Positions 1 to 64,000 of a DNA stretch of 64,000 bases are shown here, one piece after another. Made by a program: the position numbers and the translations under genes. The notes beneath the pieces were generated by a model. That model did not search any database, was not told the origin of the DNA, and was given only the letters and a program-made list of their open reading frames with translations. The stretch is from the NCBI GenBank assembly GCA_017937845.1, contig JAGBCV010000006.1:1-64000 (forward strand), written 5' to 3'. The DNA is from Clostridia bacterium (GTDB lineage Bacteria; Bacillota; Clostridia; Oscillospirales; CAG-272). Positions within the stretch are counted from its first letter, which is position 1; the number at the start of each line of letters is the position of its first letter.

Positions 1-1
1 C

Positions 2-180
2 AACCGCTTCATTCCGCTTTGCGCGGTCCTGCTCGGCGCTCTCATCGGCGTCGCGGCGTTTTATGTTTATCCGTCTATCATCCCGGCGGATAACGTCATC
101 GTGGCATTGCTCATCGGCGCGGCTTCCGGCTGGGCTGCGACGGGTGCGTATGAGACGGGGAAGGGGCTGGGAAAGGAATG
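2..180 (+). CDS. 3' end of a membrane protein gene (start is outside the window)
   Basis: Open frame from the window edge to TGA at 178-180. Hydrophobic C-terminus ...IIPADNVIVALLIGAASGWAATGAYETGKGLGKE. Followed by an intrinsic terminator. Confidence 0.3.
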
Positions 181-188
181 AATAATAT

Positions 189-232
189 AAAACAGTTTCT
201 TGTTTTTATACAGGAAACTGTTTCTTTTTTTC
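189..232 (+). terminator. Rho-independent terminator
   Basis: Inverted repeat aaacagtttcttg/caggaaactgttt followed by a T-run. Confidence 0.6.
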
Positions 233-420
233 GAAATTTAACATTTTTTAGTCAAAAAACGCTGAAAATTGCATAAAATTTAACAAAATCTTTGAATAAT
301 CTGCAATGAAATTCTTGAAAAATAGGAAAAAACATGATAAAATGAAAACGGAGGAAAGCATCTAATAATATCCGTATCATTTTATTTGTCCTCAAATTTA
401 GATGAAACGGAGGGAAGGAG

Positions 421-1023
421 ATGTATTGGAAAATGAAAGAATTTGATATAGCATATGAAAAAGCGGAATTGGTTCTGAAAGAAATGAATTATAAAAAAGA
501 TAGAATGATTCCGACAGCAACTATTATTGACACCGTAGAAAAAATGTTGAAAGTGGATGTTAGGTTTGCGCTTTATGATTTTACCAAACTAAGTTCTGCG
601 ATGCCGGGTAAAAAAATCAACCTTGATGATTATGGCGCAGCAATGGCTGTTGATAACAACAGGGTGAATATCTTACTTAATGAAAATGAAACTCCGGAAA
701 TGCAACGATTTTCTTTAGTTCATGAGTTAGGACATTTAATGACACAAAAAGAGGTTGTTACTCAACCATATCGTGTAAGTACTCATATTGATATGGATAT
801 TACATCGATTCCGAAAGAAATTTTGGAAAATCCGAAGTATAAATTTCTTGTCAATGAGCAGGTTGCGAATATTTTTGCATTGTTGGTTTTAATGCCATAC
901 GAAATGCTTGTTGATGCAATGAAAAAACAGGATTCTTTTGAAGATGTTGCTAAATTCTTTGGAGTCAATGAATGTGCTCTTGACTCAAGGCTTCAGTTGA
1001 AAGATGCTGAAAAGGTGAACTAA
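421..1023 (+). CDS. ImmA/IrrE-family (DUF955) zinc metallopeptidase
   Basis: HEXXH motif in LVHELGHLM typical of ImmA/IrrE peptidases. Strong RBS ggagggaaggag before the ATG. Low-GC region. Confidence 0.65.
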   Translation: MYWKMKEFDIAYEKAELVLKEMNYKKDRMIPTATIIDTVEKMLKVDVRFALYDFTKLSSAMPGKKINLDDYGAAMAVDNNRVNILLNENETPEMQRFSLVHELGHLMTQKEVVTQPYRVSTHIDMDITSIPKEILENPKYKFLVNEQVANIFALLVLMPYEMLVDAMKKQDSFEDVAKFFGVNECALDSRLQLKDAEKVN

Positions 1024-1623
1024 ATGCAGAACCAATCGAAGAAAAAGGATGCATCCAACTTCGCATGTATAGATCAAGAGCAGAAGAGTTCACCAACTGT
1101 TTCTGATGTTCGAGAACATGAAACGGCTTCTGATATTTTTGATAAAGCATTAGAAGTTCAAGAGATTTCATTAGGTGATCCACAATATATTCTTTGGAAA
1201 GATAATGATCGGTTCAATACGATTGATGAACAGATACCAGGTTTAACAGAAAGATCGGAAGAAGCGTATATACAAATTGCCAATGATATTTTGGAAGCAT
1301 CAACCAGTCAGTTAAAAAAACAGAATGATTCGAAAAACGAACTGAAGGAAAGCTTGGTATGGTTTTTTAAGCGATTTATTTTGCTTCAGTATTGGCTTTT
1401 GATTGTACTAATGTTGGTTAGAATTGTTATACCTACTTATTTGTCCGATAATGTGCTTATTACATATATAACATCAGTCTTTGCTGAAACTTTGGGTGCT
1501 ATTATATTGATGGTAAAATATGCGTTTAATTCCGATCAAGAAGTTCAAATATTGCGCAAATTGAATGATGTTATTGCCAACTTTCAAAAGTTTGGAAACG
1601 ATAAGAAGAAAGATAAAAAATAA
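1024..1623 (+). CDS. Hypothetical protein with two C-terminal transmembrane helices
   Basis: Start overlaps the stop of the ImmA-like gene (taaATG). Hydrophobic segments WFFKRFILLQYWLLIVLMLV and ITSVFAETLGAIILMV. Low GC. Confidence 0.5.
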   Translation: MQNQSKKKDASNFACIDQEQKSSPTVSDVREHETASDIFDKALEVQEISLGDPQYILWKDNDRFNTIDEQIPGLTERSEEAYIQIANDILEASTSQLKKQNDSKNELKESLVWFFKRFILLQYWLLIVLMLVRIVIPTYLSDNVLITYITSVFAETLGAIILMVKYAFNSDQEVQILRKLNDVIANFQKFGNDKKKDKK

Positions 1624-1625
1624 AA

Positions 1626-1667
1626 ATATCGAACGAGTTTACTCGTTCGATATTTTTATTTTTTATC
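1626..1667 (+). terminator. Rho-independent terminator
   Basis: Perfect inverted repeat atatcgaacgag-ttta-ctcgttcgatat followed by a T-run. Confidence 0.7.
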
Positions 1668-1672
1668 TTTAA

Positions 1673-1801
1673 AATCATCATAAAAAACAGCTTGGCGGTC
1701 CGGATGGCGAGCTTGCCGCCGCGACCCGCTATCTCCACCAACGATACGCCATGCCCTATGGCGAGATCGTCGGGATCCTGACCGATGTCGGTACAGAAGC
1801 A
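1673..1801 (+). pseudogene. cotJC: Internal fragment of a CotJC-like Mn catalase gene (corresponds to CotJC residues ~27-68)
   Basis: In-frame translation NHHKKQLGGPDGELAAATRYLHQRYAMPYGEIVGILTDVGTE aligns with CotJC YGGADGELAAALRYLNQRYTIPDKVIGLLTDIGTEE. No start codon. The frame is broken immediately after GGTACAGAAG. Confidence 0.6.
1790..1799. repeat. Left copy of the 10-bp direct repeat GGTACAGAAG (putative attL core)
   Basis: An identical 10-mer is at 10448-10457, in the same codon phase of the split catalase gene. Confidence 0.6.
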
Positions 1802-1897
1802 AACTATCGATCCCAAAAAAAGAAAAGCACAGATACACGAGGAATCCTCTGATTTGAAAATTCCTCTATATCTATGCTGTCCGTCTTTTGAGCCAAA

Positions 1898-2269
1898 TTA
1901 TTCGCAGTTTCTTTCTACGAGGTCAACGAAGAATCTCTGCTTTTCTTTTTCGGTCAAGCGTTCATAACCGAATACCAAGATCTTGGTCTGAATTTCATTG
2001 AATGTTTTTTTACCGAGATTGCGGATGTGGATCAGCGTTTCGTTGGAGAGCGCTTCCACAACGTCGCCGATGGTAAAATAGCCCGCTCTTTTCAGCGCAT
2101 TGGTCGCACGAACGGAAAATTCGATGTCGTCGATGTTCGTGTCGCAAGCCTTTTTGGTAAACGCGACAGAAACACGAACCTTCTGACCGATTACCTCGTA
2201 AATGGTGTCAAGAAATCCGTTTTCCTTTGCAGAATTATAAAGTTCAAGCGCAATTTCTTCTTTTCTCAT
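1898..2269 (-). CDS. Stand-alone RNA polymerase alpha-subunit C-terminal-domain-like protein
   Basis: IEFSVRATNALKRAGYFTIGDVVEALSNETLIHIRNLGKKTFNEIQ matches the RpoA alpha-CTD helix-hairpin-helix ([20 protein letters not shown]...VRNLGRKSLEEV). Confidence 0.55.
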   Translation of the reverse strand: MRKEEIALELYNSAKENGFLDTIYEVIGQKVRVSVAFTKKACDTNIDDIEFSVRATNALKRAGYFTIGDVVEALSNETLIHIRNLGKKTFNEIQTKILVFGYERLTEKEKQRFFVDLVERNCE

Positions 2270-2409
2270 ATCGTATCCCTTTCATTTTTACGGAACACAT
2301 TTTCCCGTTTTTATTCTTTCATAAGAATATTTTAGCACATTTTTTGCGTTCTGTCAACAGGCAAAATTTTTAGTAAGGCAAGAATATGCATATATTTTTG
2401 ATTTTTTTG

Positions 2410-2991
2410 TCAATTTCTGCTGGTTTCCTTCAGATACGATGCTTCCAGATCCGCCATATGGAGCATCACCGCAAGAGGCGTACTTTCGTAAGCGCGGCTG
2501 AGTCCGAAATCACCACCCTTGACCGCGGCGTCAAAGGAGCCCATATGATAGCGGATCGCCAAAAGCTCGGGGACCTCAAGTCTGCCGAAGAACCACTGCA
2601 AGATGATACAGCTCTTTTCGCCGTGACCGATGGGGAATTTTTCGTTGATCTCATAGACCTCCTTTTTCACCCATTGACCGCTCGCCTCATCCTTGACGTT
2701 GCGATATCCCTTTTGGTAAAAATTCACCTTGCAAACGTCATGGAAAAGCGCGCAGATGGCGATGCTTTCGTCCGTCACAGGATATTCGGGATAATTTTTC
2801 GCAACGCGCTTCATGCAATCGTAGACGTTCAGCGAATGTTCAAGAAGCCCGCCGGGATAATTTCCGTGAAATTTCGTGCTGGCAGGCGCTTCAAAAAAGT
2901 CGCTCTTTTCAAGCCAATCGAGGACCTTGTCAAGTCCCTCGCGCTTGATATTCGTGTGGCATATTTCGAGAAATCGTTCTTTGTTTGTCAT
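2410..2991 (-). CDS. HD-domain phosphohydrolase family protein
   Basis: H...HD signature (ALFHDVCK) with later His/Asp residues. 193 aa. Confidence 0.65.
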   Translation of the reverse strand: MTNKERFLEICHTNIKREGLDKVLDWLEKSDFFEAPASTKFHGNYPGGLLEHSLNVYDCMKRVAKNYPEYPVTDESIAICALFHDVCKVNFYQKGYRNVKDEASGQWVKKEVYEINEKFPIGHGEKSCIILQWFFGRLEVPELLAIRYHMGSFDAAVKGGDFGLSRAYESTPLAVMLHMADLEASYLKETSRN

Positions 2992-2992
2992 A

Positions 2993-3556
2993 TCACGCCT
3001 CCTTATCCATCGTTACGGTGAGCTGTACGTTTCCGTCAAAATCCTTCCAAAGAAAAACGCCGTCCTCAAGCGTCATATAACCGTGATGGGTGTCATTCTT
3101 GGGAATCGAAACCGAACCGGGGTTCATATAAACGTAATCTTCATGCGATCTGCAATCCGCGATATGGGTATGTCCATGGAGCAAGACCGTCCCTTTTTTC
3201 ATTTTGGGCAGATTATTTTCATTGTATATATGTCCGTGTGTCGCAAAGATCGTGATCTTTCCCTCGTTTATCATCGCGTAATCCGCCATGATGGGAAAAT
3301 CAAGCACCATTTGGTCGACCTCCGCATCGCAATTTCCGCGGACGCAAAGGATATCGTCCTTTTTCGCGTTGAGCAGATCGATCACCGCCTTCGGTGCGTA
3401 TCCGCTCGGAAGGTCGTTGCGCGGCCCGTGATACAAAATATCACCGAGAAGCAAAAGCCTATCCGCGTTTTCTTTTTCGTAGGCATGGAGAAGCTCACGG
3501 CAGAACGTTTCCGAGCCGTGAATATCCGATGCAATCATCCATTTCATTCCAATCAT
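2993..3556 (-). CDS. yfcE: YfcE/MJ0936-family metallophosphoesterase
   Basis: Metallophosphoesterase motifs IASDIHG, GDILYHG, GNCD, THGH, GHTH. 187 aa. Confidence 0.75.
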   Translation of the reverse strand: MIGMKWMIASDIHGSETFCRELLHAYEKENADRLLLLGDILYHGPRNDLPSGYAPKAVIDLLNAKKDDILCVRGNCDAEVDQMVLDFPIMADYAMINEGKITIFATHGHIYNENNLPKMKKGTVLLHGHTHIADCRSHEDYVYMNPGSVSIPKNDTHHGYMTLEDGVFLWKDFDGNVQLTVTMDKEA

Positions 3557-3724
3557 CCTTTCTGATTTATATGATTTATGAGAATATTATAACAAACTTC
3601 TTTCTTTTTGTCAAATTATATCATTTATTATCTTGACAAATTCTTAATTTTTATATAAAATAAATATATGTTTAATCAAACTTTAACAAGATGTTGTAAA
3701 TACAAGAAAGAATGGAATACGGAC

Positions 3725-4570
3725 ATGAATCAAATTCGCATCTTTGCTGATAGCACCTGCGACCTTACCGCAGAGCTTATCAAAAAGTATCAGATCAATA
3801 TCATCCCTCTCAGCATCGTTCTGGACGATAAAAGTTATTTTGACGGCACCGAGGTCACACCCGACGAGATCTATAAATGGGCAGACGCCAATAAGACCAC
3901 GCCGAAGACCGCGGCGGCATCCTATGAGCAGATTTTCGACGCGATGAAAAGCGCCATGGATGCGGGAGAGGATATCATCTTCTTCGGCATTTCGGGCGAT
4001 ATGAGCAGCACCTGCAACGTCGCGCGCTTTGTCGGACGCGAAAACTACGAGCGTCTTTTCGTCATCGACTCCCGCAACCTTTCGACAGGTATCGGACTTC
4101 AGGTCATCAAGGCAGCGGAAATGGCGGCGGCAGGCAAGACCGCAGAAGAGATCGTCGCATATATCAATCAGAAAAAGGGTGACGTTCGCGCAAGCTTCGT
4201 CATCGATACCCTTACATACCTTGCACGCGGCGGACGTTGCACACCCGTCACCGCGCTGATGGCAAATACCTTGAAGCTCCACCCCATGATCGTCGTCAAG
4301 GACGGCAAAATGGGTGTCAGCAAGAAATTCCTCGGCAAGATGGATTTTGCCCTTGCCAAATACGTTGGCGAACTGACAAAGGACCTTTTGCAGGCGGATA
4401 AATCCCGCGTATTCATCACCCATTCCGGTTGCTCTGAGGCAACCATCGCAAAGGTGCGCTCCATGCTCGAAGACCTCGACTATTTCGACGAGATCCTCGT
4501 AACACGCGCAGGCGGCGTTATCTCCAGCCATTGCGGTCCCAATACTCTCGGCGTTCTTTTCTATATGTAA
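3725..4570 (+). CDS. DegV-family fatty-acid-binding protein
   Basis: IRIFADSTCDL N-terminus and overall DegV architecture. Start taken at the internal ATG (MNQIRIF). Confidence 0.8.
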   Translation: MNQIRIFADSTCDLTAELIKKYQINIIPLSIVLDDKSYFDGTEVTPDEIYKWADANKTTPKTAAASYEQIFDAMKSAMDAGEDIIFFGISGDMSSTCNVARFVGRENYERLFVIDSRNLSTGIGLQVIKAAEMAAAGKTAEEIVAYINQKKGDVRASFVIDTLTYLARGGRCTPVTALMANTLKLHPMIVVKDGKMGVSKKFLGKMDFALAKYVGELTKDLLQADKSRVFITHSGCSEATIAKVRSMLEDLDYFDEILVTRAGGVISSHCGPNTLGVLFYM

Positions 4571-4626
4571 GGATCACCCATTCAATTTGCATTCTTTTTT
4601 CATTTTTAATCTCCTATTAAACCTCC

Positions 4627-4662
4627 GGAAAAGCCCCGCGGATAACGCGGGGCTTTTCCTTT
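4627..4662 (+). terminator. Rho-independent terminator after degV
   Basis: aaagccccgcg-gataa-cgcggggcttt followed by a T-run. Confidence 0.7.
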
Positions 4663-4712
4663 TGCCAGGATCACCATGCAAGCGAAAATTGACAGAAATC
4701 ACAAATTTCCCC

Positions 4713-4741
4713 TTGTATGGAAACGATTTTTATGGTATACT
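4713..4741 (+). promoter_or_regulatory. Sigma-A-like promoter (TTGTAT-17-TGgTATACT) upstream of the mannosidase gene
   Basis: -35 ttgtat at 4713-4718, 17-bp spacer, extended -10 tggtatact at 4733-4741. Confidence 0.45.
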
Positions 4742-4778
4742 GAACACATCAATATTTTATCAATGCAGGAGGAATCCC

Positions 4779-7700
4779 ATGAACGCACAATATCGCAAAG
4801 TCAAAAAATATCATGACATCATCAAAAAGCATCGATATTGCAATCAGACTGCTGTCGGCAATATAACAGTATGCCCTTGCGGTTATAAAGAAGGTCACAC
4901 CCCGCCTCCGCTTTCTGATTTTCAGCCCTATACGGTCGGTACCGATTGGGGTAGCGGATTTGATAGCCACGTTTGGTTCCATTTTGAGTTCAAAATTCCC
5001 GAAAACATGAAAAATAAACCCGTGGAACTGAAGGTCGCTTGCGATAAAGAAGGCGGCGTCGGCTCCAATCCGCAGTTTATTTTGTATATCAACGGCAAGA
5101 TCCGCCAAGGTCTTGATATCCGTCATACATCCGTACCGCTCTATGATATGGACGAAACCTATGACGTATACGTTTACGCTTACACCGGCGCGAGGATCCG
5201 CACAGCAAAGCTGTTCGTTGAACTTTATAACGTCAACACCGTCTGCAACGAGTTTTTCTGGGATATCGACGTACCGTTCGACACGCTTGAATTTACCGAC
5301 GAATATTCCATCGAATACGCCGATATTTTGAAATATCTCGATCATGCAGTTTCCATGCTCGACCTTTATGATCTCGGCTCTGACGAATTTTTCGCTTCCA
5401 TAGAAAAAGCGAAAGCATATTTCGACGCAGAATTTTACGGCAAGTACTGTGGAAACGCTAAAACACAGGTCACCGCCATCGGTCATACGCATATCGACTG
5501 CGCTTGGCTTTGGACACTCAAACAGACAAGAGAAAAGGTACAGCGTTCCTTTGCGACCGTGCTTGAGCTGATGAAGCGCTATCCCGAATACAAATTCATG
5601 TCCTCTCAAGCGTTCCTTTATAAAAACATGAAAGAGGAAGCCCCCGAGCTTTACGAGGAGATCAAGGAACGCATCAAAGAGGGACGCTGGGAATGTGAGG
5701 GTGCAATGTGGGTCGAAGCCGATTGCAACCTTTCCTCCGGCGAAAGCCTTGTCCGTCAGGTCATGTACGGCAAACGCTTCTTCAAGGATGAATTTGGTGT
5801 CGATAATCGCGTATTGTGGCTTCCCGACGTATTCGGCTATGCCGCAGCGCTCCCGCAGATCCTCAAAAAGAGCGGTGTCGATTGGTTCGTGACCTCCAAG
5901 ATCAGCTGGAACGACACCAATATGATGCCCTACGATACCTTTGAATGGTACGGCATCGACGGCACCCCCGTCCACACTTACTTCCTCACCGCATCGGATT
6001 ATCAACTCGGCAAAACACCTCCTCGCGGCACAACCTATAACGCGCAGATCACACCCAAAATGGTCGCAGGCACCATCAAGCGCTATCAGAATAAGGACCT
6101 CAGCAACGACGCGCTCATCACCTATGGTTACGGTGACGGCGGTGGCGGCCCGACCGTAGAAAATCTTGAAACCGCACGCCGTACCGCAAAGGGTATCCCC
6201 GGTGTTCCGCAGACCAAGCTGGAATTTGCAGGTGACTTCCTCACCCGTTTGGAAAAGAAGATGGCAGAAGCGAAGCGCGTTCCTGCATGGCATGGCGAGC
6301 TTTATCTCGAATATCACAGAGGTACCTACACCTCCATTTCCAAGAACAAACGCAACAACCGCAAGAGCGAATTTCTCTACATGAACACCGAAACCATCGG
6401 CAGTATGGCAAAAGCGCTCATCGGTATGCCCTTCCCAAAGGAAAAGCTCCACGAGGGCTGGGAATCGCTTCTCACGAACCAGTTCCACGATATCATTCCC
6501 GGCTCGTCCATTCGTGAGGTATACGAGCAGAGCGATATCGACTACGCAAATCTCATGCAGATCGCAAGCACCGAGCTTTCGACCGCAACGGAAGCGATCG
6601 CAAAGGGCATTTCCGCAGGCAGAGGACATGTCATTTTCAACCCGAACCCGTTCGTCGGCAACGGCATCGTGAAGATCGACGGCAAGAGCGCGTACGTCGT
6701 GGGAATCCCCGCCAAGGGCTACGCCGCGGCAGGACATCTCAAGCTCTATAATCGCATCATCATTCAGAATCAGACCGTGGAAACCGACAAGCTCCGCGTT
6801 CGTTTTGATGAAAACTGGCTCATCGAATCCGTTTACGATAAGATCAATGACCGTGAAGTCATTCGCGAGGGCGAAAAAGCCAATGAGATTCGCGTATACG
6901 CTGACCATCCCGACACCTACGACGCATGGGAATGGCAGGAATACTCCCTTGAGGATTACAAGGTCATCACGGACGTCACGAGTGTTGATATCATCGATGA
7001 CGGCGCAAGACGCGGTATCCGCATCACCCGTCCGTTCATGAAATCCACGATCACACAGACCGTTTGGTTCTATGACGATATCGCCAAGATCGACTTTGAA
7101 ACGGTTGCCGATTGGCACAATCAGCACCAGATGGTCAAGGCGGCATTCCCCGTCGATATCAACTCGATGAAAGCGACCTACGATATCCAGTACGGTACGA
7201 TCGAACGCCCGACCCATAAGAACACCAGCTGGGATAACGCAAAATTTGAGGTCTGCGCGCATAAATACGCCGATCTTTCCGAAGGCGGCTATGGCGTTGC
7301 CATTCTGAGCGATTGCAAATACGGCTACGATATCCATGACGGTCTGATGCAGATTTCCCTTTTCAAGACCCCGACCTCCCCGAACGAAGTTGCCGACCAG
7401 GGCGAGATCGTATTCACGTATTCGCTCTGTCCGCACGCAGGCACGCTCGCAGATTCGAATATCCCCGCGCTGGCATATGACCTCAATAACCCCATGTTTG
7501 CCATCAAGGCGACGGGCGTGAACAGTATTCTTCCCGAAGAATTTTCCATGGTGACATCGAGCGCAGAAAACCTCCTCTGCGAAGTCATCAAGGAAGCGGA
7601 AGATTCCGACGCAACGATCCTCCGATTCTATGAATCCAAGAATATGAAGACCACCGCCGAGATCACCCTCGGTATGCAGGCTGAGCATTGCTACCTCTGC

Positions 7701-7799
7701 GACCTCATGGAAAATGAGCTCGAAGAGCTTCCCATCGTCAAAGGCAAGGTAACCGTCAACGCTCATGGCTTTGAAATTTTGACCCTCAAGGTAAAATAA
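4779..7799 (+). CDS. GH38 alpha-mannosidase (cytoplasmic)
   Basis: GH38 N-terminal signature IGHTHIDCAWLW and DxFGY motifs. RBS aggagg 8 nt before ATG 4779. ~1006 aa. Confidence 0.85.
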   Translation: MNAQYRKVKKYHDIIKKHRYCNQTAVGNITVCPCGYKEGHTPPPLSDFQPYTVGTDWGSGFDSHVWFHFEFKIPENMKNKPVELKVACDKEGGVGSNPQFILYINGKIRQGLDIRHTSVPLYDMDETYDVYVYAYTGARIRTAKLFVELYNVNTVCNEFFWDIDVPFDTLEFTDEYSIEYADILKYLDHAVSMLDLYDLGSDEFFASIEKAKAYFDAEFYGKYCGNAKTQVTAIGHTHIDCAWLWTLKQTREKVQRSFATVLELMKRYPEYKFMSSQAFLYKNMKEEAPELYEEIKERIKEGRWECEGAMWVEADCNLSSGESLVRQVMYGKRFFKDEFGVDNRVLWLPDVFGYAAALPQILKKSGVDWFVTSKISWNDTNMMPYDTFEWYGIDGTPVHTYFLTASDYQLGKTPPRGTTYNAQITPKMVAGTIKRYQNKDLSNDALITYGYGDGGGGPTVENLETARRTAKGIPGVPQTKLEFAGDFLTRLEKKMAEAKRVPAWHGELYLEYHRGTYTSISKNKRNNRKSEFLYMNTETIGSMAKALIGMPFPKEKLHEGWESLLTNQFHDIIPGSSIREVYEQSDIDYANLMQIASTELSTATEAIAKGISAGRGHVIFNPNPFVGNGIVKIDGKSAYVVGIPAKGYAAAGHLKLYNRIIIQNQTVETDKLRVRFDENWLIESVYDKINDREVIREGEKANEIRVYADHPDTYDAWEWQEYSLEDYKVITDVTSVDIIDDGARRGIRITRPFMKSTITQTVWFYDDIAKIDFETVADWHNQHQMVKAAFPVDINSMKATYDIQYGTIERPTHKNTSWDNAKFEVCAHKYADLSEGGYGVAILSDCKYGYDIHDGLMQISLFKTPTSPNEVADQGEIVFTYSLCPHAGTLADSNIPALAYDLNNPMFAIKATGVNSILPEEFSMVTSSAENLLCEVIKEAEDSDATILRFYESKNMKTTAEITLGMQAEHCYLCDLMENELEELPIVKGKVTVNAHGFEILTLKVK

Positions 7800-7807
7800 A
7801 ACAGTAC

Positions 7808-7838
7808 AAAAAATGCACCTGCTCGCAGGTGCATTTTT
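7808..7838. terminator. Bidirectional intrinsic terminator between convergent genes
   Basis: aaaaaatgcacctgc-tcg-caggtgcatttttt. Confidence 0.65.
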
Positions 7839-7846
7839 TCATATAC

Positions 7847-8701
7847 TTACATTTTCACGCCGCCGACAAACACATCTGCGTTGCAATCAAAGACCGCATC
7901 TTCACGAATGACCTCGCCCGTGCTGTCAACGGAGATCTTACCCGAGCGCGGATTTTTGATGGAATCCACGTGTCCGATGACGCTTGCTTCCACGTCGGAA
8001 TATTCAAAGGAAAGATCACAACCCTCCATCGTGCAATCGATCAGACGGAGATTTTTGCAATAGCAAAGGGGCTGTGTACCGATGATCTTACAACGAATGA
8101 GCGTCAGATTCTCCGAAAACCAACCGAGATATTCCCCTTTCACGGTGCTATCCGTAACGGTCACGTTTTTCGCGTGCCAAAAAGCGTCCTTGGTGTCAAA
8201 GTTACTGTTTCGGATGGTGAGGTTTTCCATGTACTGAAAGGAGTATTTTCCTTTCATGGAAAGACCGTCGATCTCTACGTTTTTGCTGTCAAGGAAGATA
8301 TATTCCGAGGTGATTTGCGAGTTTTTGATGTTCACACCGTCGCATTTCCAGCCAAATTCAAGAGAGGTGATATCGGAATCCTTGACCGTCATATTCTGAC
8401 ATTCGCGGAGAATTTTAATGCTGTTAACGTGGCAATTTTTAAGCGTACCGTTTTCGTCATACCACATCGCGGCTCTCGCCTTTTCATCAAATTTCGAGTT
8501 CTCGATGAGAAAATTTCTGACGTGCCAAAGCGGATAACGAAGCGAGAACGAGCAGTTTTTGACCTCGATCCCGTTACATTCCTTCAAAACCGATTCTCCG
8601 TCGGCAGGACCTGCAAACGTGCAATCGACGACCTCCGTATCGACCAAATGATAAAGCGAGCGCTCTTCGTCAAACGTTTTATGTATGATTTGATTTTTCA
8701 T
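7847..8701 (-). CDS. Right-handed beta-helix repeat protein (DUF3737-like)
   Basis: Repeated ~22-aa units (NC.F..., N.T..DS.I) typical of parallel beta-helix proteins. 284 aa. Confidence 0.5.
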   Translation of the reverse strand: MKNQIIHKTFDEERSLYHLVDTEVVDCTFAGPADGESVLKECNGIEVKNCSFSLRYPLWHVRNFLIENSKFDEKARAAMWYDENGTLKNCHVNSIKILRECQNMTVKDSDITSLEFGWKCDGVNIKNSQITSEYIFLDSKNVEIDGLSMKGKYSFQYMENLTIRNSNFDTKDAFWHAKNVTVTDSTVKGEYLGWFSENLTLIRCKIIGTQPLCYCKNLRLIDCTMEGCDLSFEYSDVEASVIGHVDSIKNPRSGKISVDSTGEVIREDAVFDCNADVFVGGVKM

Positions 8702-8764
8702 ATATTTACAACGATTCCTTTGCTTAACTTTTTCCTATTAGTCTATCACAAAAATAGGTCAGTG

Positions 8765-10231
8765 TCAATTCTCACACCCAAAAAGCAATGAATCATTTCC
8801 TTTTTTCTCTTGAATCTCATTCCATTTCACTTGATATTCTCGTCCGTTTCGCAAAATAACAAACGAAAATATCTTTTCGGTGTTTTTCAACCGTACCTCT
8901 GCCCGATCTTCATATACCGTCATATCATCTAAAATCTCCCGAAAAAAGCCTTCTTCGGAAATCGAAAGCTGCAATACCTTCTCCATTTCCGAAAGCCGTT
9001 CTTCCCTTTTATAAAAATGCGCCCTTTCCGAAAGATATTCCTCTCTTGAAATATCCCCCAAAAGATAAAGCTCCCGTAATTTTTTCGTGCATAACTCGTT
9101 TCGTTTCGTAAGCTTTGCCCAAAGGAGCGCCATGACCGCTTGCTTTGCCATATCAATTTCATTTTGAACATTCGCAAGCGTAAGCGAAAGCATCTCTGAA
9201 ACGATATCGTTTTTGATCGAAACAGATGCGTGCTTCCCTTGGCATCGCCAAAGATGATAAATGCCGTTTTTTCGTTTTTGCACCCTTGCCGTCAGAATTT
9301 TCCCGCAAATGCCGCATCGAAGCTTTCCCGAAAAGGGATAGACCGTGCTGTGTTTTTCGCGTACGTTCTTCGTTTTTCGTTCCGATAAAAGCGCCTGCGC
9401 CCGTTCAAAGATTTCCCCGGAAACAATGGGCGTGTGGTGATTTTGAATCACGATCAATTCTTCCTCGCCGTGGTTGTATTTCTTCTCATGCGAAAGATAA
9501 TCCGGCGTGATCGTCTTTTTTTGCACGAGATCACCGCAATATTTCTCATTTTTCAGTATCCGCAAAATGACGGAGGGACTCCATGTTTTTGCGCTTTTGG
9601 GGGATATTCCCACGTCGGAAAGATATCTTGCGATCTCGGAAATGCTTCGCTTTTCTTCACAAAACAGCCGAAAAATGTACCGTACTGTTTCCGCGCCGTT
9701 CTCATTTACGGTCATTTCCCCGTTTTTCACGTCATATCCAAGCAAGCTATGCCCAAAGACCACACCGTTTTCCATGCGCCGTTTCTGTCCCCATTTCACA
9801 CGCTCGGAGGTTCTTCTGCTCTCCTCTTGCGCGATGGAGGAAAGAATCGCCAACCGAAGCTCCGCATCGGCTTCTCTCGTATCAATGCCATCATTCAGAA
9901 AACATACGCCAACACCAAGATGTTTCAGCTCTCTCGTATAAGAAATGCTATCCAAAATATTCCGCGCAAATCGTGAAATTTCTTTTGTCAGAATCAGTTC
10001 AAATTTACCGTCGCGGGCATCTCGCATCATGCGCTTGAAGGCTTCCCTTTTTTTCACGTTCGTTCCCGTCGTTCCCTCGTCGGCGTAAATTTCATATAAA
10101 TTCCATTCGGGATTTTTTTCGATATATTCCCCGAAAAAACGCTTTTGACTTTCAAAGGAGCTTGCCTGTTCTCCCCTGTCTGTGGAAACACGGCAATAGG
10201 CGGCGACGTACTTTTTTTCATTCGATATCAT
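8765..10231 (-). CDS. Large serine recombinase (resolvase domain + recombinase domain + zinc ribbon)
   Basis: N-terminal YCRVSTDRGEQ...SFESQ catalytic Ser motif. 488 aa with a central recombinase domain and CGICG...C zinc ribbon. Sized like SpoIVCA/TnpX-type recombinases. Confidence 0.85.
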   Translation of the reverse strand: MISNEKKYVAAYCRVSTDRGEQASSFESQKRFFGEYIEKNPEWNLYEIYADEGTTGTNVKKREAFKRMMRDARDGKFELILTKEISRFARNILDSISYTRELKHLGVGVCFLNDGIDTREADAELRLAILSSIAQEESRRTSERVKWGQKRRMENGVVFGHSLLGYDVKNGEMTVNENGAETVRYIFRLFCEEKRSISEIARYLSDVGISPKSAKTWSPSVILRILKNEKYCGDLVQKKTITPDYLSHEKKYNHGEEELIVIQNHHTPIVSGEIFERAQALLSERKTKNVREKHSTVYPFSGKLRCGICGKILTARVQKRKNGIYHLWRCQGKHASVSIKNDIVSEMLSLTLANVQNEIDMAKQAVMALLWAKLTKRNELCTKKLRELYLLGDISREEYLSERAHFYKREERLSEMEKVLQLSISEEGFFREILDDMTVYEDRAEVRLKNTEKIFSFVILRNGREYQVKWNEIQEKKGNDSLLFGCEN

Positions 10232-10426
10232 CGGTTTGCGTCCTCATTTTTTCGCGCAAAGGTGCCGTAAAGTGCAAAAATTCCTCCTCCGAGAGCAGTT
10301 TTTTCTCCCATAACACCGCAAAAAATGCATACTGAATCCGCCAAAAAAGCAATCTTTCCATGACTTCACCTCCAAAAAAATACTACCTCATTTTATGAAG
10401 GCTTTCGGTTTTTCAGTCCAAAAAAC

Positions 10427-10858
10427 GCCATATTGTTTGCGCTTGTAGGTACAGAAGAACTCGCCCATCTCGAAATGATTGCAGCGATCCTGTATCAGCT
10501 CACGCGCAATCTCACCCCCGAGGAAATCAAAAAAACGGGCTTTGACACCTATTTTGTCGACCATACCGCGGGAATTTATCCTCAATCCGCAGGCGGAACA
10601 CCGTTTACTGCCGCTTATATCGGCATCAAGGGCGACGTTTTCGCCGATTTGAACGAGGATCTGGCGGCAGAACAGAAGGCGCGTGTAACGTATGATAACA
10701 TTCTTCGTCTCGTAGATGACCCCGACGTCCGTGACCCCATCAAATTCCTCCGCCAAAGAGAGATCACTCATTATCAGCGGTTCGGTGATGCACTTCGTAT
10801 CGCGCAGGATCATGCAGACTGCAAGAATTTTTATGCATATAACCCTGCATTTGACTGA
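10427..10858 (+). pseudogene. cotJC: C-terminal segment of the split CotJC-like Mn catalase gene
   Basis: LVGTEELAHLEMIAAILYQLTRNLTPEEIKKTGF...FTAAYIGIKGDVFADLNEDLAAEQKARVTYDNILRLVDDPDVRDPIKFLRQREITHYQRF aligns along its length with CotJC (IGTEEFAHLEMIATMVYKLT...FLREREIVHSMRF). Upstream in-frame sequence is unrelated, with a stop at 10361. Confidence 0.75.
10448..10457. repeat. Right copy of the 10-bp direct repeat GGTACAGAAG (putative attR core)
   Basis: Identical to 1790-1799. Lies in frame at the GTEE codons of the catalase C-terminal segment. Confidence 0.6.
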
Positions 10859-10934
10859 GCGTAAGTAATTTTCCCAAAAATTGACGGCGATTCTCTGTGT
10901 GAGAATCGCCGTTTCTGTATGAAGAAAACTATCA

Positions 10935-11177
10935 CTATTTTCGATATTTATTATAAAAATCAATCATCAATTTTTCAATTACTTCAAAATCAAATGTTGG
11001 AACTGGACGATGATTACTTTTCGACATCCTGCCACCAAGATTATGTCCAGCGGCGGTTAATGTCCAATCATCAAAGTTATCTTTGATGACTAAGCCCATA
11101 TCCTTCCACATACCATAAACCCACTCGGTGCTCATTCCTACCGCTCTACCTACGAAACGTGCTGACATTCTACTCAT
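10935..11177 (-). CDS. Hypothetical small protein (80 aa), low GC
   Basis: Tightly packed with two upstream genes on the same strand. No recognisable domain. Confidence 0.4.
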   Translation of the reverse strand: MSRMSARFVGRAVGMSTEWVYGMWKDMGLVIKDNFDDWTLTAAGHNLGGRMSKSNHRPVPTFDFEVIEKLMIDFYNKYRK

Positions 11178-11189
11178 AAATTACTCCTT

Positions 11190-11417
11190 TCAATCATCGT
11201 TGGAAAGATACCAACCGTGTTCTCTACGAGGAAGATTCAACGGAAAACGACTGGAAATTGTATTCACAATATCAATTCTCTTAAGATCGAGTTGCAAATA
11301 GTCCTCTGAATCATAATCCATGTCATTGAGAACGGATCGCATATCCGCCTCAACAGAGCGAAGCTCTTTTTCGGTTGCACTTTGCATCCAAGAATCCGTA
11401 ATATAACTAAATTTCAT
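11190..11417 (-). CDS. Hypothetical small acidic protein (75 aa), low GC
   Basis: 3-bp gap to the upstream gene. No recognisable domain. Confidence 0.4.
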   Translation of the reverse strand: MKFSYITDSWMQSATEKELRSVEADMRSVLNDMDYDSEDYLQLDLKRIDIVNTISSRFPLNLPRREHGWYLSNDD

Positions 11418-11419
11418 GG

Positions 11420-12292
11420 TTAACCCTCCTGCATTAAGATTTGTTTTATCTTATCGGGTTCTTGAATTACAAGAAACTCCAATACAGCTTTCATAAAAAA
11501 TTCAACCGTCTTTCCCCCAAGTACTTTGTTGGTAGCAGCAGTTATATCTGAATCGTAAGAAAATATGGAAACAAATCCGCACGCAAAATCCCATGCCGTT
11601 ATAGTTTCGTCATGACTTACAATCTTACAATAACAAAAAATCTTATGTATAATGCTTTGTACTTCATCGCAAGAGGGACTCAAATGTATCATATCCTTTA
11701 ATTCTAAAATAGCAGATAAATATTCATCTTTGGTTTCTTCACTAAGTTCTGGTACAAGTTCATGAGATAACATTTCAAGTCGGTTAATTTCTGTATCCTC
11801 AATATTCTGAATATCATCAATTTGGGATATATACTCTATTGAACTCAAAACTTTTTGCAATTTTTTATCCTTGTCAAGATATTCGATAAAATCGGTCAGA
11901 TAACTATTGAAATCTGTACTTCCCATCAATACATTTGGAGGATATGGAACAAAACCGACTCCTTTAACATATTTCATAAATTCAATCAAAACTTGAAGTT
12001 CCTTGATTTGTTGTTCATATTTTTGAATTAATTCGTTAAGAGAATCTCTAACACTGATTTTTTCTCCCTGAGTCAAATCTTTTATTTGAGCATAAGAAAG
12101 ACCCATTTTTCGACACAAGTATGCATTCCAAACGATTTCCACTTCTTCTTGCGAATAAGTTCTTGGAGTATAATTTTTATTTATAATCCATTCGTTATCA
12201 TTTCTTTTAGGAGAAATCAAACCTTGTCTTTCGCATTCACGAAGAAAATTTCGGTCAATACCTGCTTTTGTTATATCTTGTGTTTTCATGAT
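11420..12292 (-). CDS. MerR-like HTH protein with a ~200-aa C-terminal domain of unknown function
   Basis: N-terminal ITKAGIDRNFLRECERQGLISP...YSQEEVEIV...GLSYAQIKDL follows the MerR HTH pattern. Start taken at MKTQDIT. Low GC. Confidence 0.5.
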   Translation of the reverse strand: MMKTQDITKAGIDRNFLRECERQGLISPKRNDNEWIINKNYTPRTYSQEEVEIVWNAYLCRKMGLSYAQIKDLTQGEKISVRDSLNELIQKYEQQIKELQVLIEFMKYVKGVGFVPYPPNVLMGSTDFNSYLTDFIEYLDKDKKLQKVLSSIEYISQIDDIQNIEDTEINRLEMLSHELVPELSEETKDEYLSAILELKDMIHLSPSCDEVQSIIHKIFCYCKIVSHDETITAWDFACGFVSIFSYDSDITAATNKVLGGKTVEFFMKAVLEFLVIQEPDKIKQILMQEG

Positions 12293-12371
12293 TTTCCCTC
12301 CTTTGTCTATATTATAATAAATGGTATTACACCGTTTCAATAGCTTTTATAAAAATCATTAAATTTTTTGT

Positions 12372-12453
12372 AATAAATATCCACCCTCATATGAAGTGAT
12401 CCAAAAAGTGTCTATCTTTTGAGGTTCATCTCTATAATGGGTGGATATTTATT
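12372..12453. repeat. Hairpin repeat of the AAATATCCACC(C)...(G)GGTGGATATTT family (15-bp perfect arms, 52-bp loop)
   Basis: aataaatatccaccc at 12372-12386 is the reverse complement of gggtggatatttatt at 12439-12453. Related copies at 18493-18523 and 20028-20066. Confidence 0.55.
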
Positions 12454-12456
12454 ATG

Positions 12457-13749
12457 TTATTGCTCCAGCATGATCTTGATGATTTCTTTATCGGTCTCGC
12501 CCATGCCCTCTCTGGCAAGACGTCCGATGTTGCGTATGGTATTTTCAACGCCTTTCGTCACGATGCCGTCGCCTGCATAGAATTGCCGTCCCGTTTTCGC
12601 CATTTCATAGCCCAAGATGCCTGCTTCGACCGCCATTGCGATCTTCGCGGCACAGGAAGGCTTCGCGCCGTCACAAATCGTACCGGACAAAATCGCTACG
12701 GCGTTTACGATCGTATGGGCAATCTGAGAATACGTACCGCCAAGCAAAAAGGCGATACCTGCACCGCAACCACAGCCCGCACTGATCGCACCGCAATATG
12801 CAGACAGACAACCGATTCCCGCCTTTTGATGCACCGTCACGAGATTCGACACGATCAAAGCACGGAGCAAGCGTTCATGGTCGATGCCATGCTCACGGGC
12901 GTAAATGATAACGGGGACAGAAGCGGTAATGCCTTGGTTGCCGCTGCCGGAAATGATGCAGACCGCCAGCTCACAGCCACTCATGCGCGCATCTGAGCCT
13001 GCGGCGGCATACGCTCTGGCGCGTCTTGCCGTATCGGCAACGCCGATCTGCAAAAGAAGCTTGCCGATCGATGCACCGTAAGAATGTTTCAAGCCCTCCT
13101 CGGCAATCGTCATATTCAGCTCGATCTGCTTTTCCAAATATGGACGAAGCTCATCAAGCGGTACTTCCTCCGCAAACGTCACGATATCCCGCACGTTGAG
13201 AAGATTTTCCCGAAGCTCCTTGGCGGATTCCGCCGTTACGTTTTCATCATGCGTTTCACAATATCGACCGAGCAAGGAAACGTCGTTTCGCGTTACGGCT
13301 ACCACGTTCGTATGGTTTTCCTTGATGCGGACCGTCGCTACGTCATCGCCGCGCTTACCCGTCAGCTTCAGATCAAAGCTGCATCGGGAGTTGAGTTCAT
13401 ATATCTCGATGTTACATTGATCTTTATACGCCGCGATCTGCTCGATATCCTGTTCCTGCAAAACGCCCAAGACCTCAAGCTTCTGCTCGTAAGCATTGGC
13501 GATCACACCGGCAGCAACCGCGCTTTCGATTCCGTGCATACCGCCCGTCGCGGGAACGACGACGCTTTTGACGTTTTTGATGATGTTACCGCTCAGACCT
13601 ACGGAAATCGCTTCCGCTCGACCGCCAAGCACGTCGGTCAAGATAGATGCCGCATATGCAATGGATATCGGCTCTGTGCAACCCATGGCGGGGCGCAATT
13701 CGTCCTTCAGTATCGCAGTATAGCTCGTAATGATGTCAGATGAAAGCAT
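12457..13749 (-). CDS. UPF0597/YhaM-family L-cysteine desulfidase-like protein
   Basis: Conserved AMGCTEPISIAYAAS motif and length. Start chosen at the internal ATG preceded by gaggaaaa RBS. Confidence 0.75.
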   Translation of the reverse strand: MLSSDIITSYTAILKDELRPAMGCTEPISIAYAASILTDVLGGRAEAISVGLSGNIIKNVKSVVVPATGGMHGIESAVAAGVIANAYEQKLEVLGVLQEQDIEQIAAYKDQCNIEIYELNSRCSFDLKLTGKRGDDVATVRIKENHTNVVAVTRNDVSLLGRYCETHDENVTAESAKELRENLLNVRDIVTFAEEVPLDELRPYLEKQIELNMTIAEEGLKHSYGASIGKLLLQIGVADTARRARAYAAAGSDARMSGCELAVCIISGSGNQGITASVPVIIYAREHGIDHERLLRALIVSNLVTVHQKAGIGCLSAYCGAISAGCGCGAGIAFLLGGTYSQIAHTIVNAVAILSGTICDGAKPSCAAKIAMAVEAGILGYEMAKTGRQFYAGDGIVTKGVENTIRNIGRLAREGMGETDKEIIKIMLEQ

Positions 13750-13904
13750 AGTCTTATTTTCCTCACTCAAAAAATCAATATTTATTGCATATAGTTTATC
13801 ATATCCAGCCGTTTTTTTCAATAGACTTTCCTAAGATTCTTATGGGAATCACATTTCAAAGCCAAATTGATTTTTCGGCTGAATGGATTTAATTGGTATT
13901 ATAC

Positions 13905-13933
13905 TTGACTTTTTCGCTTTTATATGCTATAAT
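13905..13933 (+). promoter_or_regulatory. Consensus sigma-A promoter TTGACT-17-TATAAT
   Basis: ttgact at 13905-13910, 17-bp spacer, tataat at 13928-13933 (preceded by tgc). Confidence 0.6.
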
Positions 13934-13998
13934 ATTATCAAAAATAAAGGTATGCTTTATGCGGTGATTCGATAAGGCAGCCTCAGTAGGAGTATATT

Positions 13999-14637
13999 AT
14001 GGCAATTCAACTGTTCGCACTTCCTCATAAGCACAGCAACTTTCCTCTGCGTTTGGCGAAAGGGCATTTTGCCACCAGCCACAGCCACTTGAACTATTAT
14101 ATCGACTTCACGATGTCCAAATATCGTCTTTCTGAGGCTCGTGCCGGCGCGCAGATCCTTTGCAATCAGCTTCCTCTTACACAAATCGTGGATACGATCC
14201 TTTGCTTGGACGGCACCGAGGTGATCGGCGCTTGCATGGCAAGTGAGCTGACCCGCGCCGGCTACGTAAATATGAATGCACATCGTACCATCTACGTCAT
14301 TTCGCCCGAATACACCAGCGGCAGCCAGATGATCTTCCGCGATAACATCGCGCCCATGATCGTCGGTAAGCACGTTTTGGTTTTGGCAGCTTCTCTCGCA
14401 ACCGGTTATACCGCTCGCTCCGCTATCGAAGCGATCCGTTATTATCAAGGTATTCCCGTCGGCGTTTGCTCGATCTTTGCTTGCGTGGAAGAATGTGAAG
14501 GCTTCCCCGTTCGCAGTATCTATAACAAAAACGATATTCCCGATTACGAAAGCCATTCCGCTCACGATTGCCCCTTGTGCAAGGCAGGCATCAAGATCGA
14601 CGGCTTGGTCAACAGCCACGGCATTTCCAGCTTGTAA
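13999..14637 (+). CDS. Hypothetical protein with a degenerate phosphoribosyltransferase-like fold and C-terminal CxxC
   Basis: RBS aggagt. HVLVLAASLATGYTARSAIEAI resembles a PRTase loop but lacks the acidic pair. A spurious 276-aa ORF lies on the opposite strand. Confidence 0.45.
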   Translation: MAIQLFALPHKHSNFPLRLAKGHFATSHSHLNYYIDFTMSKYRLSEARAGAQILCNQLPLTQIVDTILCLDGTEVIGACMASELTRAGYVNMNAHRTIYVISPEYTSGSQMIFRDNIAPMIVGKHVLVLAASLATGYTARSAIEAIRYYQGIPVGVCSIFACVEECEGFPVRSIYNKNDIPDYESHSAHDCPLCKAGIKIDGLVNSHGISSL

Positions 14638-14734
14638 TACATTTTTAAGCCATCCGAGAGGGTGGCTTTTTTTGTACCAAAAACCGAAAATGCGAAAAAT
14701 TCCAAGCGTATTCCCTGCTTTTTTCCGATAAAGA

Positions 14735-14763
14735 TTGATTTTTGGTGCATAATATTGTATACT
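14735..14763 (+). promoter_or_regulatory. Sigma-A-like promoter TTGATT-17-TGtTATACT
   Basis: ttgatt at 14735-14740, 17-bp spacer, extended -10 tgtatact. Confidence 0.5.
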
Positions 14764-14804
14764 GTATATAAATAGAAATTTTTCCACAAAAAGGAGGATA
14801 TCAT

Positions 14805-16199
14805 ATGGGACTTATCAAAGCAGGACTTGGCGCTCTCGGAGGCGTACTTGCCGACCAATGGAAGGAGTTTTTCTATTGTGATGCGATGGACGAGGACGTT
14901 TTGGTCACGAAAGGCCGCAAGCGCGTAAGCGGTCGCTCTTCCAACACCAAGGCATCTGACAATATCATTTCCAACGGCTCGGGGATCGCCGTCGCAGACG
15001 GACAATGTATGATGATCGTTGAGCAAGGCAAGGTCGTGGAGGTTTGCGCGGAACCCGGTGAATTTACCTACGATACATCCACAGAACCATCGATCTTCGC
15101 AGGCTCTCTCGGTCAAAGCATTCTCGATACCTTTAAGGCGATCGGTAAGCGCTTCACCTACGGCGGTGACACAGGCAAAGACCAGAGAATCTATTATTTC
15201 AACACCAAAGAGCTGATCGACAATAAGTTCGGCACGTCGACACCGATCCCCTTCCGCGTTGTGGACCGCAAGATCGGTCTTGACGTTGACGTTTCCGTCC
15301 GTTGCTTCGGCGTATATTCCTATCGCATCGCCGACCCGCTCATGTTCTACACCAACATTTGCGGAAACGTAGAAAGCGAATATACCCGCGACCGCCTTGA
15401 CGGACAGCTCAAAACGGAATTTATCAGCGCGCTTCAGCCTGCCTTCGGCAAGCTTTCCGATATGGAGCTTCGCCCCAATCAAATCATTTCGCACAACACC
15501 GACTTGGAGATCGCCATGAACGAAGCGCTCAGCGCAAAATGGCAACGCCGCGGCTTGCAGGTCGTCAGCGTTGCACTCGGTTCGGTCACGCTTCCCGAGG
15601 AGGATGCGGAAATGATCAAGCAGGCACAGCGTACCGCCATCATGCGCGACCCCACGATGGCTGCCGCGACCATCGTCGGCGCACAGGCTGACGCGATGAA
15701 GGCTGCCGCTTCCAACTCCGCAGGCGCGATGAACGGCTTCGTCGGCATGGGTATGGCAATGAATGCAGGCGGTGTCAACGCGCAAAATCTCTTTGCGATG
15801 GGTCAAACACAGACAAGACAGGAAGCACCTGCCGTATCGCAAAGCGCCAATACTTGGAAATGCACTTGCGGTGCTACGGCAGAGGGCAAGTTCTGCCCCG
15901 AATGCGGCGCAAAGAAGCCCGCGCCCGCGGCTTTGGGCGAATGGACCTGTACTTGCGGCGCAAAAAATACGGGAAAATTCTGCATGGAATGTGGCGCGAA
16001 AAAGCCCGAGGACGGTTGGCTCTGCTCCTGCGGTGCGAAAAACAAGGGTAAATTCTGCCCCGAATGCGGCGCGAGAAAGCCCGCAGGCGTTCCGCAGTAC
16101 CGTTGCGACAAATGCGGTTGGGAACCCAAAAAGGGCGCAAAGCCGCCGAAATTCTGTCCCGAATGCGGCGACCCCTTTGACGACGGAGATATCAAATAA
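14805..16199 (+). CDS. SPFH/band-7 domain protein (YdjI-like) with four tandem C-terminal zinc-ribbon modules
   Basis: RBS aaaggagga. Central SPFH-like region. C-terminus carries 4 tandem CxCG-x7-C-x-ECG-x-KKP modules. Confidence 0.7.
   Translation: MGLIKAGLGALGGVLADQWKEFFYCDAMDEDVLVTKGRKRVSGRSSNTKASDNIISNGSGIAVADGQCMMIVEQGKVVEVCAEPGEFTYDTSTEPSIFAGSLGQSILDTFKAIGKRFTYGGDTGKDQRIYYFNTKELIDNKFGTSTPIPFRVVDRKIGLDVDVSVRCFGVYSYRIADPLMFYTNICGNVESEYTRDRLDGQLKTEFISALQPAFGKLSDMELRPNQIISHNTDLEIAMNEALSAKWQRRGLQVVSVALGSVTLPEEDAEMIKQAQRTAIMRDPTMAAATIVGAQADAMKAAASNSAGAMNGFVGMGMAMNAGGVNAQNLFAMGQTQTRQEAPAVSQSANTWKCTCGATAEGKFCPECGAKKPAPAALGEWTCTCGAKNTGKFCMECGAKKPEDGWLCSCGAKNKGKFCPECGARKPAGVPQYRCDKCGWEPKKGAKPPKFCPECGDPFDDGDIK
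15855..16196 (+). repeat. In-frame tandem repeats encoding zinc-ribbon modules (W.C.CGAK..GKFCPECGAKKP)
   Basis: Four consecutive ~75-87 bp units with conserved tgcggcgc/aaattctgc/gaatgcggcgc strings. Confidence 0.6.
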
Positions 16200-16216
16200 T
16201 CGATCGGAGGTTCATC

Positions 16217-17296
16217 ATGGCAAACGTATTGGAATATAAATGTCCCTGTTGCGGCGGCGCTGTCGCCTTTGACAGTAAGACGCAAAACATGAAATGCCCC
16301 TATTGCGATACGGAATTTGACCCCGAAGCGCTCGCGGAAGATGAAGAAAATGATACCAACCAGGACGATATGCAATGGGAAACTTCTCCCGGCGCCGATT
16401 GGCAGGAGGGCGAAGAAGAATCGCTCCGCGCTTACGTCTGCCATTCCTGCGGCGGTGAGATCGTCAGCGACGAAAATACGGCGGCGACCTCTTGCCCATT
16501 CTGCGGAAATCCCGTCATCATGACGGAAAGACTTTCGGGATCTCTCAAGCCGGATTATATCATTCCCTTCAAAATCGACAAAAAAGCGGCAAAGGATGCT
16601 TTGTTCAAGCATTACCGCGGGAAAAAGCTCCTGCCCAAAATCTTCAAGGACGAAAATCACATCGATGAGGTCAGAGGTATTTACGTGCCGTTCTGGCTTT
16701 TTGATGCAGATGCCGATGCCAATATTCGCTATAAGGCGACCCGCGTGCGCGTTTGGAGCGACAGAAATTACGATTACCGCGAAACGTCGTTCTATTCCAT
16801 TCATCGCGGCGGTTCTTTGGGCTTTGAGCGCGTTCCCGTGGACGGCTCGGAGAAGATGGCGAATGCGCTCATGGAATCCATCGAGCCCTTTGACTTTTCG
16901 GACGCGGTGGATTTTAAGACCGCTTATCTTTCGGGATTTTTGGCGGACAAATACGATGTAGATGCGGAACAGAGCATCAAACGCGCCAACGAACGCATCA
17001 AGACCAGCACGGAATCTGCTTTCGCCTCCACGGTGCATGGCTACGCTTCGGTGATCCCCGAATACAGCAACATTCGTTTGCGCGACGGCAAAGCCAAATA
17101 TGCGCTCTATCCCGTCTGGATCTTGAACACCACGTGGAACGGACAAAAATACACCTTTGCCATGAATGGGCAAACGGGAAAATTCGCAGGCGATCTTCCG
17201 CTCGATAAAAGCGCTTACGCCAAATGGCTCTTTGGGCTGACGGGGATCGGGAGCGCCGCCGCGATGGCGCTCTTCTATCTGCTTTGGCTTATATAA
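16217..17296 (+). CDS. Double zinc-ribbon membrane protein (YdjG-like)
   Basis: N-terminal CPCCGG...CPYCD and CHSCGG...CPFCGN ribbons and a C-terminal TM helix. Translationally coupled position between the SPFH and TPM genes. Confidence 0.55.
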   Translation: MANVLEYKCPCCGGAVAFDSKTQNMKCPYCDTEFDPEALAEDEENDTNQDDMQWETSPGADWQEGEEESLRAYVCHSCGGEIVSDENTAATSCPFCGNPVIMTERLSGSLKPDYIIPFKIDKKAAKDALFKHYRGKKLLPKIFKDENHIDEVRGIYVPFWLFDADADANIRYKATRVRVWSDRNYDYRETSFYSIHRGGSLGFERVPVDGSEKMANALMESIEPFDFSDAVDFKTAYLSGFLADKYDVDAEQSIKRANERIKTSTESAFASTVHGYASVIPEYSNIRLRDGKAKYALYPVWILNTTWNGQKYTFAMNGQTGKFAGDLPLDKSAYAKWLFGLTGIGSAAAMALFYLLWLI

Positions 17297-17308
17297 GGAG
17301 GTTCGGAT

Positions 17309-18091
17309 ATGAAAAGATATTTTACGCTCATACTGGTGATCTCCTTGTGTCTTTTCCTCTGCTTCCCCGTTTCCGCAGGAGAGCAGATGCCAAGACTCAT
17401 CGACGAGGCTGACCTGCTGACAAACAGCGAGGAAGCTTCCCTTTTGGCAACGCTGAATGAGATCAGCGAAAGACAAGGTATGGATATCGTCGTTTTGACG
17501 GTCTATTCCTTGGACGGCAAATCGCCGCGTGCGTATGCCGATGATTTTTATGACAACGGCGGTTACGGCTACGACGGCATTTTGCTTCTTCTCAGCATGG
17601 AATTTCGTGATTGGTACATATCGACGAGCGGTTACGGCATCACGGCGCTGACTGACGCGGGCATCGATTACATCTCCGACCAATTTCTCCCTGCGCTCAG
17701 CAGTGGGGAGTATGCAGACGCTTTTACGACCTACGCAACGCTTTGCGATGATTTCATCGACGAAGCCAAGACAGGAAAGCCCTACGATATCGGCTCACTG
17801 CCCAAGGCACCTTTTGCCGTCGGACAAAAGCTCCTGCTCTCTTTGGTCATCGGATTTGTGATCGCGTTCATCATCACAAGCATTATGAAATCCAAGCTGA
17901 AATCCGTCAAGGCGCAAGCTGCCGCGAACAATTACGTGAGAGCGGGCAGCTTACAGATCACACACAGCCATGACCGTTTTCTTTACCGACACGTTGACCG
18001 CAGAGCAAGACCCCAAAATAACGGTGGCGGCTCTTCCACACATACGTCTTCCTCGGGCAGATCGCACGGTGGCGGCGGCGGAAAATTCTAA
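17309..18091 (+). CDS. TPM-domain (YgcG/YdjH-like) membrane protein with Gly-rich tail
   Basis: Signal peptide. EADLLTNSEEASLLATLNEISERQGMDIVVLTV matches the TPM/TLP18.3 phosphatase-like domain. TM helix and GGGSS...GGGGG tail. Confidence 0.7.
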   Translation: MKRYFTLILVISLCLFLCFPVSAGEQMPRLIDEADLLTNSEEASLLATLNEISERQGMDIVVLTVYSLDGKSPRAYADDFYDNGGYGYDGILLLLSMEFRDWYISTSGYGITALTDAGIDYISDQFLPALSSGEYADAFTTYATLCDDFIDEAKTGKPYDIGSLPKAPFAVGQKLLLSLVIGFVIAFIITSIMKSKLKSVKAQAAANNYVRAGSLQITHSHDRFLYRHVDRRARPQNNGGGSSTHTSSSGRSHGGGGGKF

Positions 18092-18103
18092 GTATACGAA
18101 AAA

Positions 18104-18128
18104 GCAGGAGCGACGCTCCTGCTTTTCA
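18104..18128 (+). terminator. Rho-independent terminator
   Basis: agcaggagcg-acg-ctcctgct followed by tttc. Confidence 0.6.
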
Positions 18129-18129
18129 T

Positions 18130-18520
18130 TTGTATAACGAAAACCACGCGATAGTCGCGTGGTTCAATAAAGGCTATTGCCGATAAGCAGAAAACAAATA
18201 AAAAGTCAGGGCAGAATGTCCTTGTGTCAAAGGCTCCCTCCGGGAGGGAGCTGGCGAGCGAACGCGAGACTGAGGGAGCACGCGCACGCTCAATCATGCA
18301 GTTGAAATGAGGCGAGAGGGAGAACTATAGTTTTCGCGGGCTCCTTCCACCGCAAGCGGTCCCCCTTCCTCCCGGAGGAAGGCTTTTTACGCAACCCGTT
18401 TACGGGTAGCAAGTAGCAATTGCGTGGCTGGCAGGCCAATCTAAAACGCACTTGTGCGTAGCCAGTAGAGTGTAGGGCTATGCCCGAAAATGAAATACCA
18501 CCCGCTATGCGGGTGGATAT
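18130..18520. other. ~400-bp GC-rich, hairpin-dense convergent intergenic region (candidate sRNA or decayed element)
   Basis: Several strong hairpins (aaccacgcgatagtcgcgtggtt, ccctccgggaggg, cctcccggaggaagg, ccacccgctatgcgggtgg). No credible ORF. Confidence 0.3.
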
Positions 18521-18550
18521 TTATTGGATATGAGGAATCATTTCCGCAAT

Positions 18551-19204
18551 TTAATCCTTCCAAACGAAATGATAATTGATGGATTCACCGCCGTCCACAA
18601 GGATATTTTGTCCTGTGCAAAAGGTGTTGACAACGGTCAGAAAATACGCCCACTCGGCGATCTCCTCGGGGGTCGCCCATTTTTTCAGCGGTGTTTCCTC
18701 CATGATATGCGCCCAAAGTTCGGGATCATTCATAACACATTCATTGAGCGGAGTCAAAACGCCGCCCGGGTCAAGACTGTTACACGTTGCGCCAAACGCC
18801 GCCACACGCAGAGCGACGTTTTTGGTATAGGAGAGGATACCTCCCTTGCTCGCGCAATATTCGGGAAATTCCGCGCCCGTATGCGCGCTTGCCGAGCCGA
18901 TATTCAAAATGGATTTGATATCCTTTTGAACGCCGTAGGTTTCGGTGATATGGATCAGCGCCTTCAAATTGACGTCGATATCGTTTTCGTTTTGCGTTCC
19001 TGCGTTGTTGATGAGTATCTGGACGCCCGAAAGCGCAGGGAGATTTTGATAATCGCGCACATCACAGGTATAATGCGTATACCGCTCATGAGAAATGCTC
19101 GCTTCTTGTCTGTCGATGCCCCAAACGATATGCCCCTTTTGCAAAAAATGCGCCGCGATCGCCCGTCCGATGCCTTGTGTCGTTCCCGTGATCAAAACAT
19201 TCAT
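18551..19204 (-). CDS. SDR-family oxidoreductase
   Basis: MNVLITGTTQGIGRAIA Rossmann motif and YxxxK (YCASK). Start taken at the internal ATG that overlaps the upstream stop by ATGA. Confidence 0.8.
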   Translation of the reverse strand: MNVLITGTTQGIGRAIAAHFLQKGHIVWGIDRQEASISHERYTHYTCDVRDYQNLPALSGVQILINNAGTQNENDIDVNLKALIHITETYGVQKDIKSILNIGSASAHTGAEFPEYCASKGGILSYTKNVALRVAAFGATCNSLDPGGVLTPLNECVMNDPELWAHIMEETPLKKWATPEEIAEWAYFLTVVNTFCTGQNILVDGGESINYHFVWKD

Positions 19205-19953
19205 TTGATTTTTCTCCTTTTTTCGATATAGTCCAGATATTCTTTTCCGACGTGATTTTGTTTCCATCTCGTGGCGATGCGATAGCCGATCGGTGAAAAT
19301 ACGATCTCCATCATAAGCTCCGCGACCGCGCCCGTCAGCGCACACATCGCGCATTGCAAAACCGTCCAATGAAAGCCATCCCAAAAGACGGGAGCAAAGC
19401 CGACGAAAACGATGACCGAAAAGATGAAATTATCCAAAAATTGTCCGATAAAGGTGGAAACATAGGTACGCATCGCATACGCGAGCTTGCCGTCGGGATC
19501 TTTTTTGAAAGCGCGTCCGATCATCCAGTTAAGACGGTTATTGATGACGGCTGAGGACAGAAACGCCACCGTACTGCCAAGCAAAATAAACCACGTTCCG
19601 CCGAATATCTCATCAAAGGCGCTATAATCGTTGGCATTCGAGGGAATGACGCTCGCCACGAAAAAGATCAGACAGGTCAGCAGATTGATGCCCGTCGCCA
19701 AAATCGAAATGCGGTTGGAGGCTTCGGGTCCGAAATGCTTCGTAATGATATCCATACACATAAAAGAGAGCCACGATATCAGAATACCGCCGTCAAGCGC
19801 GATGATATCGTTTTGAAAAAGCGTTTTATTGGCAAGCAGGTTCATGCAGATGACGCTCACGACAAAGAGCGTTACCACCGTGGCGGGGATACATCTGAGC
19901 AGGATCGCCGTTTTTTCCTTTTCTTCTATCATCCATTTTTTGATGGTTGCCAT
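19201..19953 (-). CDS. YhhQ/VUT-family (DUF165) putative queuosine-precursor transporter
   Basis: ~250 aa with 6 TM segments and the family-typical layout. Confidence 0.6.
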   Translation of the reverse strand: MATIKKWMIEEKEKTAILLRCIPATVVTLFVVSVICMNLLANKTLFQNDIIALDGGILISWLSFMCMDIITKHFGPEASNRISILATGINLLTCLIFFVASVIPSNANDYSAFDEIFGGTWFILLGSTVAFLSSAVINNRLNWMIGRAFKKDPDGKLAYAMRTYVSTFIGQFLDNFIFSVIVFVGFAPVFWDGFHWTVLQCAMCALTGAVAELMMEIVFSPIGYRIATRWKQNHVGKEYLDYIEKRRKIK

Positions 19954-20027
19954 ATTGATATATACTCCGTTTTTATCCTATCAAGGGGTTTTGCCTTATT
20001 ATATCATATATTTTCATAAGTTTCAAG

Positions 20028-20066
20028 AAAAATATCCACCATTGCCGAAGCAAGGTGGATATTTTT
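20028..20066. repeat. Hairpin repeat aaaaatatccacc-N13-ggtggatattttt
   Basis: 12-bp perfect arms. Same family as 12372-12453 and 18493-18523. Confidence 0.55.
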
Positions 20067-20641
20067 ATAAAGAGAATGTATATCAAAAAGCAGGCATGAC
20101 TCTGCTTATGATATGTATTTTCAAAAGAGGCGGAGGCTACATCAAAAGTCCCAAAGCAATCCCGAGAAAAATCACGGCAAAAAACAAAAATCCCGTTGCG
20201 CGCTGAACCGTCAGACTCATCACCGTATGAAACATGTGCTTCCAGCGCCAAATGCACGGGCGCTCCACCTTTTGCAAAACGTCCTCCATCATTTGCAGAT
20301 ACGTTTCGGAAAAGGCGACTGCTTCTTCCTTTTCTTCGTTTATTTTTTCAAGTCCCTCGCAGCATGAACGAGCCAACGCTAAATTCAAAATTTCCAAGCC
20401 GTTCTTTTCCTTGCCACTCAGTTTTTTTACATCCATTTTTCTCATGCTTGCCACCTCGGTCTTTCAAAACATAATTTAGGCTTCGATCCATCTATAACAT
20501 ATAATCGTTCGGAAATGTCTCTTGGTTTCACTTTTTGCGAAAATTTTTATAAATTTTTGAAAAATCGCCCTGACAAACAAAAAAGCGGGAAACGCCCGCT
20601 TCAATACAAAACGGTCCTCCGAAGAGAACCGTTTGAAGATA

Positions 20642-23263
20642 TTATTTTTGGAAGGTATATTCGCCGCAAGGCAAGCGCCATGCGCCGTTTTCCATGTGCT
20701 CTGCCATATCGGTGAAGCGCACGCCGTTTTCCGCGAGAACGTCTGCAAATTCATCTGCAAGATACACGATACCCTCACAGCCGAACGGAATCGAAAGCGT
20801 AAGGGAAAGCGTATTTTCCGCATTTTCCCAAGCGCAAGCAACCTTGCCGTACATCGATTCATGACGCGCCTTGGCGTAGCTCATACCGCAGGAGATGGCG
20901 GGACGGAACACGATACGGCGGAAGCCGGGCGCTTCTTCGTCAGGCGCGATGCCCGCAACGTATTTATAAAGGAAAGAGGACATATCGGAGAACATATGAT
21001 GATTATGCGAGCCGCCACCGTTCCAGCACTCCCAAAGCGTCGTTGCACCGCGGCTGATCCATTCGCCAACACCGGGGAAGGTCCTTTGCGCGAGCATCTT
21101 ATGACCGACGTTGCCATAGCCCATCGAGCCAAGCGTGTGCATGACGAATTTATTGCCGAGAACACCGAAATCAAGATGGTCGTCCTTTTCTTTGATTTGG
21201 GAAAGCAAGGTATTTAGCAATCCTACGCGCTCTTCTTCGCTATCATAAAGCTTGAAGTAAAGCATGACCGCCGTTGCCGTTTGGCAATCGCCCTTGACCA
21301 TATAATGCTCCGCATCGAAAAATTTTTCGCGGAAGGTCGCGCGGATACGGGAGGCAAGGTCTTCATAATAGCAAACGTCGTCCGGATAGTCAAACATTTT
21401 CGCAAGCTTTGCCGCGGTACAAGCCGCATGATAGAAAAAGCCTGTATCCGAAACCTCGACGGGACAACGGTAAGAGCCCATATTGATGCTGATGGCAGGT
21501 CCTTCAAAGGGCGCGCACCAGTCACCTGTGCCGTAATGAAGCGTGAGATCCTCCGTCATGGTTTCCATAAAGTCGATATTTTTCTTGATGGCTTCGTAAT
21601 TCTTTCTGAGGATCTCACGGTCGCCGTTATAAAGATAGATATTCCAAGGAATCATCCAAAGCGCGCTCGACCAGTCGGGTCCCATGAGTCCGTAATAGCC
21701 CCAGCCCGTCGAAGGAATGACACAGGGAATCTGTCCCGCGGGACGCTGAGAGGTTCGGATATCTCTGCTCCATTTGGAAAGAAATGCACGCATACCGAAG
21801 TTTGTCAGCATCTGCTCGGAGGAAAGCATCGTATCGCCTGTCCAGCTATTCTTTTCTCTGTGCGGGTCATCGAGCGGTACGGATTGCATATTGGAGATCG
21901 TTGACCAGCGACAAAGATGCTGAACACGGTTCAAAAAGTCATCTGAGCAGGAAAATTCGCCGATATCGGCAAAATCGGAATGGACGGCAATCCCCAACAC
22001 GTCATCGAGAGAAGGCTCGTAATCGATGCCCGAAATTTCGATATACTGGAAGCCGTGATATACGAACGTAGGATGCCAAACCTCCACGTCATCGCTCTTT
22101 TTCGTATAGCGGTCGGTCTGGAAATCGCCGCTCTTGACAAAGCTCGTCAGCGCATAAAAGTCAAGCTCGCCGTCTTCGGTCAGCATATCGGAATAACGGA
22201 AGGTCGCCGTCGTGCCTGCCGCGCCGTGGATATGATATTCTCCGTAGCCCGCGATATTCTGCCCGATATCGAACGCCCAACCGTTTTTGGTCTGCCACTT
22301 TTTGACGGGTCTGAATGTCTTATACACACGGATCGGCTCCATTTCCTGTGCGATGAGAAGTCCGCCGGGGCTTTTGCATATCTTCGTTCTCTGCCATTCG
22401 CTGTCATCGTAAAAGGCTTCCGTCCATGCGCCAAGCTCCAAGCGCGCATCGTAATATTCGCCGTTTCGGATACCCGTGAACGTGATCGGTCCAAACGCGC
22501 TTTTCCAGGAGGTATCGGAACAGACGATCTCCGTTTCACCGTTATCATATACGAGCTTGAGCTCGCAGATCATCTTCGGGGGATTGCGCCACGTTGCCGC
22601 TGTGGTGTTCCATACGTCCTCGGTAAAACCGTTATAAAAACCATTGCCGAGAGAAACGCCGATGGCATTCTTTCCCTCTTTCAAAAGCGATGCCACGTCG
22701 TATTGCATATAATAACATTCCGCATCGTAACGGCTGTATGCGGGGGACAGGATATCGTCGCCTGTTTTTTTGCCGTTGATGTAGCTTTCAAAATAACCGA
22801 GTCCGCAAATCGTGAGATAGGCTTCTTTCAGATGCTCGCCGACAAAAAATTCTTGTCTTAAATACTGCGCGGAGGTCGTATTTTTCGGAAGCCGCGCAAG
22901 TGATATCCATTTTGCGGTGAATTTTGTACCGAGTTTGCCCGTAACGAAGGTCGCGGGGGCGCTTGTCAGCACCTCGCCCTGCTTTGTTTCACACATAACG
23001 GCGTAATAATATCGGGTAACGGGCGAAAGCGCCTTGCCTTCATACGGAATAAGCACCGTTTCGTCGGTTTCGGAAAAACCGCTATCCCAAACGTCCGCTT
23101 CGCCTTTCGTCAGCAGTTCTTCATCCGTTGCAACGAGGATTCGGCGTTTTGCTTGTGCGTCGCCTCTCGTTTCGGAGAGGACCTTATATGAAAAACGCGG
23201 GAGAGTATCCACTCCGCACGGGTCTTTCATGTAATTGACGGTTAAATCGCAGATATATGACAT
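20642..23263 (-). CDS. GH78 alpha-L-rhamnosidase
   Basis: Length ~870 aa and conserved rhamnosidase blocks (six-hairpin catalytic region ...WECWNGGGSHNHHMF...). Start at MSYICDL. Confidence 0.8.
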   Translation of the reverse strand: MSYICDLTVNYMKDPCGVDTLPRFSYKVLSETRGDAQAKRRILVATDEELLTKGEADVWDSGFSETDETVLIPYEGKALSPVTRYYYAVMCETKQGEVLTSAPATFVTGKLGTKFTAKWISLARLPKNTTSAQYLRQEFFVGEHLKEAYLTICGLGYFESYINGKKTGDDILSPAYSRYDAECYYMQYDVASLLKEGKNAIGVSLGNGFYNGFTEDVWNTTAATWRNPPKMICELKLVYDNGETEIVCSDTSWKSAFGPITFTGIRNGEYYDARLELGAWTEAFYDDSEWQRTKICKSPGGLLIAQEMEPIRVYKTFRPVKKWQTKNGWAFDIGQNIAGYGEYHIHGAAGTTATFRYSDMLTEDGELDFYALTSFVKSGDFQTDRYTKKSDDVEVWHPTFVYHGFQYIEISGIDYEPSLDDVLGIAVHSDFADIGEFSCSDDFLNRVQHLCRWSTISNMQSVPLDDPHREKNSWTGDTMLSSEQMLTNFGMRAFLSKWSRDIRTSQRPAGQIPCVIPSTGWGYYGLMGPDWSSALWMIPWNIYLYNGDREILRKNYEAIKKNIDFMETMTEDLTLHYGTGDWCAPFEGPAISINMGSYRCPVEVSDTGFFYHAACTAAKLAKMFDYPDDVCYYEDLASRIRATFREKFFDAEHYMVKGDCQTATAVMLYFKLYDSEEERVGLLNTLLSQIKEKDDHLDFGVLGNKFVMHTLGSMGYGNVGHKMLAQRTFPGVGEWISRGATTLWECWNGGGSHNHHMFSDMSSFLYKYVAGIAPDEEAPGFRRIVFRPAISCGMSYAKARHESMYGKVACAWENAENTLSLTLSIPFGCEGIVYLADEFADVLAENGVRFTDMAEHMENGAWRLPCGEYTFQK

Positions 23264-23411
23264 AAGAGTACACTCCTTTTTCTTTGATATCAACAGTATA
23301 GCAAATATTTGAAGATATTGCAAGATTTCTTCGCAAAAAGCAAGCACATGGTAGACTTTTCACCGAAATGATGCTACAATATTCTTATCAAATAGCCACA
23401 AGGAGACCCGT

Positions 23412-24344
23412 ATGAAGACCATTGCACCGAATTATTATACAAAATTTCATTGCATCGCAGACAAATGCCGTCATAGCTGTTGCATCGGCTGGGAAATCGA
23501 TATCGACGAGGATACGCTCGATTTTTACCAAAGTATTGGCGGTGATTTCGGAAATAAACTGCACGAAAACATCGAAAACGATGGAGAAAGCGCACATTTT
23601 TCGCTCGTCGGCAAGGAGGAACGCTGTCCTTTTCTGAAAGAAAACGGACTTTGCGAAATGATCCTCACGCTTGGCGAGGATGCGCTATGCGATATTTGCA
23701 GAGAACATCCCCGTTTTTATCATGTGCTTTCCGACCGCGACGAAGTGGGACTCGGGCTTTGCTGTGAGGAGGCGGCGCGCCTCATTCTCTCATGGGAGGG
23801 TGACACCGTTTTGGCGGTCATCGATGATGACGGCGAAGACACAACGCCGACCGCATGGGAAGAAACGCTTTTTTCCCTCAGAAAGCATCTTTTCGTTCTT
23901 TTGCAAGACCGAAAAAAACCGATCCATGAACGCGCAGAAGAAATGCTTGCATTTTGCCACGCTGAATTTCCAAATAAAACGCCTGCCGAGTGGCGTGATA
24001 TTTTCCTTTCTCTCGAACAGCTCGACCCCGCGTGGAGAGAAACGCTCGAAAGCCTCGGCGCATCGCAAAACGTCCCTCTCTCCGATTTGGAAAAGCCCTT
24101 TGAAAATCTGCTTTTATATTTTGTTTATCGACACACCGCAGAAGCCGCGGACGAAAAGGACTTCTCTGCCCGCGTTTCGTTTGCGTATCTCGGATATCAT
24201 ATCATTCGCTTGCTTTGCGCCACAAAAAAAGCACAAACGGGTGTCTGCGCTTTTCATGAGCTTTCAGAACTTGCCCGCCGTTATTCCTCGGAGATCGAAT
24301 ATTCCGAGGAAAATACGGAGGCTTTGCTCCACTTATTGCGATAA
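23412..24344 (+). CDS. YkgJ/FliB-family cysteine-cluster protein (flagellin lysine-N-methylase-like)
   Basis: KFHCIADKCRHSCCIGWEIDID matches the CxxxCxxCC...GW motif of the FliB/YkgJ family. Confidence 0.5.
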   Translation: MKTIAPNYYTKFHCIADKCRHSCCIGWEIDIDEDTLDFYQSIGGDFGNKLHENIENDGESAHFSLVGKEERCPFLKENGLCEMILTLGEDALCDICREHPRFYHVLSDRDEVGLGLCCEEAARLILSWEGDTVLAVIDDDGEDTTPTAWEETLFSLRKHLFVLLQDRKKPIHERAEEMLAFCHAEFPNKTPAEWRDIFLSLEQLDPAWRETLESLGASQNVPLSDLEKPFENLLLYFVYRHTAEAADEKDFSARVSFAYLGYHIIRLLCATKKAQTGVCAFHELSELARRYSSEIEYSEENTEALLHLLR

Positions 24345-24417
24345 ATTGAATGAAAGTATTTACAAAACATTATTTTTGCGGTAAAATAATACAAGTTTAT
24401 AAACAAGGAGGAGTTTT

Positions 24418-25224
24418 ATGAGCACAAAATTCGGCAAACGCGCAAAAAGACCGCCGCTTTCCAATTTGGATAAAACACTTTACGGCGTACTCATCGCGCT
24501 TTCCGTCATCATTCCGCTTTCCCTGCTCATCGTTATATATATTTATGACAGCACTTTTCTGTTTGCAGACGAAAGCATCGTAGCAAGCGATTCGTGGTTT
24601 TTGCTTGCCTGTATGCCAATTGTTCTTTTCGTTTCTCTGACGCTTGGTATCCTCGGCTCTTACGGTCTTAGAAGCAGACAACCGCTTTTCGGCAATCCCA
24701 ACTTCGTGCCGAAGGCGTTTTCACCAACGCTCAAGGTATATCCCCTCTTTTCCAAGGATTTTCGTGAAAGCCCCGAGCGAAAAAAATATCAGCGAACCGC
24801 TATTATTTTGCTATGTCTACTCGTTGTTTTTATCTTCGTTTCGATGCTCGGCTTTTTCCCAAGAGAAACGCTTGACAAAAGCGGAACGCTTCGCACACAC
24901 AATATGCTAAATCAAGTTACTCACACAGAATACCTCGAAAATGCGGATTACATTTCGTTTGAGATCGAGCGAAATGACGCTCCCAAACGCCGTACCTATT
25001 GGTATCTCCGAATGGATATCTATTTTGAAGATACAAGCTATGGATTTCGTTTGCATAATTTCGCACCCATGTCCACCAAGGAAGCCCTGCATTATATGCT
25101 TTCCGTCAAGGAACAATTCAAGGGACGATACGAGCTTCGCAATGTCGAAGCAATAGACAAGCTGATGCAAAAAAACTACACGTCAGAGGAATGCGCTCTC
25201 ATTTACGAGCTTTTTAATCAATGA
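24418..25224 (+). CDS. Hypothetical membrane protein
   Basis: RBS aggagg. Several TM helices. No domain recognised. Confidence 0.45.
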   Translation: MSTKFGKRAKRPPLSNLDKTLYGVLIALSVIIPLSLLIVIYIYDSTFLFADESIVASDSWFLLACMPIVLFVSLTLGILGSYGLRSRQPLFGNPNFVPKAFSPTLKVYPLFSKDFRESPERKKYQRTAIILLCLLVVFIFVSMLGFFPRETLDKSGTLRTHNMLNQVTHTEYLENADYISFEIERNDAPKRRTYWYLRMDIYFEDTSYGFRLHNFAPMSTKEALHYMLSVKEQFKGRYELRNVEAIDKLMQKNYTSEECALIYELFNQ

Positions 25225-25255
25225 ACATCAATTTTTTGAAAAAGGAAGTAACTTT

Positions 25256-26416
25256 ATGAAAGTCATTATCGCAATCGATTCATTCAAAGGCAGTCTTTCC
25301 ACGTTGGAAGCGGGAAAAGCCGCCGCAGAGGGCATCCAAGCCGTATACCCCGAGGCTGAGATCGTCATTTCGCCCTTGGCGGATGGCGGCGAGGGAACGG
25401 TGGATGCGATCTTATTGGCAACCAAGGGAGAGCGCAAGGTCATTCCCGTCCACGACCCGCTCGGAAGAAATATCACGGCAAGCTACGGCATCATCCGCGA
25501 AACAAAAACCGCCGTCATCGAAATGGCGGCGGCAAGCGGTATCACCTTGGTTTCCGAAAATGAACGCGATCCCTTTTATACAACAACCCTTGGCGTTGGC
25601 GAAATGATTGCCGATGCGATCAAGGAGGGCTGTCGGGAATTTATCATCGGTATCGGAGGAAGCGCAACGAACGACGGCGGTATCGGTATGCTTTCCGCGC
25701 TCGGCGTGAAATTTTTCGACAAAGACGGAAATATCGTCGAAAAAGGCGGTATCGGGCTTCGGGATCTGGAAAAAATTGAAGTGGGTTCGATGCTTTCCGC
25801 ACTCAAAGAATGTCGTTTTCATATCGCGTGCGACGTGAAAAATCCGCTTTGCGGAGAAAACGGATGCAGCGCCGTTTTCGGTCCGCAAAAGGGACTTACG
25901 GCAGAAAATATCCCTCTGATGGACGCTTGGCTTTCGCATTATGCGGAACTTACCAAAACGGTCAACCCAAGCGCAGATGAAACGTATCCCGGTTGCGGCG
26001 CGGCGGGAGGACTCGGCTTTGCCTTTTTATCGTATCTGCCCGCAGAGCTTTCTTCGGGTATCGAGCTTGTGATGCGTGCGACGGGGCTTGAACAGCATAT
26101 GAAGGATGCGGATATCGTCATCACGGGCGAAGGCAGGCTTGACGGACAATCCTGCATGGGAAAAGCACCCGTCGGTGTCGCCGCGCTCGCCAAAAAATAC
26201 GGAAAGCCCGTCATTGCCGTTGCGGGCGGTGTGACCGAGGAAGCGTCTTCCCTGCATGAATACGGCATCGACGCCTTTTTCCCCATCGTTCGCACGCCTT
26301 GCACGCTCGGGGAGGCAATGAAAACGGAAAATGCGTACCGCAATCTGAAGCATACTGCGGAGCAGATCTTCCGCGTTTTGAAAATACAAGCCCTGTATGG
26401 AGGAAACCATGTTTGA
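25256..26416 (+). CDS. Glycerate kinase
   Basis: MKVIIAIDSFKGSLS N-terminus and GGGSATNDGGIG motif. Confidence 0.85.
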   Translation: MKVIIAIDSFKGSLSTLEAGKAAAEGIQAVYPEAEIVISPLADGGEGTVDAILLATKGERKVIPVHDPLGRNITASYGIIRETKTAVIEMAAASGITLVSENERDPFYTTTLGVGEMIADAIKEGCREFIIGIGGSATNDGGIGMLSALGVKFFDKDGNIVEKGGIGLRDLEKIEVGSMLSALKECRFHIACDVKNPLCGENGCSAVFGPQKGLTAENIPLMDAWLSHYAELTKTVNPSADETYPGCGAAGGLGFAFLSYLPAELSSGIELVMRATGLEQHMKDADIVITGEGRLDGQSCMGKAPVGVAALAKKYGKPVIAVAGGVTEEASSLHEYGIDAFFPIVRTPCTLGEAMKTENAYRNLKHTAEQIFRVLKIQALYGGNHV

Positions 26417-26897
26417 ATTTTGGGATATTTATGATGAAAACCGAAACCTGACGGGCAGGATACACGAGCGCGGAAAACCGCTCGCCGACGGAGAATATCA
26501 TCTCGTCGTGCATATCTGGGTGCAAAACGAAAACGGCGATTTTCTCATCACCAAGCGCGCCGCGGATAAAATGCCTTTCCCAAACTGCTGGGAATGTACG
26601 GGCGGTTCTGCCCTTGCGGGCGAAACGAGCCTCGATGCCGCGCTCAGAGAAACGCTGGAGGAAACGGGGATCGACCATTGTGCTTCCGAAAAAAGATGCG
26701 TCATCTCCTATCGGCGCGGAGATTGGTTTGGGGACGTTTGGCTCTTTCGCACAAGCTTTTCGCTCGCAGACGTCGTTTTGCAGGACGGCGAAACGACGGA
26801 TAAACGCATGGCTGACAAAGAAACCGTTCTCAAGATGAAGCAGGACGGCACGTTTTGCGCTTACGATTATATCGAAGATTTCATGGCAAGGGTTTGA
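26397..26897 (+). CDS. NUDIX hydrolase
   Basis: Nudix box GGSALAGETSLDAALRETLEETGI. Confidence 0.8.
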   Translation: MEETMFEFWDIYDENRNLTGRIHERGKPLADGEYHLVVHIWVQNENGDFLITKRAADKMPFPNCWECTGGSALAGETSLDAALRETLEETGIDHCASEKRCVISYRRGDWFGDVWLFRTSFSLADVVLQDGETTDKRMADKETVLKMKQDGTFCAYDYIEDFMARV

Positions 26898-27348
26898 TGA
26901 CGCGCCATGCCTCGATCAGCCTTTCCATCGTCCACGCGGCGTTTGCGGGACTTGTCGAGGGCAGATAGACGGCACCTCCACCGATATGCTTTTGATACAG
27001 ATGGTGGGCAAGCTTGCCGTTTGTAAAGACCGCCCCGATATCGGCTTTTTGAAAAATCTCGGAAAAATCATTCGGAACGGCGTTGCGGATACTCGTATCG
27101 GCGGAATTTTCGATATCGCAGGACGCGATCACGTCCCATAGTGCAATGCCGTTTTGCAAAAGGAACGCTCTTTTTTCTTCGACCGTCGTCGGGAGCTTCG
27201 CACCGAAGACGGCAGAGGTCACTTTCCAGAAGCGGTTTTGCGGATGTCCGTAGAAAAAGCCCTCCTCTCGGGAACGAACGGAGGGAAAGCTCCCGAGAAT
27301 AAGTATTTTGGAGCGTTCGTCAAAAACAGGTAAAAACGGATGCTGCAT
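26881..27348 (-). CDS. UDG-superfamily DNA glycosylase (DNA-deoxyinosine glycosylase-like)
   Basis: ILILGSFPSVRS...FYGHPQNRFWKV motif. Confidence 0.65.
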   Translation of the reverse strand: MQHPFLPVFDERSKILILGSFPSVRSREEGFFYGHPQNRFWKVTSAVFGAKLPTTVEEKRAFLLQNGIALWDVIASCDIENSADTSIRNAVPNDFSEIFQKADIGAVFTNGKLAHHLYQKHIGGGAVYLPSTSPANAAWTMERLIEAWRVIKPLP

Positions 27349-27462
27349 AGTAGCCCCTTTCTTATCGCACTCGAATTTTGTATTTTTTGATAGCATATTG
27401 ACATTTGAAAAAATTCATGGTAGAATGTTCATATTACACAAACAGAAAAGGAGATAGACGGT

Positions 27463-27969
27463 ATGGAAGAAAGATTTGAAATGTTCACCCTGTTGCTGAC
27501 CAGCATTTCGAGAAGCATCCATAAAATCAAGACCGAAGAAATGGCGGAATTTAATCTGAAAAGCTCCCATCTTTCCTGTATCTATTATCTTTATAAGAAT
27601 AAATCGTTGACCGCAAAGGAGCTTTGCGATATCTGCGAGGAGGACAAAGCCAATATTTCCCGCTCCATCAAGCATCTCGAAGAAAACGGCTATCTTTCCT
27701 GCTATTCCAAAACGCAGAAGCGATACCAATGCCCGCTTCGCTTGACGGAAAGAGGTATCCAGGTCGGGAAAAAGATCTCCGAGCGTTTGGAGCAGATCAT
27801 GGAATCGGCAAGTATGCATCTGCGCGAGGAGGACCGCGAGGCAATGTATCGCAGTTTGATGCTCATCAGCGAAAATTTGCAGCAGCTTTGCGAAAAGTAT
27901 GATAAGAAAAAATCGAAATTTTTTCTCAAAAATCCGCTTCGCCGCTTAAAATTCCCCGCCAACAGTTAA
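27463..27969 (+). CDS. MarR-family transcriptional regulator
   Basis: Winged-HTH region LTAKELCDICEEDKANISRSIKHLEENGYL. Confidence 0.75.
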   Translation: MEERFEMFTLLLTSISRSIHKIKTEEMAEFNLKSSHLSCIYYLYKNKSLTAKELCDICEEDKANISRSIKHLEENGYLSCYSKTQKRYQCPLRLTERGIQVGKKISERLEQIMESASMHLREEDREAMYRSLMLISENLQQLCEKYDKKKSKFFLKNPLRRLKFPANS

Positions 27970-28025
27970 AGAAACAGACAATGCCAATAGGCGATTCTCC
28001 TTTTTGGGAGAATCGCCTTTGTTTT

Positions 28026-29789
28026 TTAAGATGACGTTGTATAGGAAAGCGGTATCTGATAGGTCGTTTCGTAGATGTGCTTCCAGATCTGCTCGTTTTC
28101 CGCCATCATATATTCGATATTTTGGCGGTAGGTGTTTTCTTCCTTGGGATAGATGGGCGCGCCGACGTGAATGGTATATTCCTGAATCGCAAAGCCATCC
28201 TCTCCGATGATATCGGAATCCTGCATCGTAATGAAGCAAGGCAAAACGGGAACGTTATTTTTCGCAGCAAACATATACGCACCCGATTTCAAGGGCTTGG
28301 GCTTACGGTAATTCCACCACATGCTCTGCTCGGGATATACGAGTACGAAATGCCCCGCCCTCAAAAGCGTATCCACCGCCTCCGTGAATTTACGGAGCGT
28401 TTTCGGATGGGAAGAAAGCGGAAGCGTATTGCAATGGCGCATGAGAAAGCCGTAAAAGCCCGGGAAGGAGGTATAATTTCCCTCGCGGATCACACGGTAA
28501 AAGGTTCTGTTTTTCTGCTCGGAGGCTTCATAGGCAAGCTGGATCGCAAAGCTATCAAACGCATTGAAGTGATTGCAGGTGATGACGGCACCGCTTTCCA
28601 AAGCTTTGAAATGCTCCAGCCCCTTGATCTCCTTGATGATGAGCTTTTTATCCTTGAGAAGATCATCGACGAATGCTCTCGCCATCTTGTACGCAGTCGC
28701 AGTCTTGACCTTTTCTGCGGCGCTTTTGCGAATGTATTCGATATCATCGGGCATGAGGACCTTGCCGGGCGGGTCGTCCTCAACGTCCTCATCAAAGCGT
28801 CCGTTTTTTTCAAATTCTTCGATCTTTTTGACGATGGCAACACGGTCGGGAGCGCGTTTTTCCTTGTTGATGCGGTTCAAAAAATTGTCTTCTCGGTTCG
28901 TTTCGCTGACGGCAAGCGCCAAGAGCTTATCGCAGGAGATGCGGTCCCTTTCGCGTTCCGCGTCCGTATATGCTTCTTGGATCGCCAAAATCTCCTCGTA
29001 GACGGAGGTCTCCTTGGCGTATTTCCAGAAGATATCCCCATGACGGCAATCGGCATAGTGCCAAGGCTTGCTGGTCATGATATAATGGAGCACGCAGGCT
29101 TCCTCGATGGGATAGGGGATCTCACCGAAGATCTCCGTATTCCATCTTTGATCGAGCCAATATACGTGATCCTTGCAGATCAGATTCAAATAGTCCTCGT
29201 CCTGCGTCACAACAAAATTGTATATATGCAGATATTCGATGAATTTATCCAATACCGCACGCAGTCTGAACTGCTCGCAGTTGATCAGAAGCACGCCCGC
29301 ATTGAAAAAATTATGACGGGAGATGCCGATGACCTTTTCCACATAGGTGCCATATTCATCGACCTGCACCATCGCCTGCTCATGGCAAGCGCCGAGATAG
29401 GAATCCCCGATATCGGTATGATAGAGCTTGCTGATATCGCCCTGCACGACGGTATCGCTATCGATATAGATGGCTTTTGTATACTCGGGGAACATTTCTG
29501 CGATAAAAAGACGGTAATACGTCGTTTTGGAATAATAATCTCTGATCGGGAGCTTATCCGAAATCGATTGCATATAGCTCGTTACGTCCTCAAAGGATAC
29601 GGTGAAATTATCGTTCGCAAGGGCGTAAAGTCTTTGCATCATGCCCTCGGTGATACCCGTATGAAGAACGTACACGTGATATTGATATTCTTTGGATGCG
29701 TTTGCGATGATGGAATGGAGGGAAACGATGGTATATTTCACGAACGTATCGTCGCAAGCATAAAAAATCGGAATGATCTGCTTATCCAT
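28026..29789 (-). CDS. Fusion protein: GT8 glycosyltransferase (N-term) + lysophospholipid acyltransferase domain (C-term)
   Basis: GT8 motifs YIDSDTVVQGDISKLY and NAGVLLIN. C-terminal NHFNAFDSFA (HX4D) and VYPEQ acyltransferase motifs. Confidence 0.7.
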   Translation of the reverse strand: MDKQIIPIFYACDDTFVKYTIVSLHSIIANASKEYQYHVYVLHTGITEGMMQRLYALANDNFTVSFEDVTSYMQSISDKLPIRDYYSKTTYYRLFIAEMFPEYTKAIYIDSDTVVQGDISKLYHTDIGDSYLGACHEQAMVQVDEYGTYVEKVIGISRHNFFNAGVLLINCEQFRLRAVLDKFIEYLHIYNFVVTQDEDYLNLICKDHVYWLDQRWNTEIFGEIPYPIEEACVLHYIMTSKPWHYADCRHGDIFWKYAKETSVYEEILAIQEAYTDAERERDRISCDKLLALAVSETNREDNFLNRINKEKRAPDRVAIVKKIEEFEKNGRFDEDVEDDPPGKVLMPDDIEYIRKSAAEKVKTATAYKMARAFVDDLLKDKKLIIKEIKGLEHFKALESGAVITCNHFNAFDSFAIQLAYEASEQKNRTFYRVIREGNYTSFPGFYGFLMRHCNTLPLSSHPKTLRKFTEAVDTLLRAGHFVLVYPEQSMWWNYRKPKPLKSGAYMFAAKNNVPVLPCFITMQDSDIIGEDGFAIQEYTIHVGAPIYPKEENTYRQNIEYMMAENEQIWKHIYETTYQIPLSYTTSS

Positions 29790-30624
29790 TTGCCATAACC
29801 TCTCTGTTATATTTTTCTTTCAGATAAATATATTCGTATAAAATATCGTCAAACTGATAATATCGGAAAATCTTATGCACACGGCTGACATGCCACTGCT
29901 TGATGTTATCCGTATGAGGATACGGAAGCCAAAAGAGTCTTTTGGAAAAATGACGCACGACAGTATGCTGATGCAAAAACTTTTGGTCATTGAAGCGCTG
30001 AGGGAGCATCTTCTTTTTCGTCGTAGCGCGAATGATGGCGCTTTGATCGGCAAAAACGAGCTTTTTCGTTTTGATGAGGGTACGCGCTTTTTCGAGAAGT
30101 CCCGTCTTTCGCATCTCCGCCAAATTGAAAAGAAGCACGCCTGCGTTGACATAATTCGGAGAAATGAGATACTTGCCGTAATGGTCACGCGCCGCCGCGT
30201 ATTCCACGCCGCTTATGTCGATATCATACAGCAAATGGATATCGCGGTTGAACATGATATCGATATCCAAATACAAAATCTTATCGGGGAGCTCCGTTAC
30301 CTTATCCGCAAAAAGACGAATGAGCGTATACGGCGAGCAATATGCGTCTTCGTTCGGGCAACCGCCAAATTCCTCCATATAAAGCGAGGTCACGTCGATC
30401 TTGATGGCACGGTTTTCCGAATGATAGGTCTTGATGACACGTTCAAAAAACGCAAGCTGTGCATCCGTTACGGGGAGATACGTTTCTTTGATATGCGAAA
30501 CGTCCATCGTAAATACGTAAAACGTGAACGGTTCTTCTGAAGCGCTTCGTTTCAAAATCGATAACGCGCAGGTAAGCATACCGTCAAATACCTTGTCGTT
30601 ACCGCAAAATAAGATATTAACCAT
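29782..30624 (-). CDS. GT8-family glycosyltransferase
   Basis: YLDIDIMF and NAGVLLFNL motifs. Confidence 0.7.
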   Translation of the reverse strand: MVNILFCGNDKVFDGMLTCALSILKRSASEEPFTFYVFTMDVSHIKETYLPVTDAQLAFFERVIKTYHSENRAIKIDVTSLYMEEFGGCPNEDAYCSPYTLIRLFADKVTELPDKILYLDIDIMFNRDIHLLYDIDISGVEYAAARDHYGKYLISPNYVNAGVLLFNLAEMRKTGLLEKARTLIKTKKLVFADQSAIIRATTKKKMLPQRFNDQKFLHQHTVVRHFSKRLFWLPYPHTDNIKQWHVSRVHKIFRYYQFDDILYEYIYLKEKYNREVMANG

Positions 30625-31402
30625 TTGTTTCTTCCCTTTTTCTATACTCAATTTGAATCACGGTTGAATGTTTTGCCCGCTCACACATGGCTTGATACAC
30701 CTTGTCGCGCAGCGCCTTTCGCCTTTCTCTCTGCGGAAGATGCTCGTCGGGATAAAAGGGTCCGTCGATATAGGTCACGATATTGGGCTTTTTGGAAAAT
30801 CTGCGCTTCTGATAGGTATTGGTAAAGCAATATACGGGCACGCCGCATTTGATGGGATAATAAAAGGAATCCTCCGTAAAGGGGCGGATCCCCGTATAAT
30901 AGGGCCAGATATGCGCCTCGGGATAGATGACGACCGCGTGATCTTCTGCGATGCGCCGTTCCACCGCCTTCAAAAAGTTGCGATACGCTTTCATATCATC
31001 GGGGAGAGGCAACGCGCCGAGAGAGGGCGTGATCCTGCCGAGAAACGGCATGGAAACGTTATTGGGATGCACGATGACATAATTTTCCTTGGGGATATTC
31101 AGCATATTGGGGATAAAGGCATCTCCGATATCCTGCGTATGATTGCCATAGAGAAAATATCCGTCACGCTTGCACAGACGGAATTTTTCGCGTCCGACGA
31201 CCGTATGATGAAATTTAAGCTTGGTATAGCCGTAAGCGATCGGCGTGAAGATCATACGATACCAAAAGAAATGCGTCAAGCGCTTCCACAGGGAATCGTG
31301 GCAATACTGATAGTTTTCGTCAATTTTTTTCGGCGTAATCATGGCAACGGAAAATTCATCGTGCAATTCGTCTGTATAATAGATCACCTTTCGCTTATCC
31401 AC
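30617..31402 (-). CDS. Lysophospholipid (1-acylglycerol-3-phosphate-like) acyltransferase family protein
   Basis: YGNHTQDIGD (HX4D) and VVIYPEAH motifs. Confidence 0.7.
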   Translation of the reverse strand: MDKRKVIYYTDELHDEFSVAMITPKKIDENYQYCHDSLWKRLTHFFWYRMIFTPIAYGYTKLKFHHTVVGREKFRLCKRDGYFLYGNHTQDIGDAFIPNMLNIPKENYVIVHPNNVSMPFLGRITPSLGALPLPDDMKAYRNFLKAVERRIAEDHAVVIYPEAHIWPYYTGIRPFTEDSFYYPIKCGVPVYCFTNTYQKRRFSKKPNIVTYIDGPFYPDEHLPQRERRKALRDKVYQAMCERAKHSTVIQIEYRKREETNG

Positions 31403-31529
31403 ACCGCAGCCTCCGTATCGTTTTCATTGCGTTATATCAACAAGTTGTATCAACAACAAGCAAAGTATAGCATAAAAATCTCATTTTGTCAACCAACATT
31501 CACCAAGTTAAGCAATTTTTAATCCTTAC

Positions 31530-31566
31530 GACGCAAAAAGAACCTCGTATATCGAGGTTCTTTTTG
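31530..31566. terminator. Intrinsic terminator (bidirectional)
   Basis: aaaaagaacctcgatatacgaggttcttttt. Confidence 0.65.
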
Positions 31567-31569
31567 CGT

Positions 31570-32307
31570 TTATGCATTTTCCGATACGTTCTTTTCAGCA
31601 TACGTTTCCACACAATAGCCCTTATGACCGCAATTCGTGCAGACGAGCTTTCTGGTGGTCGGGGTATGATTTGCCCAGAACATTTCCTTGAAACGCGGCT
31701 TGAATACCGTATGACATTCAGGACAAATATACGCAACGCGCTTGAAATAGTACATCGATGACAGTACGGCAAAGATGGTGGCAACGCCGAGCCAGATCAA
31801 GAAAAGCCACCAAAAGCCGTTCGTGATCCAAAGAATGATGGATACCCACTGCAAGATCGAAACGGGTGTGCCGAAGATCACCATGAGCGCTCTCATTTTT
31901 TTCAGTTTGTTTTTGTTTTTCATCGTGTACGCTATATCACCGATGGATTCAACGGAGAAATTCGCAACGCTTTTCAAGCCCCGTTGCAAACCGTCCAACG
32001 CATCGAGCTTTTTCTGCAAGGCATCTCGTTCCTCACAAAGCGCCGCTTTCTGCTGTTCAAGCAAAATGGAAATGACGTTTTCGGGGTGCTCCTCGGATAA
32101 AAGCTCACCGATGCTGTTGATGGAAACATCCAGTTCACGGAGAAAACAAATCGTTTGCATTCGTTTCACATCTTCCTCGGAATACAGTCTTCTGCCTCCC
32201 TCGGAAAGCTCGCTCGGAATAAGGAGCCCTCGTGTATCATAATATTGAACGGTTCGGACGGATACGCCGCAAAGCTTTGCGATCTCTCCCGTCGTGTATT
32301 TTGACAT
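31570..32307 (-). CDS. MerR-family regulator with C-terminal TM helices and zinc ribbon
   Basis: YTTGEIAKLCGVSVRTVQYYDTRGLL MerR HTH. Two TM segments. CPEC...CTNCG ribbon. Confidence 0.75.
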   Translation of the reverse strand: MSKYTTGEIAKLCGVSVRTVQYYDTRGLLIPSELSEGGRRLYSEEDVKRMQTICFLRELDVSINSIGELLSEEHPENVISILLEQQKAALCEERDALQKKLDALDGLQRGLKSVANFSVESIGDIAYTMKNKNKLKKMRALMVIFGTPVSILQWVSIILWITNGFWWLFLIWLGVATIFAVLSSMYYFKRVAYICPECHTVFKPRFKEMFWANHTPTTRKLVCTNCGHKGYCVETYAEKNVSENA

Positions 32308-32415
32308 AGCATTCACCTCCTTCGCCACCTATCATAGCACATAACGCGGCGTGACAAGCAACCCCTTACGCAAGAGGATTTTTCAATTTTTCAAAAAAAT
32401 ATTCGATTTCATAAA

Positions 32416-32445
32416 GAAAAAACGCCCGCAGGCGTTTTTTCTTTA
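32416..32445. terminator. Intrinsic terminator (bidirectional)
   Basis: aaaaaacgcccgcaggcgtttttt. Confidence 0.65.
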
Positions 32446-32458
32446 TCTGATATCCGAA

Positions 32459-34630
32459 TTATGCTTCGGGAACCCACTTAGCATAGAGCGAGAAGTCTTC
32501 TGCACCCTTTTCGATGACGGTCTTCATATCGTAAGGCTTTGTAAATTCTGCATCGTAATACCAACCTTCGAGCTTCATGCCCTTCTTCTTGTTGGAGATG
32601 CTCTTGAGCCAGCCGGAAGGAATTTCGAGCGCCTTACCGTAGGTAGCCTTAACGGTATATGCCTTTGCGTCTGCATCGCTGAACAAAGAAACGTTGCAGT
32701 TGGTCTTTTCCTTGGGAGCGGAGGACGTTGTGGTGTCGGCTGTTGCTTCTACGTAACCGAGGTCAGAGGTGAAGTAAGCTTTGTAATAATACTTGGTTTC
32801 AGGTGTCAAGCCTTCGATAAGAGCGGTAAAGGATCTGCCGTCTTCTGCCATGGTCGCATTTACTGCCTGATAATCGGTGGAGAAATCGGGGCTTGTGGAG
32901 ATCGCAACGGCACATGCGGTGATATTGGTATTGCCAATAGCAGCGAGCTGACCCTGGAGGGTGATGCTGTTGTGTGTCTTTGCGCTGTATGTAGCGGTGA
33001 GCTTGGGCAAGAAGTCCTTTCTGCCGCTTGTGATCTTGACGGTCATTTCAGAGCCGGGAGCGCTGAGGACCTCGATATGGAGATTGTAGTTTTCCGGGCC
33101 TTCCCAATCATCGGGATAGGAGTTCAGCGACTGGATACCGTTGGTTACGGAACGGAAATTACCGGAATCAAAGACAGCCGCGCTGAGATTATCGGGATCA
33201 TAGTAATAGAACGGATCGTAAGGAGCGGTGTTCATCATATAACGACCTTCTGCATCGTAGCCTTCACGGAAGAGCGGAACGATCGCAGGGTCATGACGAA
33301 CGCCGTTGAGCGCGGTGGATGTGGAGGCACTGCCTTCTACGAAAAATCTATCGCAAAGATCCTCGTCGATATGCCATACCATGATACCGCCCTTGGAATC
33401 GCCGCCTGTAAGTTTGGATTCAAATCCTTCCTTCAAACGGATCTCGATCAGATAATATTCGCCGGGGTCTGGAGTATTGACGCGGAGAATCTTATACTGG
33501 TCGGTGAGTGTAGAGCTGATGGTATAAACGCCGTCTTCTACGACCTCATAATCTGCCCAACCGAGATAGATTCTGTGGTAGGGGTCGAGGTATGCGGGAC
33601 GTGTACCGTTTGCAAGGTGGTTACCGTTACATTCGAGAGAGAAGTTATAAGCGCGAGGCCAGCCGCCGATCGTGCCGCCGCCGTGACCGTTACGGTTGGT
33701 ATCGTAAAGGTCTTCTGCGCCGAGGTTATGAGCAAGCTCGTGAGCAGGTGTACCGCACTGCATGATACCGCCGCCGCTGCCAAATTCACCAAAGTTGGAA
33801 ACCTTGGAGAAGGTCATATCGTCGCACCATGCGTTGAGGGACTGAGAAGTACCGTGAACCTGGAACTTCTGCTTACCGCCCATGTCGGTCGTACCGTTGG
33901 AAGCGTCCTGACCGGGGTTCAAAATGACGACACCAAGCTCGGTCGCGTCGATCTTGCCGTTGTCGTTGAGGTCGTACTTGGAGTAATCAACGTAGGGGTC
34001 TGTCGCTTCAAATACGTTGGTGATGGAGCCCTGAGCATTACCGGATGCGGAGGGGTGAGGAATCGGAACGGTCACTTCGATAACGCCTCTGTCGAAAGCG
34101 GAGCCTTCGGGAACGACGTCAAATACGAGAGGAACGAAGCGGAACGCACCCATGGTGAGCTCTTCGTAATAATTGGAAAGAGAATAGCCGTCGCCAAAGT
34201 ATACGTCCCAGTGGTCAGCGATATCGGAATCTGCCCACTGCTCGCCGTAATAATCCTTGGAGCCGTCGCTGTAAAGCTTCTTGGGGTCATTGGGATCCCA
34301 GTCGTCTTCGCCGTCGCCGTCCGCGTCAAAGTTCGCAAGGATAACGATAAGCGGAATTTCTTGGGTTTCTGTTACGGGGTCTGCCGTGATCTTAACGGCG
34401 TTTGCAACCTCTTCAAGAGGAAGAACGATCTTTTCTTCTTCCACGATCTGCGTTGCGAGAACGGTTTCAATATCCAAAACCGTCGTAGTTTCTGCGGGGG
34501 TGGAGTTCTCTGTGGTGGTGACGTTTGTCGAGCCGTCTGTCGTGCTTTCCGCGGGGGTCTTGTTGCACGCAACGACGCTGAACATCATGAAAACAACCAA
34601 GAGAAGAGCCAAGATTTGTTTCATTTTCAT
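32459..34630 (-). CDS. Secreted lipoprotein with an M6 (InhA-like) metalloprotease domain
   Basis: Lipobox VVAC. HELAHNLGAEDLYD zinc-binding motif as in M6 immune-inhibitor-A peptidases. Thr-rich linker. Confidence 0.7.
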   Translation of the reverse strand: MKMKQILALLLVVFMMFSVVACNKTPAESTTDGSTNVTTTENSTPAETTTVLDIETVLATQIVEEEKIVLPLEEVANAVKITADPVTETQEIPLIVILANFDADGDGEDDWDPNDPKKLYSDGSKDYYGEQWADSDIADHWDVYFGDGYSLSNYYEELTMGAFRFVPLVFDVVPEGSAFDRGVIEVTVPIPHPSASGNAQGSITNVFEATDPYVDYSKYDLNDNGKIDATELGVVILNPGQDASNGTTDMGGKQKFQVHGTSQSLNAWCDDMTFSKVSNFGEFGSGGGIMQCGTPAHELAHNLGAEDLYDTNRNGHGGGTIGGWPRAYNFSLECNGNHLANGTRPAYLDPYHRIYLGWADYEVVEDGVYTISSTLTDQYKILRVNTPDPGEYYLIEIRLKEGFESKLTGGDSKGGIMVWHIDEDLCDRFFVEGSASTSTALNGVRHDPAIVPLFREGYDAEGRYMMNTAPYDPFYYYDPDNLSAAVFDSGNFRSVTNGIQSLNSYPDDWEGPENYNLHIEVLSAPGSEMTVKITSGRKDFLPKLTATYSAKTHNSITLQGQLAAIGNTNITACAVAISTSPDFSTDYQAVNATMAEDGRSFTALIEGLTPETKYYYKAYFTSDLGYVEATADTTTSSAPKEKTNCNVSLFSDADAKAYTVKATYGKALEIPSGWLKSISNKKKGMKLEGWYYDAEFTKPYDMKTVIEKGAEDFSLYAKWVPEA

Positions 34631-34904
34631 AAAACAGTGTCCTTTCATTCATATCAATATAGGTATTTTTATTGTATCATAATTTTTTTCTTTTGTCAAT
34701 CATCTATTTTCGTCGGAGCGGACAAACTTTTCGCAAGGTTCAAAATCGGTCATATATCTTTTTGATGCAAAAAAGAGAGAAGAAGCACAAAAGGTACATT
34801 TTTTTACTTCATTCGTTGACAACGAAGAAAAGATATGATATACTGAAAATGGAAAGCATCCTTGTTTTTCCGCAAATACCAATATTTTATGAAAGGAGTA
34901 GTCT

Positions 34905-35657
34905 ATGAAAAAACTGCTTTTGCTCATTCTCGCGTCCGCTATCCTGCTTGCTGTCGGCTGTGAAAACGCGGCGCAGACTACGACTTCCCAGGAAACGACA
35001 ACGGCGGAAACGACCGCAACGGAAACAACACCTACTACAACAGAACAAACGACAACCGCTGAAATGACCACAACTTTGCCCGACGGCTTATATTGGGACT
35101 TTACAAACCCCGAAGCAGTCGAAAGTATGCAGGAATCCTTACGACAAGAAGCCATCGAAAGCATCAACGCCATTCCCAAAGAAGAAAAAGTGCAAATCAT
35201 CCTCCCGAAAATGAGTTGGATGGCAAGTCCTGTCTGCGATGAACTGAACGAAAATATCGATCCCAAGAATATCGTCGTGGAAATGGCGCAGGACACCTAT
35301 CATATTACCGACAGCACCTTTGTTGTCAACGTTACAAACAACTCGGATTACGATATTACCCTGTTCGGCTCCAAGCCCATGATCGAATCTTACCAGCCAT
35401 ATGTCTTCGGTGGTTATCATTTTGGTAACGATGCAAACGCAGGTTGGATTCGTATCCCTTATATTTACCATTATGGGATGCAAGTTCCAAAACGCACGAC
35501 CCTTGCTCCCGGTGAAACCGTATCTCTTTACTTTCACAATGATGAGCTTAATTATTTATACGATGAATTTGATATGAAACTCACCGTTGGAAAGACGCGT
35601 CTTGCCGTCTTTATGAGCGGCGGTCCTCGCTATGCGGAATTTGAAGTCATTGAATAA
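34905..35657 (+). CDS. Hypothetical lipoprotein (paralog 1)
   Basis: Signal peptide and lipobox MKKLLLLILASAILLAVGC, then a Thr-rich linker. Confidence 0.6.
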   Translation: MKKLLLLILASAILLAVGCENAAQTTTSQETTTAETTATETTPTTTEQTTTAEMTTTLPDGLYWDFTNPEAVESMQESLRQEAIESINAIPKEEKVQIILPKMSWMASPVCDELNENIDPKNIVVEMAQDTYHITDSTFVVNVTNNSDYDITLFGSKPMIESYQPYVFGGYHFGNDANAGWIRIPYIYHYGMQVPKRTTLAPGETVSLYFHNDELNYLYDEFDMKLTVGKTRLAVFMSGGPRYAEFEVIE

Positions 35658-35712
35658 ACCTCGCCTCTCCCAAAGCATACGCCCCCGAAACACATGAATA
35701 AAGGAGAACATC

Positions 35713-36333
35713 ATGAAAAAACTGCTTTTACTTATTCTCGCGTCCGCTATTTTGCTTGCTGTCGGCTGTGAAAATGCGGCGCAGACTACGACTTTACAGG
35801 ATACGACAACAGCGGAAACGACCGCAACAGAACAAACAACAGCGGCTTCCACAACAACGTACCCGAGCATGGAGCCCTTCCCAAAAATCGAAAACTGGAC
35901 ACCCGACACCAATCAGCCATGGAACTTCACCCCCGTTTGCCAACACAAAAATTGTGATAGCCACGTCACCGTCACCATGGCAAACGACACCTTTGCGGAA
36001 GTTCCCGAATCCATCGAGCTTATCATCGAATACACACCCGAAGACCCTCAAAAGAATCCCATAAATTCGACCTTCTGTTATTATGGCGTATATTTGGAAA
36101 AGCTATATGATTACGTATATTCTCCGACAGACGCTGAATATCCGAACGCTTGGATTCGTCTGCCCCTTTATCCAGAGCAAAGAGCGGGCAGAAGATTCGG
36201 TCCGAAGATCACGGAAAATATCGTATTCGAGGAAAAGCTCCCCGAAGGCGTAAAGCTGACTCACGGCAAATACCGATTTGTTATTTGCGTCGGCAATGAG
36301 CCTCAATACGTTTATTTTGAGATCAAGGCATAA
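35713..36333 (+). CDS. Hypothetical lipoprotein (paralog 2)
   Basis: First ~85 nt nearly identical to 34905-34990, with the same lipobox and Thr-rich linker. Confidence 0.6.
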   Translation: MKKLLLLILASAILLAVGCENAAQTTTLQDTTTAETTATEQTTAASTTTYPSMEPFPKIENWTPDTNQPWNFTPVCQHKNCDSHVTVTMANDTFAEVPESIELIIEYTPEDPQKNPINSTFCYYGVYLEKLYDYVYSPTDAEYPNAWIRLPLYPEQRAGRRFGPKITENIVFEEKLPEGVKLTHGKYRFVICVGNEPQYVYFEIKA

Positions 36334-36357
36334 TACGCTATTCTCCCAAAGCATACG

Positions 36358-36392
36358 CCCCCGAACCCGACAAAATGGGTTCGGGGTTCTTT
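36358..36392 (+). terminator. Rho-independent terminator
   Basis: cccgaacccgac-aaaat-gggttcgggg followed by ttctttt. Confidence 0.65.
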
Positions 36393-36475
36393 TCGCTTTT
36401 CTTTGGGGATTGACTTTTTATCCGTTTTATGGTAATATAAAATTCCAATGTTCCAAAAAAGAAAGGAGCAACACC

Positions 36476-37177
36476 ATGCGTCTTGATAAATTTCTTTCCG
36501 AAACGGGAACGGCTTCCCGCACAGAAAGTAAAAAAGCCGCTCGCGCAGGCGGTATCACCGTAAACGGCATCACGGTCAAAGACCCCTCACAGCATATCGA
36601 CCCCGAAAAGGATGCTGTCGTTTACATGGGTACGCCCGTGCTTTATCAAAAATTTATCTATCTTATGCTCAATAAGCCCGACGGCGTGCTTTCCGCAACC
36701 GAGGACGGCGAGGGACAGACCGTTCTTGACCTCGTTCCCGAAAAATACCGCAAGATGGGGCTCTTCCCTTGCGGCAGACTCGACAAAAATACGCTCGGAC
36801 TTCTCATTCTCACCAACAACGGTCCGCTTGCCCATAAACTGCTTTCCCCAAAATGCCACGTGGAAAAAACGTATCGCTTTGAATGTGAAAGACCGCTTAC
36901 CGATGCAGACTGCGACCTGCTTTGCCGCGGTGTGGACATCGGTGAAAAAAGCTCCACACAGCCTGCGAAATTGAATCTCTTTTCCGACCGCTCGGGGGAA
37001 ATTACCGTAACGGAGGGCAAATTCCATCAGATCAAGCGTATGTTTCAAGCCGTTTGTAATAAGATCACCTATCTCGAACGTGTGAAATTTGCTGACATTC
37101 CGCTGGATACGACACTCAAAAGAGGCGAGTGGCGTGAGCTGACGGATGCGGAAAGAGAGCAGATCGAAAATAAATAA
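36476..37177 (+). CDS. rsuA: 16S rRNA pseudouridine synthase RsuA
   Basis: S4 domain MRLDKFLSE... and RluA/RsuA catalytic GRLDKNTLGLLILTN. Confidence 0.85.
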   Translation: MRLDKFLSETGTASRTESKKAARAGGITVNGITVKDPSQHIDPEKDAVVYMGTPVLYQKFIYLMLNKPDGVLSATEDGEGQTVLDLVPEKYRKMGLFPCGRLDKNTLGLLILTNNGPLAHKLLSPKCHVEKTYRFECERPLTDADCDLLCRGVDIGEKSSTQPAKLNLFSDRSGEITVTEGKFHQIKRMFQAVCNKITYLERVKFADIPLDTTLKRGEWRELTDAEREQIENK

Positions 37178-37211
37178 GTAATATAAGTATCCCATTGGAG
37201 GTTCCAAAAAC

Positions 37212-39365
37212 ATGGAAATTCTTGAAAGACTCAGCGAAGAGCTTGGCATCAAGCTTTCGCAAATCGAAGCCGCGGTAAATCTTCTTGACGAGGGTAATAC
37301 CATTCCGTTTATCGCGCGTTACCGCAAGGAAGTCACAGGCTCGCTTGACGATGAACAGCTCCGCGCACTTTCCGACCGTCTGAATTATCTCCGCGGTCTG
37401 GAGAAACGCAAGGAGGAGGTCTACAACGCCATCTTTGAACAAGGCAAGATGACCCCCGAGATCGAAGAAGCGCTGAAAGAAGCGAAAATTCTCGCGGAAG
37501 TGGAGGATATCTACCGTCCGTATAAGCAGAAAAAGAAAACGCGCGCATCCGTTGCCCGTGAACGCGGACTCACTCCCTTGGCTGAGCTCCTCATGGAGCA
37601 GGCGGATAAGTACGACGCAGACCTCACCGTTCTTGCAGAAGGCTATATCAACGAAGAAAAGGGCGTGGAAACTGCGAAAGCCGCTCTTGCAGGTGCAATG
37701 GACATCATCGCGGAAGACATCTCTGACGATGCGGATTATCGCCGTGATATCCGCGCACTGACCTATGAACACGCATTTCTTTCCGCAAAGCAGGCAAAGG
37801 ACGAGGATTCCGTCTACGCCATGTATTATGATTATAATGAAAAGATCAAGGTCGTTCCCTCTCACCGTGTGCTTGCCATCAACCGCGGCGAAAAGGAAGA
37901 ATTTTTGAAGGTCTCCGTAGACATCTCCAAGGATATTCCGCTCAACTATTTGCTTTCTAAGGTCGTCAAAGCACCGAAAAGCCCTGCATTTCTCTACGTC
38001 GTTTCCGCGATGGTAGACAGCTACGACCGTCTGATCGCGCCCTCCATCGAGCGTGAGATCCGCTCCGACCTTTTTGACGTGGCAAGCGAAGGCGCGATCA
38101 AGCTTTTCTCTCAGAATCTCAAAAATCTTCTGATGCAAGCGCCCATCAAGGGAAAGACCGTCCTCGGACTTGACCCCGGTTACAGAACGGGCTGTAAGCT
38201 TGCCGTCGTCGATAAAACGGGCAAGGTTCTCGATACCGCCGTCATCTATCCGACAAAGCCCCACGAAAAGACCGAACAGGCAAAGAAGATCGTCAAAAAT
38301 CTCGTGACAAAATATAACGTCGATATCGTTTCCATCGGCAATGGTACGGCATCCAAGGAAAGCGAGATCTTCGTTGCCGAAACGCTCAAGGAAATCGGCA
38401 TCGGCACCAAGTATATCGTCACGAGCGAAGCGGGCGCGTCCGTTTATTCCGCCTCCAAGCTCGGTGCAGAGGAATTTCCCGACTTTGACGTAACGCAAAG
38501 AAGCGCCGTTTCCATTGCGCGCAGAATCCAAGACCCGCTTGCCGAGCTCGTCAAAATCGACCCAAAATCCATCGGTGTCGGACAGTATCAGCATGATATG
38601 AAGGAGGCGCGCCTTGACGAAGCGCTTTCGGGTGTCGTTGAGGAATGTGTAAACGCAGTCGGCGTAGACGTCAACACCGCATCGTATTCCCTGCTTGAGC
38701 ATATCGCGGGCATCAACGCGACCTCAGCCAAGAACATCGTCAAATACCGCGAGGAAAACGGCGAATTTAAGAAGCGCTCCGAAATCAAAAAGGTTCCCCG
38801 CATCGGCGCGAAGGCGTTTGAGCAGTGCGCGGGCTTCCTCCGCGTTTCGGGTTCGGACGAGATTTTCGATAATACGGGTATCCATCCCGAATCCTATGAA
38901 AAAGCGACGCTCCTCCTCGGCAAGTTCGGTTACACGAAAAAGGACATCACCATTCAAGGGCTCAAGGGGCTTCGCAAAGCGGCTGACCTTTACGGCATGG
39001 ATAAGCTCTGCGCGGAGCTTGCCATCGGCGAGCCGACGGTCATCGATATTTTAAGCGAGCTGGAAAAACCGGGACGCGATATCCGAGATGACCTGCCCAT
39101 GCCCGAGCTTCATTCCGATATCCTCGATATTTCCGACCTTTCCGTCGGCATGGTGCTGAACGGTGTTGTACGCAACGTCATCGACTTTGGTGCGTTTGTT
39201 GACATCGGCGTGCATCAGGACGGACTCGTTCATGTTTCTGAAATTTGCAAAAAGTTCATCAAGCACCCAAGCGAGATGCTTTCCGTAGGAGATCAGGTCA
39301 AGGTCAAGATCAAATCGCTCGATATCGCCAAAAAGCGCATCGGACTCACCATGAAAGACGTCTAA
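37212..39365 (+). CDS. tex: Transcription accessory protein Tex
   Basis: 717 aa. YqgF/RNaseH-like, HhH and C-terminal S1 domains (GMVLNGVVRNVIDFGAFVDIG). Confidence 0.9.
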   Translation: MEILERLSEELGIKLSQIEAAVNLLDEGNTIPFIARYRKEVTGSLDDEQLRALSDRLNYLRGLEKRKEEVYNAIFEQGKMTPEIEEALKEAKILAEVEDIYRPYKQKKKTRASVARERGLTPLAELLMEQADKYDADLTVLAEGYINEEKGVETAKAALAGAMDIIAEDISDDADYRRDIRALTYEHAFLSAKQAKDEDSVYAMYYDYNEKIKVVPSHRVLAINRGEKEEFLKVSVDISKDIPLNYLLSKVVKAPKSPAFLYVVSAMVDSYDRLIAPSIEREIRSDLFDVASEGAIKLFSQNLKNLLMQAPIKGKTVLGLDPGYRTGCKLAVVDKTGKVLDTAVIYPTKPHEKTEQAKKIVKNLVTKYNVDIVSIGNGTASKESEIFVAETLKEIGIGTKYIVTSEAGASVYSASKLGAEEFPDFDVTQRSAVSIARRIQDPLAELVKIDPKSIGVGQYQHDMKEARLDEALSGVVEECVNAVGVDVNTASYSLLEHIAGINATSAKNIVKYREENGEFKKRSEIKKVPRIGAKAFEQCAGFLRVSGSDEIFDNTGIHPESYEKATLLLGKFGYTKKDITIQGLKGLRKAADLYGMDKLCAELAIGEPTVIDILSELEKPGRDIRDDLPMPELHSDILDISDLSVGMVLNGVVRNVIDFGAFVDIGVHQDGLVHVSEICKKFIKHPSEMLSVGDQVKVKIKSLDIAKKRIGLTMKDV

Positions 39366-39645
39366 TAAATTAGTAAATCAAAAGTCGATTCTTACCCCCA
39401 AACCGCGTTCCGCGCTCTTTTGTGCAATTATAACAAATATATTTCTGAAATTTCGGAGATTTGCCATCTTCCAAAATTGACAAATCTCTGCTATAATAAG
39501 ATTGTTACTAAATGTAGTTAGTTTTTAGTTGTATTTTGACAAATATGGTGTTTTTCCCGATTCCTGTTTGTCTGACATCGCTCATCGGCGGCTGAGTGAT
39601 GGAATCACAAAAAATGCTTTTGTCGCCGAGAACGGAGTCAAAATT

Positions 39646-40818
39646 ATGGCAAGCCTTTCCTTGAGACACATCTACAAAAAGTACCCCGGCGGTGTAACTG
39701 CGGTTTCTGACTTCTGCCTTGAAATCAAAGATACCGAGTTTATCATCTTCGTAGGTCCTTCCGGTTGCGGTAAATCCACCACACTTCGTATGATTGCCGG
39801 ACTTGAAGAAATTTCCGAGGGCGAACTTTTCATCGGCGACAGACTCGTCAATGACGTTGCCCCCAAGGACAGAGATATCGCGATGGTATTCCAGAACTAC
39901 GCTCTGTATCCTCACATGACTATTTTCGATAACATGGCGTTCGGTCTTAAACTCCGCAAGATGCCCAAAGAAACCATCAAGCGTAAAGTTGAAGAAGCTG
40001 CTCGTATCCTCGAAATCACTCACCTTCTCGACCGTTATCCGAAGGCTCTCTCTGGTGGTCAGAAGCAGCGTGTTGCGCTCGGTCGTGCGATCGTCCGTGA
40101 CCCTAAGGTATTCCTTCTTGACGAACCGCTTTCCAACTTGGACGCAAAGCTTCGTGCTGCGATGAGAACCGAAATCACCAAGCTCCACAACAAGCTCGGT
40201 ACTACATTCATCTACGTAACACACGACCAGGTAGAAGCTATGACCATGGCTACTCGTATCGTTGTTATGAAAGACGGTATCATTCAGCAGGTTGATACTC
40301 CTCAGAACCTCTACGATAGCCCTGTTAACACCTTCGTTGCAGGCTTTATCGGCACACCTCAGATGAACTTCATCAACTGCTCTCTCGTAAAAGAAGGCAA
40401 TGGTGTATACCTCCAGTTCGGCGAAATCAAGATCAAGCTTCCTGAAGAAAAGGGCAACCTCCCCGCACTTCAGCCTTACATCGGCAAGGAAGTTATCGCA
40501 GGTGTTCGTCCCGAATGTATCGTTGATACTCCTGCTCAGATCGCAGTTATGGAAGACGCTTCCTTCGACGTATACGTTGACGTTACCGAACTTATGGGCG
40601 CTGAAATCTACCTCTACCTCATTGCAAACCGCGTAGTTGTAGACGAAGCTCTCGCTGCTAAGAAGAACATCGTTATCGACAAATCCGGTGAAGTTAAGCT
40701 CACTGCTCGTGTATCCCCCAGATCCACTGCAAGAGGCGGCGACACCATCAAGGTTGCTATCGATACTTCCAGAGTTCACATCTTTGACAAAGACACCGAA
40801 AAGTGCATCTGCCACTAA
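39646..40818 (+). CDS. msmK: Sugar ABC transporter ATP-binding protein (MalK/UgpC/MsmK type), stand-alone
   Basis: Walker A GPSGCGKST, signature LSGGQKQR, Walker B FLLDEPLSNLD. C-terminal TOBE regulatory domain. No permease genes adjacent. Confidence 0.85.
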   Translation: MASLSLRHIYKKYPGGVTAVSDFCLEIKDTEFIIFVGPSGCGKSTTLRMIAGLEEISEGELFIGDRLVNDVAPKDRDIAMVFQNYALYPHMTIFDNMAFGLKLRKMPKETIKRKVEEAARILEITHLLDRYPKALSGGQKQRVALGRAIVRDPKVFLLDEPLSNLDAKLRAAMRTEITKLHNKLGTTFIYVTHDQVEAMTMATRIVVMKDGIIQQVDTPQNLYDSPVNTFVAGFIGTPQMNFINCSLVKEGNGVYLQFGEIKIKLPEEKGNLPALQPYIGKEVIAGVRPECIVDTPAQIAVMEDASFDVYVDVTELMGAEIYLYLIANRVVVDEALAAKKNIVIDKSGEVKLTARVSPRSTARGGDTIKVAIDTSRVHIFDKDTEKCICH

Positions 40819-40828
40819 TATCTACAAT

Positions 40829-40856
40829 AAAACGCCCGCGCACGCGGGCGTTTTTA
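40829..40856 (+). terminator. Rho-independent terminator
   Basis: aaaacgcccgcg-cac-gcgggcgttttt. Confidence 0.7.
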
Positions 40857-40887
40857 ATACCCATCCATGTCAAGGAGGTTTCACATT

Positions 40888-41355
40888 ATGAAGCTTTATA
40901 TCAAGCAAAAAGTCTTTTCCATCGGCGAACGCTTCACCGTCAAGGACGAATTTGGCAACGATCGTTATTTCGTAGAGGGCGAATGGCTTTCCATTCCCAA
41001 AAAATTTCGCATCCTTGACGCGCAGAACCAAGAAGTTTTGCTTTTGGAATCGAAATTCTTTTCTTTCATGCCCGCTTATCAGATCATCCGAAACGGCGAA
41101 GTCGCGGCAGAAATCGTCAAGGAATTTTCCTTTTTCCGCCCGAAATATCGCATTGACGGCTCACCCTTTTCCGTAGAAGGCGATGTTTTTACGCATGATT
41201 ACACGATCTTACGCGACGGCACACCCGTTGCCTCCATCTCCAAGGAATGGTTCACATGGGGTGACAGCTACATGATCGACAATTACAAGGGTGAGGACGA
41301 AGAAATGCTTCTCGCCATTCTCATCGTCATCGACTTCGTTCTCTCCCGCGATTGA
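40888..41355 (+). CDS. LURP-one-related/tubby-like (DUF567, YxjI-type) protein
   Basis: RBS aaggagg. ~155 aa with the family's repeated beta-strand pattern (FTVKDEFGNDRYFVEG..., ILDAQNQEVL...). Confidence 0.55.
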   Translation: MKLYIKQKVFSIGERFTVKDEFGNDRYFVEGEWLSIPKKFRILDAQNQEVLLLESKFFSFMPAYQIIRNGEVAAEIVKEFSFFRPKYRIDGSPFSVEGDVFTHDYTILRDGTPVASISKEWFTWGDSYMIDNYKGEDEEMLLAILIVIDFVLSRD

Positions 41356-41356
41356 C

Positions 41357-41470
41357 TGCTTTTTCTTTTGGGACAAAGAAAAAGCATCGCAAAAAGAAAG
41401 CATACACTTCTTTTCTCTGCAAAGAGAAAAGAAGCAAAAGAGTTGCAAGGGACTCGTCCCTTGACCCGTT
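41357..41470. repeat. Composite palindromic repeat element (CTTTTTCTTT-loop-AAAGAAAAAG, then CTTCTTTTCTCT-gca-AGAGAAAAGAAG, then ccttgaccc)
   Basis: Same architecture as 61315-61505. First hairpin also related to 42407-42440. Confidence 0.5.
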
Positions 41471-41496
41471 TTGCGGTGTGTATCTATACATAGCGA

Positions 41497-41526
41497 AAAG
41501 CTCCGAATGTTCGGAGCTTTTTTGCT
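41497..41526. terminator. Bidirectional intrinsic terminator
   Basis: aaaagctccgaa-tgt-tcggagctttttt. Confidence 0.7.
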
Positions 41527-41573
41527 ATATAAGAAAAAATAAGATCATTCACATTCCGCTTTATGCAAATATA

Positions 41574-42215
41574 TCACTGTAATGTTCCCAACATTGCCGC
41601 TCCGCCCCATTCGACGACGGTAAATCCTTCGCGCTCAAACGGCTTGATTTCGGGCGCTTCGACCTCGATGGGCTTTGTAAGGGGCTGATAGACCATAAAT
41701 ACGCGAAGAAGGCTATCGGGAGTCGGGGTGATGCTCAAAACCGCGCTTTCGGTATAAAGCTCGTTTTGGAACGTGATAAGATTATAAGGGTTATTCGCCA
41801 TTCTCGGGAGCCAATAGGTGATAAAATCGTTGCGTTCACGGGGAGAAAGCCCCATTTTGGTGAGCGTTTCCTCCAAAAAATCCGCCGTTTCACTTCCCTT
41901 TACGACGTAACCGCGAGTCATATCCCACTTGATATCAGCAACGCCTTCCCAAAAGAGATAGAAATACTCCTTGCCTGTCGCGGCATCGTAAAGCGTACCG
42001 TCGGGAGATGCGATGACAGACCAGCCGTCAGCATATTCGGGATAGGTGCAGAGCAGCGTGCCGTTGTAATCAAGCTCGACCATGACGCCGGTTTCTTCCT
42101 CTGGATAGAGATAGATGACGGGTTTTTCTGCTTGAATCGGCTCCCATGGTGGATTGCAAGCAGTCATAGAAACGAGCATAACAAGCGTCAATAAGCATAC
42201 GATACATTTTTTCAT
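41574..42215 (-). CDS. Hypothetical lipoprotein
   Basis: Signal peptide and lipobox MTAC. No domain recognised. Confidence 0.5.
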   Translation of the reverse strand: MKKCIVCLLTLVMLVSMTACNPPWEPIQAEKPVIYLYPEEETGVMVELDYNGTLLCTYPEYADGWSVIASPDGTLYDAATGKEYFYLFWEGVADIKWDMTRGYVVKGSETADFLEETLTKMGLSPRERNDFITYWLPRMANNPYNLITFQNELYTESAVLSITPTPDSLLRVFMVYQPLTKPIEVEAPEIKPFEREGFTVVEWGGAAMLGTLQ

Positions 42216-42363
42216 AGAAAAATCCTCCTAAATTTTCGATTTCATTTCTTAGTCGAAGATTCAGGAGGATTTTCTCACCCAAAACCAAAAATTTATTCTT
42301 TTTTGAAAAATTTTTGCGACATCTCATAAATCGCGGTCGAGCTGGCTCAGCTCGCGGTTTTTT

Positions 42364-42440
42364 GGCACTTTTTTGGCGGCAAAAAAGTGCCTATGCTTTC
42401 TTTTTGGTAACTTTTTCTTTGTCCCAAAAGAAAAAGTTAC
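42364..42440. repeat. Two adjacent palindromes: ggcacttttttg-gcggc-aaaaaagtgcc and gtaactttttcttt-gtccca-aaagaaaaagttac
   Basis: The second is a 14-bp perfect-arm member of the CTTTTTCTTT/AAAGAAAAAG family. Its loop is the reverse complement of the loop at 41367-41372. Confidence 0.5.
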
Positions 42441-43105
42441 TTCTCAGAAATTGTTACATTGGCGGGGAGGATATCGGCTTGTAAGTACACGATCTCAAGA
42501 ATTTGGGAAAGCTCGTTGGGTTTAAGTCCCTCGCTCTTGACGATGATATTGGCTTTATCGCCGTTGATAACCGCGACACATTCCTCGAAGCCCTTTGCCT
42601 TGACAAGAGATTCGATATTGGCTTCGGTTTCGATGGTTGCGGCAATCGCGGCGATATCGGCAAGCGCCTGCTCCTTTGCCACGTCGAGCGCGGTCGCGTC
42701 ATCGACGACGCTTTGCAGGACTTCAATGGCTTCGTCACGTGCGCGCTGGCGTTCGATTTGAGATGCCGCAAAGAAATTCACGCCGTCATTCTTTTCGGCG
42801 TCTGTGGGCGCAGAATCGCCGTTTTCACCGCCTGTACTCGTCTGCGCGCCTGTGGGGTTATCGTTCGGGTTTTCGATATCATCCGCATTGCCGAAAAGCG
42901 ACCAATTCACGTAGACCGCCACACCGATCAAAAGAACAGAAAATACGATGACAAAATTGCGTACGCCAAACTTTTTCCAAACCTTTGCACCGCCTGCAAA
43001 AAAGCTCTTGAACGTAAAATTCTTTTCTTCGTTTTCGGGAAGCTCCAGGATGTTGGCTTCCTCCGTCTTGCCTGCTCGCATTGCGGCTCTTTCTTCGTTT
43101 CTCAT
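42437..43105 (-). CDS. spoIIIAH: Stage III sporulation protein AH
   Basis: Last gene of the spoIIIA cluster. N-terminal TM and YscJ/FliF-like C-terminal domain. Operon position. Confidence 0.7.
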   Translation of the reverse strand: MRNEERAAMRAGKTEEANILELPENEEKNFTFKSFFAGGAKVWKKFGVRNFVIVFSVLLIGVAVYVNWSLFGNADDIENPNDNPTGAQTSTGGENGDSAPTDAEKNDGVNFFAASQIERQRARDEAIEVLQSVVDDATALDVAKEQALADIAAIAATIETEANIESLVKAKGFEECVAVINGDKANIIVKSEGLKPNELSQILEIVYLQADILPANVTISEK

Positions 43106-43159
43106 CTTAAAAATCTCCTTTGATATTAAAAAATATGGTTTCTATCTCAAAATCGGGCT

Positions 43160-43654
43160 TCAAGGCGTTCCAACGATACAAATACGATTGCTGGAAAGCC
43201 CGTACGTCGTGGAGATCACGCGGATCAGCTTCGCTTGCATCTCTGGGGAATCGCCACCCTTACAAGCGACCGAAACACCGATGATTTCGGGATAGATCTC
43301 TTTAAGCAGGATCGGGGAATCCGCGCCGCCATCCGTCCGTACCGTGATATATTCCTTCGAGGTGTAATTTTCTTTGATCTCCTCATTGGAAACGTACTGA
43401 AACTCACTCCCCGAAGCAACGCTCACGATGACACGAACATGGCTCGAACCCGTGATCTGCTCCGTTATGTTACCGATTTTATTCTCGATAAGCGCGATAT
43501 ATTCCAACGTCGCGTCATTTTTTTCCGAATTTTCTAAAGTTTTTTCTTCCTTTCCCTGCATCGAGCCGAACAATATCAGCGCCACGCCAAGTATGCCGAC
43601 GATGACCAAGAAAAGACTTTTTTTCTTTCCCGAAAGTCCATCTAAAATACTCAT
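43160..43654 (-). CDS. spoIIIAG: Stage III sporulation protein AG
   Basis: TM anchor plus ring-building-like domain. Operon position. Confidence 0.7.
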   Translation of the reverse strand: MSILDGLSGKKKSLFLVIVGILGVALILFGSMQGKEEKTLENSEKNDATLEYIALIENKIGNITEQITGSSHVRVIVSVASGSEFQYVSNEEIKENYTSKEYITVRTDGGADSPILLKEIYPEIIGVSVACKGGDSPEMQAKLIRVISTTYGLSSNRICIVGTP

Positions 43655-43663
43655 AAATCTCTC

Positions 43664-44152
43664 CTAATCGGAAACCGTGATATTCGGGTTTCCCAAAAAT
43701 TGCTCCGCAAGATACCGCCGCATCTCTTCCCTTTTGGCGCTTGAAATCCCCTCTGCGCGGACATCGATGGAAACGATCTCGATATTTTCGGGGTCTTTTG
43801 CATCAAGTGCGACGGAAACCGCAAGCTTTTCCGTTGCAATATCGTATTTTTGTGAAAGCAAGGCTATGATCGAGGCTTCCATATTTTCTCGGCTTGCCGA
43901 AATCACCGCCTCGGTCAAATTTTCTTCTATCTCCACTTGATGCTCCTCCACCTCCATCTCCACCTCCTCCAGCATTTCGGGAAGCGACGAAACGACGGAG
44001 ATCATCGGTCCCATGATGGCGGCAAGCACACAAAGCGAAATGGCAAAATGGATATATTTTTTCTGTGCGCCGTCGGGTGCCATCGCATAAAACATTCCGC
44101 CGACGGCAATCACGACGATAAATTCTCCGAAAAAAGCAATAAAATCCTTCAT
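43664..44152 (-). CDS. spoIIIAF: Stage III sporulation protein AF
   Basis: Two N-terminal TM helices. Operon position. Confidence 0.65.
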   Translation of the reverse strand: MKDFIAFFGEFIVVIAVGGMFYAMAPDGAQKKYIHFAISLCVLAAIMGPMISVVSSLPEMLEEVEMEVEEHQVEIEENLTEAVISASRENMEASIIALLSQKYDIATEKLAVSVALDAKDPENIEIVSIDVRAEGISSAKREEMRRYLAEQFLGNPNITVSD

Positions 44153-44162
44153 ATTCCCTCCG

Positions 44163-45254
44163 CTACGTGCTCGCCATCATCGAAAGCGACAACACGAAAA
44201 AAACGGCAGAGATCGCCATAATGGCGGCGGTATAGCCAAGAAAGGAAGCGATCTCCGTCATCAGCCTTGTTTCGTTTCCAAGCCCCAAAAGCCCTGCAAT
44301 GAACGAAAGAAGCTCCAAAAACATCTTATGGAGCAAAATACGAATGACAGGGACCGCCACGAGCAAGCAAACGATGACCGCCCCCACAACGCCCGTCGCG
44401 GCTTTGATGGTGCCAAGACCGCCGATGACCGTGGAAAGCGCCTCGTTGACCGCGCCGCCGACGATTGGTACAAAATTACCAACGGCGAATTTGATGCCGC
44501 GCATGGCAAGAGAATCCGTGCTTTTGGCGATGATATTCTGAAACATCAGCACCGCCGAAAGACAAAGCGTCACAAAGCCGAAAATATACGAAATGATTTT
44601 GCGGATATACGGCGCGATCCCGCTGACGCCTGGCATATTGAACACCGCGGAAATGACCGAAAGGCACAAAGAAAGGCGAATCAGAGGAAATAAAACGCGC
44701 GCCGCAATACCTTCAAGTATTGCAACGGCAAGAAAAATCACGCCCGAAATGACCGAAGCAGACGTAAATTTCCCGCTTGCCGCCATGAACGCCGCCATCG
44801 TCGGCGTGATGCTTTTCATAAAAGAAGAAAGCGTCGTGATATAGGACTCGGCAAAGCCAAACGCCGTTTCCGTCACCTCGAAGATAGCCCCCGCCATGCA
44901 AAGCATACTGACAAGATCCATCGCCGTTTGCAGGCTCGAAACGGCAAGCGTCCCCTTGACAGCGTGCAAGATCGAAGAAACCAAAAACAGTCCCAGCAAA
45001 AGCGCAAAGCTCCGCGCCGCATCGGGAACGGCTTCCACCAATATTTTGACACCGATCTCCGAGAAGAAACGGAAATCAAAGGCATTCTGCACGTCAGAGG
45101 CATCCATCTCTTCAAAATCGGGAAGATAGTCCTCCAAGTCCTTCGGCGTTTCCACGTCGATTTTCGGCTCGTCCGCATCACCTGCCAATACAGGCGAAGT
45201 TAAAAATAAAAAAGAAAGCGCGAGCAAAAGCAAGGCAAAGCATCTTTTTTTCAT
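44163..45254 (-). CDS. spoIIIAE: Stage III sporulation protein AE
   Basis: Signal peptide followed by a polytopic membrane domain. Operon position. Confidence 0.75.
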   Translation of the reverse strand: MKKRCFALLLLALSFLFLTSPVLAGDADEPKIDVETPKDLEDYLPDFEEMDASDVQNAFDFRFFSEIGVKILVEAVPDAARSFALLLGLFLVSSILHAVKGTLAVSSLQTAMDLVSMLCMAGAIFEVTETAFGFAESYITTLSSFMKSITPTMAAFMAASGKFTSASVISGVIFLAVAILEGIAARVLFPLIRLSLCLSVISAVFNMPGVSGIAPYIRKIISYIFGFVTLCLSAVLMFQNIIAKSTDSLAMRGIKFAVGNFVPIVGGAVNEALSTVIGGLGTIKAATGVVGAVIVCLLVAVPVIRILLHKMFLELLSFIAGLLGLGNETRLMTEIASFLGYTAAIMAISAVFFVLSLSMMAST

Positions 45255-45634
45255 CCCAAGAACCCCGCTATGTACGAAAGCAACAGCTTCAAAATCGGTA
45301 TACAAAGACTCAAGATCAAGATCTTCGCGGCAAATTCCACCTTAGAAGCAATCGATGCCGCGCCGTTATCTCGGCAAACGTCCGCCGTCACCTGCGACAA
45401 AAGACCAATACCAAGCGTTTTCAAGATCATCGTGGTGTAAACGGAAAAGCCCGTTTCATCGGCAAGCGACGTCAGCGAACGAATCACGGAGGCAATCGAG
45501 CCGATGGAAAGCGCGAGCAAGATAAGCGCGGTCACGATACCCGTAAACGTCGCAAAATCGGGACGAAGTCCCTTGAGAACGACTGTTACGGCAAGCCCAA
45601 GCATTGCAAGCCCACAGATTCCGAGGATATTCAC
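45251..45634 (-). CDS. spoIIIAD: Stage III sporulation protein AD
   Basis: ~127-aa polytopic membrane protein. Operon position. Confidence 0.75.
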   Translation of the reverse strand: MNILGICGLAMLGLAVTVVLKGLRPDFATFTGIVTALILLALSIGSIASVIRSLTSLADETGFSVYTTMILKTLGIGLLSQVTADVCRDNGAASIASKVEFAAKILILSLCIPILKLLLSYIAGFLG

Positions 45635-45825
45635 AGGTCAAAAATGCTTTTCACCGTATCGAAAAGCCCTCCAAGCTCCTGCACGAGCATCATCAGTACG
45701 ATGATGATGCCCGAAAGCGTCACCATCAATGCTTGCTCATCTCGCCCCGATTTGCTGAGTATCTGATGCGCCACGGTGACGAGAATCCCCACCCCCGCGA
45801 CCTTCAAAAGCAGTTCTGTATTCAT
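45631..45825 (-). CDS. spoIIIAC: Stage III sporulation protein AC
   Basis: 64 aa with two TM helices. Operon position. Confidence 0.75.
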   Translation of the reverse strand: MNTELLLKVAGVGILVTVAHQILSKSGRDEQALMVTLSGIIIVLMMLVQELGGLFDTVKSIFDL

Positions 45826-45837
45826 AGCTCCAACTCC

Positions 45838-46341
45838 TCACACCACAAGAATGAGCGTCGCCGCGCCAACGGCAAAGCCCAACGTGCGGTAGACCTTGAT
45901 ATTTTTCTTCATTTCCGATTTCTGTTTTTCCGTTTCCGCCGCCAATGCTCTTGTATAATACGCCATCGTTTTGAGCTGCAATTCCTCGTTGCTTTTGCCG
46001 ATACACGCGCCAAAGCCTTGTACGATGGCAAGCTGTGCTTCCGTCAGATGCAGATTCCCCTTGCAGGCATTGAGCGCAGATGTCCACACGTCAAAATACA
46101 CTTCATCGGTTTCATGCGTTGCCAAGGCTTGCAAAAAGCCGACACGGGATAAAACATCGTTTTCTATATGCTTATAGATCAATTTTGTCGGCGCAAAAAA
46201 ATAACCGATCTGATTTTGTATATAAGCAAAAAGCTCCAAAAACGCTTCACATTCCGCCGTTCGTGCGCGTTCGGTCTTTCCTGCGGAAATTCCCCACGAA
46301 AGCGACACCAAAAAGCACACGAAAGCCCCCAAAAGCTTCAT
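45838..46341 (-). CDS. spoIIIAB: Stage III sporulation protein AB
   Basis: ~167 aa with N- and C-terminal TM helices. Operon position. Confidence 0.7.
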   Translation of the reverse strand: MKLLGAFVCFLVSLSWGISAGKTERARTAECEAFLELFAYIQNQIGYFFAPTKLIYKHIENDVLSRVGFLQALATHETDEVYFDVWTSALNACKGNLHLTEAQLAIVQGFGACIGKSNEELQLKTMAYYTRALAAETEKQKSEMKKNIKVYRTLGFAVGAATLILVV

Positions 46342-47261
46342 ACGACAAGCGCCTCCTTTTCAGCATCCAAAATATCAAAAAGAAAACTACCTGTTCCCTC
46401 TTTTCGGGAAAGCCCGATATAATACCGAAAAATATGATGGTCGTATAACGTGCGGATATTGGGGCGTTTCAAGAGCATATCAAAGCTCTCTGCGTGCGCG
46501 GTGGCGATCAGCGGAACACCGCTGTTTGCCGCGGAAAGTATCGCTTTTGCTTCCTCCGCGGAACCGATCTCGTCACAAAAGATCACCTCCGGCGAAAGCG
46601 TTCTCGTCGCAATTTCAATACCTTTGGCGCGAGGATAGCCATGCAAAACATCAACAAGACTTTCCGCAAACATACTTTTCATATAAATTTCTCCGCGGGT
46701 ATCGATCAGCGCCACGCGCTTTGCGTGGTTTCCCTTGGAAAGTGTTGCCGCCATATCACGAATCAAGGTCGTTTTGCCGACGTTCGGCGGGGCATATATC
46801 AGCGCACCTTGAATGGATTCTTGACGTATATACCGCAAAATTTCATGTGAAGCTCCGCTTATGGGGTGCGGTATGCGTATCGAAAGCGAGGTCATGCCGT
46901 AGATACTGCGAATCGAATCTCCGCTGATACCTGCCCGCCCGCAAACGCCGATACGGTATCCGTTTTCCAGCATGACATAGCCCTCTTTTATGGTTTCACC
47001 ATATGTATGCACCGAATCTTCACATAACTTTTGTAAGGTTTCCGCGACCTCTGCTTCATTGCAGATCACGTACGCTCCGCCAAAGCGCAGGACGTTTCTC
47101 CCTGCAAACGAAACAGACATCGGTGCATTGGCGCGAAGTCGGATTTCGGAAACGTATAAGGTTTGTCCCTTGATGGCGTTCAAAAACACCATCAAAGCCG
47201 AAGATACCTTTTCGGGAAAATATTTCAAAAGCTTCATGAGCTGTTCATCCAATTTTTTCAC
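46338..47261 (-). CDS. spoIIIAA: Stage III sporulation protein AA (secretion-type ATPase)
   Basis: Walker A PPNVGKTT and the ~307-aa length of SpoIIIAA. First gene of the operon. Confidence 0.85.
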   Translation of the reverse strand: MKKLDEQLMKLLKYFPEKVSSALMVFLNAIKGQTLYVSEIRLRANAPMSVSFAGRNVLRFGGAYVICNEAEVAETLQKLCEDSVHTYGETIKEGYVMLENGYRIGVCGRAGISGDSIRSIYGMTSLSIRIPHPISGASHEILRYIRQESIQGALIYAPPNVGKTTLIRDMAATLSKGNHAKRVALIDTRGEIYMKSMFAESLVDVLHGYPRAKGIEIATRTLSPEVIFCDEIGSAEEAKAILSAANSGVPLIATAHAESFDMLLKRPNIRTLYDHHIFRYYIGLSRKEGTGSFLFDILDAEKEALVV

Positions 47262-47299
47262 CTCTTTCTTTTTTGTTTCATTATATGACCTTGTCCGAG

Positions 47300-47345
47300 G
47301 AAGTATGCGTATAAAAAAAGAAAACCATCGTTTTCACGATGGTTT
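47300..47345 (-). terminator. Intrinsic terminator after the large lipoprotein gene
   Basis: gaaaaccatcgtgaaaacgatggttttc flanked by A/T runs. Confidence 0.65.
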
Positions 47346-47362
47346 TCTTTTTTTATTATGGA

Positions 47363-50300
47363 TTAAGAACCACTCTTAGTTTCATTCCACTTGCTTTCGA
47401 GAGCATTGACAACAGCCATGTAGAAGAAGTCACTACCGGTTGCTTCTTTTGCATCTGCCAAGTAAGCTTCCATATCGGTTGCGGTCTTGATACCCTGAAC
47501 ATATTTAGCGGAAGCGTCAGTTACAACGTCCTGAATGCTGACCTTGTCGCTATAATATTTGTCATATACGATTTCCAAGCAAACTGCTTCGATCACTTCG
47601 CCTTTTTCCTTGATGAGCTCGGATGTGTTATAACCCTTAGCCTGAAGGTCGCTTGCGAGAGCGTTGACGAGAGTGTTCATATAGTTCTGGTAAGTTACAG
47701 CGTTACTCTTAGCGAGCATGTAGTCACTGAGAGAGAGACCGATGTACTTAGCAAGCTCGTTTGTATAGAAGCCTGTTTCGTAAAGAAGATTGTAAAGATT
47801 GGTTTCTGCTTCTTCATAGGTCCACTTGTCGATCTGAGCGGAAGTGTACTTGGTACGAAGTGTATATACGAACATGGTCTTCATGGTGCTGATATACATA
47901 TCGTAGTTTTCCATATGTGTCTGTGCTTCGGAGAAAGTTTCGTAATCGATACCTGCGAGCTCGCACATCTTGTCGTTTACTTTGATTTCTTCCTCGAGGA
48001 AGTGGTCAAAGAGAGTTTCAAGAAGGAGTGCATTGGAGATACCGGATTCGCCCTTATCGTAAGTGATCTTGCCGAAGATTTCGATCAAAAGCTTCTTGTA
48101 TTCTTTTCTGAGGTTGTTGCATACGTTCTTGTATTCGTCAGAGGTCTTTGCGTAGGTTGCAAATTCTTCTGCGGAGGAGTTTACTTCGTTCAAGTAAATG
48201 TCCTTGATGCTGTTTTCAAATTCAGCCTTAACAAGACCGTTTTCGGTGAGGTATTCTTCATACATCACGTCGTATACGAGTTCAACGATGTCGGTCAAAG
48301 AATAGAGCTTCAAAAGACCTGCGCTTACCTTGCCTGTGAGCTTATCATAGTAAGCATCCTTGATCTTGGTTGCTGCTTCCATGTAAACCTGAGCGTTTGC
48401 CTTGGTTTCCTGGAATTCATCCCAAGATACGGTGTACTTGGTTGTCTTATCTTCGGGAGAAGTATATTCAAGGACGGATACCATGAAGTCCTGAACGAGC
48501 TTCACGTAATCTTCTTCCGTGAGGTTGTTCTGAGTTTCATAGTTCTGACGAACGTAGTTGAATACTGCGTTTTCAAAGTCAGCGTCTTTGAGGTTTGCGT
48601 ACTGAGCAGCTTCTTCTTCTGTGAAGAGAAGTTCAGCACTCATAACGCGGAGGTAGTCAATGTTGTTGTTGTAGTTGGTAGCGCTGCCTCTTGCTGTCGC
48701 CAAAACGATGCTTTCGGAAGCAGGACGGTTCGCAACTGCGTACTTGGTCAAATCGATGCCGCAAAGAGCAGCGAGCTTGTTGTTTGCAAGAGCAGCAAGT
48801 GCGGTGTTGGAAATGATATCTGCGTATTTTTCAGCGCTGATCTTTTCAACGATTTTACCTTCGTACCAGGAGATTCTGAAGATATCGTGGTTATCGTTGT
48901 TGAAGACGTCGATATAGCTCTTCGCAACGTTGGTTACGTTGAGGTTCTTGCCTTCTTCTGCGGGGATAAGGTCACGGTTAGAGATACCGAGTGTGTAGTT
49001 TGTACCGTCAACTCTGAGAAGGTCGCCGTTATAACCGCTGTTGGCATCTCTTTCAAAGATCTTGAACGTTACGTCGGGGTAGATTGCTGTGTAAGCCGCT
49101 GTGAGCTGGCTCATGATCGCTTCGATGTAACCGATGGAGTTGTTACCTGTGTTGGGCATGATGGAAATGGTACCGCTCATGTTGTTCTTCTTTACATAAG
49201 GATCTGCATTTTCATCCAAAACGGTATAACCAACGGTCTTGAGGATAGCCTGACCTTCCTTGCTGAGGACAAATTCAATGAAGTCGTTATCAAGCGCAGA
49301 AGCTGTACCCTTTGTAACGAAGTTCAAAGGAGTGGACTGAACGCCGGGTTCAGCCGCAAGGCATTCTACGAAGAAGGAGATGTAAGCAGACTTGAATTCA
49401 CGTCTCATGGTGTTACCCTGTGTGGTACCGTCAAGACGCTGATATTCGTCGTAATCGATGCCGATGGGTTCAAACACTTCGGTAAGACAAGCGCGCTTCA
49501 AGATTTCGGTGAGCATACCATCGAGTTCTTCATCGTCAACGTAGAAATACATGAACGGAGAGAGCGCGGAGTCAAGGTTGGTTTCCTTGTAGTAATCCCA
49601 AAGATCAAAGATCTGACCTTCTTCGGGATAACCCATGTAAACGTTACCGGTGAGAGCATTGTCCATCATGTAGGTATTGTTGCGTCTTGCAACGGTATAG
49701 CCGGTCTTGCCGTCTTCGGTTTCCACTTCAACGAGGTCATAGTTTGCAACCTCATCGTTTTCACCGTCGTATGCAACGCCATACTGAAGAATGTTCTTCA
49801 CTTCGGGGTTGGTGTTGATCGCTTCGAGGATCTGAAGCGCTCTGGTTTCATCTGCGGTGTAGGAAGAAACAGCCATCATGCCGTCAAAGATCGCATCCAT
49901 TTCAACGAAAGGATTCTGAAGGACCTTAACGTAGTAATCGTCACCAAGTTCTGCGGGGAGAGATGCATTGCCCTTCACAACGTTGACGGCGAACGCATCG
50001 GATTTTTCCGCAAAATAGCCGTTTTCACGGTATTCTTCCATCAAAATGAGATGGTTGGTATATTCGGGAATGTCAAAGAGGTTACGAACCTTAAAGTCTG
50101 TACCTTCTGCAACACTGTAACCGTAGATGGGGTTATAGTAGGTACCGACTGCAACGTCGCCTTCAAAGTAGGTATAGATACCGAGCGCATCGGGTTCTGT
50201 TGCGAGAACGGTTACGTTTTCGTTTGCCTTGACCTGCGCAAGGAAACCGTCCGCGTCAAGGTCGTCGTAAGAATCCACTGCTTCTACGTCGAAATCGTAC

Positions 50301-51064
50301 TTGTCGGCAATATCCTTGTCGACAACGAGGTAAGTATATTCAGCAAGGAGATTGTTGTTCGGAATCGCCTTGATGTCACCCGTGATGGTTTCGAGCTGTT
50401 CAAAGAACGTGGGGTAAATGTACTGCTTGAATTTTGTAAATTCATTCACAAGCTTATCCGAAACGGAAAGCAGATAATCCTTGGAATCGAGATAATCGTA
50501 CATTTCCTTACCGTCGATCATCAAAATGTCGATGGGAGAAGTAGCGTTCGGATATACGGTTTCGATCTTACCGTCTTCGTAAACAGTTGTCTGTTCAGCA
50601 GTGTAAACGGTGCCTGTGGAAAGCGTGGAAGCTTCGATCGTCTTGCCGTTCTGAGTCCATTTGCTGAAAAGACCCTTATTGTTGCTGCTGTCAGCCTGCG
50701 CTTTTTCAAGCTTGTCAGCGACGCTCTGCGCCATGCTGTTGTACTTTGCGATAGCGTTGAGTCTGGTTTTTGCCTGTTCAGCTTCGGCAACTCTCTCTTC
50801 GATGAGATCGATGTATTCGTCCGCTGTAACGAGGGTGAGTTCGATTCTTGTTTTGAACTGCTTCTCGAAGATTCTGTTCAAAGCTTCTTCGGTAGCGTCG
50901 ATCGCTTCGGCTGTCGTTGTATCTTCCGTGATACCAACGAAATTCAATGTCATCGGCAAGGCTTCATCCGATGCGGCCGGTGCGGTTTCTTCACAACCTG
51001 CCATCAGGAATGTGCCGGCGATCAAACCGAGACACAAAACAAGGCTAATAATTCGTTTCATCAT
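47363..51064 (-). CDS. Very large (~1230 aa) secreted lipoprotein with a central periplasmic-binding-protein-like segment
   Basis: Signal peptide and lipobox LMAGC. Acidic, Tyr-rich extracellular composition. PBP-like segment (PLNFVTKGTASALDNDFIEFVLSKEGQAILKTVGY). The 1257-aa ORF on the other strand is low-complexity antisense. Confidence 0.6.
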   Translation of the reverse strand: MMKRIISLVLCLGLIAGTFLMAGCEETAPAASDEALPMTLNFVGITEDTTTAEAIDATEEALNRIFEKQFKTRIELTLVTADEYIDLIEERVAEAEQAKTRLNAIAKYNSMAQSVADKLEKAQADSSNNKGLFSKWTQNGKTIEASTLSTGTVYTAEQTTVYEDGKIETVYPNATSPIDILMIDGKEMYDYLDSKDYLLSVSDKLVNEFTKFKQYIYPTFFEQLETITGDIKAIPNNNLLAEYTYLVVDKDIADKYDFDVEAVDSYDDLDADGFLAQVKANENVTVLATEPDALGIYTYFEGDVAVGTYYNPIYGYSVAEGTDFKVRNLFDIPEYTNHLILMEEYRENGYFAEKSDAFAVNVVKGNASLPAELGDDYYVKVLQNPFVEMDAIFDGMMAVSSYTADETRALQILEAINTNPEVKNILQYGVAYDGENDEVANYDLVEVETEDGKTGYTVARRNNTYMMDNALTGNVYMGYPEEGQIFDLWDYYKETNLDSALSPFMYFYVDDEELDGMLTEILKRACLTEVFEPIGIDYDEYQRLDGTTQGNTMRREFKSAYISFFVECLAAEPGVQSTPLNFVTKGTASALDNDFIEFVLSKEGQAILKTVGYTVLDENADPYVKKNNMSGTISIMPNTGNNSIGYIEAIMSQLTAAYTAIYPDVTFKIFERDANSGYNGDLLRVDGTNYTLGISNRDLIPAEEGKNLNVTNVAKSYIDVFNNDNHDIFRISWYEGKIVEKISAEKYADIISNTALAALANNKLAALCGIDLTKYAVANRPASESIVLATARGSATNYNNNIDYLRVMSAELLFTEEEAAQYANLKDADFENAVFNYVRQNYETQNNLTEEDYVKLVQDFMVSVLEYTSPEDKTTKYTVSWDEFQETKANAQVYMEAATKIKDAYYDKLTGKVSAGLLKLYSLTDIVELVYDVMYEEYLTENGLVKAEFENSIKDIYLNEVNSSAEEFATYAKTSDEYKNVCNNLRKEYKKLLIEIFGKITYDKGESGISNALLLETLFDHFLEEEIKVNDKMCELAGIDYETFSEAQTHMENYDMYISTMKTMFVYTLRTKYTSAQIDKWTYEEAETNLYNLLYETGFYTNELAKYIGLSLSDYMLAKSNAVTYQNYMNTLVNALASDLQAKGYNTSELIKEKGEVIEAVCLEIVYDKYYSDKVSIQDVVTDASAKYVQGIKTATDMEAYLADAKEATGSDFFYMAVVNALESKWNETKSGS

Positions 51065-51364
51065 GTGGCGTTTTCCTCCCAAAAATTTGTCTTCCGAGCA
51101 GTCGGAAACTGAGTAATAATAACACTATATATTGTATATCAAAAATGCCACTCTGTCAAGGCATTTTTCGCAAACCGTTTGATTAAAATTCGTGAAAATT
51201 TCCATCAAGAGTTGGAAAAAACTTCGCTTTTTTGGGTCATTTTGCACAATATTTCGACTCCAAAATGGAAAAATTGGCGCACTCAAGTGTGCAAATATCC
51301 CAAAAGAAATCCGACAAATTGTGCAAATCAAACCAATCGTAGAAAATTTACAATTTTTTTTGGT

Positions 51365-52549
51365 TTAGTTCAAATAATCGCGGAGCTTTTTCGAGCGGCT
51401 CGGGTGTCTGAGCTTGCGAAGCGCCTTGGCTTCGATCTGACGGATGCGTTCGCGCGTGATGTTGAACTGCTGACCGACCTCCTCAAGCGTGCGCTGACGG
51501 CCGTCTTCAAGACCGAAACGCAGACGAAGAACCTGTTCTTCGCGGGGGGTAAGGGTATGAAGGACCTCGTTAAGCTGTTCGCGGAGAAGCTCGTAGGACG
51601 CGGCTTCTGCGGGCGCGGGAGATTCCTGGTCTTCGATAAAGTCGCCGATATGGCTGTCTTCCTCTTCACCGACAGGGGTCTCGAGGGAGATGGGGTCCTG
51701 CGCGATCTTCATGATCTCACGAACCTTGTCGGGGTTCATGTTCATTTCCTTTGCGACCTCTGCCGCGGAGACCTCACGACCCTTTTCCTGAAGCATCTGA
51801 CGGGAGACCTTCGTCACCTTGTGAATGGTTTCCACCATGTGTACGGGGATACGAATGGTACGCGCCTGGTCTGCGATGGCACGGGTGATCGCCTGACGGA
51901 TCCACCACGTTGCGTAAGTCGAGAACTTATAGCCCTTGGTGTAGTCAAACTTAGAGACCGCCTTCATAAGACCGAGGTTACCCTCCTGAATGAGGTCGAG
52001 GAAGAAAAGTCCCTTACCGACGTAGCGCTTTGCGATGCTGACGACAAGACGGAGGTTCGCTTCCACAAGCTCCTTCTTCGCCTTTTCGTCGCCCTCAGAC
52101 ATTCTGCGCGCAAGGTCGGCTTCTCTGTCCGCATCCAAAAGCGGAACGCGACCGATCTCCTTGAGGTAAAGCTTGACAGGGTCGTCGATCATCAGACCCT
52201 CGGATGCGAGGATCTTTTCCATATTCTCGGGCTTATCAAAGCCGTCAAGCTCCGCTTCGATATCGTCCTCCGCGCTGCCAAGGAGCGCTTCGTCGTCAAA
52301 GCAAGCGTTAACGTCGATGCCGAGCGCGCTGAGTTCCTCGTAAAGCTTGTCGATCTGGTCGATATCATAATCGGAATCACCGAGCGCGGCGAGGATCTCG
52401 CTGTTTGTCAGCGAACCGTTCTTCTTCGCCTTATCGATCAGATTCTGGATGTCGTTCTTGCCGGCACCCTCATCCGCCTTCTGAGAAAGAGCGTCTTTTT
52501 CTTCCGCAACGGCTTTTGCCGCCTTTTCTTTCTTGTTTTCCAAATCCAT
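51365..52549 (-). CDS. rpoD: Primary RNA polymerase sigma factor SigA/RpoD
   Basis: Regions 1.2 to 4.2 recognisable (...[29 protein letters not shown]..., ...[29 protein letters not shown]). Confidence 0.9.
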
Positions 52550-52576
52550 GTTTTCTATCCTCCAAAAATTTATATA

Positions 52577-54319
52577 TCATTTCTTTTTTCTGTCCAGCAG
52601 GCTCCGAATATCCGCAAGATCGTCCTCAGATGCTTCTCTCGGCGCTTCCGCCTTGAGCGTTCGGATATGGTCCGAAAGCACCGATGCGTCGTTTTTGGAA
52701 AGGGACGCGCGCGAAACCTGCATTTTCGTGATGCGTGAGATCTCATCGAGCGTGAACGTCTCCGCAAGCGTACCGATATCAAAGGGGTCGTCACCGTCCA
52801 AAATGGCACAGAAGACCTTTTTATTGAAATCGGTGAGAAAATCCTCCGCCGAAAGCGATATCTGTCCGCTTCGTATCTCGCGCACGAGCTCGGGACGCAA
52901 AAGCAAGATACCGAGAATCGCCTCCTCTGCCCTTGCCGCCTTGGCATTCTTCACAAAATCGCGATTGACACGGTCGCCGTAGCCGAGCGTATCCGAAACG
53001 ATACGCCGACGCATTTCCGCCGTTTCATCTCTGCGGTTTCGTCGCATCTGACGCTCCACGTCGTTTTTCATGCTTTTCGGGTCAACGGAAAGCTTTTCCG
53101 CCATTCTCGTTATGTAGATCTCGCGCTCCACGTCGGAATAGACCTCGGAAAGTACACGGCAAAGCTCGTCCGCCGCCTTGGTCTTTTCCTCGGGAAGCAG
53201 AATATTATATTTTTTCAAGACCTGCTCGCAAAGATAGTCCATCTTGCCCTGACTGTCGTCAAGAAGCGTTTTGAAGCGCGTCGCTCCGTATTTTTTGATG
53301 AATTCATCGGGGTCCTTTGCGCCCTCCAAGCGGAGCATCTTGACCTCCAAGCCCACCTCCGTGAGCATCGGAATGGCGCGTTTGGCGGCGTTTACACCGG
53401 CATCGTCGCTATCGTAAGCCAAAATGACCTTTTTGGTATATTTCGCCATGATGCGCGCCTGCTCGGTCGTGAGCGCCGTACCGAGCGTGGCGACGGCATT
53501 CGGAAATCCCGCCATATTCACGGCGATCACGTCCATATAGCCTTCGCAAAGGATGAGCGATTCCGCAGACGCCTTTCTCGCAAAATTCAGCGCGAAAAGA
53601 TTGCGGCTCTTCTTAAAAACAGGTGTGTCGGAGCTGTTGAGATATTTCGGCTTGGCATCTCCGAGGATACGCCCGCCGAACGCCACGACGTTTGAAAAAT
53701 TATCAATAATGGGAAACATGACGCGTCCGCGAAAATAATCGAAATAATTGCCCGTACGCTCGCTCTTACCGCAAAGGAACGCCGTTTTCAGCTCCTCGTC
53801 GGTATAACCGAGGCTGTGCATATGCTTTCTGAGTGCATCGAATCGATCGGGCGCGTAGCCAAGACCGAAGCGCTTGACCGCCGCCGCAGTCAGTCCTCGC
53901 TTGGCAAGATACGCTCTTGCAGGCTCTGCCTCGGGGGTGTGGAGCATCTGATTGAAAAAACGAGCCGCCGCGCGGTTCATTTCGTAAAACCGCGTACGTT
54001 TATCGCTTTCGTTCTCATGCTCACCCGTATCGGGCATGGCAAGTCCCGCACGCTTTGCGAGAAATTCGATGGCACCCATGTATTCGAGATTTTCTGCACG
54101 CATCACAAAGGAGATCACGTCGCCGCCCGCACCGCAACCGAAGCAATGAAAGGTTTCGGTATTGGGAAAGACGGTAAACGACGGCGTTTTCTCGCTATGA
54201 AAAGGACAAAGTCCTTGATAATTGGAGCCGGCACGCTTCAAATTGACATACGAACCGATGACGTCATCAATTCGGTTTCGGTATTTGACTTCCTCAATGA
54301 AGCTGTGAGGAATCTTCAT
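52577..54319 (-). CDS. dnaG: DNA primase DnaG
   Basis: Zinc ribbon CPFHSEKTPSFTV, TOPRIM region (EGYMDVIA...DSDDAG), C-terminal helicase-binding domain. Classic dnaG-rpoD linkage. Confidence 0.9.
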   Translation of the reverse strand: MKIPHSFIEEVKYRNRIDDVIGSYVNLKRAGSNYQGLCPFHSEKTPSFTVFPNTETFHCFGCGAGGDVISFVMRAENLEYMGAIEFLAKRAGLAMPDTGEHENESDKRTRFYEMNRAAARFFNQMLHTPEAEPARAYLAKRGLTAAAVKRFGLGYAPDRFDALRKHMHSLGYTDEELKTAFLCGKSERTGNYFDYFRGRVMFPIIDNFSNVVAFGGRILGDAKPKYLNSSDTPVFKKSRNLFALNFARKASAESLILCEGYMDVIAVNMAGFPNAVATLGTALTTEQARIMAKYTKKVILAYDSDDAGVNAAKRAIPMLTEVGLEVKMLRLEGAKDPDEFIKKYGATRFKTLLDDSQGKMDYLCEQVLKKYNILLPEEKTKAADELCRVLSEVYSDVEREIYITRMAEKLSVDPKSMKNDVERQMRRNRRDETAEMRRRIVSDTLGYGDRVNRDFVKNAKAARAEEAILGILLLRPELVREIRSGQISLSAEDFLTDFNKKVFCAILDGDDPFDIGTLAETFTLDEISRITKMQVSRASLSKNDASVLSDHIRTLKAEAPREASEDDLADIRSLLDRKKK

Positions 54320-54349
54320 CGCACCGCCTCCTTTCCTAAGATTATATAA

Positions 54350-55381
54350 TCAATTCACCTTCCACACCTTGGGAATGAACAGATTTTCAAAAACGCTGAT
54401 GGCATAACGGTCGGTCATGCCCGCGATATAATCGCAAACGCGGCGCTCCACGGAATCCGTTTCTCCGTAGATACGGCGCTCCTCCCTCGGTATTTTATCG
54501 GGATTTTTGACAAGATATTCATACATACGGCGAAGCATACCCTTGGCGCGTATCTCCTCTCCCTTTGCCTCGGGGTTTCGATAGACGTTTTCAAAGAGAA
54601 ATGCGCGAAGCTCCATCATGGCGCTTCCGATCTCGGGTGTCATGAAAATATCGTTTTGCCCCGTCGAGCTCGTGATGATATCGTTGACAAGGGTCGCAAT
54701 ACGCTGAGAATGTGTTCTGCCGAGAAGCTCGAGTATCTCCGCGGGGATATCCTCGATGCGAAGGATCTTTCCGCGAATGGCATCGTCGATATCGTGATTG
54801 ATATAGGCGATCCTATCCGCAAATTTGATGATGCGCCCCTCCAAGGTATCCGCTTGATGTTCGCCCGCATGATTGAGGATCCCGTCCCGAACCTCGTAAG
54901 TGAGATTCAGTCCCATACCGTTGTTTTCGAGCTTATCCACCACGCGTAGACTTTGGCGGTAATGGGTAAAATCGGGAGAATAGCACTCCTGCAAGACCTG
55001 CTCGCCTGCGTGACCGAACGGCGTATGACCGAGGTCATGTCCGAGCGCCGCGGCTTCCGTCAAGTCCTCGTTGAGCCGAAGACCGCGCGCGATGGTCCTT
55101 GCGATCTGCGCCACCTCCAGCGTATGCGTAAGCCGTGTGCGATAGTGGTCATCCTCGGGACAGAGAAAGACCTGCGTCTTATGCATCAATCGGCGAAACG
55201 ATTTGGAGTGGATGATGCGGTCGCGGTCGCGCTGAAATTCCGTGCGCGTAGTACAAGGAGGCGTGAGCTGTTCTCTGCCCCGCGTGTTCTCGCTAAGACA
55301 AGCAAATTCAGAGAGATACGAATGCTCTCTCTCGCAAACCATCTGTGCAACCGTCATAAGCATCACCTCCGAGGCAGACAT
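54350..55381 (-). CDS. dGTP triphosphohydrolase-like HD-domain protein
   Basis: HD motif HTLEVAQIAR...LGHDLGHTPFGH. Position upstream of dnaG. Start approximate. Confidence 0.75.
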   Translation of the reverse strand: MSASEVMLMTVAQMVCEREHSYLSEFACLSENTRGREQLTPPCTTRTEFQRDRDRIIHSKSFRRLMHKTQVFLCPEDDHYRTRLTHTLEVAQIARTIARGLRLNEDLTEAAALGHDLGHTPFGHAGEQVLQECYSPDFTHYRQSLRVVDKLENNGMGLNLTYEVRDGILNHAGEHQADTLEGRIIKFADRIAYINHDIDDAIRGKILRIEDIPAEILELLGRTHSQRIATLVNDIITSSTGQNDIFMTPEIGSAMMELRAFLFENVYRNPEAKGEEIRAKGMLRRMYEYLVKNPDKIPREERRIYGETDSVERRVCDYIAGMTDRYAISVFENLFIPKVWKVN

Positions 55382-55479
55382 TCCGCCCGTTTTGTGTATC
55401 AACTGCTAATAAGATACGCAAAAACGCCAAAAAATCCTCTTTCTTTTTCAAAAAAATCAAAATTTTTTTGAATCTGATG

Positions 55480-56097
55480 TCAAATATCGTATCTCTCACC
55501 CGTTTTATGGGGTGTGAGCTTACCGTTTGTCATGCTGTAAACCGATTTTTCAAAGGCTTCGTATTCCTCTGAAAGCACAGCAAGACGGAGTTTGATGTTA
55601 CCGCCGAAATCCGTGTCGTCCGTGATGATGGTGCGTCTGCCGATATCGTAGAGCAATTTATCGTAAAGCCCGTAATCGCAGATAACGGTACATTCCGTGT
55701 AATTCCGATACGTAACGATACCCGCTTCCTCGACCGCCATCGCCGCCGCCTTGGAATAAGCGCGGACAAGTCCGGGCGCACCGAGCAGGATACCACCAAA
55801 ATAACGGGTCACGACGACCACCGCGCCGTCAACGCCGCTCTTTTTGAGAACTTCCAAAACGGGAACACCGCCCGTTCCCTTGGGCTCGCCGTCGTCGCTG
55901 TATCTGACGGCGTTGCCTGCCATGTAAGCGGACACGTTATGACGCGCATCGGCGTGCTTTTTCTTGATCTGCGCGATAAATTCTTCGGCTTCCTCCGCCG
56001 TTTTGATGGGCTTGGCATAGCCGATAAAAACGGATTTTTTCTCCGTAAATTCCGCGCTGGCTTCTTTTCCAAGTGTTGTCAAATTCTGTTCTGCCAT
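55480..56097 (-). CDS. YigZ/IMPACT-family (UPF0029) protein
   Basis: KKSVFIGYAKPIKTAEEAEEFI and RYFGGILLGAPGL family motifs. Start at MAEQNL. Confidence 0.75.
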   Translation of the reverse strand: MAEQNLTTLGKEASAEFTEKKSVFIGYAKPIKTAEEAEEFIAQIKKKHADARHNVSAYMAGNAVRYSDDGEPKGTGGVPVLEVLKKSGVDGAVVVVTRYFGGILLGAPGLVRAYSKAAAMAVEEAGIVTYRNYTECTVICDYGLYDKLLYDIGRRTIITDDTDFGGNIKLRLAVLSEEYEAFEKSVYSMTNGKLTPHKTGERYDI

Positions 56098-56104
56098 AAC
56101 GACC

Positions 56105-57382
56105 TCACTCGGCTTTGATGAATCTTGCAAGCTGTCCTGCCGTCTTGCTGTCGCAGACGGCTTTCACGATTGCGCCGTTTTCGGTATATTCGGTATCCAG
56201 CACGTTTGCATCGCGGTAAAGCGTATTGATCAGACCGAGCTTATCCGCAGGAAATGCAAAGGTGTATTCCTTTTTGCCCGCCGTCGCCAGCTCCTCAAGG
56301 CGCTTTACAAGCTCCTCCGTACCTTCGCCCGTTTTGGCGGAGATATAGACGTTCTGATGTGTTGGCGTTGTCGGGTGCGAGGCAAATCCACGGTCACATT
56401 TGTTATAAACGAACAAAACGGACTTATCCGATGCGCCAAGCTCGTCGATCAGGCTTCTCGTTACGTCGAGCTGTGCCATCGATTCGGGGTCGGAAGCATC
56501 GACCACGACAAGGATCGCATCTGCATAGCAGACCTCGTCAAGCGTCGAGCGGAACGCGCGAATGAGATGGTGCGGAAGATTGCGGATAAAGCCTACCGTA
56601 TCGGTAAGCAAGATTTCTTCTCCCGAGGGAAGCTCGAATTTTCTCGTCGTGGGGTCGAGCGTTGCAAAGAGCTTATCCTCCGCGAGGATTCCCGCGTCGG
56701 TCAAATAATTGAGAAGCGTAGATTTTCCCGCGTTGGTATACCCTGCGATCGCAACCTTGAAGATACCCGAACGGTCACGGCTGTTTCTCTGTACGGCGCG
56801 GTTCTTTGCCAGCTCCTCGAGCGCCTCCTCCAGCGCATCCATACGGCGCTTGACGTGTCGTCTATCGGTTTCGAGCTTGCTTTCACCCGGACCTCTCGTG
56901 CCGATACCGCCACCAAGACGGGAAAGCTCCGTACCGTGTCCCGTCAGACGCGGAACCGTATATTTGAGCTGAGCAAGCTCGACTTGGAGCTTACCTTCAC
57001 CGCTTGTCGCGTGGAGCGCGAAAATATCGAGAATGAGCATACTGCGGTCGATGACCTGCACGTCGCCAAGGTCATTTTCGAGGTTCTTGATCTGCGAGGG
57101 AGAAAGCTCGCAGTCAAAAATGACCATCGAGATCCCTCCGTTTTTGCAAAGCTCGGCAAGCTCCTGTACCTTACCGCTGCCGATATAGGTGCGCGGATCG
57201 GGAGATTCCTTTTCCTGTACCATGCGTGCGTAAACGGTCGCGCCCGCGGTCTCGGCGAGGCGCTCCAGCTCGTCAAAGGACGCTTCTCTGTCTGCGCTGT
57301 CCGCGCCCTTTTCCATAACGGCGACGAGAATGACCTCTCTTTTTTCTTCTTGTTTGGATTCAAAAATACTTTCTGTTTTCAT
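56105..57382 (-). CDS. hflX: GTPase HflX
   Basis: HflX N-terminal domain and G-domain motifs GYTNAGKST and DTVGF. Confidence 0.9.
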   Translation of the reverse strand: MKTESIFESKQEEKREVILVAVMEKGADSADREASFDELERLAETAGATVYARMVQEKESPDPRTYIGSGKVQELAELCKNGGISMVIFDCELSPSQIKNLENDLGDVQVIDRSMLILDIFALHATSGEGKLQVELAQLKYTVPRLTGHGTELSRLGGGIGTRGPGESKLETDRRHVKRRMDALEEALEELAKNRAVQRNSRDRSGIFKVAIAGYTNAGKSTLLNYLTDAGILAEDKLFATLDPTTRKFELPSGEEILLTDTVGFIRNLPHHLIRAFRSTLDEVCYADAILVVVDASDPESMAQLDVTRSLIDELGASDKSVLFVYNKCDRGFASHPTTPTHQNVYISAKTGEGTEELVKRLEELATAGKKEYTFAFPADKLGLINTLYRDANVLDTEYTENGAIVKAVCDSKTAGQLARFIKAE

Positions 57383-57471
57383 AGATTCTCCTTTGATGGA
57401 ATAAAGGATAGAAAAAGAGCAGGAAAACCATATAGGATTTCCTGCTACTAACTCTTTCGGTCATGCAATCA

Positions 57472-57675
57472 TTATTTCTTGGATTCAAGACGCTTTTTGA
57501 ATTTGTCTACACGTCCGCCGGCATCAACGAATTTCTGTTTGCCGGTAAAGAAAGGATGACATTTGGAACAAATTTCAACTTTGAAATCGCCCTTTGTGGA
57601 TTTGGTTTCGATAACTTCGCCACAAGCGCATCTAACAGTTGCATCAACGTAGTTAGGATGGATTCCTTCTTTCAT
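57472..57675 (-). CDS. rpmE: 50S ribosomal protein L31
   Basis: MKEGIHPNY...CxxC...[10 protein letters not shown], 67 aa. Confidence 0.9.
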
Positions 57676-57769
57676 TGTTTACACCTCACCTTTCATATAA
57701 TCACAGTGTTCTCATTATACCATAAATTTTTATTTTTGCAATAGTTTTTCGTAATTTTTTTCGATTTTT

Positions 57770-58480
57770 TTACAGTTTATCTTGGATTTCTTCTTTCAAA
57801 TGCGCGAGTATCCGTTTTTCAAGGCGTGATATGTAGGATTGTGAAATACCAAGCGCGTCCGCGACCTCCTTTTGGGTCATTTCTCTGCCCCCGTGAAGCC
57901 CGAATCTCATTTCGATAATTTCTCTTTCGCGCGGCGCAAGCGTTGCCACGGCATCGTAGATGATCTTTTTTTCTTCATCGGCTTCGATGCCCTGCATCGC
58001 GCTGTCCTCATCTGTCCCGAGGATATCGGAAAGCACAAGCTCGTTGCCGTCGTAATCCGTGGAAAGCGGTTCATCGATGGAAAGCTCCACGCGCAGATTG
58101 CTGCTCTTGCGTATGAACATCAAAATTTCATTTTCGATGCACCGCGACGCATAGGTCGCAAGCTTGATATTTTTATCGGGGCGAAAGGTATTCGCCGCCT
58201 TCATAAGTCCGATCGTGCCGATGGAGATAAGGTCATCCATGCCGATGCCCGTATTTTCAAATTTTTTTGCGATATAAACGACAAGGCGGAGATTTCTTTC
58301 CACAAGGATACCGCGAAAGCGCTTGTCGCCGTCGAGATTCGCTAAAAGCTCCGCTTCCTCCTCTGCGGAAAGCGGCGGCGGAAGCGTATCCGTCTTTCCG
58401 ATATAATATACCCCGCGTTCTCCGCGCATGGACAAAAAAAGTCGCACGAGCCAAAGCCTGAATTTCAAAAACCATTTCAT
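57770..58480 (-). CDS. sigE: Sporulation sigma factor SigE (pro-sigma-E with N-terminal pro-sequence)
   Basis: Hydrophobic pro-peptide MKWFLKFRLWLVRLFL, then YYIGKTDTLPPPLSAEEE as in pro-sigma-E. Immediately downstream of spoIIGA. Confidence 0.85.
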   Translation of the reverse strand: MKWFLKFRLWLVRLFLSMRGERGVYYIGKTDTLPPPLSAEEEAELLANLDGDKRFRGILVERNLRLVVYIAKKFENTGIGMDDLISIGTIGLMKAANTFRPDKNIKLATYASRCIENEILMFIRKSSNLRVELSIDEPLSTDYDGNELVLSDILGTDEDSAMQGIEADEEKKIIYDAVATLAPREREIIEMRFGLHGGREMTQKEVADALGISQSYISRLEKRILAHLKEEIQDKL

Positions 58481-58546
58481 AAAATATTCCCCCTATCATA
58501 ACACAAACATATCTTGTGTTTCACGCCCGTGTCATTCTAAGCGTAA

Positions 58547-59410
58547 TCACACCAACATCTCCGGCACGAGCGCAGAAAATCCTCCGAAATCCCCGTCCGA
58601 AAAATCCACCGCCAAAAGCGCACGACGGCTTTCCCACTTGCCTTGGACACGCAAAAAGACCGCCTTCGGCAAAGCCGCCAGCAAGATCCCGTCACCCGAA
58701 ACGGTCTTTGACGGAACGAACCTTAGCCGCGCCCCCGACATATAATCTGTGGAAGCGATACCCATTCGCATGGCTTCCAAAAGCGCCGACGGCAAAAAAT
58801 CCGCATCCTTTTCCTTGATAAAGATCACGGGCGTACCCGAAAGCGGCTCGGAAAGCAGATTGCCGCTATCCACAAGCCCTACCATTTCCTTTTCTTTTTC
58901 TGCAAATTGAATCCTGAGTTCACACGTCCGCAAGGCATTTTTGGCGCGAAAGATGCGCCCGATGCCCCACGTGGCAAGCGCGGAAAGCGAGGATAACACA
59001 ACGAAAAGCCAAACGGGCATATCGCCGTAGACCGTTGCGATGCTTCCTCCGATCTCGATATACTGCTCGTATGCGCCGAGCTTGACGAAAGCCATCGTCA
59101 TCATGCCTCCGATGAGCATATTCACACCGCAAAAAAGCACGACCGTCAGCGCAAACCGATGCAGGCTCTGCTTGCCAAACGCAAGAAAACACATGAAAAG
59201 CATGACGAGCGCCGTCAGCAAAAAGGAGACGGCTTTGCCGACGGTAAGCACAAGCTCCAAAACGCCGTAAAATGCGCCGAGCGATGCCCCGAGAATCACG
59301 CGCCATGCCTTCATGGGTATATGTAAAAGCTTCCCCACCATATAAAGGGAAAGGAAGTCCATACTGAAATTGATGATAAAGAGAACATCTCCGTAAATTT
59401 CCTCGACCAT
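58547..59410 (-). CDS. spoIIGA: Sigma-E processing peptidase SpoIIGA
   Basis: Polytopic N-terminus and C-terminal aspartic protease motif GLVDSGN. RBS aaaggagag before the chosen ATG. Confidence 0.8.
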   Translation of the reverse strand: MVEEIYGDVLFIINFSMDFLSLYMVGKLLHIPMKAWRVILGASLGAFYGVLELVLTVGKAVSFLLTALVMLFMCFLAFGKQSLHRFALTVVLFCGVNMLIGGMMTMAFVKLGAYEQYIEIGGSIATVYGDMPVWLFVVLSSLSALATWGIGRIFRAKNALRTCELRIQFAEKEKEMVGLVDSGNLLSEPLSGTPVIFIKEKDADFLPSALLEAMRMGIASTDYMSGARLRFVPSKTVSGDGILLAALPKAVFLRVQGKWESRRALLAVDFSDGDFGGFSALVPEMLV

Positions 59411-59587
59411 CACGCTCTCCTTTTCATATTGCATGATAGTATTATACATGACGCTATCCGAAAAAAAGGTCGAAATCATGGGTATAAAAAACAAAAAATG
59501 CACGAATTTTTCGTGCATTTTTCGCATAAATATAGATATTTTCATGTTGTTTTGTAGGGCGGGATGCCCTCATCCCGCCGAAATGAT

Positions 59588-61198
59588 TTATTTCTCTCGA
59601 TTCACCGTGATCATCGTACCGAGCAAAAATCTGGGGTCATTTTCCGCATAGGAGATATAACCGTTGCCGATTGCAAATTCGAGAACCGCACCGCGAGCCT
59701 CCCAAACCTGATCCTCGATGATCGCTTTGCCGATGGGATCATTCATGAAGGAGGCGGGAATTTCCGCAAGAAGGATCTTTTTGCTTGCTTCCTTGCACTC
59801 GCGGGCAGAATCCACGACCTCGCGCCATGCCGCAGAAAGCGTTTTCTTGTCTTCTTCGGGAAGCCCCTTATCTCCGATATCGCCCAAGCGTGCATCCACG
59901 ACCATCATCTGCGGAATATACGCGCCGTTTTCCTCCTTAAGATAGCCCATATTGCAAAGCTCACGAACGGCGCTTTCGTCCGCTTCTCTGCCCTCGCAAA
60001 CGGCTTCGAGCGCATCGGCAAGATAACCCTTCATCTGTTCGGGCGTCTTTTTGTAAATATTGCGGAAACCAAATTTGTACTGTGAGAAATACGCTTCGGA
60101 TTCATATGAGCCATGCAGACCGACAAAGTTAAAGCCATCGCCATGATATTCTTCATAGCCGATGATATCCCATTCACCGCCGTTCGGTCGCTTGGTTCTC
60201 GTTTCCGCTTCGGGAGAAGAAAGCTCAAAAAGTGCCACGTCCGTTGCGCGCATAAGTCTTGCCCAGCGCATATCCTCCTCGGGCTGTGCGCCGAGATTCC
60301 AGCGCAGTCCGTTTTTCGCGTAAAGCTCGTCGCGGAGCGCAAGGAATTTTTCAATCTTCTTTTCCATCGCGGGCGCCAACTTACAAAGTGTTTCAAAAAT
60401 CTTGCGCTGTGCTTCCGCGCTGATGATAGCAATGGTCGATTCATATTTTTTGCCGTTTTTACGGAGCAAAAGCTGTTTTTCGAGAACGGCGATTTCTTCC
60501 TCCAAATACGGAAGCGCAACGCCGAGCTCAAGAGAGAGCTCTTCTGCGGTCATGGGGTTTCTGTACGCCGCAAGGAGAATATTTTTCGGGAGAAGCTTTT
60601 CAAAAAGCGACCAGGGTTCGTTTCGTTTTCCCGGCTTGGGGACGTAATTCACAAAAGAAATATTTTCGGGTCTGTAACTGAGTTTACCAAATTCGCGTGC
60701 CATATCCATACCTTCTTTCAAAATTTCACGGGCTTTGATGAGCCTTGTTTTGACAGTACCGAGAGGAAGACCGGTTTCTTTGGCGATCGTGGGCAGGCTT
60801 TTATCGTCGATATAAAACGCGACGAGTACCTGTCTGTAATCCGAGCGGATAAAGGCAAGCTCACGGCGAAGAATGGCGATCGTTTCCGCATGAACGAGAT
60901 TTTCTTCCGCGTTCATTTCTTCATCTGCGATATCGATATGCTCTGCGATATCCTCGCCGTCAAAAAGCTCGTTTTTCTTGTGCTTTTTGTCTGCCCATTT
61001 GGCATAGCGGTTTTTTGCGATTTTCCACACCCACGCGGAAAAGCTTTCGGGAATCGTACCCTTATGAAGTTCCTGCAAAATGGCGATGGTGATATCGGAG
61101 GAAAGCTCCTCGGCTTCCTGCTCGCTTCCTGTCTTGCGAAGGCAATAATAGAAGATCGCGCCGAGATATTCCGATGCGTAATGTTCCGCGTATGTCAT
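59588..61198 (-). CDS. ECF-type sigma-70 family factor with a ~350-aa C-terminal extension
   Basis: Region 2 (LGAIFYYCLRK...) and region 4 (LPTIAKETGLPLGTVKTRLIKAR) in the first ~180 aa. Long extension of unknown function. Confidence 0.6.
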   Translation of the reverse strand: MTYAEHYASEYLGAIFYYCLRKTGSEQEAEELSSDITIAILQELHKGTIPESFSAWVWKIAKNRYAKWADKKHKKNELFDGEDIAEHIDIADEEMNAEENLVHAETIAILRRELAFIRSDYRQVLVAFYIDDKSLPTIAKETGLPLGTVKTRLIKAREILKEGMDMAREFGKLSYRPENISFVNYVPKPGKRNEPWSLFEKLLPKNILLAAYRNPMTAEELSLELGVALPYLEEEIAVLEKQLLLRKNGKKYESTIAIISAEAQRKIFETLCKLAPAMEKKIEKFLALRDELYAKNGLRWNLGAQPEEDMRWARLMRATDVALFELSSPEAETRTKRPNGGEWDIIGYEEYHGDGFNFVGLHGSYESEAYFSQYKFGFRNIYKKTPEQMKGYLADALEAVCEGREADESAVRELCNMGYLKEENGAYIPQMMVVDARLGDIGDKGLPEEDKKTLSAAWREVVDSARECKEASKKILLAEIPASFMNDPIGKAIIEDQVWEARGAVLEFAIGNGYISYAENDPRFLLGTMITVNREK

Positions 61199-61314
61199 GA
61201 TCTGTTCCTCTTTCGGTCTGTAATTTTGTACGGAGGGTTTGGACGTTCCGGACCGTCTTTCCTCGCTTACATCTATATAGTGTCGGCTTTTTCGATTTGG
61301 CTTTCTTTTTCCTT

Positions 61315-61505
61315 AAACTTTTTCTTTAAATATAAAGAAAAAGTTACAAAAAGAAAAACTCAGCGTTCTTTTCTTGTTCCTACAAGAAAAGAACCAAAAG
61401 AAACGGCAAGGTAGCGTAGCGGAATCGCGGGAATGAATGATAGCCTGAATGGCTGTCAGAACCGCGATTTGACCGAGTCGCAACGAGGCATTGCCCCTTG
61501 ACCCA
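61315..61505. repeat. Composite palindromic repeat element plus an embedded GC-rich structured segment
   Basis: aaactttttcttt-aaatat-aaagaaaaagtt, then gttcttttcttg-ttccta-caagaaaagaac, then a GC-rich segment with stems gaatcgcgg...ccgcgattt and gcctgaatggc, ending ccccttgaccc. Parallels 41357-41470. Confidence 0.45.
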
Positions 61506-61526
61506 ATATGAGGCAACACACGTTTA

Positions 61527-61976
61527 TTATTTTTTCGCAAATTCCTTCACAAAGGGGCGATATCCAAGCTCATCAAAGCCAAGATTTCGGTAGAGCTTCT
61601 CCGCTTTTTCGTTTTCGGGTTCAGTTTCAAGGCGCATACGGCGAAGATCCTTTCCGTAAAAATCCTCGGCAAAGGCGAAAAATTCATGTCCAAGACCTTT
61701 TCCGCGGTGAGCAGGTGTCAAATAGAGCTCCTCGATCCAAACGCAAAGACCGCCCGCCTCATGGGAATATGTCTTCGCCGTCATGGCGTATCCTGCAAGT
61801 TCATCCTTATCATATATAAGGAAACCATCGGCATACACGTCCGAGCGCATCATTTCCTCAAACGCCGCCGCATGATAATCTTCGGGGATCGGATGCAAAA
61901 CGGCATCCGAGGTATAAAATTCACGCAAAAGAGAAAGAAAGATTTCTCTATCGCAAGGAGTAAGTTTTCGTATCAT
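61527..61976 (-). CDS. GNAT-family N-acetyltransferase
   Basis: AcCoA-binding motif TPAHRGKGLGHEFF. Confidence 0.75.
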   Translation of the reverse strand: MIRKLTPCDREIFLSLLREFYTSDAVLHPIPEDYHAAAFEEMMRSDVYADGFLIYDKDELAGYAMTAKTYSHEAGGLCVWIEELYLTPAHRGKGLGHEFFAFAEDFYGKDLRRMRLETEPENEKAEKLYRNLGFDELGYRPFVKEFAKK

Positions 61977-62047
61977 AAGAACCTCACAAAACAGAAACCC
62001 TTTTGGAAAAACCCCAAAAGGGTTCGCTTTTTTTATTTTTCAAAACA

Positions 62048-63304
62048 TCATTGATGATTGCCAAGCAAATAATCTGCCGCCATCATGATGGCGTATTTAC
62101 CGCTTTCATAGGTCAGACCGCCTTGGAAAAATGCGGTATACGGAGGGCGCAGAGGACCGTCTGCGGAAAGCTCGATGGAAGCGCCCTGAATAAACGTACC
62201 TGCCGCCATGATGACCTGGTCGTCGTATCCGGGCATATCCCAAGGCTCGGGGGTCACGAAGGAATCCACGGGAGAGCCTGCCTGGATGCCGCGGCAGAAC
62301 GCACAAAGACCGTCGGGATTGCCAAATTTCACAGTCTGAATGATATCGTGGCGTGTGTCCGTATATTTGGGCTCGACCTCATAGCCGAGTTTTTCAAAGA
62401 TGTACGCCGCGAACGCCGCCGTTTTCTTCGCCTGCGCGACAACGTGAGGCGCAAAGAAGAAGCCGCGGCAAATATCTCTCGTCTGACCGAGAGAAGCGCC
62501 ACATTCCATACCGATACCGACCGTTGTCAAACGGTAAGAGCAAAGCTCGACGGCGCGTTTTGTACCTGCCACATAACCGCCCGAAGCCGCAAGACCGCCG
62601 CCGGGATTTTTAATGAGAGAGCCGACGATGACGTCTGCGCCGTGCGCGGTGGGCTCGCTGTCATCGCAAAATTCGCCGTAGCAGTTGTCAACGACAACGT
62701 AAGCATCGCTTCTCGCTTTGGAGAATTTTGCGATCTCACCGATTTCTTTCGAGGAAAGCGTGGGGCGGTTCGCATAACCCTTGGAGCGCTGAATGAACAC
62801 GACCTTCACGCGCTTGCCGTGTTCCGCGAGCTTTTTATCGATGCCGTCAAAGTCGATCCCGCCATCGGGAAGAAGCGCGACCTCGTCGTATTCCACGCCG
62901 AAATCCGCAAGAGAGCCGTCGCCGTTTTTGGTCTTATCGCCGATGACCTCGGAAAGCGTATCGTAAGGTCTGCCCGTTACGGCGAGCATGATATCACCGG
63001 GACGAAGAAGTCCGAAAAGCACCGTTGCGATGGCCTGTGTGCCGTTGACGATATTATGACGGACGAACGCGGATTCCGCACCGAAAACGTCCGCGTAGAT
63101 ATCGCCCATCGCATCTCTGCCCGTATCGCCGTAGCCGTAGCCCGTGGATCCGCCGAACATCGCGTCGGAAACGCGGTGACGGCGGAAGCTGTCAAGCACT
63201 CTCGCGGAGTTCGTGTAAGCGATTTTATCCATTTCCGCAAAAACGGGAGCAAGCTCCTTTTCCGCTTCTGCGGCAAGTGTCAAGATTTTTTCAGAAAATT
63301 CCAT
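62048..63304 (-). CDS. PLP-dependent aluminium-resistance/YnbB-family (methionine gamma-lyase-like) protein
   Basis: Length and conserved blocks (SLIKNPGGGLA..GGY) of the Cys/Met-metabolism PLP enzyme family. Start at MEFSEK. Confidence 0.75.
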   Translation of the reverse strand: MEFSEKILTLAAEAEKELAPVFAEMDKIAYTNSARVLDSFRRHRVSDAMFGGSTGYGYGDTGRDAMGDIYADVFGAESAFVRHNIVNGTQAIATVLFGLLRPGDIMLAVTGRPYDTLSEVIGDKTKNGDGSLADFGVEYDEVALLPDGGIDFDGIDKKLAEHGKRVKVVFIQRSKGYANRPTLSSKEIGEIAKFSKARSDAYVVVDNCYGEFCDDSEPTAHGADVIVGSLIKNPGGGLAASGGYVAGTKRAVELCSYRLTTVGIGMECGASLGQTRDICRGFFFAPHVVAQAKKTAAFAAYIFEKLGYEVEPKYTDTRHDIIQTVKFGNPDGLCAFCRGIQAGSPVDSFVTPEPWDMPGYDDQVIMAAGTFIQGASIELSADGPLRPPYTAFFQGGLTYESGKYAIMMAADYLLGNHQ

Positions 63305-63320
63305 GGTGCCGTCCTTTCGC

Positions 63321-64000
63321 TCATGCAAGCTCCGCTTCGCAAAGACCCGCGAGGATCTTCACGCCGCCCGCAACGTCGCCCATATCCACGATCTCCACAC
63401 CGCTATGACCGTAACGTGTGGGAACGGAGAGCGCGCCTGCGATACAGCCCGCGCCCGTCTGCTGGAGCATACAGGTGTCCGTACCGCCTCTTTCGAGGAT
63501 CTCAAGCTGATAGGGGGTCTTGGTTTCTTCCGCGATCTTTTTCATGGTGTCGACCATCGTTTTGTGGCAGATGACCATGCCGTCCTTGATTTTGATGGCG
63601 ATACCGTTTCCGAGCACGACCGCAAAGGGCGCGCAGTTCGGAACGTCACCCGAGCCGCCGATATCGACAGCCACCGCATAGTCGGGCATGATGCCGAACG
63701 CCGCAGTCTTTGCGCCGCGAACGCCGACCTCTTCCTGAACGGTAAAGACGAAATAAACGTCGTTTTCAAAATGCTTTGCGGTCCTTGCCGCTTCAAAAAG
63801 CATGACACAGCCGATTCTGTCGTCGATGGGACGGCCGTAAACGCGACCGTTCATGAGCTTGGCAAGGCTGGGGGTAAGACGGCAGGTATCGCCGATCTTG
63901 ACTTTCTTTTCGGCTTCCTTTTTGGTTCTTGCGCCGATATCCACGTAGACCTTGTTCGGTCCGAAATCGTTCGGTGCGGTATTCGCATCGGGAACGATGA
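63321..64000 (-). CDS. M42-family (FrvX-like) aminopeptidase, C-terminal part; gene continues past the window end
   Basis: M42 blocks DDRIGC, VQEEVGVRGA, GGTD. No start codon within the window. Confidence 0.7.
   Translation of the reverse strand, partial: IVPDANTAPNDFGPNKVYVDIGARTKKEAEKKVKIGDTCRLTPSLAKLMNGRVYGRPIDDRIGCVMLFEAARTAKHFENDVYFVFTVQEEVGVRGAKTAAFGIMPDYAVAVDIGGSGDVPNCAPFAVVLGNGIAIKIKDGMVICHKTMVDTMKKIAEETKTPYQLEILERGGTDTCMLQQTGAGCIAGALSVPTRYGHSGVEIVDMGDVAGGVKILAGLCEAELA

What the first reader, a model, noticed from the sequence alone, without database searches (positions are those of the whole stretch)
181..1801. The split catalase gene is also truncated at its 5' end against a low-GC ImmA-peptidase island (possible second, nested insertion)
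- The cotJC-like frame opens only at 1673, immediately after a TAA. It has no start codon and lacks the first ~25 residues conserved in CotJC.
- It directly abuts a perfect intrinsic terminator (1626-1667) that ends a strongly AT-rich two-gene block (421-1623).
- Even after precise excision of the 8.65 kb element, the catalase would lack its N-terminus.
- Either a second mobile insertion or deletion hit the same gene, or the locus is a decaying pseudogene.
- No cotJA/cotJB-like genes are seen upstream. The nearest imperfect direct repeat (aaaaaacgctg near 252 vs aaaaaacagctt near 1684) is unconvincing.
Basis: seen in the sequence. Interest (0 to 1): 0.5.

Follow-up and report, generated by a model that had tools for sequence, protein, structure and literature searches.

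The report
Prophage end splitting a spore-coat catalase
The "missing start" of this spore-coat catalase gene (cotJC) is the right-hand attachment junction of a temperate phage that inserted into the gene with a serine integrase, a known habit of phages in spore-forming bacteria, and here it lies about 90 bases from a second, unrelated insertion in the same gene.

Summary
The CotJC-type Mn-catalase frame opens at 1673 after a TAA with no start codon. Orthologs are 197 aa, and the window holds only residues 28-197, in two pieces. The low-GC block (182-1672, GC 0.32) ends in a strong terminator.

The cause is an integrated prophage, not decay and not a small island. Window bases 1-181 are the 3' end of a phage holin. 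Near-identical metagenome contigs continue upstream into tail-fibre and DarB-like genes. Bases 1677-1695 match exactly the attP arm of related free phages in IMG/VR. In those phages attP lies between the lysis genes and a large serine integrase.

Other genomes carry the matching left junction: cotJA-cotJB-cotJC codons 1-32, attL, then the integrase. I therefore expect the missing N-terminus and cotJA/cotJB about 40-46 kb left of the window. I could not find this strain's own attL.

The ImmA-like peptidase and a two-helix membrane protein form a conserved, low-GC two-gene cargo operon. It sits next to the integrase or att end of several temperate elements.

cotJC is a recurrent landing pad with at least three sites, and it is already reported as a target of intervening elements. 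Verdict: new member of a known kind, moderate interest.

The parts
1..181 (+). 3' end (last 59 codons plus stop) of a 91-aa phage holin. The window starts inside the prophage.
   Evidence: Pfam Phage_holin_5_2 gives E = 7.6e-5 on the fragment. The full gene in contig L002 (99.8% identical to window 1-1800) hits PHROG holin families at 1e-12.
190..223 (+). Terminator-like hairpin that follows the holin gene.
   Evidence: 14-bp stem followed by a T-run.
315..343 (+). Promoter-like site for the cargo operon: TTGAAA, 17 nt, TAAAAT, with an extended TG.
   Evidence: Consensus scan, 10 of 12 matches. This is a pattern match only.
421..1023 (+). ImmA/IrrE-type (M78) metallopeptidase, 200 aa, with HELGH at residues 101-105. 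First gene of the low-GC cargo operon.
   Evidence: Pfam PF06114 E = 4.7e-16. PADLOC capP 2e-12 and RmrA hits, which are generic M78 matches. Motif located.
1024..1623 (+). Uncharacterised 199-aa protein with a soluble N-terminal part, two predicted transmembrane helices (about 113-137 and 144-165) and a basic tail. Conserved partner of the M78 gene.
   Evidence: No Pfam, NCBIfam or PADLOC hit. Hydropathy. The family has 166 cluster representatives. In all three informative contexts an M78 gene lies immediately upstream.
1618..1661 (.). Bidirectional intrinsic terminator that closes the cargo operon and insulates the catalase remnant.
   Evidence: 20-bp stem. -32.7 kcal/mol, z = -12, and none of 200 shuffles folds as well.
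1674..1693 (+). Phage-derived arm (P arm) of attR: ATCATCATAAAAAACAGCTT.
   Evidence: 1677-1695 is a 19/19 match to the attP arm of IMG/VR phages L029 and L052. There is one match in the window against 0.03 expected by chance.
1694..1701 (+). Shared att core GGCGGTCC (GGNGGNCC), the region that contains the crossover.
   Evidence: Alignment of attR, attP, attL and attB. The sites switch partner within or next to this octamer, most clearly in the L061 attL / L063 attP pair, which carry identical integrases.
1694..1799 (+). Middle fragment of cotJC, about codons 30-65.
   Evidence: tblastn and translation. Pfam Mn_catalase E = 2.5e-43 on the joined fragments.
1790..1799 (+). Left copy of the 10-bp direct repeat GGTACAGAAG, at the left junction of the 8.65 kb element (site 2).
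   Evidence: Read directly from the sequence.
8765..10231 (-). Large serine recombinase of the 8.65 kb element. It is unrelated to the phage integrase family (25-29% identity).
   Evidence: Pfam Resolvase, Recombinase and Zn_ribbon_recom. Identity matrix.
10448..10457 (+). Right copy of GGTACAGAAG, at the right junction of the 8.65 kb element.
10448..10858 (+). 3' fragment of cotJC, codons about 62-197 plus the stop.

Best explanation
**What it is.** Positions 1674-1701 are the attR junction of a temperate phage, likely 40-46 kb by analogy with relatives. The phage integrated into codons about 28-32 (QLGGP) of the spore-coat Mn-catalase gene cotJC. Integration would have been attP x attB recombination catalysed by a phage large serine integrase.

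**What the window shows.** It begins inside the prophage, in the holin gene. Everything from 1 to about 1693-1701 is phage DNA. The low-GC ImmA-like peptidase / two-TM-protein operon (about 230-1667) is the phage's last, att-proximal cargo cassette. It has its own promoter-like site and its own terminator.

**What is inferred about the other end.** The missing cotJC codons 1-30, the cotJ promoter and cotJA/cotJB should lie at the other prophage end (attL), directly next to the 3' end of the integrase gene and outside the window.

**Consequences.** cotJC is cut into three pieces by two independent serine-recombinase elements: the phage at site 1 and the 8.65 kb element at site 2. It cannot be expressed in this configuration. 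The remnant has no start codon, lies behind a strong terminator and is separated from its promoter.

**Shown:** the phage identity of the left flank, the att-arm identity, and the recurrence of the same breakpoint with matching attL, attP and attB in other genomes.

**Inferred:** that this strain's attL and integrase are intact, and, by analogy with SPbeta/spsM and skin/sigK, that both elements may excise in the sporulating mother cell to rebuild cotJC. I put mother-cell reconstitution at about 0.4. The alternative is that the insertions are simply tolerated because cotJC is dispensable during growth.

**The cassette.** It is most likely a lysogeny-expressed immunity or exclusion-type module, in which an M78 protease works with a membrane partner. 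Its biochemical role is not established.
For: 1. **The left flank is phage.** Contig L002 is 99.8% identical to window 1-1800. It extends 9.6 kb further left through a DarB-like antirestriction gene (PHROG E = 5.8e-143), a 1250-aa virion-associated gene, a BppU-type tail-fibre gene and the holin whose 3' end is window 1-181.
2. **Relatives have attP at the matching place.** Relatives were found through the 1250-aa protein (64-72% identity). Contigs L029 and L052 have an intact attP, GTTATCATAAAAAACAGCTTGGTGGACCTAATTGTTTTTTATGATGAT, with 13-bp inverted-repeat arms. It lies between the endolysin and the 3' end of a large serine integrase. Window 1677-1695 matches its left arm and core 19/19.
3. 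**A related phage is integrated the same way.** L026 sits at the same codon in the same orientation, next to catalase residues 28-197.
4. **Matching attL junctions exist elsewhere.**
   - GTDB MAGs L056 and L061 and IMG/VR contigs L074 and L076 have cotJC codons 1-32 followed by the P' arm (TGTTTTTTATGAT...) and the integrase.
   - L061 also shows cotJA and cotJB, both confirmed by Pfam, just upstream.
   - L063 carries the same integrase as L061 but an unrecombined attP.
5. **An intact attB exists.** The closest ortholog (L019/P0002) reads ...ATCATTATTTCCCAGCTGGGCGGCCCCGACGG.
6. **The breakpoint recurs.** Of the 120 best short CotJC N-terminal ORFs in the protein collection, about 55 break right after QLGG(P/A/T) with phage-arm tails such as NCFL, DCFL or DCKNR.
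7. **The integrase family is large.** At least 4427 proteins score E <= 1e-100, many on 40-46 kb contigs.
8. **The gene is not degraded.** 170 codons are intact, with 154/170 aa identity and 80% nt identity to the intact ortholog.
9. **The literature agrees.** cotJC is listed as a target of phage or intervening elements (10.1101/2021.11.22.469490, citing Abe et al. 2013; 10.1101/2022.02.25.481979 for Laceyella sacchari).
Against: - **This strain's own attL and integrase were not recovered.**
  - The window stops in the holin gene.
  - Exact-protein look-ups returned only contigs with the same arrangement.
  - The candidates tried (P0121, P0242, P0305, and the L056 integrase) came from other samples or other orientations.
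  - A prophage remnant that has lost its left end therefore cannot be excluded.
- **No endolysin near the phage end.** Relatives carry an Amidase_3 endolysin directly before attP. This phage has none in its last 11 kb, which may mean it is lysis-defective.
- **No direct evidence of excision.** No attB- or attP-form contig of this strain was found, so developmental reconstitution rests on analogy alone.
- **Orientation is not fixed in this phage group.** L073, L099, L105 and the P0242 contexts show the opposite orientation. Placing the integrase at the far end therefore rests on the gene order seen in relatives.
Confidence: 0.88

Rival explanations
1. Prophage remnant. The junction at 1674-1701 is a genuine attR, but the left part of the prophage (integrase, attL, cotJC codons 1-30 and perhaps cotJA/cotJB) has since been deleted. 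The catalase would then be irreversibly dead.
For: The left end was never observed. Assemblies of this strain break repeatedly inside the phage: the window and contig L004 start at the same base, and contigs are at most 22 kb. No endolysin lies where relatives have one. No excised or empty-site allele was recovered.
Against: At least 11 kb of phage genes with long intact ORFs (1135, 1250 and more than 1700 aa) are present in several samples. The attR arm is a perfect match to a functional-looking attP arm. The catalase remnant has no stop or frameshift in 170 codons. Contig breaks in phage regions are common in metagenome assemblies because strains vary; L005, for example, is a variant with a different tail-fibre gene.
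Confidence: 0.15
2. The ImmA island is a small independent mobile element, or the footprint of a deletion. On this view it truncated cotJC itself, nested in or beside the other insertion, and owes nothing to phage integration.
For: There is a sharp GC drop (0.32) limited to 182-1672, between two terminators. Homologous low-GC cassettes occur in unrelated elements (L105, L107), so the cassette does move between elements.
Against: The block contains no recombinase or transposase and has no flanking repeats. The phage attP arm lies to the right of the cassette (1674-1693), so the cassette is inside the prophage boundary. The break in cotJC coincides to the base with the att core used by phages that lack the cassette (L026, L029, L056, L061).
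Confidence: 0.04
3. The gene natively has a shorter N-terminus, or it is an ordinary decaying pseudogene with random truncation.
For: No start codon is present and the remnant lies behind a terminator.
Against: The closest orthologs are 197 aa with a conserved N-terminus. The breakpoint is not random; it is shared by dozens of independent lineages. The coding sequence shows no degradation.
Confidence: 0.01

Closest known systems
SPbeta prophage in spsM of Bacillus subtilis (SprA large serine integrase with the SprB directionality factor; PMC4191935, PMC5499854)
   Same: A temperate phage integrated by a large serine integrase inside the coding region of a mother-cell-expressed spore-envelope gene. 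The integrase gene lies next to the att site. Precise excision would restore the frame.
   Different: The target gene (cotJC, not spsM), the host (uncultured gut Clostridia) and the integrase lineage all differ. No directionality factor or sporulation promoter was identified here, and excision has not been shown. The gene is also cut a second time by another element.
skin element in sigK (SpoIVCA) and other sporulation-gene intervening elements: vfbin/spoVFB, vrin/spoVR, gin/gerE, yin/yabG (PMC5595907, PMC5025042, PMC10747680)
   Same: Prophage or prophage-like DNA splits a sporulation gene through a serine recombinase. cotJC itself is named as such a target (Abe et al. 2013, cited in 10.1101/2021.11.22.469490; Laceyella sacchari in 10.1101/2022.02.25.481979).
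   Different: Those cases describe a single element per gene. Here two unrelated serine-recombinase elements sit about 90 bp apart. Database contigs show at least three recurrent sites in cotJC, and another lineage is also doubly interrupted (L099).
ImmR/ImmA of ICEBs1, and the related M78 protease-plus-partner pairs IrrE/DdrO and CapP/CapH
   Same: The first cassette gene is an M78 (ImmA/IrrE) metallopeptidase with an HEXXH motif, encoded next to the integrase or att end of a temperate element.
   Different: No HTH repressor gene is adjacent. The conserved partner is a two-transmembrane protein with no known domain. The match to capP and RmrA is to the generic M78 domain only.
Heterocyst-specific interruption elements of cyanobacteria (for example the fdxN element with XisF)
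   Same: Large serine recombinases interrupt genes needed only in a terminally differentiated cell. The related integrase from L056 gives a sub-threshold NCBIfam XisF match (E = 2.2e-40, 139 bits against a cutoff of 375).
   Different: A different phylum and different genes. The match is family-level similarity only.

Membership tests
Prophage integrated by a large serine integrase (attR junction) | Phage structural or lysis genes are contiguous with the junction. | tested here: met
   The holin 3' end is at window 1-181. L002 adds tail-fibre, DarB-like and 1250-aa phage genes upstream.
Prophage integrated by a large serine integrase (attR junction) | The junction carries one attP arm plus the core, matching the attP of related unintegrated phages, joined to the host attB half-site. 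| tested here: met
   1677-1695 matches the L029/L052 attP arm 19/19. The sequence to its right is cotJC.
Prophage integrated by a large serine integrase (attR junction) | A cognate large serine integrase (Resolvase + Recombinase + Zn_ribbon_recom) is encoded in the same element. | not testable with these tools
   It is present next to attP or attL in relatives (L027, L029, L056, L061, L063). The left end of this prophage lies outside the window, and look-ups did not recover it.
Prophage integrated by a large serine integrase (attR junction) | A reciprocal attL, carrying the other part of the target gene, is present in the same genome. | not testable with these tools
   attL with cotJC codons 1-32 was found in other genomes only. 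It is not in the window.
Sporulation-gene intervening element (skin / SPbeta type) | The element interrupts the coding sequence of a sporulation, mother-cell-expressed gene. | tested here: met
   The target is a CotJC-type Mn catalase (Pfam E = 2.5e-43). Orthologs lie in cotJA-cotJB-cotJC operons. Mother-cell expression is taken from B. subtilis knowledge and was not tested.
Sporulation-gene intervening element (skin / SPbeta type) | Precise excision restores an intact reading frame. | tested here: inconclusive
   For site 2, joining at GGTACAGAAG gives an intact Q28-D197 frame. For site 1 the frame would be restored if attL resembles those of relatives, but this strain's attL is unseen.
Sporulation-gene intervening element (skin / SPbeta type) | Excision is induced in the mother cell by a sporulation-controlled integrase or directionality factor. 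| not testable with these tools
   This needs expression or junction-PCR data from sporulating cells.
ImmR/ImmA regulatory pair | An M78 metallopeptidase with an HEXXH motif. | tested here: met
   PF06114 E = 4.7e-16 and HELGH at residues 101-105.
ImmR/ImmA regulatory pair | An adjacent HTH (XRE-type) repressor gene that serves as the protease substrate. | tested here: not met
   There is no ORF with an HTH in 181-420 on either strand. The co-transcribed downstream gene has no HTH and two TM helices. The same M78-plus-TM pairing is seen in L105 and L107.
CotJC / Mn-catalase gene (functional copy) | A complete ORF of about 197 aa with a start codon and the conserved N-terminus, downstream of cotJA-cotJB. 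| tested here: not met
   Only residues 28-197 are present, in two pieces and without a start. There is no cotJA or cotJB in the window.

The most novel reading that the evidence does not exclude
cotJC is a multi-site landing pad, with at least three distinct att sites used by unrelated large serine recombinases. In this genome, rebuilding the gene would need two independent, developmentally timed excisions, a 'double lock' on a spore-coat gene. The phage partner may already be partly domesticated: an ImmA-like protease / membrane-protein cassette sits where its relatives keep the endolysin.
Probability: 0.15. Interest if true: 0.6.

Novelty: new member of a known kind. Interest (0 to 1): 0.35.

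Why it matters
- **Annotation.** The result turns an apparent pseudogene into a well-defined prophage boundary. The cotJC fragments should be annotated as one interrupted gene, and the prophage extends left of the window.
- **Natural serine-integrase sites.** It documents attP, attB, attL and attR sequences for a large, mostly uncharacterised family of gut-Clostridia serine integrases that target cotJC. It also shows that two or three independent recombinase systems converge on one roughly 600-bp gene. This is useful for cataloguing natural landing pads and for asking why sporulation genes attract temperate elements.
- **If both elements excise during sporulation.** It would be a rare case of one gene needing two separate programmed rearrangements.
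- **The M78-plus-two-TM operon.** It is a small, mobile, low-GC module of unknown function that recurs next to integrases, and is a reasonable candidate for a lysogeny-expressed immunity or exclusion function.

Tried and rejected
- **Missing N-terminus inside the window.** tblastn with a CotJC N-terminus found only the two known fragments. CotJA and CotJB queries found nothing.
- **Empty-site or same-species alleles.** Exact-protein look-ups of the ImmA-like protein and of the downstream SDH_alpha gene returned only contigs with the identical double insertion.
- **Annotated phage genomes (INPHARED).** Megablast of 11.3 kb of the phage end found no match.
- **IMG/VR close relatives of the cassette.** Neither the ImmA-like protein nor ORF2 had any.
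- **This strain's own attL.**
A padded version returned many attL-type ORFs.
  - The best candidates came from other samples, other phages or the opposite orientation: P0121, P0242 and integrase P0305.
  - The L056 integrase occurs only in its own NCBI MAG.
  - The listing of cluster members gave no sample accessions.
Rejected as an att pair. The true arm and core are defined by comparison with attP, attL and attB.
- **PADLOC capP and RmrA hits.** I considered them as evidence for a defence system and rejected that reading. They are generic M78-domain matches, and no partner genes of those systems are present.
Full report
**1. The observation**

- In the frame of the catalase a TAA lies at 1670-1672. 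The frame then reads N H H K K Q L G G P D G E L A A A T R Y L H Q R Y..., with no start codon.
- Joined at the 10-bp direct repeat GGTACAGAAG (1790-1799 and 10448-10457), the two catalase pieces give an uninterrupted 170-codon frame.
- That frame matches Pfam Mn_catalase at E = 2.5e-43.
- It aligns to residues 28-197 of 197-aa orthologs, with 154/170 identities to the closest one, P0002.
- So 27 residues are missing by homology.
- The block 182-1672 has GC 0.317. The upstream phage DNA is 0.45 and the rest of the window about 0.48-0.49.
- The block contains an M78/ImmA-type peptidase gene (421-1023) and a second gene (1024-1623).
- It ends in a 20-bp-stem bidirectional terminator (1618-1661, -32.7 kcal/mol, z = -12).
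- No cotJA or cotJB homolog exists anywhere in the 64 kb.

**2. What lies to the left**

- Window 2-178 encodes the last 59 residues of a phage holin.
- Looking up the exact ImmA-like protein in public assemblies returned 14 contigs. Every contig long enough to reach the junction has the same junction to cotJC.
- One of them, L002, is 99.8% identical to window 1-1800 and runs 9.6 kb further left.
- L002 carries, in order:
  - a DarB-like antirestriction gene (PHROG E = 5.8e-143);
  - a 1250-aa phage gene;
  - a 1135-aa BppU-type tail-fibre gene;
  - a 113-aa gene;
  - the complete 91-aa holin (PHROG holin, 1e-12).
- The window therefore starts inside a prophage, and the ImmA block is the prophage's last operon.

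**3. The junction is an att site**

*attP in relatives*
- Using the 1250-aa protein as a probe, IMG/VR yielded 32 related viral contigs of about 40-46 kb.
- In L029 and L052 the region between the Amidase_3 endolysin and the 3' end of a 485-aa large serine integrase reads GTTATCATAAAAAACAGCTTGGTGGACCTAATTGTTTTTTATGATGAT. This is a typical attP with 13-bp inverted-repeat arms.
- Window 1677-1695 (ATCATAAAAAACAGCTTGG) is identical to the left arm plus the start of the core. The pattern occurs once in the window, against 0.03 expected by chance.

*attR, attL and attB in other genomes*
- L026, a related phage, is integrated next to catalase residues 28-197 in the same orientation as in the window.
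- A pattern built from the core and right arm (GGNGGNCCNNNNTGTTTTTTATGAT) was scanned against one genome per GTDB species. It found two attL junctions, in L056 and L061.
- In these, cotJC codons 1-32 (MWIYEKKLQYPV(K/R)IKNPNPK...SQ(L/A)GGP) are followed by the phage right arm and then the 3' end of a 490-493-aa serine integrase.
- In L061, Pfam-confirmed cotJB and cotJA lie immediately upstream.
- L063 carries the same integrase as L061 with an unrecombined attP.
- Two more attL junctions were seen in IMG/VR contigs L074 and L076.
- The intact attB in the closest ortholog (L019) reads ATCATTATTTCCCAGCTGGGCGGCCCCGACGG.

*Where the crossover lies*
- Aligning all of these places the crossover in or next to the octamer GGNGGNCC, which is window 1694-1701.
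- Codons 1673-1693, including the 'KKQL' that looks like catalase, are therefore phage arm. The arm resembles the host half-site because one integrase binds both.

**4. Recurrence**

- A search with a predicted attL peptide returned 192 short CotJC N-terminal ORFs.
- I classified the 120 listed and corrected five by eye:
  - about 55 diverge right after QLGG(P/A/T) (site 1), with phage-arm tails such as NCFL, DCFL or DCKNR;
  - about 55 diverge after D(I/V)G(TE) (site 2, the position of the window's 8.65 kb element);
  - about 10 end elsewhere, and some of these are contig ends.
- A second integrase lineage, about 40% identical (L011, L015), uses the same core with the integrase next to the 3' fragment. 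It creates 173-aa 'MLLQLGGPDGE...' ORFs.
- Phage orientation at site 1 varies among lineages.
- Contigs L099-L102 show another doubly interrupted cotJC. A site-1 phage is combined with a third site after 'QRFGD' (about codon 177) that carries a different 505-aa serine recombinase.
- The integrase family itself is large, with at least 4427 proteins at E <= 1e-100.

**5. The low-GC cassette**

- The M78 protein has an HELGH motif (residues 101-105) but no adjacent HTH gene.
- Its partner has two predicted transmembrane helices and no hit in Pfam, NCBIfam or PADLOC.
- An exhaustive HMMER search found 166 cluster representatives of the partner. The conserved part is residues about 55-198.
- In both other contexts that could be read, an M78 gene lies immediately upstream:
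  - **L105.** A different phage, whose holin is unrelated. The M78 protein is 70% identical and the partner about 46%. The pair again follows the holin, again has GC 0.31 against 0.48, and again abuts cotJC site 1, in the opposite orientation.
  - **L107.** The pair lies next to a tyrosine integrase at the edge of another element.
- It is therefore a conserved, mobile two-gene operon that sits close to the integrase or att site. That position is typical of lysogeny-expressed genes.
- Relatives of the window phage carry an amidase endolysin in this slot. This phage has none in its last 11 kb.
- What the cassette does is not established. I favour a lysogeny-expressed immunity or exclusion role (inference). 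It fails the defining ImmR/ImmA feature of an adjacent HTH substrate.

**6. Mechanism and consequences**

*Shown*
- A phage attR sits at 1674-1701.
- cotJC is in three pieces.
- The remnant lacks a start codon, lies behind a strong terminator, and is cut off from its operon.

*Inferred*
- The other end of the prophage carries the integrase, attL, cotJC codons 1-30 and cotJB/cotJA, about 40-46 kb to the left. This rests on the genome sizes and gene order of relatives.

*Speculative (about 0.4)*
- Both elements excise in the mother cell to rebuild cotJC, as SPbeta does for spsM and skin for sigK (PMC4191935, PMC5499854, PMC5025042).
- The undamaged frame and the high protein identity relative to DNA identity (91% against 80%) argue against long-standing decay. 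They do not prove regulated excision.

**7. What is known**

- cotJC has already been named as a target of phage or intervening elements. Abe et al. 2013 is cited for this in 10.1101/2021.11.22.469490, and a skin-like element in cotJC of Laceyella sacchari is reported in 10.1101/2022.02.25.481979.
- This is therefore a new member of a known kind.
- The modest added value has three parts: the precise att anatomy for a large gut-Clostridia integrase family, the evidence for at least three landing sites in one small gene with double occupancy in two lineages, and the recurrent M78-plus-two-TM cargo operon.

**8. Limits**

- This strain's own attL and integrase were not found despite several attempts.
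- A remnant prophage with a lost left end remains possible (about 0.15).

Noticed in passing
window 1790-10457: The 8.65 kb element is bounded by the direct repeat GGTACAGAAG. It carries a 488-aa serine recombinase (8765-10231, minus strand) and non-phage cargo: a GH38 alpha-mannosidase, DUF3737, DegV, a metallophosphoesterase, an HD protein and an RpoA-CTD-like protein. Its site (after D(I/V)G-TE, codons about 62-65) is itself a recurrent breakpoint: about 55 of the 120 best short CotJC N-terminal ORFs in the database end there.
   Followed up: partly
L099:7740-10139 (also L100-L102): Another lineage has a doubly interrupted cotJC. A site-1 phage has its integrase next to the 3' fragment. A third breakpoint follows 'QRFGD' (about codon 177), after which come DUF3791 and a 505-aa serine recombinase. 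cotJC therefore has at least three landing sites.
   Followed up: partly
L011:8545-10522 and L015:8551-10522: A second integrase lineage, about 40% identical, integrates at the same core. Its phage arm supplies an in-frame ATG, giving 173-aa 'MLLQLGGPDGE...' catalase ORFs in many genomes. An N-terminally truncated catalase might be expressed from the prophage side.
   Followed up: no
L073, L099, L105 and L089-L098, compared with window 1674-1701: Phages of the same or related integrase families are found in both orientations at site 1. The core (GGGCGGCCC in attB) and the attP arms are nearly palindromic, which may allow this.
   Followed up: partly
window 1-1672 with L002:1-11300, compared with L029:16536-17198 and L026:17978-18820: Relatives have an Amidase_3 endolysin directly before attP. 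The window phage has no amidase homolog in its last 11 kb, and the M78-plus-two-TM cassette occupies that slot. The prophage may be lysis-defective, or its lysin may be encoded elsewhere.
   Followed up: partly
window 10860-12450: A second AT-rich stretch (GC about 0.29-0.42) lies just downstream of the catalase stop. It has three minus-strand ORFs of 80, 75 and 306 aa; the last gives a weak MerR-type HTH hit. It may be another small island.
   Followed up: no
window position 1 and L004 position 1: An independent MEGAHIT contig (ERZ28018701 k141_88193) starts at exactly the same base as the window, inside the holin gene. Variant contig L005 carries a different tail-fibre gene and an insertion in the cassette terminator loop. 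This suggests strain-level phage heterogeneity that breaks assemblies at this point.
   Followed up: no
P0001 (NCBI, 267 aa): The top-scoring catalase homolog contains an internal duplication that begins exactly at the site-2 motif (…MLTDIGTEELGHLE…). It may be a recombination scar or a hybrid of two paralogs at that att site.
   Followed up: no

Follow-up and report, generated by a model that had tools for sequence, protein, structure and literature searches.

What does a zinc peptidase of the ImmA/IrrE type do at the very end of a prophage, next to a small membrane protein and with no repressor gene beside it? The question is raised by two adjoining genes, ORF1 and ORF2, near the start of the stretch of DNA analysed here (the window: 64,000 nucleotides of contig JAGBCV010000006.1 from a Clostridia bacterium). 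The M78 family, to which the peptidase belongs, is best known from ImmA/ImmR. The fold and the HEXXH...E zinc site are those found in ImmA/ImmR (ICEBs1), CapP/CapH (CBASS) and IrrE/DdrO (Deinococcus); unlike in these systems, the adjacent XRE-family repressor that serves as the protease target is absent, and its place is taken by a membrane protein.

The pair has the layout given in Table 1. A sequence-only reading of this DNA had described an ImmA/IrrE-family peptidase gene, a second protein of 199 residues with an acidic N-terminus and two C-terminal transmembrane helices, a GC content (~33%) well below that of the surroundings, bracketing terminators and the lack of an HTH partner, and each of these holds: the GC of ORF1 and ORF2 together is 0.33, against 0.45-0.55 around them, a terminator-like hairpin lies on either side of the pair, and there is no XRE/HTH gene in the first 4 kb of the window, nor in the 4.3 kb further upstream that are covered by two identical contigs (L001 and L002). 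Of the translational coupling through overlapping stop and start codons that it proposed, the coupling stands and the overlap does not, as the TAA of ORF1 (1021-1023) abuts the ATG of ORF2 (1024-1026) with a spacer of 0 nt. The promoter region contains a block, TTGAAAAAT...ATATGrTAAwAT, which is common to the upstream regions of the window, L010 and L021 and partly present in L020; the Shine-Dalgarno region is near-identical in L010, L021 and L013.

Table 1. Features of the two-gene cassette and its flanks, in window coordinates.
Feature	Position	Strand	Basis or remark
3' end of prophage gene for a 91-aa holin-like membrane protein	1..185	+	context; last phage gene before the cassette
Intrinsic-terminator-like hairpin, closing the upstream phage operon	190..223	+	14-bp stem, then T-run
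Sigma-70-type promoter of the cassette	315..343	+	TTGAAA, 17 nt, TAAAAT, extended -10 TG; 10/12 consensus positions
Shine-Dalgarno region AAACGGAGGGAAGGAG	405..420	+	immediately 5' of the ORF1 ATG; read from sequence
ORF1, 200-aa M78 zinc peptidase, predicted RmrA-like antitoxin	421..1023	+	Pfam, PADLOC, AF2/Foldseek, hhalign
ORF2, 199-aa membrane protein	1024..1623	+	adjoins ORF1
ORF2 residues 1-72, acidic disordered N-terminal region, predicted cytoplasmic	1024..1239	+	pLDDT 49-63, no secondary structure, pI 4.4
ORF2 residues 73-111, conserved amphipathic juxtamembrane helix (SE..Y..IA..I...S..QL..QN.SK..LK)	1240..1356	+	AF2, alignment
ORF2 residues 112-167, TM hairpin (TM1, 6-residue loop, TM2), predicted pore-forming core	1357..1524	+	hydropathy, AF2 pLDDT >90
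ORF2 residues 168-199 and stop codon, amphipathic C-terminal helix and Lys-rich tail, predicted cytoplasmic	1525..1623	+	alignment, AF2, hydropathy
Bidirectional terminator hairpin, strong, up to 20 bp, closing the cassette	1618..1661	.	sequence
Host cotJC (Mn-catalase family) fragment	1681..1799	+	context; Pfam Mn_catalase positions 28-65, E=5.5e-8

The prophage is inserted in cotJC, and ORF1 and ORF2 are its final genes. Upstream, L001 and L002 encode, besides the 91-aa protein of Table 1, a 113-aa TM protein and a BppU_N tail protein (1135 aa, cut); the 91-aa protein has a sub-threshold match to Phage_holin_5_2 (1.7e-5). Downstream, the cotJC fragment takes up again where the prophage stops and so marks the boundary between prophage and chromosome, ~20-30 nt beyond the terminator. 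The suspicion that the locus is a prophage relic is thus borne out for the origin and not for the relic, this being an intact prophage end. The literature yielded nothing direct on cotJC as a target of intervening elements. Rfam returned nothing above threshold on 1-2500, and its sub-threshold matches at the hairpin 1618-1661 were rejected as terminator artefacts. An RNA_pol_A_CTD-like gene on the minus strand (1898-2269) was discarded as a candidate DNA-binding partner, because it belongs to another inserted element on the far side of the cotJC fragment.

By its sequence and its modelled structure, ORF1 is a single-domain M78 (ImmA/IrrE/CapP-fold) zinc peptidase with an intact active site. 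Pfam assigns it to Peptidase_M78 (E=4.7e-16) and detects no HTH in it; nt 721-735 encode the HELGH motif, nt 856-858 encode E146, the third ligand of the zinc, and H101, E102, H105 and E146 are invariant across 72 homologues. The AF2 model forms one domain (pLDDT 89, pTM 0.88), for which the best Foldseek matches are CapP (7t5t, 8e-5) and IrrE (3dti, 1.5e-4), CapP 7t5t being the best PDB match by sequence as well as by structure. Unlike IrrE and CapP, it is a bare protease domain without extra sensor domains. Among the PADLOC models it scores better against capP (2e-12) than against RmrA (4e-9), in both cases over the peptidase part only; 11 RmrA models are matched over this segment, at profile positions about 143-263, whereas the long N-terminal part of these models, which are 357-400 residues long, is absent. 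The invariant catalytic site suggests that proteolysis matters, something for which simple neutralisation by binding does not account.

ORF2 is predicted to be a membrane hairpin with both termini in the cytoplasm (N-in/C-in). Its N-terminal region varies greatly in length and sequence, with no conserved column before residue ~60 (alignments A1-A3); conservation sets in with the juxtamembrane helix, in which E79, Y82, S93, Q96, L97 and K104 are near-invariant and which is modelled as part of one continuous helix over residues 74-135 (pLDDT 83-96). The hydrophobic helices lie at about 112-135 and 142-167. The second carries the motif SD.V.I.YI.SVF.ETLG, with Glu155 predicted to be membrane-embedded, and F153, E155, T156, G158 and M163 are invariant or near-invariant; the C-terminal helix is conserved as well (S170, Q172, E173 ... 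K189). The protein belongs to an unnamed family: against Pfam, PADLOC and PHROGs it produces only noise (FadA at 0.038; phrog_721, of unknown function, at 1.2e-4), a Pfam scan of 140 family members gives only scattered sub-threshold membrane-protein matches, and searches of the PDB by sequence and by Foldseek yield phospholamban and helical bundles at E>2, none of them a meaningful match. PADLOC yields no match at E<=1, its RmrT models included, so that current defence finders would not call the locus. An exhaustive HMM search nevertheless reveals ~206 homologous 50%-identity clusters, a family visible only by this route, as a word-indexed protein search returned only 5 relatives; the metagenome scan for relatives used a 12-sequence alignment as query. 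Searched by tblastn against 50,697 cultured-phage records, neither ORF1 nor ORF2 has a match.

The two families travel together. The neighbourhood survey that the sequence-only reading had called for finds the pairing conserved: starting from ORF2, an M78 peptidase lies directly 5' of the homologue, at a distance of -26 to +17 nt, in 13 independent lineages (the window, L010, L013, L018-L022, L024-L026, L028 and L029), and L030 also has a peptidase upstream, cut by the contig end. Starting from the peptidase, an ORF2-family gene follows immediately 3' in all four relatives sampled at 30-50% identity (L031, L032, L033 and L035). Given the ~206 ORF2 clusters, adjacency in at least 17 independent lineages places the pair beyond chance; the pairing is reciprocal and near-obligate, and in none of these lineages, including the window and L001, does an HTH gene adjoin it. 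Exceptions are an orphan ORF2 homologue in a phage (L023), which has no adjacent peptidase, and a peptidase-less remnant consisting of TM2 and tail only (L017). The partners also co-vary: their pairwise identities correlate with r=0.75 (Mantel p about 6e-4), and a divergent peptidase subtype (AHELAHY) accompanies an MVKFAF variant of ORF2. In 12 of 13 loci the pair is poorer in GC (0.29-0.35) than its flanks (0.40-0.47). The cassette is found in prophages, usually beside the attachment site, where it either adjoins the integrase or comes after genes for endolysin or holin, and in L026 and L027 one and the same pair stands behind different endolysins; for L019, L032 and L020, a recognisable phage context was not found.

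The nearest counterpart with known activity is the RosmerTA pair of the Gordonia phage Kita. There, the sole annotation of RmrA(D25) is Peptidase_M78 and that of RmrT(D5) is 'Transmembrane' (Ernits et al. 2023, PMC10440598); RmrT alone depolarises and permeabilises E. coli membranes, RmrA neutralises it partially, and the operon as a whole gives protection from coliphages Bas54 and Bas59 (PMC10440598). The original work on Rosmer demonstrated anti-phage defence and found that an rmrA deletion could not be transformed (Millman et al. 2022), which is consistent with an antitoxin role. In Kita, the M78 protein is gp32 (178 aa, M78-only by Pfam), whose gene overlaps that of gp33 (119 aa) by 4 nt, the two being placed between the genes for minor tail proteins and the integrase gene. 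An assignment of RmrT and RmrA to gp44 and gp45 was rejected on the basis of Pfam: gp45 is an HTH repressor, and gp44, beside it, a second small HExxH protein. D25 proteins 'often' include a small N-terminal HTH (PMC10440598); Kita RmrA consists of M78 only, so that an M78 peptidase without HTH partner is less unusual than the sequence-only reading had supposed and its premise is weakened to that extent.

Both partners match their Kita counterparts. Profile comparison by hhalign relates the ORF1 family to gp32 (95%, E=3.8e-8) and the ORF2 family, which the profile searches otherwise left without a Pfam family, to the gp33 family (92.9%, E=3.8e-7, over TM1-loop-TM2; 68 columns, 18% identity), with the common motif SD.V.I.(Y/W)I(S/T)..VE.LG. 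In the latter comparison the HMM scores, 13-28 bits, exceed those of all 1000 global and all 1000 local shuffles made of each sequence; the match involves membrane helices, whose composition can inflate scores, and a gp33 profile of 3 sequences. At the level of profiles, both families are remotely homologous to their Kita counterparts. The likeness extends to the architecture: both pairs are carried by temperate phages, downstream of tail or lysis genes and near an integrase or attachment site; in both, an M78-only peptidase of ~180-200 aa without HTH comes first and is coupled to a small gene that overlaps or abuts it; and both small proteins combine an acidic disordered N-terminus with a C-terminal two-helix membrane region bearing the SD...VE.LG motif. 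In contrast to gp33, ORF2 is 80 aa longer and has a long N-terminal extension, conservation in the juxtamembrane helix and, at the C-terminus, a conserved amphipathic helix with a Lys-rich tail, and in contrast to gp32, the ORF1 family has a conserved, subfamily-specific loop, STHIDMDITSIP. The hosts belong to different phyla, Clostridia here and Actinobacteria for Kita.

The coupling, the co-variation, and the remote homology and architecture shared with Kita RosmerTA favour the second of two readings offered from the sequence alone, that of a peptidase with a membrane effector acting in abortive infection or stress. The pair is probably an autonomous system of the RosmerTA type, toxin-antitoxin or abortive-infection, whose two genes a temperate phage of gut Clostridia carries as a moron at its attachment-site end. 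ORF2 would be the toxin, a small N-in/C-in membrane hairpin protein, and ORF1, a catalytically competent peptidase made just upstream on the same transcript, the antitoxin that keeps it harmless in the lysogen; the predicted cytoplasmic termini of ORF2 would be accessible to binding or cleavage by ORF1. Infection by a second phage, or another insult, would inactivate or outcompete the peptidase, and ORF2, no longer neutralised, would oligomerise through its conserved TM2 (Glu155-Thr-Leu-Gly) and depolarise or permeabilise the membrane, aborting the infection; stabilisation of the prophage could follow as a secondary consequence. The orphan ORF2 homologue of L023 is awkward for a constitutively toxic protein, although its expression might be confined to a late stage of the lytic cycle. 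Also counting against this reading are the remoteness of the match to gp33, the parts of ORF2 that gp33 lacks, the PADLOC results for both proteins, the invariant catalytic site if neutralisation is by simple binding, and the loci outside recognisable phage contexts (L019, L032 and L020). A more specific version, conceivable though doubtful, makes the peptidase an enzymatic antitoxin that continuously clips the cytoplasmic part of the toxin, at the hypervariable N-terminus or the juxtamembrane helix; phages would be sensed by their inhibiting or saturating the protease, and the N-terminus would act as a fast-evolving bait or specificity determinant. This would explain an invariant active site in an 'antitoxin', and Rosmer-type pairs would then work by a protease-guard mechanism, unlike type II toxin-antitoxin systems of the binding type.

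The roles may also be reversed, with ORF1 a signal-activated protease that, when prompted for instance by infection or DNA damage, removes the N-terminal region or the juxtamembrane helix of ORF2 and releases a hairpin that forms pores. To our knowledge, every M78 relative characterised so far is a protease that responds to a signal and cleaves, at a specific site, the product of a gene next to its own (ImmA/ImmR, IrrE/DdrO, CapP/CapH), and such activation would agree with the invariant catalytic residues of ORF1, with CapP as its best structural match, and with an ORF2 whose termini are predicted to be accessible and whose TM1 is preceded by a conserved helix. It is unlikely, however, in the light of Kita, where the toxin is toxic alone and the peptidase lowers its toxicity (PMC10440598), and of Rosmer, where the loss of rmrA is not tolerated; in addition, ORF1 lacks the sensor domains of IrrE and CapP, and ORF2 homologues exist without a peptidase in L023 and L017.

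Quite unlikely is a role as accessory to the phage life cycle, in which ORF2 would be a holin- or antiholin-like lysis timer, or a superinfection-exclusion (Sie) protein blocking DNA entry, with ORF1 tuning its level. Class II holins are N-in/C-in proteins with two TM helices and a charged C-terminus, a topology that ORF2 shares, and in the window, L010, L017, L021, L024, L026, L027 and L035 the cassette comes straight after genes for a holin or an endolysin. In L031 it lies between integrase and repressor, which is the classical Sie position in Firmicutes phages. Unlike a class II holin, however, ORF2 has 199 residues, and neither the holin families of Pfam and PHROGs nor any PHROG lysis family matches it; the cassette differs in GC content from the lysis genes, is set off from them by a terminator, brings its own promoter and terminators, and varies in position, being found before the terminase in L033 and L023 and next to the integrase in L013. 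Such a role would also leave the obligatory peptidase partner and the match to a validated toxin unexplained.

That the pair is the remnant of an immunity region, with ORF1 an ImmA-type anti-repressor whose XRE partner was lost or lies elsewhere and ORF2 an unrelated passenger, has in its favour the renown of the family from ImmA/ImmR and the proximity to lysogeny genes in L013 and L031, but is very improbable. At least 17 lineages conserve the HTH-less pair as a unit that has a promoter and terminators of its own and stands in varied prophage positions; in the window, L010, L026, L027 and L035 the genes before it are those for tail or lysis, not for immunity. The pair coexists in L013 with a separate 139-aa M78 protein in the immunity region (as Kita has gp44 beside gp45) and in L031 with a self-cleaving CI-type HTH+S24 repressor that has its own autoprotease domain, and is too tightly coupled and co-varying for ORF2 to be a passenger.

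A two-gene cassette of the RosmerTA type would connect an unnamed membrane-protein family of ~200 clusters, from prophages of gut Clostridia, to Kita RosmerTA, the sole experimentally studied pair of M78 peptidase and membrane toxin, and would extend RosmerTA-type defence to a new phylum. It is a plausible, expected extension of a known type and introduces no new principle; the co-varying pairs, the invariant protease site, the predicted membrane-embedded Glu and the hypervariable N-terminus should be useful for working out how a protease acts as an antitoxin. With canonical RosmerTA (Millman et al. 2022; PADLOC models, with an RmrA of 360-400 aa) the pair has in common a zinc-peptidase antitoxin and an adjacent toxin of unknown fold, both of them predicted here. 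The D5 toxin cluster of Kita RmrT is also paired with PanA antitoxins, in the 'Panacea : D5' pairs of NetFlax (PMC10440598); in PanA-PanT, as compared through the tables of that paper alone, the antitoxin domain is DUF4065/Panacea rather than an M78 peptidase, and the membrane-depolarising PanT(D11) of B. choladocola has, like ORF2, a short helix before its TM region (PMC10440598).

The low-GC stretch contains only two long open reading frames, encoding a zinc peptidase (ORF1, 200 residues) and a membrane protein (ORF2, 199 residues), and the TAA stop of the first is directly followed by the ATG of the second, so that the genes abut; the coupled arrangement proposed in the sequence-only reading thus stands, the overlap of stop and start does not. 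The GC content of the pair (0.30-0.36) is far below that further along the window (0.45-0.55), and terminator-like hairpins bracket it, both as that reading had described. The lack of an HTH partner also holds, with no HTH gene near the pair in the window and no HTH partner in any other lineage. The 5' leader carries, ~60 nt ahead of the functional ribosome-binding site, a second Shine-Dalgarno-like motif, AAACGGAGG(A/G)AAG, adjoining a short inverted repeat (ACGGA...TCCGT); this may be a leader structure or the remnant of a duplication.

Positions of the pair, its signals, its insertion site and related features (L handles denote loci from other genomes, viral contigs or metagenomes; L036 is Gordonia phage Kita)
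Feature	Locus	Position (strand)	Remark
3' end of 91-aa holin-like gene	window	1-185	from L001/L002
Terminator-like hairpin	window	190-223	before pair
Good sigma-70-type promoter, extended -10	window	315-343	from sequence
Second Shine-Dalgarno-like motif	window	346-358	other copy 405-417
Strong Shine-Dalgarno sequence	window	405-420	from sequence
ORF1	window	421-1023 (+)	M78 peptidase
ORF1 loop, residues 119-130	window	775-810	
ORF2	window	1024-1623 (+)	two-TM protein
Very strong terminator-like hairpin	window	1618-1661	after pair
Prophage junction in cotJC	window	~1661-1690	
cotJC	window	1681-1799 and 10448-10858 (+)	interrupted
8.66-kb element	window	1790-10457	
123-aa protein	window	1898-2269 (-)	
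Large serine recombinase	window	8768-10231 (-)	right end of element
Prophage junction in cotJC	L010	10702-10870	
Pair	L010		last genes of related prophage, same cotJC codon
Pair	L024, L026, L027		directly after endolysin
Pair	L035		after endolysin and two small genes
Pair	L013		between immunity genes and serine integrase
Pair	L031		between tyrosine integrase and CI-type (HTH+S24) repressor
Pair	L033		before terminase
Full-length ORF2 homologue	L023	9932-10420	no adjacent peptidase
58-aa ORF2 remnant	L017	10013-10189	
Small HExxH/M78-like protein	L013	8683-9102	139 aa
Small HExxH/M78-like protein (gp44)	L036	10744-11157	138 aa
Three very large ORFs	L019	1017-8645	precede cassette
Three very large ORFs	L032	1-7531	precede cassette

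The pairing is real and reciprocal. Among loci retrieved with ORF2 from genome MAGs (Acutalibacteraceae, Lachnospiraceae and other Clostridia, from human and ruminant guts), IMG/VR and metagenomes, an M78 peptidase lies immediately 5' of the ORF2 homologue in 13 (the window, L010, L013, L018-L022, L024-L026, L028 and L029), with gaps of -26 to +17 nt, and likewise upstream in L030, where it is truncated by the contig end. From the peptidase side, sampled relatives at 50, 43, 34 and 30% identity have an ORF2-family gene immediately downstream in 4/4 cases. The two proteins also co-vary (r=0.75, Mantel p ~6e-4), the divergent peptidase subtype AHELAHY accompanying a distinct ORF2 variant, MVKFAF. 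There are two exceptions: the orphan of L023, in an AT-rich island of a GC-rich phage, with a late-regulator-like ORF on one side and the terminase genes on the other, and the remnant on the IMG/VR contig L017, which keeps only TM2 and the C-terminal helix and tail and is flanked by an endolysin and a serine integrase.

ORF1 matches Peptidase_M78 in Pfam (E=4.7e-16) and, in PADLOC, capP (2e-12) and the peptidase segment of the RmrA models (4e-9). Its AF2 model (pLDDT 89, pTM 0.88) shows one domain, lacks an HTH and is closest among solved folds to CapP (7t5t) and IrrE/PprI; H101, E102, H105 and E146 are invariant across 72 homologues. A subfamily-specific loop, STHIDMDITSIP, in which S120, H122, I123, I127 and T128 are nearly invariant, is lacking from both CapP and Kita RmrA; the model is of low confidence there (pLDDT 61-73), and the loop is a candidate site of toxin contact or regulation.

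ORF2 has no relatives in Pfam, PADLOC or the PDB, and no PADLOC model. Its AF2 model (pLDDT 76.5) shows disordered residues 1-60, a single long helix (74-135) whose end forms TM1 and which a loop of 6 residues links to TM2 (142-168), and an amphipathic helix at the C-terminus; from the charge distribution, both termini are predicted to be cytoplasmic. An exhaustive profile search yields ~206 related clusters at 50% identity (159 at E<=1e-10), all of 66-257 aa, which share a core of juxtamembrane helix, TM hairpin and C-terminal helix, with F153, E155, T156, L157, G158 and M163 of TM2 nearly invariant, and are hypervariable over the first ~70 residues.

The closest described system is RosmerTA, for which Millman et al. 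describe a zinc-peptidase antitoxin and a functionally uncharacterised toxin, and in which they could not transform the rmrA deletion. The pair of phage Kita, RmrA(D25) and RmrT(D5), annotated only as Peptidase_M78 and "Transmembrane", has been validated (Ernits et al. 2023, PMC10440598): RmrT quickly depolarises and permeabilises E. coli membranes, RmrA neutralises it in part, and the two-gene operon confers defence against Bas54 and Bas59. In the Kita genome (KU963257; accession per PMC4982280), the genes for gp32 (178 aa, M78-only, Pfam 4.6e-18) and gp33 (119 aa) share 4 nt and are located between the minor tail genes and the integrase; judging by their domains and order, we infer these to be YP_009301393 and YP_009301394 of that study. 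The ORF1 family aligns with gp32 (hhalign 95%, E=3.8e-8). Only three relatives of gp33 are detectable; a profile built from gp33 plus two of these aligns with the ORF2 family across 68 columns (probability 92.9%, E=3.8e-7), which comprise TM1, loop and TM2 with the common motif SD.V.I.(Y/W)I(S/T)..VE.LG, and the ORF2-family HMM scores gp33-type proteins at 13, 25 and 28 bits, above 1000/1000 global and 1000/1000 12-residue-window shuffles. The systems share gene order, coupling, partner type, toxin topology, acidic disordered N-terminus and phage niche. Unlike RmrT, however, ORF2 is longer, with conserved juxtamembrane and C-terminal amphipathic helices, and unlike RmrA, the ORF1 family has the conserved loop. 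Both L013 and Kita encode a second, smaller HExxH/M78-like protein in or near the immunity region (in Kita, adjoining the repressor), separate from the toxin-linked peptidase in both; each of these phages thus has two M78-type proteases that apparently serve different functions.

In L001 and L002, identical to the window, a BppU_N tail protein, a 113-aa TM protein and the holin-like protein are encoded upstream, and host cotJC resumes ~20-30 nt past the cassette terminator (Mn_catalase positions 28-65); the pair thus forms the terminal genes of a prophage that is integrated in cotJC near codon 26 (KIII|SQLGG). In L010, whose peptidase is 71% identical to ORF1, the end with the cassette adjoins the 5' portion of cotJC (cotJA-cotJB-cotJC') rather than, as in the window, the 3' portion, so the two prophages apparently lie in opposite orientations. 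L026 and L027 have identical copies of the pair, each behind a different endolysin. In 12/13 loci the pair is richer in AT than its own flanks, and a portion of its promoter moves along with it; these are marks of a mobile moron cassette. The context is not recognisably phage in L019, L032 and L020 (FtsK-like). The very large ORFs of L019 and L032 (~650-1000 aa) stand in place of phage genes before the cassette and have no PHROG matches, with VWA domains in L032; the cassette may ride a different element there.

Architecture, pairing, co-variation and homology to Kita favour the peptidase-plus-membrane-effector module of the sequence-only reading: the pair is probably a prophage-borne RosmerTA-type toxin-antitoxin or abortive-infection module, with ORF2 as toxin and ORF1 as antitoxin. 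By analogy with the Kita and Millman systems, on which the expected toxicity, neutralisation, trigger and phenotype are modelled, both would be expressed in the lysogen from their own promoter, ORF2 as a membrane-depolarising toxin and ORF1 as its peptidase antitoxin, and infection by another phage would relieve neutralisation and kill or arrest the cell. Simple binding-type neutralisation leaves the invariant active site of ORF1 unexplained, hence the tentative, rather doubtful proposal of an enzymatic antitoxin doubling as a guard. That the peptidase instead activates a pro-toxin seems unlikely, and a role of the pair as a lysis-timing or superinfection-exclusion accessory quite unlikely. 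The earlier alternative of an immunity-region relic is highly improbable, since the HTH partner is absent in every lineage, a separate small M78 protein sits in the immunity region of L013 and a small HExxH protein (gp44) beside the repressor of Kita, and the L031 repressor is self-cleaving. The module is best described as a previously unannotated member of RosmerTA (Kita D25-D5 type) in prophages of uncultured Clostridia, a useful extension and good comparative data set, although the principle itself is not new.

A second insertion splits the cotJC gene (sporulation coat, Mn-catalase family): an 8.66-kb element bounded by the 10-bp direct repeat GGTACAGAAG, of which the window has only two copies (zero expected by chance); joining them restores the reading ...LTDVGTE|ELAHLEMI.... 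The element has a large serine recombinase and a cargo that looks non-phage (RNA_pol_A_CTD-like protein, HD, metallophosphoesterase, DegV, GH38 mannosidase, DUF3737), and is similar to the skin/SPbeta/gin-type elements that interrupt sporulation genes. Its stand-alone 123-aa protein, mostly an RNA polymerase alpha C-terminal-domain-like helix-hairpin-helix (Pfam 3e-17), weakly matches a PglW segment in PADLOC (3.6e-6); it is not a member of the cassette and belongs to this second inserted element.

Follow-up and report, generated by a model that had tools for sequence, protein, structure and literature searches.

A vertically inherited non-phage element that interrupts cotJC in ruminant-gut Clostridia and is probably excised by its own serine recombinase

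The window analysed here, a 64-kb stretch of DNA from a Clostridia bacterium, carries near its left end two pieces of a gene for a CotJC-type manganese catalase, set apart by an 8.66-kb element and preceded by the end of a prophage. The features concerned are as follows.

1-1687, plus strand: right end of an AT-rich prophage (from GC content, Pfam, leftward contigs and prophage-free strains)
421-1023: ImmA/M78 peptidase of the prophage (Pfam Peptidase_M78)
1024-1623: 199-aa open reading frame (ORF) of the prophage
1618-1661: terminator hairpin of the prophage
1671-1687: phage-derived att arm, AAAATCATCATAAAAAA
1688-1698, plus strand: prophage att core CAGCTTGGCGG (attR copy); predicted crossover at its final GG, cotJC codon 31
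1688-1799, plus strand: cotJC middle piece, codons 28-65 (QLGGPDGE...ILTDVGTE); tblastn, 89% identity to residues 28-64 of intact CotJC
1790-1799, plus strand: left core copy GGTACAGAAG (attL); predicted crossover GG at 1790-1791
1800-10447, no strand: body of the 8.66-kb intervening element (Pfam, NCBIfam and PHROGs scans)
1898-2269, minus strand: stand-alone RNA polymerase alpha C-terminal-domain (alpha-CTD) protein, 123 aa (RNA_pol_A_CTD, PF03118, E 3e-17)
2410-2991, minus strand: HD-domain phosphohydrolase (PF01966)
2993-3547, minus strand: YfcE-type phosphodiesterase, Metallophos_2 (NF006988, 226 bits against a cut-off of 117)
3725-4570, plus strand: DegV family protein (PF02645, E 1e-64; TIGR00762)
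4779-7799, plus strand: GH38 alpha-mannosidase (Glyco_hydro_38N, mid and C domains)
7847-8701, minus strand: DUF3737 beta-helix protein (PF12541, E 1e-112)
8765-10231, minus strand: large serine recombinase (LSR), 488 aa, catalytic motif YCRVS16T (Resolvase, Recombinase and Zn_ribbon_recom domains)
10218-10361, minus strand: conserved 47-aa ORF, candidate recombination directionality factor (RDF), with a 14-nt overlap with the LSR start
10390-10397, minus strand: CATAAAAT box some 30 nt ahead of the 47-aa ORF, a candidate -10 box read by a mother-cell sigma factor
10448-10457, plus strand: right core copy GGTACAGAAG (attR), matching the left repeat; predicted crossover GG at 10448-10449
10448-10858, plus strand: cotJC 3' piece, codons 62-197 and stop (TGA, 10856-10858); tblastn, 79% identity, E 2e-79, to residues 46-197 of intact CotJC

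On translation, codons 28-65 (1688-1799) and 62-197 (10448-10858) of cotJC share one reading frame, and joining 1688-1799 to 10458-10858 in silico yields ...ILTDVGTEELAHLEM... at the junction. The rejoined product is 85-91% identical to 197-aa homologues and colinear with them over 100% of the query; Pfam Mn_catalase (PF05067) matches the rejoined sequence with E 2e-43; and in same-species loci (L038-L045) cotJC follows cotJA-cotJB. By this full-length match and operon context we assign the gene to the CotJC / manganese catalase family. The earlier note had read the two same-frame segments in the same way, starting the left one at 1673: the identification stands, the start does not, CotJC homology beginning at 1688 (codon 28), with an in-frame TAA at 1670-1672 ahead of the segment. 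Codons 1-31 and cotJA-cotJB fall outside the window. The cotJ genes of B. subtilis are expressed in the mother cell; SigE, SpoIIGA and SpoIIIAA, AE, AF and AG are encoded within the window, in line with the earlier description of the host as a sporeformer on the strength of sigE, spoIIGA and spoIIIA.

The segment between the repeats measures 8,658 bp, that is 8,648 bp plus one 10-bp repeat. The earlier note placed an identical 10-mer at both breakpoints, and indeed GGTACAGAAG is present exactly twice in the window, at 1790 and 10448, with no third copy. Removal of the 8,648 bp and one repeat restores the junction exactly in silico, again as claimed; what it does not restore in this strain is the whole of cotJC, the left piece being itself shortened by the prophage. 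The imperfect inverted repeat described around the attP core was also recovered: the reconstructed attP has arms ATTGTTTGC (10432-10440) and GCAAACTAT (1799-1807), and its dyad is centred on the first GG of the core both here and in the related locus L034, while in L032 this centre is tied with another. In silico rejoining likewise gives a perfect 197-codon ORF from the two cotJC pieces of L032 and from the three of L034, and the 3' piece is 98.5% identical to its L032 counterpart.

The 488-aa recombinase is encoded where the earlier note put it, on the minus strand from 10231 to 8765, its start 216 bp from the right core. Its domain matches are strong (PF00239, E 1.3e-30; PF07508, 1.6e-25; PF13408, 2e-7), 18 homologues all share R14 and S16, and the AF2 model has strands at 304-330, a zinc ribbon and then a helical hairpin at 356-424, aligning over its full length in Foldseek with SPbeta SprA (E 2.6e-21), Bxb1 and LI integrase. 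The catalytic domain, the Recombinase and zinc-ribbon/coiled-coil regions and the dyad attP place it, on sequence and model, among the large serine recombinases. It also appears functional: the ORF is intact, the catalytic serine invariant, the modelled LSR fold complete and dN/dS 0.15-0.24, so that the inactive or pseudogenised enzyme envisaged earlier as a counter-indication is not what we find; the architecture is full and under purifying selection. XisF is its best NCBIfam match, at a score of 120, far under the cut-off of 375. The LSR evolves faster than the cargo, being 75% identical to that of L032 against 95-100%, a point that counts against the reading given below. Each of the five LSR homologues examined (55-75% identity; 61% for a 559-aa family) adjoins cotJC at codons 61-65, one of them in a named genome, Oscillospiraceae bacterium CLA-AA-H250.

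The 47-aa ORF that overlaps the LSR start is preceded by a GGAGGTG ribosome-binding site ahead of its ATG, is 45-81% identical across five lineages with dN/dS of 0.15-0.56, and weakly matches phrog_2996. By analogy with GirX, the 42-aa factor of the gin element, we regard it as a candidate RDF. A search for a sigma-70-type promoter upstream of the 47-aa ORF and LSR found none. The CATAnnnT-type box in this region is kept in four of five lineages despite diverged surroundings (L037 has CATATAGA), and CATAAAAT resembles CATAGCATGA upstream of cotJA in L038; these short motifs hint weakly at a -10 element read by a mother-cell sigma factor.

Domain searches confirmed each of the metabolic or regulatory, non-phage cargo genes proposed earlier (RNA_pol_A_CTD, HD, Metallophos_2/YfcE, DegV, GH38 and DUF3737), consensus sigma-70 promoters are present, and Pfam, NCBIfam and PHROGs scans detected no phage structural or conjugation genes in the element. 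An integrative conjugative or mobilisable element was considered and rejected, none of the eight element ORFs having relaxase, T4SS or coupling-protein domains. The gene set is the same in L032, L034, L038-L042 and L047. Constraint on it can be high: the alpha-CTD protein is 100% identical in amino acids to that of L032 at a dS of 0.46 (dN/dS 0.008), and the HD phosphohydrolase likewise has dN/dS of 0.008 against L032.

Orthologous elements with their cargo sit at the same cotJC codons in L032, L033, L034, L037, L047 and L038-L042, at least six lineages. Set against L032, the window's element genes have dS values of 0.46-0.92 and its flanking genes 0.56-0.93, with cotJC at 0.69; as the element and flanking values match, the element has co-diverged with the genome, and LSR, cargo and CotJB identities rank the lineages in broadly the same order. 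Uninterrupted 197-aa CotJC alleles exist in a sister clade (e.g. P0002, P0003 and P0008), as do intact cotJA-cotJB-cotJC operons (L017-L021), so that the earlier note's other counter-indication, two independent complete genes with no uninterrupted allele, is not borne out. Split cotJC is under strong purifying selection: comparisons gave dN/dS of 0.022, 0.036 and 0.038 (dS 0.7-1.7), against 0.018 for two intact alleles. This is indirect evidence, drawn from the split alleles themselves, that the interrupted gene stays functional.

To the left of the cotJC middle piece lies DNA of different origin. GC content is 29-37% in 400-nt windows within 201-1800, compared with about 50% in host genes; leftward-extending contigs encode a BppU_N tail protein, a holin-like protein and an SNF2 helicase; and the far end encodes an LSR of 490 aa, a CI-like repressor, YqaJ, RecT and ParB, gene content being read from the left and right parts, in which no capsid or terminase genes were seen. 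The tail, holin-like and lysogeny genes, the integrase and the att sites identify 1-1687 by sequence as part of a prophage. Strains of the same species without it exist, their alignment to the window starting at 1671, and the insertion is by this comparison recent and polymorphic. The 11-bp core CAGCTTGGCGG is common to attB (L038), attL (L043-L045) and attR (the window), all from one species; deletion of the prophage in silico restores the sequence exactly; and in the reconstructed attP the halves ATCATCATAAA...TTTATGATGAT form an inverted repeat whose dyad is centred on the final GG of the core. Here the cotJ promoter and codons 1-31 lie on the far side of the prophage from the remainder of cotJC; with the left fragment broken at codon 31, the gene of this strain is in three pieces.

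The 8,658-bp segment interrupts a mother-cell sporulation gene within its frame, carries its own recombinase near one end and leaves an exact ORF when deleted, features by which it can be classed as a probable sporulation gene-intervening element, of the kind to which skin, SPbeta, vfbin, vrin, gin and yin belong. The explanation that we consider probable is that it is a non-phage element of long standing, passed on vertically, which is fixed in the cotJC of a clade of ruminant-gut Clostridia and is excised by its own LSR, most likely in the sporulating mother cell. The LSR would recombine attL with attR, crossing over at the central GG (1790-1791 and 10448-10449), probably assisted by the 47-aa protein as directionality factor; the element would leave as a circle and codons 62-65 would be rejoined exactly (DVGTEE). 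This would happen most likely as the mother cell, the site of cotJ expression, undergoes terminal differentiation, the element being retained in the forespore chromosome. Since cotJC is cut in frame by the island, and here by the prophage as well, it most likely works only after DNA excision; and since the prophage is a second, recently acquired insertion, full cotJC in this strain would need two independent excisions, that of the prophage perhaps also in sporulation. Should the prophage not leave the mother-cell chromosome, this strain simply has no working cotJC. The likeness to skin drawn in the earlier note is supported by the orthologous element at the same codons, its co-divergence, the dN/dS of 0.02-0.04 and the intact LSR, while excision itself and its developmental timing are inferred. 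Exact strings for the excision product, attP and the rejoined attB, gave no matches in the JGI metagenome and IMG/VR collections, from which the species is possibly absent.

Excision might instead be unprogrammed, the LSR removing and re-integrating the element in vegetative cells, at random or in response to stress, either as an on/off switch or as an ordinary integrative mobile element, with selection on cotJC acting in element-free cells. LSR elements in general do both integrate and excise, by sequence the catalytic domain is closest to a conjugative-transposon recombinase (3g13), and cotJC is targeted by many different elements. We nonetheless think this unlikely: no intact allele of more than 91% identity was found for the species among the 120 best matches listed from a database of 5.8 billion proteins, the element co-diverges with its flanks and is devoid of transfer or replication genes, the LSR operon is not preceded by a sigma-70 promoter, and co-transcription of the LSR with an RDF-like ORF would promote excision alone. 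More improbable still is that cotJC is dispensable and has been put permanently out of action by the element, here together with the prophage, its fragments being pseudogene remnants. The prophage insertion, being recent and polymorphic, has allowed no time for decay at its own break, and CotJC-type catalases can be redundant, as reported for C. difficile; against this, the break at codons 62-65 is older than lineage splits (dS from 0.7 to above 1.5), yet the pieces show neither stops nor frameshifts, with dN/dS of 0.02-0.04, and the LSR has been maintained.

It is very hard to credit, finally, that each piece is translated on its own and that the products make up an active catalase with no DNA rearrangement. 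Gene callers do report ORFs for the 3' piece, of 127 aa (ATG, 10475) and 141 aa (TTG, 10433), but no Shine-Dalgarno sequence or promoter precedes these starts, genomes with three or four cotJC pieces have them separated by tens of kb, and the break runs through the GTEE-x-x-H motif of CotJC, which we take to carry dimanganese ligands as in Mn catalases.

Among known systems, gin in gerE of Bacillus cereus ATCC10987 is similarly a non-prophage element in a small mother-cell sporulation gene, with a 9-10 bp core (10 bp here) inside an imperfect inverted repeat; it is excised by an LSR, GirC, and a tiny motif-less RDF, parts that the LSR and conserved 47-aa ORF would play here. It differs in size and recombinases (28.6 kb and three, against 8.7 kb and one) and in cargo (R-M/recJ rather than metabolic or regulatory genes); the target cotJC, the overlap of candidate RDF with LSR start and the co-divergent conservation over several lineages are also unlike gin. 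The skin element of sigK (SpoIVCA; B. subtilis, C. difficile) is comparable as a domesticated element kept in the germ line, unable to form phage, whose removal by an LSR rebuilds a mother-cell gene, but it is a 48-kb prophage remnant in a sigma-factor gene, whereas the cotJC element has no phage genes and its target is a coat catalase. SPbeta in spsM (SprA/SprB) is more like the codon-31 prophage, each being a prophage that interrupts a sporulation gene and has an LSR at its end; excision of SPbeta in sporulation is proven, that of our prophage hypothetical, and our prophage has structural genes of an unrelated family. It is with the LSR of the 8.66-kb element that SprA structures align full length. 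The Anabaena heterocyst elements (nifD/XisA, fdxN/XisF, hupL/XisC) belong to another phylum and developmental programme; they too are removed in a terminally differentiated cell, and several can interrupt one operon or gene, as here.

The earlier note knew of no standard annotation of a cotJC-splitting element. In our search neither this element and its conservation nor a cotJC in several pieces was found described; cotJC itself is already named as a frequent phage or transposon integration target, in a passing list in the Kohm et al. preprint, which cites Abe et al. 2013. The gene joins the short list of sporulation genes apparently rebuilt by DNA excision, with comparative and selection evidence, and takes the phenomenon beyond Bacillus and Clostridium model species into Oscillospiraceae-like Clostridia of the gut, uncultured and newly named. 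Evidently a coding frame can hold a non-phage element and its conserved metabolic cargo through lineage splits, and several independent recombinase elements can occupy one small gene: sister MAGs carry other LSR elements at cotJC codons ~140 and ~172. It is possible, and we suggest it tentatively, that cotJC is in this clade a multi-site docking gene (at least four LSR positions, at codons ~31, 62-65, ~140 and ~172; two, three or no fewer than four gene pieces per genome). For a working coat catalase, two or three orthogonal serine recombinases would then have to act within a single mother cell, and the innermost element would be a domesticated island, present throughout the clade, whose highly constrained vegetative genes are shed with it from the somatic chromosome at each sporulation. 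Oscillospiraceae bacterium CLA-AA-H250, if a culture exists, would make the excision prediction testable. The natural, apparently orthogonal LSR/att pairs, with GGTACAGAAG, CAGCTTGGCGG and a GGCGA-containing site, and the 47-aa RDF candidate may be of use in genome engineering.

A CotJC-type manganese catalase is encoded in a single frame by two widely separated segments of the window (translation), with an island carrying a large serine recombinase (LSR) gene between them. The features concerned are:

1688-1799 and 10448-10858, the two segments of cotJC
1790 and 10448, direct repeat of the 10-mer GGTACAGAAG, present in these two copies only in the 64 kb
10231 to 8765, minus strand, 488-aa LSR (Resolvase, Recombinase, Zn_ribbon_recom)
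between the repeats, cargo genes for a stand-alone RNA polymerase alpha-CTD protein, an HD hydrolase, YfcE phosphodiesterase, DegV, GH38 mannosidase and DUF3737
41574-47261 and 57770-59545, minus strand, spoIIIA operon (AA, AE, AF and AG recognised); spoIIGA-sigE

Fusion of the segments at the 10-mer gives ...GILTDVGTEELAHLEMIAA... and a colinear product that matches Pfam Mn_catalase (E 2e-43) and is 85-91% identical, across 100% of its length, to many proteins of 197 aa; the element, counting one copy of the repeat, is 8,658 bp long. An earlier note, made from the sequence alone, had proposed same-frame CotJC segments split by an element with direct repeats, with a 488-aa serine recombinase inside the right end of the insert and a metabolic and regulatory cargo, and all of this was borne out, each cargo gene on its list being recognised. 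It had also called the host a sporeformer; the SigE, SpoIIGA and SpoIIIA proteins encoded further along indicate that an endospore programme is indeed present. The 141-aa plus-strand ORFs of five contigs (L011, L013-L016), considered as an alternative junction, proved to be the same arrangement with the gene called differently.

For the left segment, the frame assigned in the note was correct but the start, at 1673, was not: homology to CotJC begins only at 1688 (codon 28), an in-frame stop occupies 1670-1672, and positions 1671-1687 are a phage arm mimicking host sequence. The left fragment is itself truncated, which the first reading had overlooked. The DNA upstream of it is AT-rich (29-37% GC in 400-nt windows within 201-1800) and carries an ImmA/M78 gene, a 199-aa ORF and a strong terminator; cotJA, cotJB and codons 1-27 of cotJC are absent both from the window and from contigs that reach 9.6 kb further left (L002, L005). 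As these leftward contigs encode a BppU_N tail protein, a holin-like protein and an SNF2 helicase, the DNA is that of a phage.

With CotJB of the closest relative as probe, both states of the same species were recovered. The prophage-free state is seen in contigs 98-98.8% identical to window 1671-10914 (L038-L042), in the order cotJA-cotJB-cotJC(1-64), element, cotJC(65-197). Other contigs (L043-L045), one of them (L043) from a sample that also gave a window-type contig, run cotJA-cotJB-cotJC(1-31) and then into genes for a 490-aa serine integrase, a CI-like repressor, YqaJ, RecT and ParB; this is the left end of the prophage. Its attB, attL and attR share as their core the 11 bp CAGCTTGGCGG (window 1688-1698), the reconstructed attP junction, ATCATAAAAAACAGCTTGGCGGAACAAATTG, has an inverted repeat, ATCATCATAAA...TTTATGATGAT, whose centre lies on the final GG of this core, and deletion of the prophage in silico restores the host sequence exactly. 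With this prophage at codon 31 in addition to the element, cotJC of the window's strain is in three pieces.

The prophage is known from its left and right parts, the middle not having been recovered. A search of viral contigs with its tail protein gave only weak, unrelated matches; a scan of genome contigs found related prophages, two of them adjoining cotJC. With PADLOC, the large prophage proteins gave for the most part weak matches of helicase type (DrmD, BrxH, DpdE) that came from one Helicase_C stretch, and we therefore assign no defence system to the prophage. Among the prophage ORFs, as seen in window 1-1687, L002, L005, L043-L045 and a relative, L027, some are very large (1,135, 1,250 and 1,738 aa) and almost devoid of Pfam matches; L027 has at 1880-16003 a single ORF of 4,707 aa with an SNF2-type helicase domain.

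A further AT-rich island, of 1.5 kb and about 30% GC, lies at 10915-12452, between the cotJC stop and an SDH_alpha gene. Its ORFs, all on the minus strand, encode a 306-aa weakly MerR-like protein and products of 75 and 80 aa, and none is a recombinase. That the AT-rich DNA on both sides of the locus forms one element was rejected, since this island has its own 12-bp direct repeats (GATATTTATTAT, at 10943 and 12444). Prophage-free strains (L038-L041) lack it, their empty site reading GATATTTAT, and in the contigs seen it occurs together with the prophage.

The 8.66 kb element recurs in other lineages, all represented by metagenome contigs or MAGs. Each of the five LSR homologues whose context was examined (identity 59-75% for four, 61% for one of a 559-aa family) adjoins a cotJC fragment broken at codons 61-65, and a sixth LSR (55%), reached via cotJB, lies in the same element in L047. 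The order RpoA-CTD, HD, YfcE, DegV, GH38, DUF3737, LSR is common to L032, L034 and L047, and is followed in L033 as far as its contig extends; probing from the cotJB side gave two more contigs, both split, one of which (L046) shares its assembly with L033. When the window is compared with L032, dS is 0.46-0.92 for element genes, 0.56-0.93 for flanking host genes and 0.69 for cotJC. Because these ranges overlap, and LSR, cargo and CotJB identities rank the lineages broadly alike, the element has diverged with its genomes rather than moved between them, and is old and vertically inherited.

The 123-aa RpoA-CTD protein (1898-2269, minus strand) is 100% identical in L032, at a dS of 0.46; for L034 and L047 the identity is 97%. 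Such constraint is unusually strong for an island gene. On L037 (GCA_965347685.1) only Vut_1, a 47-aa ORF, the LSR and DUF3737 are kept beside the 3' piece of cotJC; after DUF3737 more than 9 kb of housekeeping-looking genes (RlmL, GalT, MntP, his operon) replace the usual cargo, and no 5' piece of cotJC is within range on the contig. Either the element is very large here or a rearrangement has separated the cotJC halves.

Could the element be a dead insertion? Among three split cotJC alleles dN/dS is 0.022-0.038 at dS 0.7-1.7, compared with 0.018 for two uninterrupted alleles, and rejoining in silico yields a perfect 197-codon ORF both from the two pieces of L032 and from the three of L034. 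Since the gene was broken before the lineages split and dN/dS is nevertheless low, this pattern could not persist unless cotJC were regularly reassembled. We therefore consider a dead insertion improbable for this element; the recent prophage break may still be one. The recombinase is likewise maintained: its dN/dS is 0.15-0.24, Arg14 and Ser16 of its catalytic site are invariant among the homologues compared, and its AlphaFold model (pLDDT 74), with a zinc ribbon and a coiled-coil hairpin, aligns over its full length in Foldseek with SPbeta SprA, Bxb1 and a Listeria integrase. NCBIfam gives it no name, the XisF and Ccr models scoring far under their cut-offs. The cargo genes, under very strong constraint and with consensus sigma-70 promoters, look like working vegetative genes.

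The rejoined attB reads GATGTCGGTACAGAAGAACTCGCC and the reconstructed attP GCGCTTGTAGGTACAGAAGCAAACTATCG. The inverted repeat around the attP core proposed in the note is there, as an imperfect dyad: in the window and L034 its centre is the core's first GG, and in L032 this centre ties with another. The attL copy of L034 and L047, GGGAGAGAAG, fits a crossover at this GG, the bases after it being derived from the element arm. The start of the LSR gene is overlapped, over 14 nt, by a 47-aa ORF that five lineages keep (identity 45-81%); as the proven recombination directionality factor (RDF) of the gin element is a protein of 42 aa that has no motif, this ORF is the obvious candidate RDF. Between this ORF and the att core no sigma-70-type promoter was found; a CATAnnnT-type box some 30 nt ahead of its ATG, kept in four of the five lineages, is similar to one upstream of cotJA and may hint at a mother-cell sigma factor. 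On balance we favour excision of the element by the LSR, which would rebuild codons 62-65; the mother cell is its most likely setting, a timing that we infer. The main rival, that excision occurs independently of development, we think rather improbable. The exact attP and rejoined-attB strings had no match in JGI metagenome contigs, nor had attP in IMG/VR, which is uninformative since the species is seen only in ENA and Logan assemblies. Metagenomes containing it include SRR12529167, SRR12529195, SRR12529201, SRR12529203 and SRR25030126, and the runs from which ERZ28654387, ERZ28654569, ERZ28654753 and ERZ28018701 were assembled.

The architecture and presumed mechanism are those of skin in sigK and SPbeta in spsM, the non-phage gin element of gerE being closest. 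A passage in the preprint of Kohm et al., citing Abe et al. 2013, names cotJC as a frequent target of phage and transposon integration; Mageeney et al. 2020 do not mention cotJ. In the literature consulted we found no description of clade-wide conservation of such an element with metabolic cargo, of selection on split cotJC, or of two- to four-piece states of one gene.

Other insertions in cotJC of relatives are:

codon ~31, related or unrelated prophages (L025, L027, L029, L030, L046)
codons ~62-70, a phage adjacent to the site of the element itself (L031)
codon ~140 (L033) and codon ~172 (L034), in each contig a second LSR element whose cargo is metabolic

In GCA_054288285.1 (L033 and L046) cotJC appears to be in at least four pieces, if the MAG is a single genome; the last piece was not recovered. 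The gene is interrupted at codon ~31 by a prophage, at codons 62-65 by the RpoA-CTD/GH38 element and at codon ~140 by a third LSR element, with MFS, MatE, GH39, AlaDH and GH2 genes. The second element of L034 (3414-8530; GCA_965356275.1), with core GGCGA, has an LSR of 513 aa, with a 43-aa ORF ahead of it, and HTH-phosphoglucomutase, hexapeptide-transferase and glucosamine-6-P isomerase genes.

The 559-aa LSR family, about a hundred clusters in the homologue search, mostly from Logan and ENA assemblies, is also present in a named genome, Oscillospiraceae bacterium CLA-AA-H250 (GCA_020687165.1). It adjoins codon 62 of cotJC, and the LSR gene runs over the junction: in CLA-AA-H250 (L035, 10001-11829) the LSR ORF ends at 11680 and the opposite-strand cotJC 5' fragment reaches 11644, so that the last ~12 LSR codons lie across the att junction, in host-derived DNA, and the C-terminus of the recombinase could change with integration state. 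A 267-aa CotJC homologue on a 1.3 kb NCBI contig (P0001) has an internal, diverged duplication of ~70 residues, for which a chimeric assembly or the footprint of a recombination event might account; its second copy begins MLTDIGTEE, the motif occupied by the element's att site.
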